Part shown: piece by piece, positions 1 to 32,000 of the stretch
How positions within the stretch are numbered: position 1 is the stretch's first letter
Layout: every line of letters starts with the position of its first letter
Source of the DNA: Geotalea uraniireducens Rf4
GTDB lineage: Bacteria; Desulfobacterota; Desulfuromonadia; Geobacterales; Geobacteraceae
NCBI RefSeq assembly: GCF_000016745.1
Contig: NC_009483.1
Location: 2,880,001-2,912,000 of the forward strand
Length of the DNA stretch: 32,000 nucleotides
Direction of reading: 5' to 3'
The notes under the pieces: generated by a model
The model's input: only the letters and a program-made list of their open reading frames with translations
Databases searched by the model: none
What the model was told of the DNA's origin: nothing
Translations under genes and position numbers: made by a program

Positions 1-852
1 GCGTTCGTCTTCCGGCAACGTGTCGATCATGTCCCAGAACGGCGCTGCGAGGGCCATGCTCGCAAGTTCAGGCGTCAGGCCGTGCTTTCTTATCAAAAGG
101 TCGAGCATGTAGGCCACCACCTCGGTGTCGGTGAGCATGGTGCAGAGGTAGCCGTACATCTCCAGGTAACGCTTGTTAATGCCATAGGAGGAAATTTCCC
201 CGTTGTGGACAATGGACCAGTCAAGCAGGGTAAAGGGGTGTGCGCCCCCCCACCAGCCGGGTGTGTTGGTCGGGAAACGGTTGTGGGCTGTCCAGATATA
301 ACCCTTGTATTCTTCCAGGCGGAAGAAGTCGGCGATCTCTTCGGGATAGCCGACACCCTTGAACGCCCCCATGTTCTTGCCCGAGGAAACGACAAATGCG
401 CCTTCGATCTCGTTGTTTATGCGCATGACATGACCGACGATCACGTCCTCGACGGTCATGTTCTGGAATTCGACAGCCTCTTTGTAATCGGCAGTCTCAA
501 GCGGCTTGACGAAATAACGCTTGAAGACGGGCGGATTGGCAATGGCGGCAATGCGGCGGGTCGGAATATCCTCCTGCTGTTCGACGAAGAAATGTTCTTC
601 GAGATACTCCTCGGTCAGTTGCAGGGCCATGCCGCTCTCGTACATCAGGTGAAAGGCAAAAAACTCCTTATAGTCCGGGTAAATGCCATAGGCGGCAAAA
701 CCTCCACCCAAGCCGTTGCCGCGGTCATGCATAAGGGTGATCGACTTGATGATCACTTCCCCTTCAACCAGTTTTCCCGTCTTGGATATAAATCCGGTCA
801 AACCGCAGTTTGAAATGTCTTTCTCAAATATATGGGTCGGTTGTCTTTTCAT
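1..852 (-). CDS. Class-II (Ntn) glutamine amidotransferase, glutamate-synthase GATase-domain-like. The C-terminus runs off the window.
   Basis: Absent from the ORF track because it has no in-window stop. Reverse-strand ATG at 852-850 with GGAGAA about 10 nt upstream. The hand translation MKRQPTHIFEKDISNCGLTGFISK...HNRFPTNTPGWWGGAHPF...HNGEISSYGINKRYLE...FWDMIDTLPEDER stays open in frame to base 1. The Cys-Gly nucleophile context and the HNGEI motif are typical of GATase_2. Confidence 0.85.
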   Translation of the reverse strand, partial: MKRQPTHIFEKDISNCGLTGFISKTGKLVEGEVIIKSITLMHDRGNGLGGGFAAYGIYPDYKEFFAFHLMYESGMALQLTEEYLEEHFFVEQQEDIPTRRIAAIANPPVFKRYFVKPLETADYKEAVEFQNMTVEDVIVGHVMRINNEIEGAFVVSSGKNMGAFKGVGYPEEIADFFRLEEYKGYIWTAHNRFPTNTPGWWGGAHPFTLLDWSIVHNGEISSYGINKRYLEMYGYLCTMLTDTEVVAYMLDLLIRKHGLTPELASMALAAPFWDMIDTLPEDER

Positions 853-879
853 GAGATTATGGTTCTCCGATTAACTAAA

Positions 880-951
880 AGGTACGAGGTACGAGGATCA
901 AGAAAAAGTAGTCTCTCTTCCTCGCTCCTTTAACCTCGCTCCTACAGCCTG
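880..951. repeat. Heptad-periodic inverted repeat element between two genes of the glutamate synthase operon
   Basis: The left arm is AGGTACG AGGTACG AGGATCA. The right arm is five 7-nt units ending in CCT (TCTTCCT CGCTCCT TTAACCT CGCTCCT ACAGCCT). The reverse complement of the right arm contains CGAGGTT and CGAGGAA, the same core as the repeats at 2699-2768 and 6149-6246. Confidence 0.7.
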
Positions 952-954
952 TTT

Positions 955-2232
955 TTAAGCTACTTTCCCTTGCGGCGCAAAAAGGGTGCTGCGAATCTCC
1001 CTGGTCAGATGGATGAAGCCGAAATCGACGGCCAAAAGCTTATCCTTGAAAGGAGCAACATCGATCTTCTCCCGAATCAGCCCGGCGAAGATGCCGGCCC
1101 GGTCCACTGCGCCGACAAGCACCGCTCCCATGAGGAGATTATTCTTCAGAACGATCTTGCGATACTGGTAGTTTTCCTGGTCCTGATAGGTAAGGATTTC
1201 AAACTCCTTCTCATCCGACGGATTGGTGATCCCCATGGAGATGGTCGGCACCTTGAACAGTTCGATGGAGTTCATGGCCAGCCCCCCCGCATACCCCTTA
1301 TCCTTGCCGGCCATGGACACGCCGGCCACGTCGCCCTGGATATAGGCATCCGGCCAGATCGGCATGGGATTCTTGCTTGATGTGAAAAAGTCCCGGGCCT
1401 CGGCCACGTCGCCGGCAGCGTAGATACCTTTTGCCGAGGTTTCCATCCGGTCATCGACGACAATGCCGCGGTTGACTTCCACCTTGCTCCCTTTCAGGAA
1501 GCCGGCTGCCGGGCGAACGCCGATGGCGACGATCACTGTGTCGCAAGGAATGAAGTCGCCCGATTTAAGGGTAACACCACTTATCGCAGCCCCCTCACCC
1601 TCGATCCTGACCACCGTGTCTTCGGTAATGACATCGATACCGTTGGCTTTCATCTTCTTTGCCACGATCCGTCCGGCGGTGCGGTCGAAGGCAGCGGAGA
1701 GAATCCGGTCTGCCAGCTCGACGATGGTCACCTTTTTCTCCAGTTGGTAAAGACCTTCTGCCGCCTTGAGGCCGATCAGACCGCCACCGATCACCACTAC
1801 CCGCTGGATGTCGTAGGCCAGGCCCTTCAGTTTTGCGGCGTCATCCCATGTGGTAAAGGTAAATACCTTCTCCTTGCCCGACATGCCCTCGATGGGCGGG
1901 ACAAAGGGATCGCCGCCGGTAGCGATGAGGAGCTTATCGAACGGAATAGTATCACCTGCAGCCAGCTTCACCCGCTTTTTATCGCTGTCGACACCGACCA
2001 CTTCCGAACCAAGCAGCAGGTTGACCCGGTTCTTTTCATAAAAATCTTCCGGCAGATAAGCCATCCGCTTTTCGGTTATTGTTCCGCCGAGAAGATAGGA
2101 AATCAGGGGACGGCCATAGGCGATGTGGTTTTCCCGGGAAATAACGGTAATCGTTCCCTCGCTGTCATGATTCCTGATGCCCCTGATGGCGCCGACTGCG
2201 GCAACCGAGTTGCCGATAATCACGTAGTTCAT
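955..2232 (-). CDS. NAD(P)/FAD-dependent pyridine nucleotide-disulfide-family oxidoreductase, a glutamate-synthase-associated electron-input subunit candidate
   Basis: 425-aa ORF. N-terminal dinucleotide fold VIIGNSVAAVGA and a second Rossmann motif VVVIGGGLIGLKAAE. ATGA start/stop overlap with the upstream ferredoxin gene at 2229-2232. Confidence 0.88.
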   Translation of the reverse strand: MNYVIIGNSVAAVGAIRGIRNHDSEGTITVISRENHIAYGRPLISYLLGGTITEKRMAYLPEDFYEKNRVNLLLGSEVVGVDSDKKRVKLAAGDTIPFDKLLIATGGDPFVPPIEGMSGKEKVFTFTTWDDAAKLKGLAYDIQRVVVIGGGLIGLKAAEGLYQLEKKVTIVELADRILSAAFDRTAGRIVAKKMKANGIDVITEDTVVRIEGEGAAISGVTLKSGDFIPCDTVIVAIGVRPAAGFLKGSKVEVNRGIVVDDRMETSAKGIYAAGDVAEARDFFTSSKNPMPIWPDAYIQGDVAGVSMAGKDKGYAGGLAMNSIELFKVPTISMGITNPSDEKEFEILTYQDQENYQYRKIVLKNNLLMGAVLVGAVDRAGIFAGLIREKIDVAPFKDKLLAVDFGFIHLTREIRSTLFAPQGKVA

Positions 2233-2678
2233 TTCTGGCTCCCCTCCTTGTAAACAAGCGCCCGGTTGGGGCAGGCGTCAACACAGGCCGGGTTTTCACG
2301 CTCCGGGCAGAGATCGCATTTGTTGGCCTTCTTTTTGTTCAGGTTACGCTGCACAGCACCGTAGGGGCAGGCCATGACACACGACCAGCAGCCGACGCAC
2401 TGTTCCGTGTCGATCAGCACCACGCCGTTCTCCTGTTTCTGGATGGCGCCGGAGATGCAGGCACGGAGGCAGTCAGGCTCATCGCAATGGCGGCAGTTGG
2501 TGGAAAGGGAGATAACCCCGCCATCCCATTCTTCCACGGTACAGCGGGAAATGGGGCGAACCGGTTCATGGAGAAAGGCCTTGACCGGGTCCTTGGATTG
2601 TGAATGTTCGGTGATACAGGCCACCTCGCAGAGATGGCAGCCGATACAGGCGTCTTCTATTGAATATATGCGTTTCAT
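2229..2678 (-). CDS. 4Fe-4S dicluster ferredoxin-domain protein
   Basis: Cys clusters CIGCHLCEVAC, CRHCDEPDC, CVGCWSCVMACP and CDLC...CVDACP. The start was moved to the internal ATG at 2678-2676 (MKRIYSIED), which has a GAGGAA RBS. The track's extra 28 N-terminal codons translate the heptad repeat at 2699-2768. Confidence 0.85.
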   Translation of the reverse strand: MKRIYSIEDACIGCHLCEVACITEHSQSKDPVKAFLHEPVRPISRCTVEEWDGGVISLSTNCRHCDEPDCLRACISGAIQKQENGVVLIDTEQCVGCWSCVMACPYGAVQRNLNKKKANKCDLCPERENPACVDACPNRALVYKEGSQK

Positions 2679-2698
2679 CCTTGTTCCTCTTGAAAGCA

Positions 2699-2768
2699 GT
2701 TCTACGTTCCGTGTTCTAAGTTCTATGTTGTAAAATAACCTAGAACGTAGAACCTCGAACATAGAACG
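2699..2768. repeat. Heptad-periodic inverted repeat element (GTTCTAC-type)
   Basis: The left arm is GTTCTAC GTTCCGT GTTCTAA GTTCTAT GTTGTAA. After a 7-nt spacer the right arm is TAGAACG TAGAACC TCGAACA TAGAACG, the reverse complement of GTTCTAT/GTTCGAG/GTTCTAC units. It lies in the 93-nt gap between two operon genes. Confidence 0.8.
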
Positions 2769-2771
2769 GGT

Positions 2772-4301
2772 TTATTCTCCAGCCGGCATGACGCCGAGTA
2801 AATTCATGTCTTTTTCGGAAAGTCCCACTGCGCGCAGTTTGTAACGATTGCCGCGCAGTGATTCGAGGGCATTCAGACCCATACCGCCAAGGATCTCCTT
2901 CATCTCGTGCCCCCAGGCGTGGACAAGGTTGACGAGCTTTTCCGCACCGATCTCAGGGTTCAGTCGCTTGGCCAGGTAAGGATTATTGGTGGTGATCCCC
3001 CACGGGCACTTGCCGGTGTAGCAGCGCTGACAGAGGGTACAGCCGAGGGCCAGCAGGGTGGAAGTGCCGAGGTTGATGGCGTCTGCTCCGAGGGCAATGG
3101 CCTTTATGGCGTCGCCGGAGTTTCTCACGCCGCCGCCGACGACTATGGATACCTGGTTCCTGATGCCTTCGTCGCGAAGACGGGAATCGACCGCTGCAAG
3201 TGCCAGTTCCATCGGGATGCCGACGTTGTCGCGGATCACTTGCGGCGCCGCGCCTGTCCCCCCCCGGAAACCGTCAATGGTGATGATGTCGGCCCCTGCC
3301 CGGGCGATACCGGATGCGATGGCTGCCACATGGTGCACGGCAGCGATCTTGACCGATACCGGTTTCTCATAGTTGGTTGCTTCCTTAAGGGCATAGATGA
3401 GCTGACGCAGGTCCTCGATGGAGTAAATATCATGATGGGGCGCCGGGGAGATGGCGTCAGCACCCACGGGAATCATCCTTGTTTCGGATATCTGGTCGTT
3501 GACCTTCTCCCCCGGGAGGTGACCGCCGATACCGGGCTTGGCCCCCTGCCCCACCTTGATCTCAATGCCGACACCAGCATTCAGGTACTGCTCACTGACG
3601 CCGAAGCGACCGGAAGCGACCTGGACGATGACGTTCTTGCCATACCGATAAAGATCCTTGTGCAGACCACCTTCGCCTGTGTTATAGAGCGTTCCCAGCT
3701 CCTGGGCGGCAGCGGCCATTGCCCTATGCGCGTTCAGATTCAGCGCGCCGTAGCTCATGGCGGAAAAAATAAACGGATACTCAAGCTTCAGCTGCGGTGA
3801 AAGCTTGGTTTTCAGCGAAGGCTTGCCGCTCTTCTTATCGTGCACCACTTCTATGGAGTGGGGTTTTTTACCCAGATAAGTGCGGAGCTCCATCGGCTCC
3901 CGGAGCGGGTCGATGGAGGGATTGGTCACCTGTGACGCGTCCAGCAGCATATGATCCCAATAAATGGGATATTTGGCGGGATTACCCATGGCCGCAAGAA
4001 GGATGCCGCCGGTATCCGCCTGGGCGTAAAGATTTCTGATGTGCGCCCCGGACCACGACTCGTTTTTCTTGAAGTTTTCCTCGTTCAAGCGAATGGTGAT
4101 GGCGCCGGTCGGACAAAGGGCCGAGCAGCGACGACAGCCTATGCAGCTGGTACTGTCTTCGACAAGAACATCGTCAGCATCGATATAAGAGTGAACCTCG
4201 TAGGCGCACTGGCGAATGCAGACCTTGCAGCGGATGCACTTGGCATCGCTTCTGTCAATGTTGAACTCGTTGAATGATTCATTTACGGATTTATAAAGCA
4301 C
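2772..4301 (-). CDS. Glutamate synthase FMN-binding (GltB central domain-like) subunit with an N-terminal 2x[4Fe-4S] ferredoxin domain
   Basis: 509-aa ORF. N-terminal CIRCKVCIRQC and CIGCRRCSALCP motifs, followed by GltS-FMN-like sequence (YNTGEGGL, GQGAKPGIGGHLPG, ISPAPHHDIYSIEDL, DGFRGGTGAAP). GTG start at 4301 with AGGAGG 8 nt upstream. Confidence 0.9.
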   Translation of the reverse strand: MLYKSVNESFNEFNIDRSDAKCIRCKVCIRQCAYEVHSYIDADDVLVEDSTSCIGCRRCSALCPTGAITIRLNEENFKKNESWSGAHIRNLYAQADTGGILLAAMGNPAKYPIYWDHMLLDASQVTNPSIDPLREPMELRTYLGKKPHSIEVVHDKKSGKPSLKTKLSPQLKLEYPFIFSAMSYGALNLNAHRAMAAAAQELGTLYNTGEGGLHKDLYRYGKNVIVQVASGRFGVSEQYLNAGVGIEIKVGQGAKPGIGGHLPGEKVNDQISETRMIPVGADAISPAPHHDIYSIEDLRQLIYALKEATNYEKPVSVKIAAVHHVAAIASGIARAGADIITIDGFRGGTGAAPQVIRDNVGIPMELALAAVDSRLRDEGIRNQVSIVVGGGVRNSGDAIKAIALGADAINLGTSTLLALGCTLCQRCYTGKCPWGITTNNPYLAKRLNPEIGAEKLVNLVHAWGHEMKEILGGMGLNALESLRGNRYKLRAVGLSEKDMNLLGVMPAGE

Positions 4302-4381
4302 CTTTAAACCTCCTGGAGCCGGTACGTCGATATTCGTTATTTATAACCGTCCTGCGCACGATAAGCTTGAGGGTATCTAAA

Positions 4382-4397
4382 TGCCAAATTCGTGCCA
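4382..4397 (-). promoter_or_regulatory. Candidate sigma-54 (-24/-12) promoter for the glutamate synthase operon
   Basis: The minus strand reads TGGCACGAATTTGGCA, compared with the consensus TGGCAC-N5-TTGCW. GG and GC are at the correct spacing, about 80 nt upstream of the GTG start at 4301. Nitrogen-assimilation genes are classic sigma-54 targets. Confidence 0.5.
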
Positions 4398-4611
4398 CCT
4401 GCACACCACACGGAAAAATAGACACACCCTAACTACAACATATTGTTATTGCGTGTATATTCCCATTTCACACATTCACGGACTTTTAGTTTTCCATTCA
4501 ACCGCCCCATCACCACGCAACGCTGAGTAGTTTTAGACTACATATTTGATTACATTATAAACACTGGTTGCCGCTTTCCTGGAACCGGGTCGCGCAACAA
4601 ATTTTATGTAT

Positions 4612-4640
4612 TTGCCTTCACCGATAGGAGATGTTATATA
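4612..4640 (+). promoter_or_regulatory. Candidate sigma-70 promoter for yhbY
   Basis: TTGCCT (4612-4617), a 17-nt spacer, then TATATA (4635-4640), about 40 nt upstream of the yhbY ATG. Confidence 0.4.
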
Positions 4641-4679
4641 AGACGCTTTGCGTGAAATTAACCATTGAAAGAAGATAAC

Positions 4680-4994
4680 ATGCTGACAGGAAAACAGAAA
4701 AGGTTCCTCAGAAGTCTCGGCCACTCCCTCAAGCCGGTAATTACCATCGGAAAAGGGGAAGTAAACGAAGCCCTTGTCAAGGAAACGGTCGAATCCATTG
4801 CCGCCCACGAACTGATCAAGGTAAAGATACTGGAAAGCTGCCTGCTTGAGCGGAGCGAAGCCGCCGCCGCACTGGCAGAAGCCTGCAACGCGGAAGTTGC
4901 GCAAATTCTCGGCCGGACATTCCTCCTCTACAAAAAGGCAAAAGAACCCGTCATCGAACTGCCGTCGGAGAAAACCAAGCAGAAAAGCAAATAA
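4680..4994 (+). CDS. yhbY: YhbY-family (CRM domain) ribosome-assembly RNA-binding protein
   Basis: MLTGKQKRFLRSLGHSLKPVITIGKGEV...HELIKVKI...LLYK matches the YhbY pattern as I recall it from E. coli. The track ORF begins at a TTG at 4665. The ATG at 4680 aligns with the family N-terminus. Confidence 0.85.
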   Translation: MLTGKQKRFLRSLGHSLKPVITIGKGEVNEALVKETVESIAAHELIKVKILESCLLERSEAAAALAEACNAEVAQILGRTFLLYKKAKEPVIELPSEKTKQKSK

Positions 4995-5007
4995 TGTCAA
5001 TAAAAAA

Positions 5008-5029
5008 GGCGAGGGAAAATTCCCTCGCC
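5008..5029. terminator. Bidirectional intrinsic terminator between convergent genes
   Basis: GGCGAGGG-aaaatt-CCCTCGCC hairpin, flanked by an A-run upstream and TTCT downstream. Confidence 0.7.
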
Positions 5030-5065
5030 TTCTGCGTTATCCGATCCCCTCGCAGGGACTAAAAG

Positions 5066-5632
5066 TCAATCGTCGTCTCTATTGTGCCTGCCGTGTTTAC
5101 GATCTTCCTTCTCCCGCTTCCGATCTTCCTTCTCCCACTTCCGTTCCTCTTTCATCCGCTCATGCTCTTCCTTGCGGTGTTCCTTCGCTTCCCTGCCGGG
5201 ACGGAAATGCTTGCCGCGGTAATGCCCCTCGTCTTCGCGATAACGCCTGTATTCCTCATCCCTTATGGACCTGATTCGCTGGTACTTGTGCCGGCGAAGC
5301 CCTGGCGGAAGTCTGCTATGGGACGTTGCCACCCACGGACCATTGTAACGGGATCCGCGATACCAGGTATTCCCCCTATAGAGGTAGTAACTGTTGGAAA
5401 CATAGAACAGATCGTATGGCACCCCTACCGCAACATAGAAACCTAGAGTTGAAGGCACGATAAACTCGGGTGGCTCATCGATAACGATCTGCTGCGGAGG
5501 CGGCGCAGCAACTACAGTCCGTCCGCCGCCATTGCCGATGTTGATATTCATATCAAAACCGACATCTGCGGCCAGGAGCGGCTGGGAGCCAACAAGCATG
5601 GTCAGAACCGTCACTAAAAACACTTTTTTCAT
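5066..5632 (-). CDS. Secreted hypothetical protein with an Arg/Lys/Glu/His-rich C-terminal tail
   Basis: 188-aa ORF with signal peptide MKKVFLVTVLTMLVGSQPLLAA. GGAG RBS (gaaaggagaag) upstream. Aromatic-rich core (YYLYRGNTWYRGSRYNGPW) and a highly charged tail. It lies directly downstream of the riboswitch and terminator. Confidence 0.8.
   Translation of the reverse strand: MKKVFLVTVLTMLVGSQPLLAADVGFDMNINIGNGGGRTVVAAPPPQQIVIDEPPEFIVPSTLGFYVAVGVPYDLFYVSNSYYLYRGNTWYRGSRYNGPWVATSHSRLPPGLRRHKYQRIRSIRDEEYRRYREDEGHYRGKHFRPGREAKEHRKEEHERMKEERKWEKEDRKREKEDRKHGRHNRDDD
5100..5141. repeat. 21-nt tandem duplication inside the CDS, encoding heptapeptide repeats
   Basis: cgatcttccttctcccgcttc followed by cgatcttccttctcccacttc, with one mismatch. 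On the coding strand these encode the EKEDRKR/EKEDRKH units of the charged tail. Confidence 0.8.
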
Positions 5633-5670
5633 TCAATCTTCTCCTTTCATTTCCGCCCGGTTGGTTAAAT

Positions 5671-5722
5671 AAAAAAAAGCCGGGACCGGATATCTTTTTT
5701 AGAGATATTTCGGCAACCCGGC
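5671..5722 (-). terminator. Intrinsic terminator forming the expression platform of the GEMM-I riboswitch
   Basis: The minus-strand RNA GCCGGGUUGCCGAAAUAUCU-CUAAAAA-AGAUAUCCGGUCCCGGC is followed by UUUUUUUU (5678-5671). Its 5' arm is the 3' part of the aptamer, so the two folds are mutually exclusive. Confidence 0.7.
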
Positions 5723-5783
5723 TGTCTCCTGGAGACCCAATAGGCTTTCCGCCCCACCTTCACAGGTGGTTTAGTATTATCGT
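5704..5783 (-). promoter_or_regulatory. GEMM-I (c-di-GMP-I family) cyclic-dinucleotide riboswitch aptamer
   Basis: The minus-strand RNA is ACGAUAAUACUAAACC-ACCU-GUGA-AGGU-GGGGCGGAAAGCCUAUUGGGUCUC-CAG-GAGACAGCCGGGUUGCCGAAAUAUC. It has a GNRA-capped P1 hairpin, the conserved AAACC, CG(C/G)AAAGCC and GCCGGGUUGCCGA blocks, and a second hairpin. I compared it by eye with the V. cholerae Vc2 aptamer from memory. Confidence 0.7.
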
Positions 5784-5872
5784 CTATCAGCTGATTCGAA
5801 TTTGTTGAAATATGTAATTTTTTTATCCCATAAACGCATGGGAAGTCAAGCTAATTATCCAGGACGCCAAGG

Positions 5873-5900
5873 TTGCCAACGGGAGAAAGCATGATATAAA
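5873..5900 (+). promoter_or_regulatory. Candidate sigma-70 promoter for the small ferredoxin gene
   Basis: TTGCCA (5873-5878), a 16-nt spacer, then TATAAA (5895-5900), about 40 nt upstream of the ATG at 5940. Confidence 0.4.
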
Positions 5901-5939
5901 AGCTTCTGACACCTGGTTAAAGGAAAGGGGTAACAGCGC

Positions 5940-6140
5940 ATGGCAAGAACTGTTCGGGTCAATACCGATACATGTATCAGTTGCGGTCTCTGCGTCTCAC
6001 TGGCGCCGGAAGTATTTAAATTAGTCGATGGGAAATCTTTCGTCTATAACCCGGAAGGTGCGCCGGAAAATAAAATCCAGGAATGCATCGCCGGCTGCCC
6101 CGTAAGCGCCATTCACTGGAAGGAAGACGACGCCCCGTAG
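5940..6140 (+). CDS. Small single-cluster ferredoxin
   Basis: 66-aa ORF with CISCGLC...CP spacing typical of mono-cluster [3Fe-4S]/[4Fe-4S] ferredoxins. RBS AAGGAAAGGGG upstream. Confidence 0.85.
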   Translation: MARTVRVNTDTCISCGLCVSLAPEVFKLVDGKSFVYNPEGAPENKIQECIAGCPVSAIHWKEDDAP

Positions 6141-6148
6141 GGGCAGGA

Positions 6149-6246
6149 CGAGGTTCGAGGTTCGAGGTTCGAGGTTCGAGGTTCGAGGTTCGAGGTTCGA
6201 GGTTCGAGTGTTTTCAACGTAGAACGTAGAACATTGAACATAGAAC
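6149..6246. repeat. Tandem heptamer array (CGAGGTT x8) followed by an inverted GTAGAAC-type heptad arm
   Basis: Eight perfect CGAGGTT units at 6149-6204 plus a partial unit. Then AACGTAG AACGTAG AACATTG AACATAG AAC at 6216-6246, which is the reverse complement of GTTCTAC/GTTCTAT-type heptads. The element fills almost the whole 111-nt gap between convergent stop codons (6140 and 6252). Confidence 0.9.
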
Positions 6247-6251
6247 CGCCT

Positions 6252-7403
6252 TTAAACCCTTTCATACGGTTCGAACAGCCTCTTGAACTCATCAAGCGCA
6301 AAACGGTCGGTCATACCGGCAATGTAGTCGCAGACCACCCGTTCCCGCCCTTCCCGTTCCATTTTTTGCAGATATTTGCGGGGAAGAAGCGTCGGATGCG
6401 AGATATACACCTCAAAGAGTTGCACCAGATAGCGTTCCGCCTTGACCCGCATCCTTTCAACCTTGAAATGGCGGTAGAGGTTCTCCATGAGAAAGCGCTT
6501 CAGCTGCCTGTTTTTTTCCGCGACGCCGGGGCTGAAAGCCACCACCTGACGGTTTACCCGGCGCAGGTCTTCGATTGAACAAATGCCATGGGCCGCAATA
6601 TTGTCGCTGGTTGTCGATGTGAGGTCCGTTATCAAAAGTCCGATCAGGGCGCTTATGGTTTGACACTTTTTCCGTTCAGGGTCTATGTCCGGGTACTTGA
6701 CATCGATCCCCCGGTAAACCTCTTGCCAAAGCTCAACCGTTTCAAGCTGTTCGAGAGTTATAAATCCGGATTTCAGACCGTCGTCGATGTCGTGGTTATT
6801 ATAGGCAATTTCATCGGCGAAGTTCATCAGCTGCGCTTCTATGGTCGGGACGGTTCCCGGCAGAAATTCGGCAATCGCTCCCACGGGGCGGTCATAGGGC
6901 GAAGAATGCTTGATTATACCCTCCCGCACCTCCCAGGAAAGATTGAGGCCGTTAAACCCCGGATACCTCTCCTCCAACTCATCCACGACCCGGAGTGACT
7001 GCAGGTTATGCTCGAAACCGCCGAATCCCCCCATCAGCCGGTTCAAGACCTCTTCGCCGGTATGTCCGAACGGCGTATGCCCCAAGTCGTGAGCCAAGGC
7101 CAGCGCCTCGGTCAACTCCTCATTCAACTTCAGCCTGCGGGCGATTCCTTTTCCGATCTGGGCCACTTCCAGTGAATGGGTGAGCCGGGTACGATAGTAG
7201 TCACCCTCGTGATTGACAAACACCTGGGTCTTATACTCAAGGCGCCTGAACGCAGCGCAATGAATGATCCGGTCACGGTCCCGTTCGAATGCCGGCCGCC
7301 CGTCGCGCAATTCCTCATTGTGCTTCCGTCCGCGTGACACGGAGCTCTTGGCGGCATATCCGGCAAGGTCGGGTCTTTCCATGGAATCTGCGTTATCAGG
7401 CAT
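6252..7403 (-). CDS. dgt: dGTP triphosphohydrolase-like HD-domain protein
   Basis: 383-aa ORF. HD-domain motifs RTRLTHSLEVAQI and HDLGHTPFGH, and a C-terminal DYIAGMTDRFA motif typical of the Dgt family. Confidence 0.9.
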   Translation of the reverse strand: MPDNADSMERPDLAGYAAKSSVSRGRKHNEELRDGRPAFERDRDRIIHCAAFRRLEYKTQVFVNHEGDYYRTRLTHSLEVAQIGKGIARRLKLNEELTEALALAHDLGHTPFGHTGEEVLNRLMGGFGGFEHNLQSLRVVDELEERYPGFNGLNLSWEVREGIIKHSSPYDRPVGAIAEFLPGTVPTIEAQLMNFADEIAYNNHDIDDGLKSGFITLEQLETVELWQEVYRGIDVKYPDIDPERKKCQTISALIGLLITDLTSTTSDNIAAHGICSIEDLRRVNRQVVAFSPGVAEKNRQLKRFLMENLYRHFKVERMRVKAERYLVQLFEVYISHPTLLPRKYLQKMEREGRERVVCDYIAGMTDRFALDEFKRLFEPYERV

Positions 7404-7467
7404 GAATGAATCCTCCGTTTTTCCATTTAAATACCGCTGCTGGAGCCTGTCAACAACAAAGTTATTC

Positions 7468-7497
7468 TTGACTCCCCCAATGACATCATGTTAGATT
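7468..7497 (+). promoter_or_regulatory. Candidate sigma-70 promoter for rsmD-coaD
   Basis: TTGACT (7468-7473), a 17-18-nt spacer, then TTAGAT/TAGATT (7491-7497). Confidence 0.35.
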
Positions 7498-7611
7498 TTT
7501 AACCTTTTTTAAAGCAGAAGTCATCTTTTTCTGATATTTGAATAGCCGGTGTCGCACATGCAGACCAGTCCAGCTCCGACAAGCTGGCACCGTAATGGGG
7601 AGAGGGGTAGA

Positions 7612-8181
7612 TTGCGCATAATAAGCGGCTCTGCAAAAGGCCGGAAACTCTTTTCCCCGAAGAATATGCGGGTCAGACCGACTGCCGACCGGGTGAAAGA
7701 AGCGCTATTCAACATCCTGACCAGCCTTATCGGTGATTTCAGCGATCTACGGGTGCTTGACATTTTTGCCGGAACCGGCAATCTTGGCATCGAAGCACTT
7801 AGCCGCGGCGGAACCCGGACGGTCTTCGTCGACAGCCACCGGGAATCTGCTGCAATTATACGAAAGAATCTTGAGATGCTCGGCTTTGATCAAAAGGCCG
7901 GAATTCTCGTCCAAGAGGCACTGGTTGCCCTGAAAGCACTAGAAAAGCGCGGGGAGAAATTCCACCTTGTCTTTCTTGATCCACCTTATCAGACTGGTTT
8001 AACGGAAAAAACACTGGAATACCTGGCAGTATCCGGGTTAATTACCGATGAAACGATCATCGTTGCCGAATTTTCAGCACAGGAAGCTATCCCGACATCC
8101 TTCGGACAATTACAGGAATTTGACAGGAGGGTTTACGGCGATACAGCCCTGGCCTTCCTGAGCATGTCTCACAGAGGTTGA
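7612..8181 (+). CDS. rsmD: 16S rRNA (guanine966-N2)-methyltransferase RsmD
   Basis: (L)[12 protein letters not shown]...[15 protein letters not shown]...[17 protein letters not shown]...LDPPY motifs. The likely start is TTG at 7612, behind a GGGGAGAGGGG Shine-Dalgarno sequence. The track's GTG at 7549 has no RBS. The stop overlaps the coaD region. Confidence 0.85.
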
Positions 8182-8183
8182 TT

Positions 8184-8672
8184 ATGCCCCTGAAGAAAGC
8201 TGTCTATCCCGGCTCATTTGATCCCATTACTTACGGCCACATCGACATTATCGAACGGGGCCTGAAGGTTTTCGACACGGTAATTGTTGCAGTAGCCCGT
8301 AACTCGGAGAAAAACTCCCTTTTCAACGTCGAAGAGCGCATCGCTCTGATCAGGGAAGTCCTCGGAGACAACAGTCGGGCAAAAGTTGACACCTTTGACG
8401 GGCTTCTGGTAGACTATGTCCGCAAGCAAGGCGCGACGGTCATAATCCGCGGCTTGCGGGCGGTTTCCGATTTTGAGTACGAATTTCAACTGGCCCAGAT
8501 GAACAGGAGCATCACCCAGGAGGTGGAAACCCTGTTCATGATGACCTCCGTACCTTACAGCTATCTCTCATCATCGATCGTCAAAGAGGTGAGCTCCCTG
8601 AACGGCCCCATAGATGGTCTGGTGCCGCCACTAGTGAAAAAGGCGCTTGACGCCAAATTTAACCGCTCATAA
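8184..8672 (+). CDS. coaD: Phosphopantetheine adenylyltransferase
   Basis: [23 protein letters not shown], a nucleotidyltransferase HxGH-type motif. The size is right (162 aa) and rsmD-coaD synteny is conserved. Confidence 0.92.
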
Positions 8673-8713
8673 CAGTGAGAAGCGAGAGTCTACCAATATT
8701 CAGGAGGTAATAA

Positions 8714-9907
8714 ATGAAACTTGCAGACCGCGTAAACAAGATCCAGCCTTCCCCCACACTGGCCATCGACGCTAAAGCGAAAGCATTGAAAGCCCAAGGC
8801 GTGGATGTCATCGGATTCGGCGCCGGTGAACCCGATTTCGACACCCCAGCCAACATCCGTGAGGCAGGCAAGAAGGCCATTGACGCCGGCTTTACCCGTT
8901 ACATGCCGGTTGGCGGGGCCGATGATCTGAAGGACGCCATCATCGCCAAGATGAAGAAGGACCACGGCCTGGAGTACAGCCGCGACGAAATTTCCGTGGC
9001 CTGCGGCGCGAAACATACCCTTTACAACATTTCCCAGGCCCTCATCCAGGAAGGCGACGAAGTCATCATCCCGGCACCCTACTGGGTTTCCTACCCCGAC
9101 CAGGTCGTACTGGCCGGAGGCACCTCGGTCTTCATCGAGACCGGTGAAGAGACCGCCTTCAAGATCACGCCGGCACAACTGGAAAAGGCCGTCACCCCCA
9201 AGACCAAGGCCCTGATTCTCAACTCTCCCTGCAATCCCACCGGCACAAGCTACACCGAGGAGGAATTAAAGGCCATCGGTCAGGTCTGCCTCAAGCATGA
9301 CTTCCTCATCATCTCCGACGACATATACGAGCGGCTGATCTACGACGGCCTCAAATTCGCCAACATCGTACAGGTGGTTCCCGAGTTGAAGTCCCGCACC
9401 GTGGTGGTCAACGGCGTCTCCAAAACCTACGCCATGACCGGCTGGCGGATCGGCTACGCCTGCGGCCCCAAAGAGCTGATCGGCGCAATGACCAAAATGC
9501 AGTCCCAGTCGACCTCCAACGCAACATCCATTGCCCAGAAAGCCTCTGTCGAGGCCCTCAACGGCCCGCAGGAAGCAGTGGCCGCAATGAAGGTGGAGTT
9601 CGAGAAGCGCCGGACCTACATCGTCGAGCGGCTCAACGCCATGCCGGGAGTGACCTGCTTCAGGTCCACCGGCGCCTTCTATGTATTTCCCAATTTTTCC
9701 GCTGTCTACGGCAAGAGCTTCAACGGCAAAGTGATCAGCAACTCCACCGACTTCGCCGCCTACCTGCTGGAGGAGGCCAAGGTGGCCCTCGTGCCTGGCG
9801 TGGCTTTCGGCGCCGACAAGTACGCCCGTCTCTCCTATGCCATCAGCATGGAAAACATCAAGAAGGGGATGGACCGCATTGAAGAGGCCATCAAGAACCT
9901 CAAATAA
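8714..9907 (+). CDS. Class-I PLP-dependent aminotransferase (aspartate aminotransferase-like)
   Basis: 397-aa ORF with AGGAGG RBS. GAGEPDFDTP, NSPCNPTG and the PLP-lysine context VNGVSKTYAMTGWRIGY. Confidence 0.9.
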   Translation: MKLADRVNKIQPSPTLAIDAKAKALKAQGVDVIGFGAGEPDFDTPANIREAGKKAIDAGFTRYMPVGGADDLKDAIIAKMKKDHGLEYSRDEISVACGAKHTLYNISQALIQEGDEVIIPAPYWVSYPDQVVLAGGTSVFIETGEETAFKITPAQLEKAVTPKTKALILNSPCNPTGTSYTEEELKAIGQVCLKHDFLIISDDIYERLIYDGLKFANIVQVVPELKSRTVVVNGVSKTYAMTGWRIGYACGPKELIGAMTKMQSQSTSNATSIAQKASVEALNGPQEAVAAMKVEFEKRRTYIVERLNAMPGVTCFRSTGAFYVFPNFSAVYGKSFNGKVISNSTDFAAYLLEEAKVALVPGVAFGADKYARLSYAISMENIKKGMDRIEEAIKNLK

Positions 9908-9949
9908 CAAAAAAATATTTGATTAATCGGTCTGTTCTGCTAATCTGAA

Positions 9950-9975
9950 GGCGGGAGCGATGCTCCCGCCTTTTT
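9950..9975 (+). terminator. Intrinsic terminator after the aminotransferase gene
   Basis: GGCGGGAGC-gat-GCTCCCGCC followed by TTTTT. Confidence 0.75.
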
Positions 9976-10000
9976 GTATGCAAATGACAGGGGGAATTCT

Positions 10001-10195
10001 ATGATAAGCAAGGAAATGACCATCGGCGAAATCATCCGCAGGTACCCGCAAACCCTCCCGGTTTTCGAGAAATACGGCCTGGACTGCCATGATTGCCAGA
10101 TAGCCGACTTCGAGGCCGTGGAACACGGCGCGTCCGTGCACAAGGTCGATATCGGCAGGCTCATGGAAGATCTGAACAGAATAATAAACGCCTGA
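10001..10195 (+). CDS. DUF1858 / hybrid-cluster-associated redox-disulfide-like small protein
   Basis: MISKEMTIGEIIRRYPQTLPVFEKYGLDCHDC... matches the DUF1858 N-terminal pattern and its CxxC motif. The ATG at 10001 follows AGGGGGA. The track start at 9974 lies inside the upstream terminator. Confidence 0.78.
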   Translation: MISKEMTIGEIIRRYPQTLPVFEKYGLDCHDCQIADFEAVEHGASVHKVDIGRLMEDLNRIINA

Positions 10196-10320
10196 CTTAC
10201 CCCTCATCCCCCTTTCAGACCCGCAGTTTCTCTCAGAGACATCGCGTAGAAATCCCTTTACATTGAACGCATAGTTATATATCATTTTTTGGTTATACTC
10301 CACGTAAAACAAAGGAAATT

Positions 10321-12120
10321 ATGGTATTAGAGAACATCCGCAATTTTTCCATCATCGCGCACATAGATCACGGCAAATCGACCCTGGCCGACCGACTTCT
10401 GGAATATACCGGCGCGCTTTCCGAACGGGAAATGCAGAACCAGTTTCTGGACAAGATGGACCTTGAGCGTGAGCGCGGCATCACCATCAAAGCCCAGGCA
10501 GTACGCCTCAACTACCGCGCTGCCAATGGCAAAGACTATATACTGAATTTGATCGACACGCCGGGACACGTGGACTTCACCTACGAGGTCTCCCGTTCCC
10601 TATCCGCCTGCGAAGGGGCTCTATTGGTAGTCGACGCCTCTCAAGGGGTCGAGGCCCAGACGCTGGCCAATGTCTATCTTGCCCTGGAAAACGACCTGGA
10701 TGTTTTTCCGGTTCTCAACAAGATAGATCTCCCTGCCGCCGATCCCGAGCGGGTCAAGCAGGAAATCGAAGACATCATCGGCCTGGATGCCCATGACGCG
10801 GTCCTGGCCAGCGCCAAGGAAGGGATAGGCACAAGGGAAATACTGGAAGAGATCGTCACGAAAATCCCGCCACCGCAAGGCGACTCGAACAAACCGCTAA
10901 AAGCGCTCCTTTTCGACTCATGGTACGACCAGTATCAGGGTGTGATCGTCCTCGTCCGCATCCTGGACGGCATGGTCAAAAAAGGGGACAAGATCCAGCT
11001 CATGTCCAACCGGCGCAACTACGAGGTGCTGAAGGTCGGTGTGTTCTCCCCTGCCATGTGCGAGGTGGCCGCGCTTTCCGCCGGTGAAGTCGGTTTCATC
11101 ATTGCCGGGATTAAAGATGTACAGGACGCCAAGGTCGGCGACACCATCACCTCACTGCACAACCCCTGCGACGGGCCTCTGCCCGGCTTCAAGGAAGTGC
11201 AGCCGATGGTTTTTTCCGGCCTTTATCCCATCGACACATCCCAGTACGAACAGTTGCGCGATGCACTGGCCAAGCTGAAACTGAACGACTCCTCCTTTTC
11301 CTACGAACCAGAAACCTCTCTTGCGCTGGGCTTCGGCTTCCGTTGCGGCTTTCTCGGCCTCCTGCATATGGAGATCATCCAGGAACGTCTGGAGCGGGAA
11401 TTCAATCTCGACCTGATTACCACTGCCCCCACGGTTGTCTACAAGGTGCACAGGCTGGACGGCTCAATCATCACCATCGAGAGCGCCAACCAGCTCCCAC
11501 CCGTGCAGGAGATCCAGTACGTCGAGGAGCCGTTTATCCTCGCCTCGATCCATGTGCCGAATGAATTCGTCGGCGGCATCCTCGCATTATGCGAGGAAAA
11601 ACGGGGCGTGCAGCGGGAGATAAAGTACCTCACCCCCACCAGGGTGATGGTAATCTATGAGCTTCCCCTCAACGAGGTGGTGCTCGACTTCTACGACCGG
11701 CTCAAATCAATAACCAAGGGGTATGCATCACTTGACTACGAGCATCTCGATTACCGGCGGAGCAACCTGGAACGGCTCAACATCATGATCAACGGCGAGG
11801 TGGTCGACGCCCTGTCGCTGATCATCCACAAGGACAAGGCCTATTTCCGCGGCCGGGACCTGGTGTCCAAGATGAAAGAGCTGATCCCCCGGCAGATGTT
11901 CGAGATTGCGATCCAGGCGGCCATCGGCAACAAGGTCATTGCCCGGGAGACCGTCAAGGCCATGCGCAAGGACGTTCTCGCCAAATGTTACGGAGGAGAT
12001 ATCACCCGTAAGCGCAAACTGCTTGAAAAACAGAAGGAAGGGAAAAAGCGGATGAAAAACGTTGGTAATGTCGAACTGCCGCAGGAGGCGTTCCTCGCCA
12101 TATTGAAGGTGGAAGGTTAG
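10321..12120 (+). CDS. lepA: Translation elongation factor 4 (LepA)
   Basis: 599-aa ORF. GTPase motifs [17 protein letters not shown] and NKID. LepA-type C-terminal domain. lepA-lepB synteny. Confidence 0.97.
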
Positions 12121-12172
12121 CAACGGCAGAATCGGCTTTCCACCGAATAAACTCAAAGAAGGATACATTCCC

Positions 12173-12832
12173 ATGGAAGATTACAAGAATATGAGCTCGG
12201 AAGCGGCCAATGTCCAGCGCGAACCCAAGAAAAAGCACATCGTGCGGGAATATGCCGAATCGATAATCATTGCCGTCATCCTGGCGCTCGTCATCCGCAC
12301 ATTTGTAGTGCAGGCATTCAAGATACCTTCGGGTTCTATGGAAGATACCCTGGCCATCGGCGACCACATTCTGGTCAGCAAATTCATCTACGGCACGAAA
12401 ATCCCTTTCACCACCAGCCGGCTTCTGAAAATCCGCGATCCGAGACGAGGTGATGTCATCGTCTTCGAATATCCTGAAGATCCGAGCAAGGATTTCATCA
12501 AGCGGGTGATCGGCACCCCCGGCGACACGGTGCAGGTCATCAACAAAAAGGTGTACGTGAACGGCAAGGTTTACGAAAATCCGCACGAGGTCCACAAGGA
12601 AAACGATATCATCCCCAAGGAACAGAACCCCCGCGACAATACCGACCTGATCACGGTTCCCGCCAGCTCCTACTTCGTCATGGGGGATAACCGCGACAGA
12701 TCCTACGACAGCCGTTTCTGGAAATTCGTCAGAAACGATCAGATCAAGGGGCTGGCCTTCATCAAATACTGGTCGTGGGACAAGGAAAAGTTCGGTGTGC
12801 GCTGGAAAAACATCGGCAAACTGATCGATTAG
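12173..12832 (+). CDS. lepB: Signal peptidase I
   Basis: N-terminal TM segment, catalytic Ser box PSGSMEDTL, Lys box KRVIG and the GDNRDRSYDSR box. Confidence 0.93.
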   Translation: MEDYKNMSSEAANVQREPKKKHIVREYAESIIIAVILALVIRTFVVQAFKIPSGSMEDTLAIGDHILVSKFIYGTKIPFTTSRLLKIRDPRRGDVIVFEYPEDPSKDFIKRVIGTPGDTVQVINKKVYVNGKVYENPHEVHKENDIIPKEQNPRDNTDLITVPASSYFVMGDNRDRSYDSRFWKFVRNDQIKGLAFIKYWSWDKEKFGVRWKNIGKLID

Positions 12833-12860
12833 ACTTCCGGATCTCCATCATGAAAAGAAA

Positions 12861-12894
12861 AAGGCCGCCCGGTCAGTACAAGCCGGGCGGCCTT
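12861..12894. terminator. Bidirectional intrinsic terminator between lepB and rluB
   Basis: AAGGCCGCCCGG-loop-CCGGGCGGCCTT, with an A-run upstream and ATTTTA downstream. Confidence 0.75.
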
Positions 12895-12916
12895 ATTTTA
12901 TCCAAAGCAAGGGTCT

Positions 12917-13636
12917 TCAGCGTTCCCCTCTTTGCAGACGCTCAACCTCTGCCGGCGTCAACAGTCGGTATTCGCCAGGTTTCAGTTCGCCGATTTCCAG
13001 AAAACCATAACGGGACCTCTTCAGCCGAACCACCGTCAACCCCACCGCTTCACACATGCGACGCACCTGCCGATAACGCCCCTCGTGAATGGTAATGGAA
13101 ATCCAGCAATTCTGTTCACTCTCCCGCACCAGTGAAACCACCGCCGGCGCTGTCCTGCCGTCCTCAAGATCAACTCCGACAGCCAGGTGCTTCAACTGTG
13201 CCGGTGTCACCTTGCCCCTGACCCGGACCAGATACCCCTTGTCCACCTCATGGCTCGGATGGGCAAGCCTGTTTGCCAGCGCGCCGTCATTGGTCAATAG
13301 CAGCAGCCCTTCCGTATTGTAGTCAAGCCGCCCGACTGGATAGACCCGCTCCTTGATCCCTTTCAGCAGGTCGGTGACGATAGGACGCCCCTCGGGATCT
13401 TTCATGGTGGTCATGTAGCCGACCGGCTTGTACAAAAGGACGTAGAGCTTATTCGCTTCCACCCTGATCGGCCTGCCGTCAACCGTTATACGGTCCTTTT
13501 CCGCATCCGCTTTCGTCCCCAACTCCGTCACCACCTGACCGTTGACAGCGACCCGCCCGTCGGTGATGATCCGTTCCGCCTCCCGGCGCGAGGCAATCCC
13601 CGCCTGGGATAATATTTTTTGCAATCTTTCGAGCAT
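12917..13636 (-). CDS. rluB: 23S rRNA pseudouridine synthase, RsuA/RluB family
   Basis: S4 domain (RLQKILSQAGIASRREAERII), catalytic GRLDYNTEGLLLLTNDG and KGYLV motifs. The start was moved to the ATG at 13636 (MLERLQK). The track adds 16 unsupported codons. Confidence 0.9.
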   Translation of the reverse strand: MLERLQKILSQAGIASRREAERIITDGRVAVNGQVVTELGTKADAEKDRITVDGRPIRVEANKLYVLLYKPVGYMTTMKDPEGRPIVTDLLKGIKERVYPVGRLDYNTEGLLLLTNDGALANRLAHPSHEVDKGYLVRVRGKVTPAQLKHLAVGVDLEDGRTAPAVVSLVRESEQNCWISITIHEGRYRQVRRMCEAVGLTVVRLKRSRYGFLEIGELKPGEYRLLTPAEVERLQRGER

Positions 13637-13650
13637 ACATCTCCAATAAG

Positions 13651-13706
13651 AAAAAAGGCTAAGGATTGAAGACAATGAATACAACCAAAAGTCTAAAACC
13701 TCAGCC
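13651..13706 (-). terminator. Probable interrupted-stem intrinsic terminator after accA
   Basis: The minus-strand RNA is GGCUGAGG-UUUU-AGAC...GUCU-UCAAU-CCUUAGCC followed by UUUUUU. Confidence 0.5.
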
Positions 13707-13729
13707 CCTAGTTATTTGCCTACAGCCTG

Positions 13730-14686
13730 CTACTCCACAAACCGCGACATCCTGCGGAACTTCTGGTAGCGCTCCTCGACGAGCTGGTCCGCCGGTATCC
13801 GCTGCAATTCCTTCAGGTTCCGGCTCAGGGCTTCGTGGAGAGACTTTGCCATGGTCTGATGATCACGGTGGGCGCCGCCCAGGGGTTCTTTGACGATTTC
13901 ATCGCTTACTTCAAGCTCCTTGATATCCTTTGCCGTCAGTTTCAACGCCTCGGCCGCCTGTTCCCCCTTGGTACCGTCGGACCAGAGGATGGCCGCGCAC
14001 CCCTCGGGCGAGATGACCGCATAGACGGAATGCTCGAGCATCAGGATGCGATCCCCGACCGCAATGGCCAGCGCGCCGCCGGAGCCACCTTCGCCGGTAA
14101 TGACGACTATAATCGGCACAGACAGCCGCGACATCTCCCGCAGGTTGCGGGCGATGGCCTCAGCCTGCCCCCGTTCCTCGGCGCCGATGCCGGGAAAAGC
14201 ACCCGGGGTGTCGACAAAGGTGATGATAGGAAGCTTGAACCGCTCTGCCATCTCCATGAGCCGCAATGCCTTGCGATATCCTTCCGGGTTCGGCATGCCG
14301 AAATTGCGGTAGACCTTCTCCTTGGTGTCACGTCCCTTCTGGTGGCCGATAACCATCACGGGTACACCGTCCAGCCTTGCCAGACCGCCGACGATAGCAT
14401 GATCGTCACCAAAATTGCGGTCGCCATGCAACTCGATGAATTCGGTAAAAATAAGGTTCAGGTAATCAAGGGTAAAGGGGCGATTGATATGGCGCGCAAC
14501 CTGTGCGGTCTGCCAACGGCTGAGATTGGAAAATATGTCTTCCTGAACCTTTTCAGCCTTTTTTTCCAGCTTGGCAATTTCCGCCTTCAGATCCAGGGTA
14601 TCGCTGGACAATTCTTGCAACTCTTCAATCTTGCGCTCCAGGTCGGCAAGCGGCTTTTCAAATTCAAGATAATATTGCGTCGCCAT
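13730..14686 (-). CDS. accA: Acetyl-CoA carboxylase carboxyltransferase alpha subunit
   Basis: 318-aa ORF. N-terminal [21 protein letters not shown] and [10 protein letters not shown] motifs. Confidence 0.95.
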
Positions 14687-14740
14687 TTTATTTATGTCTC
14701 CTTTGATAACAATTTAATTCCCAACAAGACTGTTCGCAAA

Positions 14741-17700
14741 CTACTCGAAAGAAACGGCATTATAACCCAGCAGGTTCTTCACATCCAGTGATAATTCTTC
14801 GCTGGCGGCAAGCTTGTATGAATCCGGAAGAATTATCGTCGTCTTCGATTCCGCGGGGATGACGATATGCAGAAACGATTTGCAGGCGCCCGGGTAGCGG
14901 TTGATGATCCCCTTGAGTGACTCCAGCTGCGGCCGCTCCAGACCGGTCGCCTGGACAGTGACATGGACCCGTCGACTCTCCCTTTCGTTCACTTCCCTGA
15001 GCAGCACGATATCGCTCGCAATAACCTTGGTGTTCTTCTCCCCCACCTCTACGCTGCCGCTGACGAGGAGCGGATCATCCCCCTCCAGGTACTGGGCGAC
15101 CTTGGCATACACCTTTGCCAGAACCACCACTTCTACGGAGCCGTGCAAATCTTCCAGGGTAACGAAGGCCATGCGCTCACCCTTCTTTGTGATGAACTCC
15201 TTTTTCGTCACAACTATGCCACAGAGCTTCACCTCGGCCCGGTCGGATATTTCCCCGAAATCAGAGGTATGCACGGTGGCAAAACGCTTGATTTGGGAAG
15301 AATAGCGGTCGAGGGGATGGCCGGTGATGTAGAAACCGAGGGCCTCCTTTTCCTGATTGAGAAGGAGCTTGTCATCCCATTCCGGCACATCCGGCAGGCT
15401 ACCTTTGCCGTTGCCGTTCCCCCTGACTATCTCCGCCACACCGAACAACGATACCTGGGCGCTATCCCGCTCCTGCTGTATCTTCTGCCCCAAGACCATG
15501 GCGTCTTCCAGCGCGGCCATGAGGGGAGCCCGCCTGGCGCCGGTGGAATCAAAGGCGCCGCACTTGACCAGGGATTCAACGACCCGCTTGTTGACCCGGC
15601 GCAGGTCGACCCGCTCGCAGAAGTCATAGATGTCCGCAAAAGATCCCGACTTGCGGGACTCGATTATTGCCTCGATAGCAGACTCGCCGACGTTCTTGAC
15701 CGCACCGAGGCCGAAACGGATGGATTTCCCAAGGACGCGGAAGGAGTGATCCGAGGCATTGATGTCCGGCGGCAGCACTTCGATCCCCATATCCCGACAG
15801 TCGCTGATGTTCTTGATGACCTTGTCGGTGTTCCCCATGTCTTCAGTCAGGAGTGCCGCCATGAACTCCACCGGGTAGTGGGCCTTGAGATAGGCGGTCT
15901 GGTAGGCGACCAGGGCGTAAGCCGCGGAGTGGGACTTGTTGAAGCCGTATTCGGCAAACTTGGCCATCAGGTCGAAGATAGACTCCGCCTTCTTCGGGTC
16001 GATCCCCTGCTCTTTTGCGCCGGCAAGGAAAGGAATTTTTTCCTTGGCCATGACCTCCGGATCTTTCTTGCCCATTGCCCGCCGGAGCAGGTCGGCCTGC
16101 CCAAGTGAATACCCGGCCAGGGTCCGGGAGATCTGCATGACCTGTTCCTGGTAGACGATGACTCCGTAGGTGTCCTTGAGGATCGGCTCCAACTGCGGCA
16201 GGTCGTAGACCACCTTTTTCTTGCCATGTTTGCGGTCAATGAAGTCATCCACCATGCCGCTTCCAAGGGGGCCCGGCCGGTAGAGGGCGCAGACCGCAAT
16301 TATATCCTCGAAGCAGGACGGCTTGAGTTTGACCAGGAGCCCCTGCATGCCGGATGACTCGAGCTGGAAGACGCCCGTGGTGTTGCCGGACTGAAGGAGA
16401 CGGTAACTCTCCTCATCATCGTCCCGCAGTAAAGTGATATCGAACGCCGGGTCCTTGCCGGCACGGATGATCTTGACGGCGTTATGGATGACCGTAAGGT
16501 TCTTGAGACCCAGGAAGTCGAACTTGACGAGGCCGATCTTTTCCACGTACTTCATGGAATACTGGGTGGTGATGGAGCCGTTCTTCTGGTCCTTGTAGAC
16601 CGGGCAGAACTCCTCCAGCACGTCCGGGGCGACAACCACCCCTGCGGCGTGGGTTGAGGCATGGCGCGCCAACCCTTCCAGACAAAGGGCCACGTCCAGC
16701 AGCTCCTTCACACGCCGATCTGCCGCAGCCAGTTCGTTCAATTTCGGCTCCTGCTGCAGAGCCTTGTCCAGGGTGATGCCAAGCACCTCGGGGACCAGCT
16801 TGGCGATCTTGTCCACGTCGCCGTACGCCATGTCCAGCGCCCGCCCTACATCGCGCAACACGCCGCGGGCCGCCATGGTACCGAAGGTGATGATCTGGCA
16901 GACCTTGTCCCGGCCATACTTCTCGGTGACGTACTGGATCACCTCCTCGCGGCGGTCCTGGCAGAAGTCCACGTCGATATCAGGCATGGAGATACGTTCC
17001 GGGTTGAGAAACCGCTCGAACAGTAGGTTATAGGGGATCGGGTCAATATCGGTAATGCGGATGGAATAGGCAACCAGCGAACCGGCTGCCGAACCACGGC
17101 CCGGGCCGACCGGAATGCCGTGGTCCTTGGCCCAGTTGATGAAGTCGGCGACGATGAGGAAATAACCGGGAAATCCCATCTGCTTGATACAATCCAGCTC
17201 GATGCGAAGCCGCTCATAGTAGCCCTGTTCCTGCTCCGGGGTAATGTCCGGATACTTGGCGCGTACCGTCACCAGCCGCTCTTTGAGGCCTTCGTAGGAC
17301 TGTTCCTCCAGGACATCGTCGAGGGTCTTGTCGGCGGGCTTGATGTACTGGGGGAAATGGTAGGTCTTGAAATCCAGCTCCAGGTTGCAGCGCTCGGCAA
17401 TGCGCACAGTATTGGCGATTGCCTCCGGCGCATAGTGGAAAGCCGCAGCCATCTCCTGGGGGGACTTGAAGTAGAACTCTTCCGCGGAAAAGTGCATGCG
17501 ATTCGGATCGTTCATGGTCTTGCCGGTCTGGATGCAAAGGAGCACCTCGTGTGCCTTGGCATCTTCCCGGTTGAGGTAGTGGCAGTCATTGGTCGCCACA
17601 AGCGGAAGTGAAAGTTCCGCAGCCAGATCCAGAAGGCGCTTGTTGACCAGATCCTGTTCCGGCAGGGTGTTTTCCTGCAACTCTATGTAGTAGCGGTCAG

Positions 17701-18214
17701 GGAATATCTCCGAGTACCAGCGGGCCGTCGCAATGGCATCTTCAACTCGATTGCGACCACACTGGTAAGCCACCTCACCCTTGAGGCAGGCGGAAAGGGC
17801 TATCAGGCCTTCGCTGTGCTGGGCAAGAATCTCTTTATCGATGCGCGGCTTGTAGTAGAATCCCTCCTTGTAACCGGCGGAGACCAGCCAGGAAAGGTTC
17901 TTGTATCCCTGGAGGTTTTCGCAGAGCAGGATCAGATGGTAGCTTGACGTCGACTCGTGGCCGTTGCCGCTCTCCTTGCTGAAACGCGACCCCGGCGCGA
18001 TGTAGACCTCGCTGCCGATGATCGGTTTGATCCCCTTGTCCTTGCACTTGGTGTAGAACTCGATGGCACCGAACATGCTGCCGTGGTCGGTAATGGCCAC
18101 GGCAGGCATCTCATACCCCTTGGCTTTCTTGACCAGGTCGCCGAGCCGAATCGCTCCGTCCAGAAGGGAATACTGGGTGTGTAGATGTAAATGTACAAAG
18201 TTTGCTTCGCTCAT
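14741..18214 (-). CDS. dnaE: DNA polymerase III alpha subunit
   Basis: 1157-aa ORF. PHP-domain N-terminus FVHLHLHTQYSLLDG, the polymerase core (PDIDVDF, GLVKFDFLGL) and a C-terminal OB-fold region. Confidence 0.97.
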   Translation of the reverse strand: MSEANFVHLHLHTQYSLLDGAIRLGDLVKKAKGYEMPAVAITDHGSMFGAIEFYTKCKDKGIKPIIGSEVYIAPGSRFSKESGNGHESTSSYHLILLCENLQGYKNLSWLVSAGYKEGFYYKPRIDKEILAQHSEGLIALSACLKGEVAYQCGRNRVEDAIATARWYSEIFPDRYYIELQENTLPEQDLVNKRLLDLAAELSLPLVATNDCHYLNREDAKAHEVLLCIQTGKTMNDPNRMHFSAEEFYFKSPQEMAAAFHYAPEAIANTVRIAERCNLELDFKTYHFPQYIKPADKTLDDVLEEQSYEGLKERLVTVRAKYPDITPEQEQGYYERLRIELDCIKQMGFPGYFLIVADFINWAKDHGIPVGPGRGSAAGSLVAYSIRITDIDPIPYNLLFERFLNPERISMPDIDVDFCQDRREEVIQYVTEKYGRDKVCQIITFGTMAARGVLRDVGRALDMAYGDVDKIAKLVPEVLGITLDKALQQEPKLNELAAADRRVKELLDVALCLEGLARHASTHAAGVVVAPDVLEEFCPVYKDQKNGSITTQYSMKYVEKIGLVKFDFLGLKNLTVIHNAVKIIRAGKDPAFDITLLRDDDEESYRLLQSGNTTGVFQLESSGMQGLLVKLKPSCFEDIIAVCALYRPGPLGSGMVDDFIDRKHGKKKVVYDLPQLEPILKDTYGVIVYQEQVMQISRTLAGYSLGQADLLRRAMGKKDPEVMAKEKIPFLAGAKEQGIDPKKAESIFDLMAKFAEYGFNKSHSAAYALVAYQTAYLKAHYPVEFMAALLTEDMGNTDKVIKNISDCRDMGIEVLPPDINASDHSFRVLGKSIRFGLGAVKNVGESAIEAIIESRKSGSFADIYDFCERVDLRRVNKRVVESLVKCGAFDSTGARRAPLMAALEDAMVLGQKIQQERDSAQVSLFGVAEIVRGNGNGKGSLPDVPEWDDKLLLNQEKEALGFYITGHPLDRYSSQIKRFATVHTSDFGEISDRAEVKLCGIVVTKKEFITKKGERMAFVTLEDLHGSVEVVVLAKVYAKVAQYLEGDDPLLVSGSVEVGEKNTKVIASDIVLLREVNERESRRVHVTVQATGLERPQLESLKGIINRYPGACKSFLHIVIPAESKTTIILPDSYKLAASEELSLDVKNLLGYNAVSFE

Positions 18215-18431
18215 ATGCCTCTAAATACAATGATGGGAGCCGGTTCTGCTGCATGGCTCCCTTTTAGTATCGCTAAAAAATTTTGTTATTATTACACGAA
18301 AAGCGCGGTACTGTCAACAAGCGACGCACGCAATTCCCGCCGCCATTTGCACTCCTTTTTATTCATGATACATTTTACAACTGATTGTAATCGGAGCTGT
18401 TAACCAACCATTACCGACGGGAGGTCGCAAG

Positions 18432-19043
18432 ATGAAAGTTCTAATAGCCTATTATTCCATGTACGGCCACATTCACCGGATGGCCGAGGCAGTAGCCGAA
18501 GGTGCACGGGAAGTGGCCGGAGCCGAGGTCTTGATCCGCCGCGTCCCCGAAACCCTGCCGGCTGATGTACTGGAAAAAATGGGTGCTGTAGAGACGCAGA
18601 AAAAGATGGCGCAGATACCGGTCTGCACCATTGGGGAACTGGCCGATGCCGACGCGATCATTTTCGGCACCCCGACCCGGTTCGGCAACATGTGCGGTCA
18701 GATGCGTCAATTTCTTGATGCAACCGGCGGCCTCTGGATGAAAGGATCGCTGGTCGGCAAATTGGGAAGCGTCTTCACCAGCTCCGCAACCCAGCACGGT
18801 GGACAGGAATCCACCATACTCAGCTTTCACATCACCCTGCTCCACCAGGGAATGGTCGTTGTGGGATTGCCCTACGCCTTTCAGGGACAGATGCGCAATG
18901 ACGAGATAATCGGAGGATCGCCCTACGGCGCATCCACCATTGCCGGCACCCAGGGAGAACGGAGTCCGAGTGAAAACGATCTTGCCGCGGCGCGTTATCA
19001 GGGAAAACATGTGGCCTCCATTGCCGCCAGGCTGGCACGATAA
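18432..19043 (+). CDS. wrbA: NAD(P)H:quinone oxidoreductase, WrbA-type flavodoxin-like protein
   Basis: [13 protein letters not shown]..., GTPTRFGNM and [12 protein letters not shown] motifs. GGGAGG RBS. Confidence 0.92.
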
Positions 19044-19076
19044 CCCTACGGAACCAGGCAGTTTTTTTCACGCACC

Positions 19077-19106
19077 AAAAGTAGGCGCTTTTAAGCGCCT
19101 ACTTTT
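19077..19106 (+). terminator. Intrinsic (A/U-tract flanked, potentially bidirectional) terminator after wrbA
   Basis: AAAA-GTAGGCGC-ttttaa-GCGCCTAC-TTTT. The palindrome extends to about 20 bp (19071-19112). Confidence 0.75.
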
Positions 19107-19127
19107 GGTGCGTCGTTGCGTGAGACA

Positions 19128-19135
19128 TATCTTGT
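19128..19135. repeat. Left copy of the 8-bp target-site duplication (TATCTTGT)
   Basis: An identical 8-mer directly abuts both IS ends (19128-19135 and 20193-20200). Confidence 0.85.
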
Positions 19136-20192
19136 CCTGATTAGCGCCAATCTTCAGCCAGTCTGAGATTGTGCTCGGGATGCTTGCCAGTAGTAGCCGC
19201 CGCCGAGATCAGTCGCGAGAGCATGCCGCGCAGATCCTTCCGGCGGTTGAATCGGTATTGAACCTCAGCCAGGTAACGAGTTCCATACTTTTCGAAATCA
19301 AATGCATGGTACGTTCCAGAGATCGACGTCTTGAGGTTGCCGAGAATGGTATTGACCCAATTGAAACACACAATGTCGGTACTCTTGCGTTTCTTCCCGA
19401 CAATGGTTGGGGTATGGAAACATCCAGCCTCGGTAACTGCACGAAAGCAGGCCAGTCCGTCGCTTACCACTGTCGCTGAAGCTGACAGTGACCGTTTTGC
19501 CCATTCGGTGACTACTTCGCGGTTAAAGGCTGGCACCTTTGTAAACACAGCACGAAGTGGATGGCCCTTTTCATTGGTTTCAACAGCAGCAATAAACGGC
19601 GTCTTGTTTTCCGAACCTCGCCCGGCCTTGCCTCCTGGGTTTTCTCCACCCAGGTAGGCATCATCTACTTCGACCCGGCCGAGCAAAATCGTGTCCTGCT
19701 CCTGTTCAACCATAACTTGCATGAGCTTGTGCTTCACACGCCATGCGGTTTTGTAGCAAACACCGATCAGGCGCTTCAACTCCAGAGCCGAGACATTGTT
19801 CTTGGTTTGCGTGAGAAAGTACATGGCCTGAAACCATTGGACCAGCGGCAACTTGGTTGAGTGAAAAATCGAGCCTGCGGTCAGCGTTGTCTGGGTATGA
19901 CACCGATTGCACTGAAATGTTTTGACTTGTGCATGCCAGACTACACAGTGGCTGGTACTCTGACAGGAAGGACATTTGAAACCCTGGGGCCAGCGGCTCT
20001 TTTCCAAGATCGCTGAACATTGCTCTTCAGTGCCATAGCTGTACAAAAAGTCGTTCAAGCTGAGCCCTTGTTGAAACTGAAAGTGATTCTTCGTCATAGT
20101 GGCCTCCTTGGCTTATTTCACTATGACACTACTCTAGACATGTGACAGAATACGTCCTTTTCTCCATTGGCTGAAGATGAGGGCCAATCAGG
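19136..20192 (-). mobile_element. Complete IS1595-family (ISXO2-like) insertion sequence, 1057 bp
   Basis: Imperfect terminal inverted repeats: CCTGATTAGCGCCAATCTTCAGCCA at 19136-19160, and the reverse complement of 20168-20192, CCTGATTGGCCCTCATCTTCAGCCA. It has a single transposase ORF and flanking 8-bp direct repeats. Confidence 0.88.
19141..20097 (-). CDS. IS1595-family transposase (N-terminal zinc ribbon plus ISXO2-like DDE domain)
   Basis: 318-aa ORF. Zn-ribbon CPSC...CNRC. DDE-type blocks VEVDDAYLGG, VVSDGLACF and YLAEVQYRFNRR. The stop codon lies inside the left IR. Confidence 0.9.
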   Translation of the reverse strand: MTKNHFQFQQGLSLNDFLYSYGTEEQCSAILEKSRWPQGFKCPSCQSTSHCVVWHAQVKTFQCNRCHTQTTLTAGSIFHSTKLPLVQWFQAMYFLTQTKNNVSALELKRLIGVCYKTAWRVKHKLMQVMVEQEQDTILLGRVEVDDAYLGGENPGGKAGRGSENKTPFIAAVETNEKGHPLRAVFTKVPAFNREVVTEWAKRSLSASATVVSDGLACFRAVTEAGCFHTPTIVGKKRKSTDIVCFNWVNTILGNLKTSISGTYHAFDFEKYGTRYLAEVQYRFNRRKDLRGMLSRLISAAATTGKHPEHNLRLAEDWR

Positions 20193-20200
20193 TATCTTGT
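20193..20200. repeat. Right copy of the 8-bp target-site duplication (TATCTTGT)
   Basis: See the left copy. Confidence 0.85.
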
Positions 20201-20347
20201 TGAACTTTTGCTCACATTTACATTCCCCTTTTAACCTCAGAAATCAACCCTGCGTAAAACAGCCCCATAATTATTTTGCATGCATCCGCTGTCGATGCTA
20301 TTCTTTGGGCTGAATATTGTATTTTTTAAAGACAGAAATGAGGAACC

Positions 20348-21736
20348 ATGACTGCCAAACCTTTTCTAATAGATTCCCATGCCCATATCTACGGCCTTGA
20401 ATTCAGCAACGATTTCGACGAAATGCTGCAACGGGCGGCCGAGGCGGGGGTAGAACAGATCATCGTCGTCGGCACCGACCTTGAAACAAGCAAGGACGCC
20501 TGCGAACTGGCCGCAAAATATGAAAACATCTACTGTGCTGTCGGCATTCACCCCCACGATGCATCACGCGTCACGGAAAAATGTTACGATGTGATCCGGG
20601 ATATGGCCAACGGTAACGACAAGGTAGTAGCCATCGGAGAGATCGGTCTCGATTTCTACCGCGACCGTTCACCGAGAGAAATCCAGGAAACGGTATTTCG
20701 CCGCTTCATCAACCTGGCCAGGGAGCTTTCCCTGCCGATCATCGTCCATGACCGTGATGCCCATGAACGGGTGATGACGCTGGTTAAAGAAGAAAAAGCC
20801 GCCGATGTCGGCGGCGTCTTCCATTGCTTTTCCGGCGATCTGGAAATGGCCAACGCATGCATAGCGCTGGGATTCTACATCTCCATCCCTGGCACCATCA
20901 CCTACCCGGGCAATGAAGCACTGCGCCAGGTGGTCAGAGGGGTAAAGGTCGAGAAGATGCTCGTGGAAACCGATTGTCCCTATCTGACGCCGGTTCCCCA
21001 CCGGGGCAAGCGTAACGAACCTGCATATGTCCGGTTTGCCGCGGAAAAGATCGCGGAGTTGAAGGGGCTCACGTTGGAAGACGTCAGTCGCATCACCACC
21101 CTCAATGTCCAGAGTCTGTTCAGCATCGGCAGGAAAAACCAGAACGCCCAGATCGCCTACCGCATCAGAAACTCGCTCTACCTGAACATAACCAACCGCT
21201 GCTCGAACCGCTGTTCGTTCTGTGCCAAATTTGAGGATTTCACGGTAAAAGGACACTACCTGCTCCTTGACCATGAGCCTGATTTTTCAGAGGTGATGGC
21301 GGCAATCGCCGCGCATAAGGGGTATGACGAAGTGGTTTTCTGCGGGTACGGCGAGCCGCTTTTGCGCCTTGATCTGATCAAGGAGGTCGCTGCTGCCCTA
21401 AAAAAACAGGGGATGAGAATCAGGATCAATACGGACGGCCAGGCAAACCTGGTCTATGGCAGGAATATACTGCCGGAACTTGCGGGACTGATCGACACCG
21501 TTTCCGTCAGCCTCAACGCGGCAGACGAAGATACCTACGACCTGCTCTGCAATACGCCGTTCAGCAAGGATGGTTTCACCGGCGTCTGCACATTTCTCCG
21601 GGAAGCCAAACAGTACATTCCGCAGGTGATTGCCAGCGCCGTCACCGTTCCGGGTCTGGACATCGCAGAAGTAAAGAGACTTGCCGAATCGCTCGGCGTC
21701 GAATTCCGGGAACGGGAATATACGGAAGTCGGCTAG
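20348..21736 (+). CDS. Fusion protein: TatD-family metal-dependent hydrolase (N-terminal) plus a radical SAM domain (C-terminal)
   Basis: 462-aa ORF. The TatD part covers roughly residues 1-260 (IDSHAH, GEIGLDF, VHDRDAH, FHCFSG, ETDCPYLTP). The radical SAM motif CSNRCSFC (CxxxCxxC) is at residues 285-292 (nt 21200-21223), followed by GYGEPLL and a SAM-binding-like sequence. Confidence 0.85.
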   Translation: MTAKPFLIDSHAHIYGLEFSNDFDEMLQRAAEAGVEQIIVVGTDLETSKDACELAAKYENIYCAVGIHPHDASRVTEKCYDVIRDMANGNDKVVAIGEIGLDFYRDRSPREIQETVFRRFINLARELSLPIIVHDRDAHERVMTLVKEEKAADVGGVFHCFSGDLEMANACIALGFYISIPGTITYPGNEALRQVVRGVKVEKMLVETDCPYLTPVPHRGKRNEPAYVRFAAEKIAELKGLTLEDVSRITTLNVQSLFSIGRKNQNAQIAYRIRNSLYLNITNRCSNRCSFCAKFEDFTVKGHYLLLDHEPDFSEVMAAIAAHKGYDEVVFCGYGEPLLRLDLIKEVAAALKKQGMRIRINTDGQANLVYGRNILPELAGLIDTVSVSLNAADEDTYDLLCNTPFSKDGFTGVCTFLREAKQYIPQVIASAVTVPGLDIAEVKRLAESLGVEFREREYTEVG

Positions 21737-21814
21737 GAAAATTGCCCGGGGCGGCACTGCAACATACTACCGCAGCACAACGCCGGTTTTACGTCGGCAC
21801 CATCTTCATCCAGG

Positions 21815-21985
21815 CTATTTAGGCAGTTCGACCGGATTACAGACATTTTCCGGCTTATCGGCTTTCGCCCTGCAATTGCCGCACTCCACGGTTGGGTTGG
21901 TCGAAAGACACCCAATCAGTTCCAAATCACCCTTTTCCTTGAGAGCACACATATGCTCTTTGTGTTTCTGGCTGTCACATTCCAT
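21815..21985 (-). CDS. Small (56 aa) Cys-rich hypothetical protein, below the ORF-track size cutoff
   Basis: Hand translation gives MECDSQKHKEHMCALKEKGDLELIGCLSTNPTVECGNCRAKADKPENVCNPVELPK. The ATG at 21985 has GGAG 6 nt upstream. It sits 59 nt downstream of the co-oriented GYD gene. Confidence 0.5.
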   Translation of the reverse strand: MECDSQKHKEHMCALKEKGDLELIGCLSTNPTVECGNCRAKADKPENVCNPVELPK

Positions 21986-22044
21986 GGTTATCTCCCACCA
22001 CTGTTTTAATTTTGCATGACGTCAATTTTGTTGCAACTTTTCAC

Positions 22045-22371
22045 TCACCTGATGGCCGACAAATCAACACCACCAGGCAGATGACGAATCATTGCCTTGT
22101 ATTTTTGCCACTCTACAGCCCCCCATACCTCGGTAGATGCATGCCCGAATGTGCGGACAATGGTAGCTACCTTTATGGCCGTATCCATATCAGGAGCCTG
22201 AAAAATATCCAGATAATCGCATCCGCCCAGGATGGCAAAATTGTGCACCCATTTGACCTGGGGGCATTCAGTGCTGATGCATTTAACCGCCTTGCTTTCA
22301 AGTTCTTCCAGATGTTTGGGGGAATTGAGCGCTTCCGGGGAGAGGCGAGTCAGCATGACAAAGGTTTGCAT
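22045..22371 (-). CDS. GYD-domain protein
   Basis: MQTFVMLTRLSPEAL... and about 108 aa fit the GYD family. The ATG at 22371 follows GGGAGG. The track's 19-codon N-terminal extension is hydrophobic junk with no RBS. Confidence 0.72.
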   Translation of the reverse strand: MQTFVMLTRLSPEALNSPKHLEELESKAVKCISTECPQVKWVHNFAILGGCDYLDIFQAPDMDTAIKVATIVRTFGHASTEVWGAVEWQKYKAMIRHLPGGVDLSAIR

Positions 22372-22499
22372 AAATGTTCCTCCCTTCGTTATGACCACCA
22401 GCATATTAACCAAGATTAATCCTACCATTCACACGCAATCGGTCAAGCAGTAAATTTCACTGCCGCCCAGTGACCGCGGCAAAAATCTCACAAATACAG

Positions 22500-22528
22500 T
22501 TGCAACAGAAGTGGAATACTGATATAAG
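22500..22528 (+). promoter_or_regulatory. Candidate sigma-70 promoter for dfx
   Basis: TTGCAA (22500-22505), a 17-nt spacer, then TATAAG (22523-22528). An inverted repeat follows at 22536-22552. Confidence 0.4.
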
Positions 22529-22591
22529 GATTAAAAAGACCGTTATGGTCTTATTTATCCAAACAATCAATACTTCTAGGAGGAACCACCC

Positions 22592-22972
22592 ATGGCAAAA
22601 AATCTGGAAATCTACAAATGCGAAAGCTGCGGAAACATCATTGAAATCCTTCATTCCGGCCCGGGAGACCTTGTCTGCTGCGGCAGTCCAATGCAATTAC
22701 AGGTTGAGAATACGGTAGACGCATCCCGTGAAAAACATCTGCCCGTTCTGGAAAAAGCAAACGGTTCCGTCACCGTCAAGGTCGGCAGCGTACCCCATCC
22801 CATGGAGGAACAACACTATATCGAATGGATTGAAGTCATCGCCGACGGCACTGTTTACCGTCAGGCTTTGAAGCCGGGAGATGCGCCGGAAGCAACCTTC
22901 CCCATCACGGCCGGAAGTATTACGGTACGCGAATACTGCTCCCTCCACGGCCAATTGTCAACCATCGGCTAA
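22592..22972 (+). CDS. dfx: Desulfoferrodoxin (2Fe superoxide reductase)
   Basis: N-terminal desulforedoxin-like CESCGN...VCCG. C-terminal SOR domain with [19 protein letters not shown] and a C..H ligand pair near the C-terminus. AGGAGG RBS. Confidence 0.93.
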
Positions 22973-23007
22973 AATACTAACGGTACTGTAATACGAAGGA
23001 AATCGTC

Positions 23008-23862
23008 ATGACCAGTTCGCTGCTGTTCAATGTGACAACCGTTTCATACCTTCTGGCTACGGTAGTATTCTTTGCCTACCTGGCCAGTAAAAATCGCATC
23101 CTCGGCTTGATGGGAAGCATAGCGGCATATTCCGGCTTCGTTGTGCAGACGGTCGCAATAGGGCTGCGTTGGAGAGAATCATACCTGATTGGACATGGTC
23201 ATGCCCCCTTGTCCAATCTGTATGAATCTGTAGTGTTCTTTTCCTGGACGATCATACTGATTTTTGCCCTGCTCGATCTCCGTTACAAGTACCGGGTCAT
23301 CGGCGCCTTCGTCGTTCCGTTCGCCCTCATGGGCATGGCCTGGGCGCAACTGGGCCTCAGTAGCGGCATAGAACCCCTGGTGCCGGCACTGCAGAGCAAC
23401 TGGCTACTTTACCACGTTATCACCAGTTTTCTCGGCTATGCCGCGTTTGCCGTTGCCTGCGGTATTTCCATCATGTACCTGATTAAAGCCAGGCAGAAGT
23501 CAGGTGAAGTCAGTGGTCAGACCGACAGCATTGTCGGCGCATTTCCCGTTGCCAGAGTACTGGACGACCTCAACTACAAGGCAATCATGATCGGCTTTCC
23601 GCTGCTGACCCTCGGCATTGTTACCGGTGCTGCATGGGCGAATTACGCCTGGGGTACTTACTGGAGCTGGGACCCGAAGGAAACCTGGTCGCTGATTGTC
23701 TGGTTCGTTTACGCAGCTTTTCTTCATGCCCGCATCACCAAGGGATGGGTAGGGAAAAAGGCGGCCATTCTCTCCATTGTCGGTTTTGCCGCCACCATCT
23801 TCTGTTATCTTGGGGTCAATCTAATTTTATCAGGACTGCACAGCTATGGCGGCAGAATGTAG
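23008..23862 (+). CDS. ccsA: Cytochrome c biogenesis protein CcsA/ResC family (heme-handling membrane protein)
   Basis: Polytopic membrane protein with the Trp-rich WWD-type motif WGTYWSWDPKETWSL and conserved His residues. Confidence 0.88.
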   Translation: MTSSLLFNVTTVSYLLATVVFFAYLASKNRILGLMGSIAAYSGFVVQTVAIGLRWRESYLIGHGHAPLSNLYESVVFFSWTIILIFALLDLRYKYRVIGAFVVPFALMGMAWAQLGLSSGIEPLVPALQSNWLLYHVITSFLGYAAFAVACGISIMYLIKARQKSGEVSGQTDSIVGAFPVARVLDDLNYKAIMIGFPLLTLGIVTGAAWANYAWGTYWSWDPKETWSLIVWFVYAAFLHARITKGWVGKKAAILSIVGFAATIFCYLGVNLILSGLHSYGGRM

Positions 23863-23876
23863 TCATCCACACGTTA

Positions 23877-23906
23877 AAAGGCCTGCATCGAGCAGGCCTT
23901 TTTTCT
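23877..23906. terminator. Bidirectional intrinsic terminator
   Basis: AAAGGCCTGC-atcga-GCAGGCCTTT with TTTTT downstream and an A-run upstream. Confidence 0.75.
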
Positions 23907-24020
23907 TCCCAAAGTTGAACATCTCCATCTCTCTAGTGAAGCTCTGCTTTACCTTAACGCAAATCCCATACTTTCTGAGTAATTGCGTTCCCCAAGCGGA
24001 AGTTTGAGTACGAGGAACCT

Positions 24021-24500
24021 CTACCAGCAGATTCTCCCCTCATCTTCGACTGTGGCAACCGTCGTGGCGAACGATAACTGACCATGGCCCCTCAACCTGC
24101 CTATCACATCCGCGAAGGCTCCGGTGCCGGTCAGGTTGTCCAGACTTGAATTAATGGTGTAGATATATGGAGTATCGGTCGGGGTGAGCACTGACTTGTC
24201 TTGAACGCTCAAGGTCCCCAAGGAACCGAAATCAAAGGTCATGGCGTTCGTCGGGTATATCTTGCCATCGTCGCCATTCTTGACCTCGACCATTACCAGT
24301 GACACTATTGCCTGGATAGGGGCTTGCTCATCAATTCTGACAAGAGCGGTTCCGGCATATTTTCCGTAGGGGAGCATTGGATCGATCGCAGAGGTGGTGA
24401 CCTTCATCTCGACCTCATGGCACTTCGAATTGGCCCAGGACTGCCCGGCAAAGACTATCACGAGACTTGCTGCTGCCAGATAACTAAAAAGATTTCTCAT
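24021..24500 (-). CDS. Secreted hypothetical protein (possible dirigent/allene-oxide-cyclase-like beta-barrel)
   Basis: The ATG at 24500 follows AGGAGG. Signal peptide MRNLFSYLAAASLVIVFAGQSWA. The C-terminal TGTGAFADVIGRLRGHG resembles the GxGxFAxxxG motif of dirigent-like barrels, but this is a weak call from memory. The track's 47 extra N-terminal codons are unsupported. Confidence 0.7.
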   Translation of the reverse strand: MRNLFSYLAAASLVIVFAGQSWANSKCHEVEMKVTTSAIDPMLPYGKYAGTALVRIDEQAPIQAIVSLVMVEVKNGDDGKIYPTNAMTFDFGSLGTLSVQDKSVLTPTDTPYIYTINSSLDNLTGTGAFADVIGRLRGHGQLSFATTVATVEDEGRICW

Positions 24501-24690
24501 TTTTTCCTCCTGATAATTGATTATAATTACTGCGTTCCCAAAAGCTGTCACAAACGCTGAGAGACAACGCCCAACGGCCTGGCATTGAAGCCGGCCTGAG
24601 TCCCCTCCTTTCCGAACTCGGTAGAGTTCCGTGATTCCCATATCGTAGCTTAATTTGACTCTCGTCTACGTAGCCTTCCCACTTGGTCTA

Positions 24691-25911
24691 TCACGATGCC
24701 AGGCTGTCTGCCCGCCTCGGTTGGGCCTCTGCCACCCTAACATTGAATTGGTTTCTCCACATCAGGAACACGACCAAGGCCATGAGGCCCGAATAAGTTG
24801 CCATCGCATAGAAACCGGCTTCCGGGAAACCTACTGCATCAATAGTTCTTCCCGTCACATAGGGCCCCAGCGAATTTCCCACATTTAAGAAGGTGTTGAG
24901 CACGCCATAACCAAGGCCAATATGTCTTGCTCCCACGACGTTCAGAACGAGGGTAAACACAGAAACCGGCACGAGTCCAACCGCTATGCTTAATAGAGCT
25001 ATCAATGGTGCCGGGGCATCTGTTCGGGTGAGCAACAAGAACGAAGCTGCCATCATGATTCCGGCAGTAACAATATAGAAATAGCGGTAATTGAAGCGGT
25101 CGATTAGATAGCCGATAAAAGGTGAAAGGACTAACGCGCCAAGCATGATCGAACTTACCAAAAAATGGGAAGCGCCAAGCCCCTTTCCGATTCCGGCAAT
25201 GAGATCCATGCCAAAGGTCAAGAACGAGAGGCAGGCCGCATTGAAAAGGAGCCAGATACTCGCAAGCAGGACAATGCCTACGCCTATTTCCCTCCGAGGG
25301 GAGGTGGCTGCGTCGGGGCTCCCGGATGCTTCAACCGCTTGTGGTGCCGAGGATAGTGGCCTAAAAAGCAGATAGGCGACGATGGCCACACCGTTGCAGG
25401 CAAAAAGGGTGTTCCTCCATCCCAGACTCTCCCCGAGAAGCCCGAGGGTATTCATCGACAGGAGCACCCCTACTGGCACAGAGGTATTGAATATTCCCAT
25501 GACAAAACCGATCTTCCCTTTATCAAATAACCTGGTCAGAATCTGGGGACCCAATATGGCAAGCATCATTGCACCGACGCCGGCTACAAGTCTTCCAGCT
25601 ATCAGCCACCAGTAATTCTGAGCGAAGGCTGCCGTCGTATTGCCGATGACAACCATCGCCAGGGAAAAGGTGCCTATCACACGGATGTTATGCCTATCCG
25701 CCCAAATTCCTCCCGGAATGGCGATTAGCACTCCCGGCAGGGAGAAAACTCCCATAAGAGTGCCAACCTGGCTATAGTCGAGAGGTATTTCCTTCTTTAG
25801 CAGATGTACCAACGGAGGGATGGATTGCAGTGAAATCACATACGTCAATGTGAATACATAAGCTACAGCCAAAGCAAACCATTGGCCCCGTGTGAAATGT
25901 CTTGTTGCCAT
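24691..25911 (-). CDS. MFS transporter
   Basis: 406-aa ORF with about 12 hydrophobic segments. MFS signature-like GGIWADRHNIRVIG between TM2 and TM3. Confidence 0.9.
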   Translation of the reverse strand: MATRHFTRGQWFALAVAYVFTLTYVISLQSIPPLVHLLKKEIPLDYSQVGTLMGVFSLPGVLIAIPGGIWADRHNIRVIGTFSLAMVVIGNTTAAFAQNYWWLIAGRLVAGVGAMMLAILGPQILTRLFDKGKIGFVMGIFNTSVPVGVLLSMNTLGLLGESLGWRNTLFACNGVAIVAYLLFRPLSSAPQAVEASGSPDAATSPRREIGVGIVLLASIWLLFNAACLSFLTFGMDLIAGIGKGLGASHFLVSSIMLGALVLSPFIGYLIDRFNYRYFYIVTAGIMMAASFLLLTRTDAPAPLIALLSIAVGLVPVSVFTLVLNVVGARHIGLGYGVLNTFLNVGNSLGPYVTGRTIDAVGFPEAGFYAMATYSGLMALVVFLMWRNQFNVRVAEAQPRRADSLAS

Positions 25912-25930
25912 AGATTTCTCAGTTCCGGTT

Positions 25931-26224
25931 TTAATTCATGGCTGCTATCTTTTCGGCCTCGATCAAGCGCCGCTCATCCATCAGAGGGAAAATGTCTCTG
26001 CTCGTATACTTGTAGAAGGGGGATTTGATGATCGTTTCCCCTAACTCATCATTGGATTCGACATCTAGAATGTATGCGCCCCCGGCTATGCCTGCAAAAT
26101 GATAATTCCCCTTCAGTTTCCCTTTCTCTTTTAACGCCGCAAAGTAATCAGCGCAGCGGCCTGAAGCTTCCAAAGCCTCTTTTGGGATTTGACCTATGGC
26201 CTTTTCTATTATAAGGAACAGCAT
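25931..26224 (-). CDS. Muconolactone-isomerase-like (ferredoxin-fold) small protein
   Basis: MLFLIIEK...HFAGIAGGAYILDVESNDELGETIIKSPFYKY...IFPL parallels the MLF...AG...Y.I.DV.S.EEL...P pattern of muconolactone delta-isomerase family proteins (from memory). The ATG at 26224 follows GGGAGGGG. An alternative GTG at 26245 overlaps the upstream stop. Confidence 0.6.
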   Translation of the reverse strand: MLFLIIEKAIGQIPKEALEASGRCADYFAALKEKGKLKGNYHFAGIAGGAYILDVESNDELGETIIKSPFYKYTSRDIFPLMDERRLIEAEKIAAMN

Positions 26225-26241
26225 TTCCCCTCCCGGTGCTT

Positions 26242-26592
26242 TCACTTTGTGATCATTTTGGACTTATTACATATGTCGTTTTTCTCGAAATCAAAGCCGA
26301 AATAAGCCCCCAGACCTGACGAAATACCGTTCAGTCCTCCCATGATAAAGGAGAGTCGGACCGTCTCCCGTATCTCTTCTTCCGTAGCGCCGACTCTCCG
26401 CGCCATATCGGATATCTTGGCACATCCTATCTTGGAACCGTATGCAGCATCCATCAACATGATCATGAGGAGTTTGATCTTGCTGGAGAGTGCCCCGTCT
26501 TTGTAGGCGAACTCTCTCATCTCGATGATCTTTTCATAAAATACCGGATCGCTTTCTTTAATAGCAGCCATAAAACTCGGAATCTCGACCAT
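26242..26592 (-). CDS. Carboxymuconolactone decarboxylase (CMD/AhpD-like) family protein
   Basis: 116-aa ORF with the CMD-like helical pattern (ALSSKIKLLMIMLMDAAYG...EEEIRETV). I saw no CxxC peroxidase motif. Confidence 0.8.
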   Translation of the reverse strand: MVEIPSFMAAIKESDPVFYEKIIEMREFAYKDGALSSKIKLLMIMLMDAAYGSKIGCAKISDMARRVGATEEEIRETVRLSFIMGGLNGISSGLGAYFGFDFEKNDICNKSKMITK

Positions 26593-26631
26593 GTTTCCTT
26601 CCCTTTCTGTGGATTAGCTACCGGCGCTCAA

Positions 26632-27780
26632 TCAGACGGCAGCCTCTTTTCCGCCGTAAAGGTCAATCGCGTTGACATCGCAGACCTCGTAACAGCAGCA
26701 ACATTCGATGCACTTGTCTCCTTCTACCACGACCTGCTTCCTGTTGCCGCCATTGGCCTTGAGCTGCATGGCTTTGACCGGGCAACTTTTCAGGCAGCGC
26801 AAGCAGAGCTTGCATTTTTCTTCAAGAACTTTCGGGTAAACCCTGGTCGGAGCGTAGACCATCCTGGTAAATCGCTCCAGGTTGCGGATCTGCACTTTCT
26901 TGGGGAACAGGTAGTCCTCGATGATCAGCTCATCTTTGGACACGCCGACGAGGTCTATCTGGTCTATGTCCACTGTTCCCCAACAGTTGTCCCCTGCCGC
27001 TTTCAGCACTGGGATGTCGTCCCATCTGACTCCGATCATGTAGGCGAGCACTGAATCCAGTGCCACAGGGTCATCCGTTGCGAACACGCAGCCGAAATTC
27101 CTGACCAAGCCGGCAGCGCCCGGGCCATCGCCTTCCAATCCGCAGATAGCGTCCATGATGGTCAGCTTTGGCTTGATCAAATGGGCCAGACTGGCGACTA
27201 TCTTTCCGAAATCCTCCGGCTTTGGTGCTCGGCAATGGATTTCTCCTTTCCACTTGCCAGGAATCATCCCATAAAGATTTTTCACCGCACCGGACATTGT
27301 CATATAGGTGTGGGTCTTGAATTTAGGGACGTTGATGACCGCATCGCATTCATATGCCAGGGAGGTGATCAGGTGTTCATCCAGTTTTTCAAGGTAGGGG
27401 GTCTTTATCTTCGTTATCTTGCATCTCTCGAAGACCACCTTTTCCGCACCTTCTTCTTCGACAATGCGCTCCATGGACGTTTCTTTCCAGACGTTGTCAA
27501 TGTCCCATTTCCCGATGAGACCAGCCGGACTGTCTCCGACCAGCGGATGACTCCCATGTTCTTTAACCAGCCTGATCACTGCCCTGACGACTTCCGGGTG
27601 GGTGCAGACATGTGCATCCGGCGGATGCGCGGCCATCATGTTCGGCTTGATTAGAACCCTCCCTCCTTTGGGACCGAGGAGGCGAGTCGGGTCACCGAGA
27701 CCAGCAAACGCTTTTTTTACCGCGCCATAAACCTTTTCGAACTGGTACTCTTCACATCTTTGCAACGAAACAATAGGCAA
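26632..27780 (-). CDS. DUF362-domain protein with a C-terminal 2x[4Fe-4S] ferredoxin domain
   Basis: DUF362-like N-terminus (VLIKPNMM...THPEVV). C-terminal CKLCLRCLKSCP and CIECCCCYEVC motifs. TTG start at 27780 behind GAGAGGTG. Confidence 0.85.
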   Translation of the reverse strand: MPIVSLQRCEEYQFEKVYGAVKKAFAGLGDPTRLLGPKGGRVLIKPNMMAAHPPDAHVCTHPEVVRAVIRLVKEHGSHPLVGDSPAGLIGKWDIDNVWKETSMERIVEEEGAEKVVFERCKITKIKTPYLEKLDEHLITSLAYECDAVINVPKFKTHTYMTMSGAVKNLYGMIPGKWKGEIHCRAPKPEDFGKIVASLAHLIKPKLTIMDAICGLEGDGPGAAGLVRNFGCVFATDDPVALDSVLAYMIGVRWDDIPVLKAAGDNCWGTVDIDQIDLVGVSKDELIIEDYLFPKKVQIRNLERFTRMVYAPTRVYPKVLEEKCKLCLRCLKSCPVKAMQLKANGGNRKQVVVEGDKCIECCCCYEVCDVNAIDLYGGKEAAV

Positions 27781-27800
27781 CTGACACCTCTCTGGCCACT

Positions 27801-29210
27801 CTAGTCTCGGGGAGCAAACGGCACGTATTTATTCAGGAATTCTTCGGCTTGTTCCACAAGCGATTTCGCTACTATGAAAGGATTACCTTTGGCCCATTCA
27901 GGCCTGGTTGCGTCCAGTGCCATCTTGGTGACCGTTTTTTTTCCATCCAGCTCTTGTGCCATCGGATCGATATTTATGGCTGGAGCATGAGGAATGAGAT
28001 GAATGTCCTTTGCCGGGTCAAACCGCGTGGATAAGACCCACTGACGCTGCTCCGGGATCGAGACATCCACATCGGCGTCGGTAACAAGTACCTGTTTTAT
28101 CGGTAACACCGCCATCGAGAAACGAATCACCCGGCGCAGGTCGTTCTCGTTTCGTTTCCGTATGGAAATTGCGGCCTGGTGACCTCCGCTCCCCGGCACG
28201 ATATGTATCTGCGCCACATCGACACCGCTTTTCAGCAACGTTTTGGTCAATGTCGCCTCTATCATGAGGTCCTGGATCACCGTGGTCTCCACCGGAGGAA
28301 TTCCTGCGTAAGTACCAGAGAAAACCGGCTCATCGCGGTGTGTGACGGCCTGAATTTCCATGACCGGGGCAATGCCCTGTTCACTTAGGTAGCCGTTTAC
28401 CTCACCGAATGGCCCTTCGTCCTCATAAGACTCCGGGTGAACCACCCCTTCAAAAACCACCTCAGCACCTGCCGGAAAGTCCAGCTCCCGGCATATTTCC
28501 CCGTAGGCTACCTCCAGGGGTTGGCCTTTTATCCCACCGGCCAGTGCCATTTCGTCATCGTCCACTCCCGGTGTGTCGATGGCCGCCAGCAGATAAAAGG
28601 GATCCCCTCCAAAGGTCACCACAACCGGTGCCGGCTCCCCCTTTTCCCAATAGTTCCAGATGGCCCGCCCCAAGCCCCTCTCTTTATTGGTAAAGATGGT
28701 GAGATGATTCCTGTCCTTCACCTGTAACCGGTTGACCGACACGTTGGCGGCCCCATTTCCCGGATTGCGCACCCGGACCACCCCCATGGTGAAGTAGGGG
28801 CCACCGTCGCAAGGATTCCATACGGTTTGCGGAAAGCGGCGGATATCTACCGCTTCGTGGAATTGTTTCTTCTCCTTGCAAGGGGCCTTTTCTGCCACCT
28901 TGGGGGGGCACCATCTATTTCTATCAGTACGTTTGATGTATTCCTGAACCAGTTGACTTTCTTCAGTTCCCAACAGGAGAGCCAGTCGCCGCCGCGTAGC
29001 GAAAGCATTGACGAGCAGGGATGCCTCTGAATGCAGCAGATTCAGAAAGTGGAGAGCCGGAAGGTTCCTTTTGAAGCCAGAGCGGGTGATAGGTCCTATC
29101 GCGTGCACTTCATCAACTGGAACGTCTATTTCCACAAGATCTTCTTCTCGCTTGAGCAAGCAGATCCAGTCCCGCAGATCGTTAAGCTCCACACCATGAG
29201 GCTTACGCAT
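27801..29210 (-). CDS. UbiD-family (prFMN-dependent) decarboxylase/carboxylase
   Basis: DGGPYFTMG, NVSVNRLQV, TFGGDP and EGPFGEVNGY motifs. 469 aa from the ATG at 29210. The track's 68-codon N-terminal extension overlaps the upstream flavoprotein gene and is rejected. Confidence 0.9.
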   Translation of the reverse strand: MRKPHGVELNDLRDWICLLKREEDLVEIDVPVDEVHAIGPITRSGFKRNLPALHFLNLLHSEASLLVNAFATRRRLALLLGTEESQLVQEYIKRTDRNRWCPPKVAEKAPCKEKKQFHEAVDIRRFPQTVWNPCDGGPYFTMGVVRVRNPGNGAANVSVNRLQVKDRNHLTIFTNKERGLGRAIWNYWEKGEPAPVVVTFGGDPFYLLAAIDTPGVDDDEMALAGGIKGQPLEVAYGEICRELDFPAGAEVVFEGVVHPESYEDEGPFGEVNGYLSEQGIAPVMEIQAVTHRDEPVFSGTYAGIPPVETTVIQDLMIEATLTKTLLKSGVDVAQIHIVPGSGGHQAAISIRKRNENDLRRVIRFSMAVLPIKQVLVTDADVDVSIPEQRQWVLSTRFDPAKDIHLIPHAPAINIDPMAQELDGKKTVTKMALDATRPEWAKGNPFIVAKSLVEQAEEFLNKYVPFAPRD

Positions 29211-29218
29211 ATACGCCC

Positions 29219-29911
29219 TTACCCGTGTGAGACCGGATTCGCCTTCTGACACGCGTCGGCCAGCCTTACTCCCAGATCGAAAGCCTCTTTCAGGTAAACC
29301 TGATTCCGCTTTACCATGGTCTCCACGGCATTGGGAGGCAGATTCATCCTTTCCGCAAGCCCGCTTAATTCCGGCTCTTGCATTGCTACCTGGCCGTGGG
29401 ATTTCAAACCGCACCCGTTCAAGACGCCAACGACGTTTGGCCTTCCATTGTTGACCTTCTCGAAGAATTCGATCATGCAGTCATGCGCCGGCTTGGCTTC
29501 CTTCTCATCAGGGGAGGAGTTGGTGGTCACCAGGGCGAAATACTTGGCATCCTTGAACCGGCTATGGAATACCGGGCCTTGGGGAGTTATCTCTATCTTC
29601 ATGAAAGGGCGAAGACGATCGATGAGGCATTTAAGAGGCCCGGTCATGAGCCGGCCGTATATTGCGGTGCTGAAGATGATCGCGTCTGCACCCTGGAAGA
29701 GATCCTCTATCATTTTCCAATCGTCTTGGCCGCACTTGCCTGTCTTGTCGCAGGCCAGGCATCCAATGCAGGGCTTTACGTTCATTTTATGCGCGTAATA
29801 CTTCGAACCCTTCATGCCCCGGCTTTTGGCACCCTCTATCACACTCTCAGCCAGGATATCCGAGTTGCCTTTTTCCCGTGGACTTCCGCAAATGCAGAGA
29901 TATGAATTCAT
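29219..29911 (-). CDS. Iron-sulfur flavoprotein (NADPH-dependent FMN reductase / flavodoxin-like fold with a Cys cluster)
   Basis: The CGSPREKGNS P-loop-like FMN site and the compact Cys motif CIGCLACDKTGKC are typical of Isf-type Fe-S flavoproteins. ATGA overlap with the upstream gene. Confidence 0.8.
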   Translation of the reverse strand: MNSYLCICGSPREKGNSDILAESVIEGAKSRGMKGSKYYAHKMNVKPCIGCLACDKTGKCGQDDWKMIEDLFQGADAIIFSTAIYGRLMTGPLKCLIDRLRPFMKIEITPQGPVFHSRFKDAKYFALVTTNSSPDEKEAKPAHDCMIEFFEKVNNGRPNVVGVLNGCGLKSHGQVAMQEPELSGLAERMNLPPNAVETMVKRNQVYLKEAFDLGVRLADACQKANPVSHG

Positions 29912-30753
29912 TGTCGCTCCTTCTTATTGTATCTGTGTAAGAAACCGATGGATTTGATCGCCATTTCGACAGCCCTGTGGCTGTCCCGGCTCAATTCGAC
30001 GTTTATGAGCCCCTCAAAGCTTATTTGAGACAGAGCGTTCATCACCGGTTGAAAATCAATGTCTCCGTCGCCGAAGAACAGATGTTCGTGCACGTCTCCT
30101 TTTATGTCCTCTATATGGATGGTCTTGATCCTGTCTCTATAGGTGAGTATGGCTTCCTCGATACTTCGCGTTTCCGAGCATCGGACGTGGCCGATATCAA
30201 GGGCGAGATGCAGGCGATCTTTCAACAACGGCTCTTCGCACAGCCTGTCGTATTCCGTCAGGTCGTCGATGTACATACCCGGCTCCGGCTCCAAAGCGAT
30301 ATTCATCCCCTGCTTGTCCGCATATTCAGCCACATCTGCCAGCCCCTGTACCAGGATGGGCCACGCCAACTCCGCGTCCACCTGGGGGCTGAGCCTGCCG
30401 GAACAGATGGTGATCGCCTCCGCCTGAAGGGTCTTTCCGAGATCGATTGCTTTTTTGGTGAAGGTGATTCTTTCTTCACGCCCCTCGTTGCTGACGAAAC
30501 CCGGCTCATGCTTGCGCCAGCGGTCGAGGAAGTAGCGCGCCCCGGTTTCTACGACGACCTTCAGGCCGCGTTGCTCCAATATTCTCGATAGAGAGGCGAT
30601 CTCCTCATCGGTGGTCTTCAGGATGTTGCAGTGATTATGGTCGACCGTAATGGCAATGCCGTCGTAGCCCAGTTCGGCAAGTATCTCGATGGCGTCCTCG
30701 ATGCTGTGGTGTGCAAAGCCATTGGTGTTGTAACCGAACCTGAGTCTCTTCAA
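29908..30753 (-). CDS. Xylose-isomerase-like TIM-barrel protein (sugar phosphate isomerase/epimerase/dehydratase superfamily)
   Basis: 281-aa ORF with FGYNTNGF at the N-terminus. Metal-ligand-like E (ALEPEPG), D/H (LDIGH) and E (HIED...E) pattern of the AP_endonuc_2 fold. The TTG start overlaps the upstream stop (TTGA). Confidence 0.85.
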   Translation of the reverse strand: MKRLRFGYNTNGFAHHSIEDAIEILAELGYDGIAITVDHNHCNILKTTDEEIASLSRILEQRGLKVVVETGARYFLDRWRKHEPGFVSNEGREERITFTKKAIDLGKTLQAEAITICSGRLSPQVDAELAWPILVQGLADVAEYADKQGMNIALEPEPGMYIDDLTEYDRLCEEPLLKDRLHLALDIGHVRCSETRSIEEAILTYRDRIKTIHIEDIKGDVHEHLFFGDGDIDFQPVMNALSQISFEGLINVELSRDSHRAVEMAIKSIGFLHRYNKKERQ

Positions 30754-32000
30754 GCCAATACTCCTTCACTTTCCTGTAGCTTATTCAAAAACATTTTCCT
30801 GAGCTGGGGAATATCGATCTTGTTCAACTTTGCTTTCGGCAATGTTTCACAGTAGACGATATGTTTCGGGGTCTTGTAGTCCGGCAGGCGCGACTTGCAG
30901 AATTTTCTCACTTCGCTGGGAGGAAATTCGCCTCTTGTCACCAGAAACGCGGCTAACGCCCCACCGGAGACCTCATCGTTCACGCCTATGACTACCGATT
31001 CTTCAATACGAGGGTGGTCCGAGAGAATTGCGTTGATTTCTTCCGGAGCCACCTTCTTCCCCGCGACGTTAACGATATTGCCGTAACGTCCATAAATAAA
31101 CAGTCTGTTGTCCTGGTCGAGCGAGCCAATGTCACCGGTGAAGAACCAGGTCGGATGCCTGTGCAACCCCATCACATTGCCATCCGGATCCAGATAGCCA
31201 AGGCTTATGGCAGGGGTCTTTACCAGGATGCGCCCCTCCTCTATCTTGACCTCCACGTTGTCCAGTACCGTCCCCACGCACTGAGGGGGGAGCTCTTCTC
31301 CCTCTCTTTCCACAGCCAGAAGGGAGGTTTCGCTGGTGGCGTACATCTCGCGCACCCATATGCCGTATTTCGCCAGCAGGAGCTCTTTTTCGCTTCGGGT
31401 CAGCCGGGATGAACCGGAATACCATCTGGTTCCCTGGTCGATGACCACATTCCTCACCACCGGCATTCTGCTAACGACCTGGTACATAAAAGCCGGTGCC
31501 TTGACCAACGAAGGTTTATGTTTGGTGACCAGCCCCAGAAAGGTCTTCGGCAGGAACTTTTTGATAAGCAGATTCTTGGCTCCTGTATCCAGGGCTGCCA
31601 TTACCGGCATAATGCCTGCCGAGTGATATATCGGCGCAGCGGTGAAGACACAGTCGCTCCCTGTGGTCCCGTATGCGGCATTGGAAAGTCTCGCCGCCTG
31701 CAAGATACTCTCTATGGAGTGGACAATCCCTTTCGGTTTCCCGGTCGTACCGGAAGTCAAAAGGAAAAGTGCAGGCGAACCGTAGTCTATTTCGATGTCA
31801 TAGTCTTGCGTCGGCGTCTTGCAGTCGGCTTTTTCCAGCGAGTCTTCCACTGCTATGTACGTAATGTCGAAGGTCTGCGACAGGTTTCCCTTTTCTCTTT
31901 GCAGCGTGGCGGGATCCAGGGGGAGTACCCCCATACCTAAACGTACAGCTCCGAAGAGTGTGGCTAGAAACTCGAAGGGATCCGCAATAGCAACTCCAAT
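30750..32000 (-). CDS. AMP-forming acyl/aryl-CoA ligase (adenylate-forming enzyme). The N-terminus is outside the window.
   Basis: LLTSGTTGKPKGIVHS (A3 motif), YATSE, FTGDIG and the C-terminal K motif. The frame stays open upstream of the track's Met (…IGVAIADPFEFLATLFGAVRLGMGVLPLDP) to base 32000, so the gene is 5'-truncated by the window. Confidence 0.88.
   Translation of the reverse strand: MGVAIADPFEFLATLFGAVRLGMGVLPLDPATLQREKGNLSQTFDITYIAVEDSLEKADCKTPTQDYDIEIDYGSPALFLLTSGTTGKPKGIVHSIESILQAARLSNAAYGTTGSDCVFTAAPIYHSAGIMPVMAALDTGAKNLLIKKFLPKTFLGLVTKHKPSLVKAPAFMYQVVSRMPVVRNVVIDQGTRWYSGSSRLTRSEKELLLAKYGIWVREMYATSETSLLAVEREGEELPPQCVGTVLDNVEVKIEEGRILVKTPAISLGYLDPDGNVMGLHRHPTWFFTGDIGSLDQDNRLFIYGRYGNIVNVAGKKVAPEEINAILSDHPRIEESVVIGVNDEVSGGALAAFLVTRGEFPPSEVRKFCKSRLPDYKTPKHIVYCETLPKAKLNKIDIPQLRKMFLNKLQESEGVLA

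Follow-up and report, generated by a model that had tools for sequence, protein, structure and literature searches.

A UbiD-encoding Gene Run of Geotalea uraniireducens as the Probable 3' End of an Orphan Type II PKS-like Biosynthetic Cluster

RESULTS

Gene Layout and Extent of the Cluster

Eight co-directional genes on the minus strand at positions 24691–32000 of the window (the whole 32,000-nucleotide stretch of DNA analyzed here) are likely to be the 3' end, or last third, of an 18-kb, 19-gene biosynthetic cluster of an orphan, type II PKS-like kind, through which a small molecule would be made and exported. This reading is built on demonstrated gene content, synteny, catalytic motifs, and family memberships. 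The host, presumed to be anaerobic in a first-pass annotation, is indeed so: it is Geotalea uraniireducens, of the Geobacterales.

As shown in Table 1, all eight genes are real, and the domains that the first-pass annotation had assigned to them proved correct, each passing its Pfam gathering score. The start/stop overlaps that it had described at 30750–30753 (TTGA) and 29908–29911 (ATGA) were found as claimed, as were short intergenic gaps of up to 39 nt (8, 20, 39, and 19 nt). Its third overlap, GTGA at 26242–26245, is doubtful because the orthologs and the RefSeq model of the MIase-like protein begin at ATG 26224 (97 aa), where the Nitrospirota and Desulfobacter N termini also align (both 58% identity); there is probably no genuine overlap, and the true gap is probably 17 nt. 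The long GTG open reading frame of UbiD (537 aa) overlaps the flavoprotein gene, and the 469-aa form from ATG 29210 matches a database protein exactly. The ligase reading frame is open from base 32000 and leaves the window; the complete protein has 472 aa.

Table 1. Genes at the 3' end of the cluster, in order of transcription
Feature	Position	Strand	Protein	Remark
AMP-binding + AMP-binding_C ligase	30750..32000	-	ABQ26701	C-terminal 416/472 aa inside window
TIM2, AP_endonuc_2 xylose-isomerase-like TIM barrel	29908..30753	-	ABQ26700	Pfam 136 bits
Fe-S flavoprotein, Isf-like FMN_red	29219..29911	-	ABQ26699	Pfam 52.6 bits
UbiD_N/UbiD/UbiD_C protein, 469 aa	27801..29210	-	ABQ26698	Three Pfam UbiD domains
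DUF362 + 2x[4Fe-4S] ferredoxin	26632..27780	-	ABQ26697	DUF362 187.5 bits + Fer4 families
CMD/AhpD-fold protein, 116 aa	26242..26592	-	ABQ26696	Pfam CMD 28.2 bits, cutoff 23
MIase-like, 97 aa	25931..26224	-	WP_041245440 (104-aa form = Gura_2517)	Pfam MIase 31.5 bits, cutoff 26.7
MFS_1 transporter, 406 aa	24691..25911	-	WP_041245439	Pfam 134 bits; last cluster gene

The operon had been described as consisting of these eight genes, but the gene run extends ~10.7 kb past the window end. A contig (L001) that is 100% identical to window positions 23659–32000 carries the upstream genes, which encode a TIM barrel, an ACP, a ketosynthase (KS), an inactive CLF-like partner, a P5C-reductase-like protein, two TrpB-like PLP enzymes, an inositol-phosphate synthase, and a Zn-ADH; the cluster proteins match G. 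uraniireducens Rf4 entries ABQ26694–ABQ26705. In a near-identical relative (M), the 5' end of a syntenic contig (93–95% identity) carries MarR and DUF169 genes, and past these lie unrelated, divergent genes; of the two contigs, only that of M shows MarR and DUF169. The complete order is MarR, DUF169, TrpB-like a, Zn-ADH, inositol-3-phosphate synthase (MIPS), TrpB-like b, P5C-reductase-like, KS, inactive KS partner, ACP, TIM1, adenylating ligase, TIM2, Fe-S flavoprotein, UbiD, DUF362-ferredoxin, CMD, MIase-like, and MFS. The cluster is probably under MarR control.

Conservation in Other Lineages

The neighborhood is conserved elsewhere. A Nitrospirota MAG holds one-to-one orthologs of 19 of the 19 genes at 27–75% identity (a count that takes MarR, DUF169, and TrpB-like a from relative M), with CMD relocated to directly after the ligase. 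A Desulfobacter MAG retains a nine-gene core of ACP, TIM1, ligase, CMD, KS, CLF, DUF362-ferredoxin, MIase-like, and DUF169, arranged as ACP-TIM1-ligase-CMD-aminotransferase-KS-CLF-DUF362-MIase. There, an AroB-like DHQS stands where MIPS is found elsewhere, a MATE exporter takes the place of the MFS, and the 21 kb examined contain no UbiD, Fe-S flavoprotein, or TIM2, so UbiD is dispensable to the cluster family. Because independent assemblies are 100% identical over the locus and the same gene order is kept at 37–75% amino acid identity in another phylum, the arrangement is not due to chance. Within its limits, a pattern scan of 185,579 species genomes and 241 million metagenome records found the cluster in three lineages, an extremely patchy distribution.

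Since Desulfobacter interleaves genes of the window half with genes of the upstream half, the two halves probably form a single functional unit. That two unrelated operons, one of KS/ACP/cyclitol genes and one of UbiD-DUF362-CMD-MIase-MFS genes, are merely adjacent would fit the separability of UbiD, the flavoprotein, and TIM2 from the core, but we regard it as most unlikely: 4-nt overlaps couple TIM2 both to the ligase and to the flavoprotein, promoter-like and terminator-like signals in 23800–32000 are no more numerous than the shuffled expectation, and all 19 genes travel together in Nitrospirota, where the CMD gene has crossed to the ligase.

The Ligase, ACP, and Ketosynthase Pair

The ligase is a stand-alone adenylate-forming enzyme of the ANL superfamily (AMP-binding, 93.6 bits; AMP-binding_C, 53.2 bits). 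It meets no NCBIfam equivalog cutoff, and its best PDB match is oxalate-CoA ligase (2e-31). Its orthologs (45% identity in Nitrospirota and 36% in Desulfobacter) always adjoin the ACP and TIM1. The first-pass annotation had assigned it to CoA activation; its place in an ACP-TIM-ligase triad kept in all three lineages points instead to an acyl- or aryl-ACP ligase, a conserved core enzyme that would load the ACP rather than activate an acid with CoA for degradation.

The KS retains Cys-His-His and resembles the HR type II KS Iga11 (6kxd), and the ACP, the equivalent of ABQ26703, carries the DS motif. The KS partner has Phe/Asn/Glu(Ser) at the catalytic positions in all three lineages and is thus catalytically dead and CLF-like. 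No thioesterase, KR, DH, cyclase, malonyl transferase, PPTase, or UbiX is encoded in any version of the cluster, so release and cofactor supply would come from elsewhere.

UbiD

The UbiD protein belongs to the prFMN-dependent (de)carboxylase family and is intact, with N156, R161, E220, and E265-GPFG-E270 retained. It scored 259.9 against a cutoff of 244.85 for TIGR00148 and fell below the cutoff of every equivalog model. With the characterized enzymes HmfF (6h6x), E. coli UbiD (5m1c), VdcC (7ae4), AroY, TtnD, Fdc1, and phthaloyl-CoA decarboxylase (Pcd, 8oz5) it shares the three-domain fold and the conserved metal/prFMN and Glu-Arg-Glu residues, but it is no more than about 31–35% identical to any of them. 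HmfF and E. coli UbiD rank about equally in the PDB (1e-46), ahead of VdcC, and the protein is about equidistant from these three; Pcd is the farthest. Only the Nitrospirota ortholog (52%) exceeds 35% identity, and the nearest non-cluster relatives lie in unrelated contexts rich in amidohydrolase or CoA-transferase genes. By these comparisons, the cluster UbiD forms a distinct, near-orphan lineage, and we read it as an accessory (de)carboxylase of the cluster.

A quinone-pathway UbiD or MqnL in an unconserved neighborhood, an alternative raised in the first-pass annotation, was not found; that identity was rejected, the scores being 168 bits (cutoff 788) and 190 bits (cutoff 496). Quinone biosynthesis does employ UbiD enzymes, MIPS homologs frequently function in making inositol lipids or solutes, and the KS and ACP are similar to FabF and AcpP, all of which would suit biosynthesis of a cell-bound, primary-type molecule (a lipid head group, a quinone-like cofactor, or an inositol-derived membrane component) instead of an exported metabolite. 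We consider this unlikely, in view of the failed quinone-type cutoffs, the extremely patchy distribution (a CMD-like protein with one close representative in 1.84 billion), the lack of prenyltransferase, CDP-alcohol transferase, and acyltransferase genes in the Geotalea, M, and Nitrospirota versions, and the presence of a dedicated efflux pump and a MarR regulator.

TIM Barrels, Flavoprotein, and Cyclitol Module

The best NCBIfam match of TIM2, below cutoff, is IolE myo-inosose-2 dehydratase, and those of TIM1 are epimerases and IolE. The PDB returned only MJ1311 and IolE for TIM2, and no AsbF-type dehydratase matched its sequence at E ≤ 1e-5. TIM2 shares 33% identity with its paralog TIM1 and ~30% with both Bacillus cereus ebo-like TIM barrels; we regard it as a putative IolE-like cyclitol dehydratase/isomerase. 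The CxxCxxCx5C motif of the Fe-S flavoprotein is conserved in Geotalea and Nitrospirota (56% identity). Together, TIM2 and the flavoprotein appear to be accessory genes that co-vary with UbiD, an argument drawn, like all co-variation here, from three lineages.

MIPS matches solved MIPS structures (7nwr, 2e-80), and homologous cassettes of MIPS and TIM barrel, in part with Zn-ADH, recur elsewhere. The MIPS product has no carboxylate, which counts against a cyclitol-derived ligase substrate unless UbiD carboxylates; to our knowledge, UbiD carboxylation in biosynthesis would be unprecedented.

DUF362-ferredoxin, CMD, MIase-like, and MFS Proteins

The conserved core protein DUF362-ferredoxin (66% identity in Nitrospirota and 58% in Desulfobacter) has eight invariant Cys residues in two CxxCxxCxxxC motifs. 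At E ≤ 1e-3, its AF2 model (pLDDT 90.7) returned only the LarA family in Foldseek (TM 0.35–0.39), suggesting a distant LarA-like fold. CMD also belongs to the core and is better conserved than any other protein of the cluster family (75% identity in Nitrospirota and 68% in Desulfobacter). It lacks the CxxC pair, and a search among 1.84 billion gave 179 representatives at E ≤ 1e-3 but only 1 at E ≤ 1e-30. The best PDB match of the MIase-like core protein is 5-chloromuconolactone dehalogenase (5e-5). The best NCBIfam matches of the MFS protein (37% identity in Nitrospirota) are drug-efflux groups, all below cutoff; its classification is ambiguous, with a weak match (33 bits) to an aromatic acid:H+ symporter model as well. 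The MATE efflux pump in its slot in Desulfobacter points to an exporter and not to the uptake role first proposed.

Weighing a Catabolic Role

Anaerobic phthalate degradation combines a UbiD enzyme with an acid-activating ligase. The eight genes had been taken for an uptake, CoA-activation, and (de)carboxylation module. Read as autonomous catabolism on the phthalate analogy, the MFS protein would bring in an aromatic or unsaturated acid, the ligase would convert it to a CoA thioester, UbiD would then remove its carboxyl group, and the remaining enzymes would process the ring. The same pairing is present here, as are CMD and MIase folds, best known from the β-ketoadipate pathway, the weak symporter match, and an anaerobic host that lives in contaminated sediment, though it is a poor degrader of aromatics. 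However, the analogy fails at UbiD itself, for which phthaloyl-CoA decarboxylase is the weakest match of all solved structures (E 1e-9). The operon runs on into biosynthetic equipment, namely KS, its dead partner, ACP, MIPS, two TrpB-like enzymes, and a MarR regulator, and MIPS is anabolic because it consumes glucose 6-phosphate. In Desulfobacter, CMD, DUF362, and MIase are interleaved with KS/CLF where UbiD is absent and MATE replaces MFS, and no version of the cluster contains ring-reductase, β-oxidation, thiolase, or CoA-transferase genes. A catabolic module is therefore very unlikely.

DISCUSSION

The preferred reading, a biosynthetic cluster, has partial parallels among characterized clusters, none of which it matches gene for gene. 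In petrobactin biosynthesis, AsbF, AsbC, and AsbD are a TIM-barrel dehydroshikimate dehydratase, an aryl-AMP ligase, and an aryl carrier protein. All three lineages keep a comparable triad, with the genes for the ACP, a xylose-isomerase-like TIM barrel, and the adenylating ligase side by side, but TIM2 has no AsbF-type match at E ≤ 1e-5, the best NCBIfam matches of TIM1 are epimerases and IolE, and the ACP fits the AsbD model weakly (26.6 bits, cutoff 100); the likeness is one of logic only.

Ligase-to-ACP loading with a KS and partner is known from cispentacin (PMC10698177). In cispentacin and coronafacic acid biosynthesis (AmcB, AmcF-AmcG, AmcH; Cfa1, 3, 5), a stand-alone adenylating enzyme likewise loads a non-acetate acid onto a discrete ACP, and a KS with a non-catalytic partner carries out very few elongations without a KR or DH cycle (PMC10698177). 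The best specialized NCBIfam matches of our KS and ACP are AmcF (210.7 bits) and AmcB (46.2 bits), but these scores lie under the curated cutoffs of 325 and 80, as do those of all cispentacin-type models. The Geotalea partner is a full-length, 409-aa KS-like protein and not a short AmcG (22 bits, cutoff 80); the cluster lacks AmcC/D/E homologs and adds cyclitol, TrpB-like, UbiD, DUF362, CMD, and MIase genes.

Triacsin biosynthesis combines such loading with a UbiD (bioRxiv 10.1101/2021.05.12.443849). By gene content, its acyl-ACP ligase (Tri29), KS and Cys-less CLF (Tri6/7), discrete ACPs (Tri20/30), and UbiD-family decarboxylase acting on a pathway acid (Tri10, with UbiX Tri9) resemble our cluster. 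The triacsin cluster, which comes from an aerobic actinomycete, also encodes UbiX, a KR, a DH pair, and a thioesterase, all of which the Geotalea cluster lacks.

In thallusin biosynthesis, MIPS and two isomerase/dehydratases are proposed to feed an aromatic scaffold (bioRxiv 10.64898/2026.05.21.724671). The ebo/thallusin Ino1-Ino2-Ino3/EboD system shares an inositol-3-phosphate synthase and two xylose-isomerase-like TIM barrels, proposed to convert a sugar phosphate to a carbocyclic precursor, and the Desulfobacter exchange of MIPS for an AroB-like, DHQS-fold cyclase parallels the EboD/Ino1 swap. The B. cereus ebo-like MIPS is 43–46% identical to ours. EboB (TatD), EboC (UbiA prenyltransferase), and EboF (phosphodiesterase) are not in the cluster, and the Ino2/Ino3 functions are themselves only postulated.

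We infer the following pathway, from its substrate and the sequence of its steps to the direction in which UbiD works and the product. The sugar-phosphate cyclase, TIM-barrel dehydratase/isomerases, and ADH would yield a carbocyclic, possibly aromatized, acid, which the stand-alone ligase would adenylate and load onto the discrete ACP, not CoA. The KS and its dead partner might add one or a few malonyl units, without KR, DH, or cyclase. The conserved core proteins CMD, MIase-like, and DUF362-ferredoxin would tailor the ACP-derived intermediate, plausibly, given the two family folds, by lactone/enone-type isomerization, decarboxylation, and redox chemistry. TIM2, the Fe-S flavoprotein, and UbiD may act together as a lineage-specific accessory module that goes with the inositol-phosphate-synthase route and in which a ring or enoyl carboxylate undergoes a single prFMN-dependent (de)carboxylation, and the MFS pump would export the product.

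The eight genes are the end of a larger cluster

The eight genes at the 3' end of the window are most likely the end of an orphan biosynthetic gene cluster whose enzyme set is unusual and specific to anaerobes. ORF listing and Pfam scans confirmed the eight consecutive minus-strand genes and domains named in the first-pass annotation, as well as its TTGA and ATGA overlaps; the intergenic gaps were 8, 20, 39, and 19 nt. A third overlap that it quoted, GTGA, is probably no true junction because the muconolactone-isomerase-like (MIase-like) gene begins at an ATG, in agreement with its orthologs and RefSeq. The UbiD start gives a protein of 469 aa that exactly matches the database entry, and the ligase frame is open to base 32000, so that the window holds 416 of its 472 residues. 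A CxxCxxCx5C motif in the flavoprotein is shared by its ortholog, and the DUF362 protein has two CxxCxxCxxxC motifs. A promoter and terminator scan gave no signal above shuffled expectation, and Rfam revealed no RNA element within the cluster or upstream of it.

The operon had been described as eight genes long, but it continues past the window edge. Contig L001, retrieved with the TIM-barrel protein, is 100% identical to the window over their shared stretch and 8.7 kb longer, and it carries further genes upstream of the ligase. Contig M, a near-identical metagenome relative, is syntenic with the window at 93–98% DNA identity; in M, genes for a MarR regulator and DUF169 open the cluster, and those beyond them are unrelated and divergently oriented. 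Given the L001 extension and the 5' boundary in M, the cluster is about 18 kb long and comprises 19 genes, of which the window carries the final 7.3 kb. One of the upstream products, a 242-aa Rossmann protein, has weak similarity to pyrroline-5-carboxylate reductase (P5CR). The cluster proteins are Geotalea uraniireducens Rf4 entries from ABQ26694 onward (locus tag Gura_2517 among them), all with generic names. GC3 of the cluster genes was modestly lower than that of housekeeping genes (0.53–0.70 versus 0.66–0.79), which hints at a horizontal origin and does not prove it. Downstream of the MFS gene, at a distance of 49 nt, is another ORF in the same orientation; it was left out of the cluster because it has no counterpart in the clusters of other lineages described below.

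Positions of the features discussed
Feature	Sequence	Position (strand)	Remarks
AMP-binding ligase, TIM barrel (TIM2), FMN_red flavoprotein, UbiD, DUF362 + ferredoxin, CMD, MIase-like, MFS	window	24691-32000 (-)	gene order; Pfam domains
TTGA overlap	window	30750-30753	
ATGA overlap	window	29908-29911	
UbiD start	window	ATG 29210	
MIase-like start	window	ATG 26224	
Stretch identical to L001	window	23659-32000	
TIM1; ACP (82 aa); two ketosynthase-family genes	L001		upstream of ligase, nearest first; same orientation, tightly packed
P5C-reductase-like (242 aa), TrpB-like, MIPS, Zn-dependent ADH, second TrpB-like	L001		further upstream, in order; same orientation
TrpB-like paralog	L001	2984-4288	
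TrpB-like paralog	L007	7646-8953	
TrpB-like paralogs	L009	6374-7696, 9955-11253	
c-di-GMP-I (GEMM-I) riboswitch aptamer	window	5709-5785 (-)	48.7 bits, gathering score 35
ORF	window	5066-5632 (-)	188 aa, no Pfam match
FMN_red/flavodoxin-like	window	18432-19043 (+)	
IS1595-family transposase	window	19141-20097 (-)	element roughly 19049-20195
TatD_DNase/Radical_SAM fusion	window	20348-21736 (+)	462 aa; TatD_DNase complete, 303.7 bits; Radical_SAM 74.4 bits
Desulfoferrodoxin-like	window	22592-22972 (+)	call rests on N-terminal CxxC motif in translation
CcsA-type	window	23008-23862 (+)	
ORF downstream of MFS	window	24021-24641 (-)	206 aa listed, 159 aa on L001; signal-peptide-like N-terminus from Met48; no family match
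ebo-like cluster with MIPS in EboD place	L011, Bacillus cereus GCA_050280365.1	4656-11185	beside two TIM barrels, TatD, UbiA, phosphodiesterase
Ferredoxin-less DUF362 (318 aa), then polyferredoxin (545 aa)	L015, Desulfobacter sp. MAG	17535-20128	DUF362 27% identical to cluster's

The cluster is conserved in distant lineages

Conservation of the neighborhood elsewhere was found in a Nitrospirota MAG (19 genes) and a Desulfobacter MAG (nine genes). The Nitrospirota cluster has one-to-one orthologs for 19 of 19 genes at 27–75% identity (MarR, DUF169, and TrpB-like copy a being taken from M) in the order seen in G. uraniireducens, except that the CMD gene directly follows the ligase gene and DUF169 lies at the opposite end; a transposase flanks it. 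The Desulfobacter lineage was reached by a search with the DUF362 protein. Its genes run ACP, TIM1, ligase, CMD, aminotransferase, ketosynthase (KS), KS partner, DUF362, and MIase-like, with an AroB-like cyclase of the dehydroquinate-synthase fold in place of inositol-3-phosphate synthase (MIPS) and a MATE pump in place of the MFS transporter; two class III aminotransferases and a carboxylic-acid-reductase-like gene are also present. The 21 kb examined contained no UbiD, Fe-S flavoprotein, TIM2, TrpB-like, ADH, or P5CR-like gene.

Amino acid identity (%) of the nine shared Desulfobacter proteins
Protein	To G. uraniireducens	To Nitrospirota
ACP	44	38
TIM1	49	46
Ligase	36	34
CMD	68	77
KS	42	44
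KS partner	32	34
DUF362-ferredoxin	58	62
MIase-like	58	57
DUF169	48 (contig M)	25

Scans derived from the DUF362 alignment, covering 185,579 species genomes and the JGI metagenomes, returned only the Nitrospirota and Desulfobacter clusters, M, and relatives at ≤36% identity; they used two short peptide patterns each and missed G. uraniireducens itself, so their sensitivity is limited. The CMD-like protein has one close representative among 1.84 billion. On these orthologies and scans, we judge that the cluster family is real, kept as a unit, very rare, and scattered over phyla. That two pathways merely lie side by side by chance is ruled out by the Desulfobacter cluster, in which the CMD, DUF362, and MIase-like genes of the window half interleave with the KS and partner genes of the upstream half. 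The gene combination had not been recognized in the first-pass annotation, and neither the cluster nor its distinctive gene pairs had a match in the literature searched: no paper joins DUF362 with UbiD or TrpB-like enzymes with MIPS, and no relevant report of a G. uraniireducens cluster was found.

A ligase, a carrier protein, and a ketosynthase pair point to biosynthesis

The first-pass annotation had taken the eight genes for an uptake, CoA-activation, and (de)carboxylation module of a presumably anaerobic host. Its family assignments and the anaerobic host stood; the functional reading as a degradative module was not supported, and none of the cluster versions contained genes typical for the anaerobic breakdown of aromatics. 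The KS keeps Cys-His-His, with ACTAS, HGTGT, and GHTNG conserved in all three lineages; it matched FabF-family models at 317 bits, 9s5h_B was its best PDB sequence match (2e-82), and Iga11 (6kxd, a highly reducing type II KS) came next after the FabF enzymes (7.5e-61). Its adjacent partner, 24% identical to it, has Cys replaced by Phe, one His by Asn, and the other by Glu or Ser in three of three lineages. Such a Cys-less neighbor beside an intact KS is the signature of a KS paired with a predicted non-catalytic partner. The discrete ACP (PP-binding) conserves an LDSINALEL motif with the phosphopantetheine Ser and scored 35–46 bits with ACP models. The genes for ACP, TIM1, and ligase sit side by side in G. 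uraniireducens, Nitrospirota, and Desulfobacter, and from this adjacency we propose a putative type II PKS-like minimal set in which the ligase would load the ACP rather than CoA. MIPS draws on central sugar phosphate, which we count for biosynthesis, and the exchange of MFS for MATE in Desulfobacter argues for export.

Several characterized systems resemble parts of this arrangement. Petrobactin assembly employs a carrier protein, a TIM barrel, and an adenylating ligase (AsbD, AsbF, and AsbC), and the ACP-TIM1-ligase adjacency recalls its logic, with weak sequence support. The cispentacin pathway uses a stand-alone adenylating enzyme to charge an ACP with 2-oxoglutarate, and a KS and its partner elongate once (PMC10698177); in the triacsin pathway, a UbiD/UbiX couple works alongside an acyl-ACP ligase and a KS-CLF pair (bioRxiv 10.1101/2021.05.12.443849). 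By analogy, the cluster may work like these ligase-primed minimal type II PKS-like systems (cispentacin/coronafacic acid, triacsin). Membership in the cispentacin/coronafacic acid type was rejected: AmcF and AmcB were the best specialized curated matches of the KS and the ACP, yet both fell below cutoff (210.7 bits versus 325 and 46.2 versus 80), as did the AmcG model on the partner (22 bits versus 80), which is full length here. No hot-dog, SDR, or aminotransferase homologs of the AmcC/D/E set were found in the G. uraniireducens or Nitrospirota cluster. Defining features of the triacsin and ebo families were likewise lacking, and the core of the ebo/thallusin clusters (TatD, UbiA, Phosphodiest) is absent from the cluster, the only common parts being MIPS and EboE-like TIM barrels.

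A proposed cyclitol module may feed the pathway

MIPS is well matched by solved structures (7nwr, 2e-80; Archaeoglobus fulgidus MIPS, 8e-63), and the sequence relatives of TIM2 in the PDB are limited to MJ1311 and IolE, an inosose dehydratase. An ebo-like cluster of B. cereus contains MIPS homologs 43–46% identical to those here and two TIM barrels ∼30% identical to TIM1 and TIM2, which are themselves no closer to each other; a further metagenome locus carries a MIPS, TIM-barrel, and Zn-ADH cassette. Both TrpB-like enzymes exceeded the TrpB-like equivalog cutoff. At the position taken to align with Glu109 of Salmonella TrpB, the residue is Glu in copy a but Gln in copy b, a difference kept in the Geotalea and Nitrospirota lineages.

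The ebo genes have been linked to thallusin, whose quinoline core has been proposed to derive from a cyclitol supplied by EboD (DHQS-fold) or, in Actinomycetota, by Ino1 (MIPS) together with two isomerase/dehydratases (bioRxiv 10.64898/2026.05.21.724671). This EboD/Ino1 exchange is mirrored by the swap of MIPS (G. uraniireducens and Nitrospirota) for the AroB-like cyclase (Desulfobacter), and the cyclitol feed here may resemble the one proposed for the ebo/ino pathway. From the MIPS/TIM cassettes, the ebo/ino parallel, the cyclase swap, and the TIM2-IolE match, we infer that MIPS, ADH, and the TIM barrels make a dehydrated and possibly aromatic carbocycle from sugar phosphate. The B. cereus arrangement itself fits the Ino1-type variant given for Actinomycetota in the thallusin preprint, yet its host is a Firmicute.

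UbiD is a near-orphan family member

The UbiD_N, UbiD, and UbiD_C domains scored 55.6, 186.4, and 77.4 bits, all above the Pfam gathering scores, and TIGR00148 gave 259.9 against a cutoff of 244.85, placing the protein at the UbiD family level. The metal and prFMN ligands and the catalytic Arg and Glu-x4-Glu align to the motifs of HmfF and E. coli UbiD; N156, R161, E220, E265, G266-P267-F268, and E270 occupy columns that are invariant or ≥90% conserved across 33 aligned sequences. None of the equivalog cutoffs for VdcC, MqnL-type, UbiD, phenylphosphate carboxylase, or BagN was reached, and a UbiX-type (PF02441 Flavoprotein) gene was not found in the window or any cluster version. Among 5.8 billion clustered proteins, the sole relative above 35% identity is the Nitrospirota ortholog (52%).

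Placement was by score ranking (PDB, NCBIfam) and not by a tree: HmfF, E. coli UbiD, and VdcC ranked about equal (1e-46 to 1e-41), the AroY structure match (118 bits) lay below HmfF and UbiD, and phthaloyl-CoA decarboxylase (8oz5, 8pmk) ranked last among 40 solved UbiD sequences (E 1.1e-9, 40 bits). Two analogies drawn earlier, to phthalate degradation and to AroY with a TIM barrel, lost their footing on this ranking and on the absence of the pathway genes. A phthaloyl- or aryl-CoA decarboxylase system was rejected, with no ring-reductase, CoA-transferase, or beta-oxidation genes nearby. AroY/VdcC with a dehydroshikimate dehydratase was rejected as well, with the VdcC model at 222.6 versus 650, no VdcB or VdcD, and a TIM2 confined to the matches named for it. 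A quinone UbiD or MqnL was rejected on PRK10922 (168.3 versus 788), TIGR03701 (189.9 versus 495.9), and the lack of UbiA in the cluster. The first-pass annotation had named a tight match to these quinone enzymes in an unconserved neighborhood as grounds for dropping its finding; the equivalog scores and the Nitrospirota and Desulfobacter orthologs came out the other way. Nor does UbiD belong to a wider clade tied to DUF362, iron-sulfur flavoproteins, or TIM barrels, as its three nearest non-cluster relatives (33–35% identity) lie in unrelated contexts.

TIM2, the Fe-S flavoprotein, and UbiD are either all present or all absent and occur only in MIPS-type clusters (n = 3 lineages). UbiD-type decarboxylation of pathway acids has precedents in TtnD and BagN. 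By analogy with these and with Tri10 (bioRxiv 10.1101/2021.05.12.443849), we favor decarboxylation of a pathway acid. There is room for a carboxylating UbiD because the trio co-varies with MIPS and the MIPS product lacks the carboxylate needed by the ligase. We regard it as improbable that the trio provides the MIPS lineages with such an O2-independent route from sugar phosphate to an aromatic acid. Along this route, the cyclitol, a C6 ring without a carboxylate, would be dehydrated to a polyphenol; UbiD would act in the carboxylation direction; and the neighboring ATP-dependent ligase would draw the acid off onto the ACP and so pull the unfavorable equilibrium, with the Fe-S flavoprotein perhaps serving redox maturation of prFMN without O2. 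Desulfobacter would then need none of the trio because the product of its AroB-like cyclase already has a carboxylate. An exported polyhydroxy-aromatic product might serve G. uraniireducens as a redox shuttle or metal ligand. Unlike other Geobacter species, this organism releases a soluble electron shuttle (PMC4923279), which has been ascribed to riboflavin (PMC6277576).

DUF362-ferredoxin, CMD-like, and MIase-like proteins

More than 2,000 relatives, mostly from uncultured anaerobes, share the DUF362-ferredoxin fusion, a large family for which we know of no established function. The DUF362 part had no PDB sequence match outside the ferredoxin domain. With the AlphaFold model (pLDDT 90.7), a fold search returned only LarA-family nickel-pincer enzymes, a partial predicted match (E 3e-6, TM 0.35–0.39, ∼214 columns); DUF362 and LarA_N (DUF2088) are sister families of one Pfam clan (PMC11770544). 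The Desulfobacter cluster is followed, a few kb downstream, by a second DUF362 gene, paired with one for a polyferredoxin.

The CMD-like protein is without the AhpD CxxC pair and is the most conserved cluster protein (68–77% identity). The MIase-like protein is remotely related to muconolactone isomerase and 5-chloromuconolactone dehalogenase; its single-sequence AlphaFold model (pLDDT 53.8) was too low in confidence for a fold search. Judged by family chemistry, their pairing suggests that an intermediate of the lactone or enone type is isomerized and decarboxylated.

Other features of the window

Outside the cluster, the window is largely housekeeping (dnaE, accA, lepA, lepB, coaD-like, and a glutamate-synthase-like trio). 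Some GEMM-I variants in Geobacter sense cGAMP, and a GEMM-I aptamer lies just upstream of a 188-aa ORF. The IS1595 element is a recent insertion, since contig Ga0209639_1000281 (L024), which is otherwise syntenic, lacks it. The TatD-Radical_SAM fusion is unusual and lies outside the cluster, with GYD, desulfoferrodoxin-like, and CcsA genes between. Three redox genes lie near the cluster (a second one of the FMN_red/flavodoxin-like kind, a desulfoferrodoxin-like one, and one for a CcsA-type cytochrome c assembly protein).

Significance

An apparent degradation operon is thus recast as an orphan biosynthetic cluster, most likely, in strict anaerobes (Geobacterales, Nitrospirota, Desulfobacter), groups barely mined for natural products. 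In it, a putative minimal type II PKS-like engine is joined to a cyclitol module and three poorly understood protein types. The DUF362-ferredoxin stands here in a defined, conserved pathway context, which offers a handle on its family, and the MIPS/AroB-like interchange together with the variable occurrence of the UbiD trio amounts to a natural experiment for assigning functions. If UbiD carboxylates, this would be new biosynthetic chemistry and the first anabolic UbiD carboxylation. If the product is redox-active, the cluster would bear on extracellular electron transfer in an organism of uranium bioremediation.
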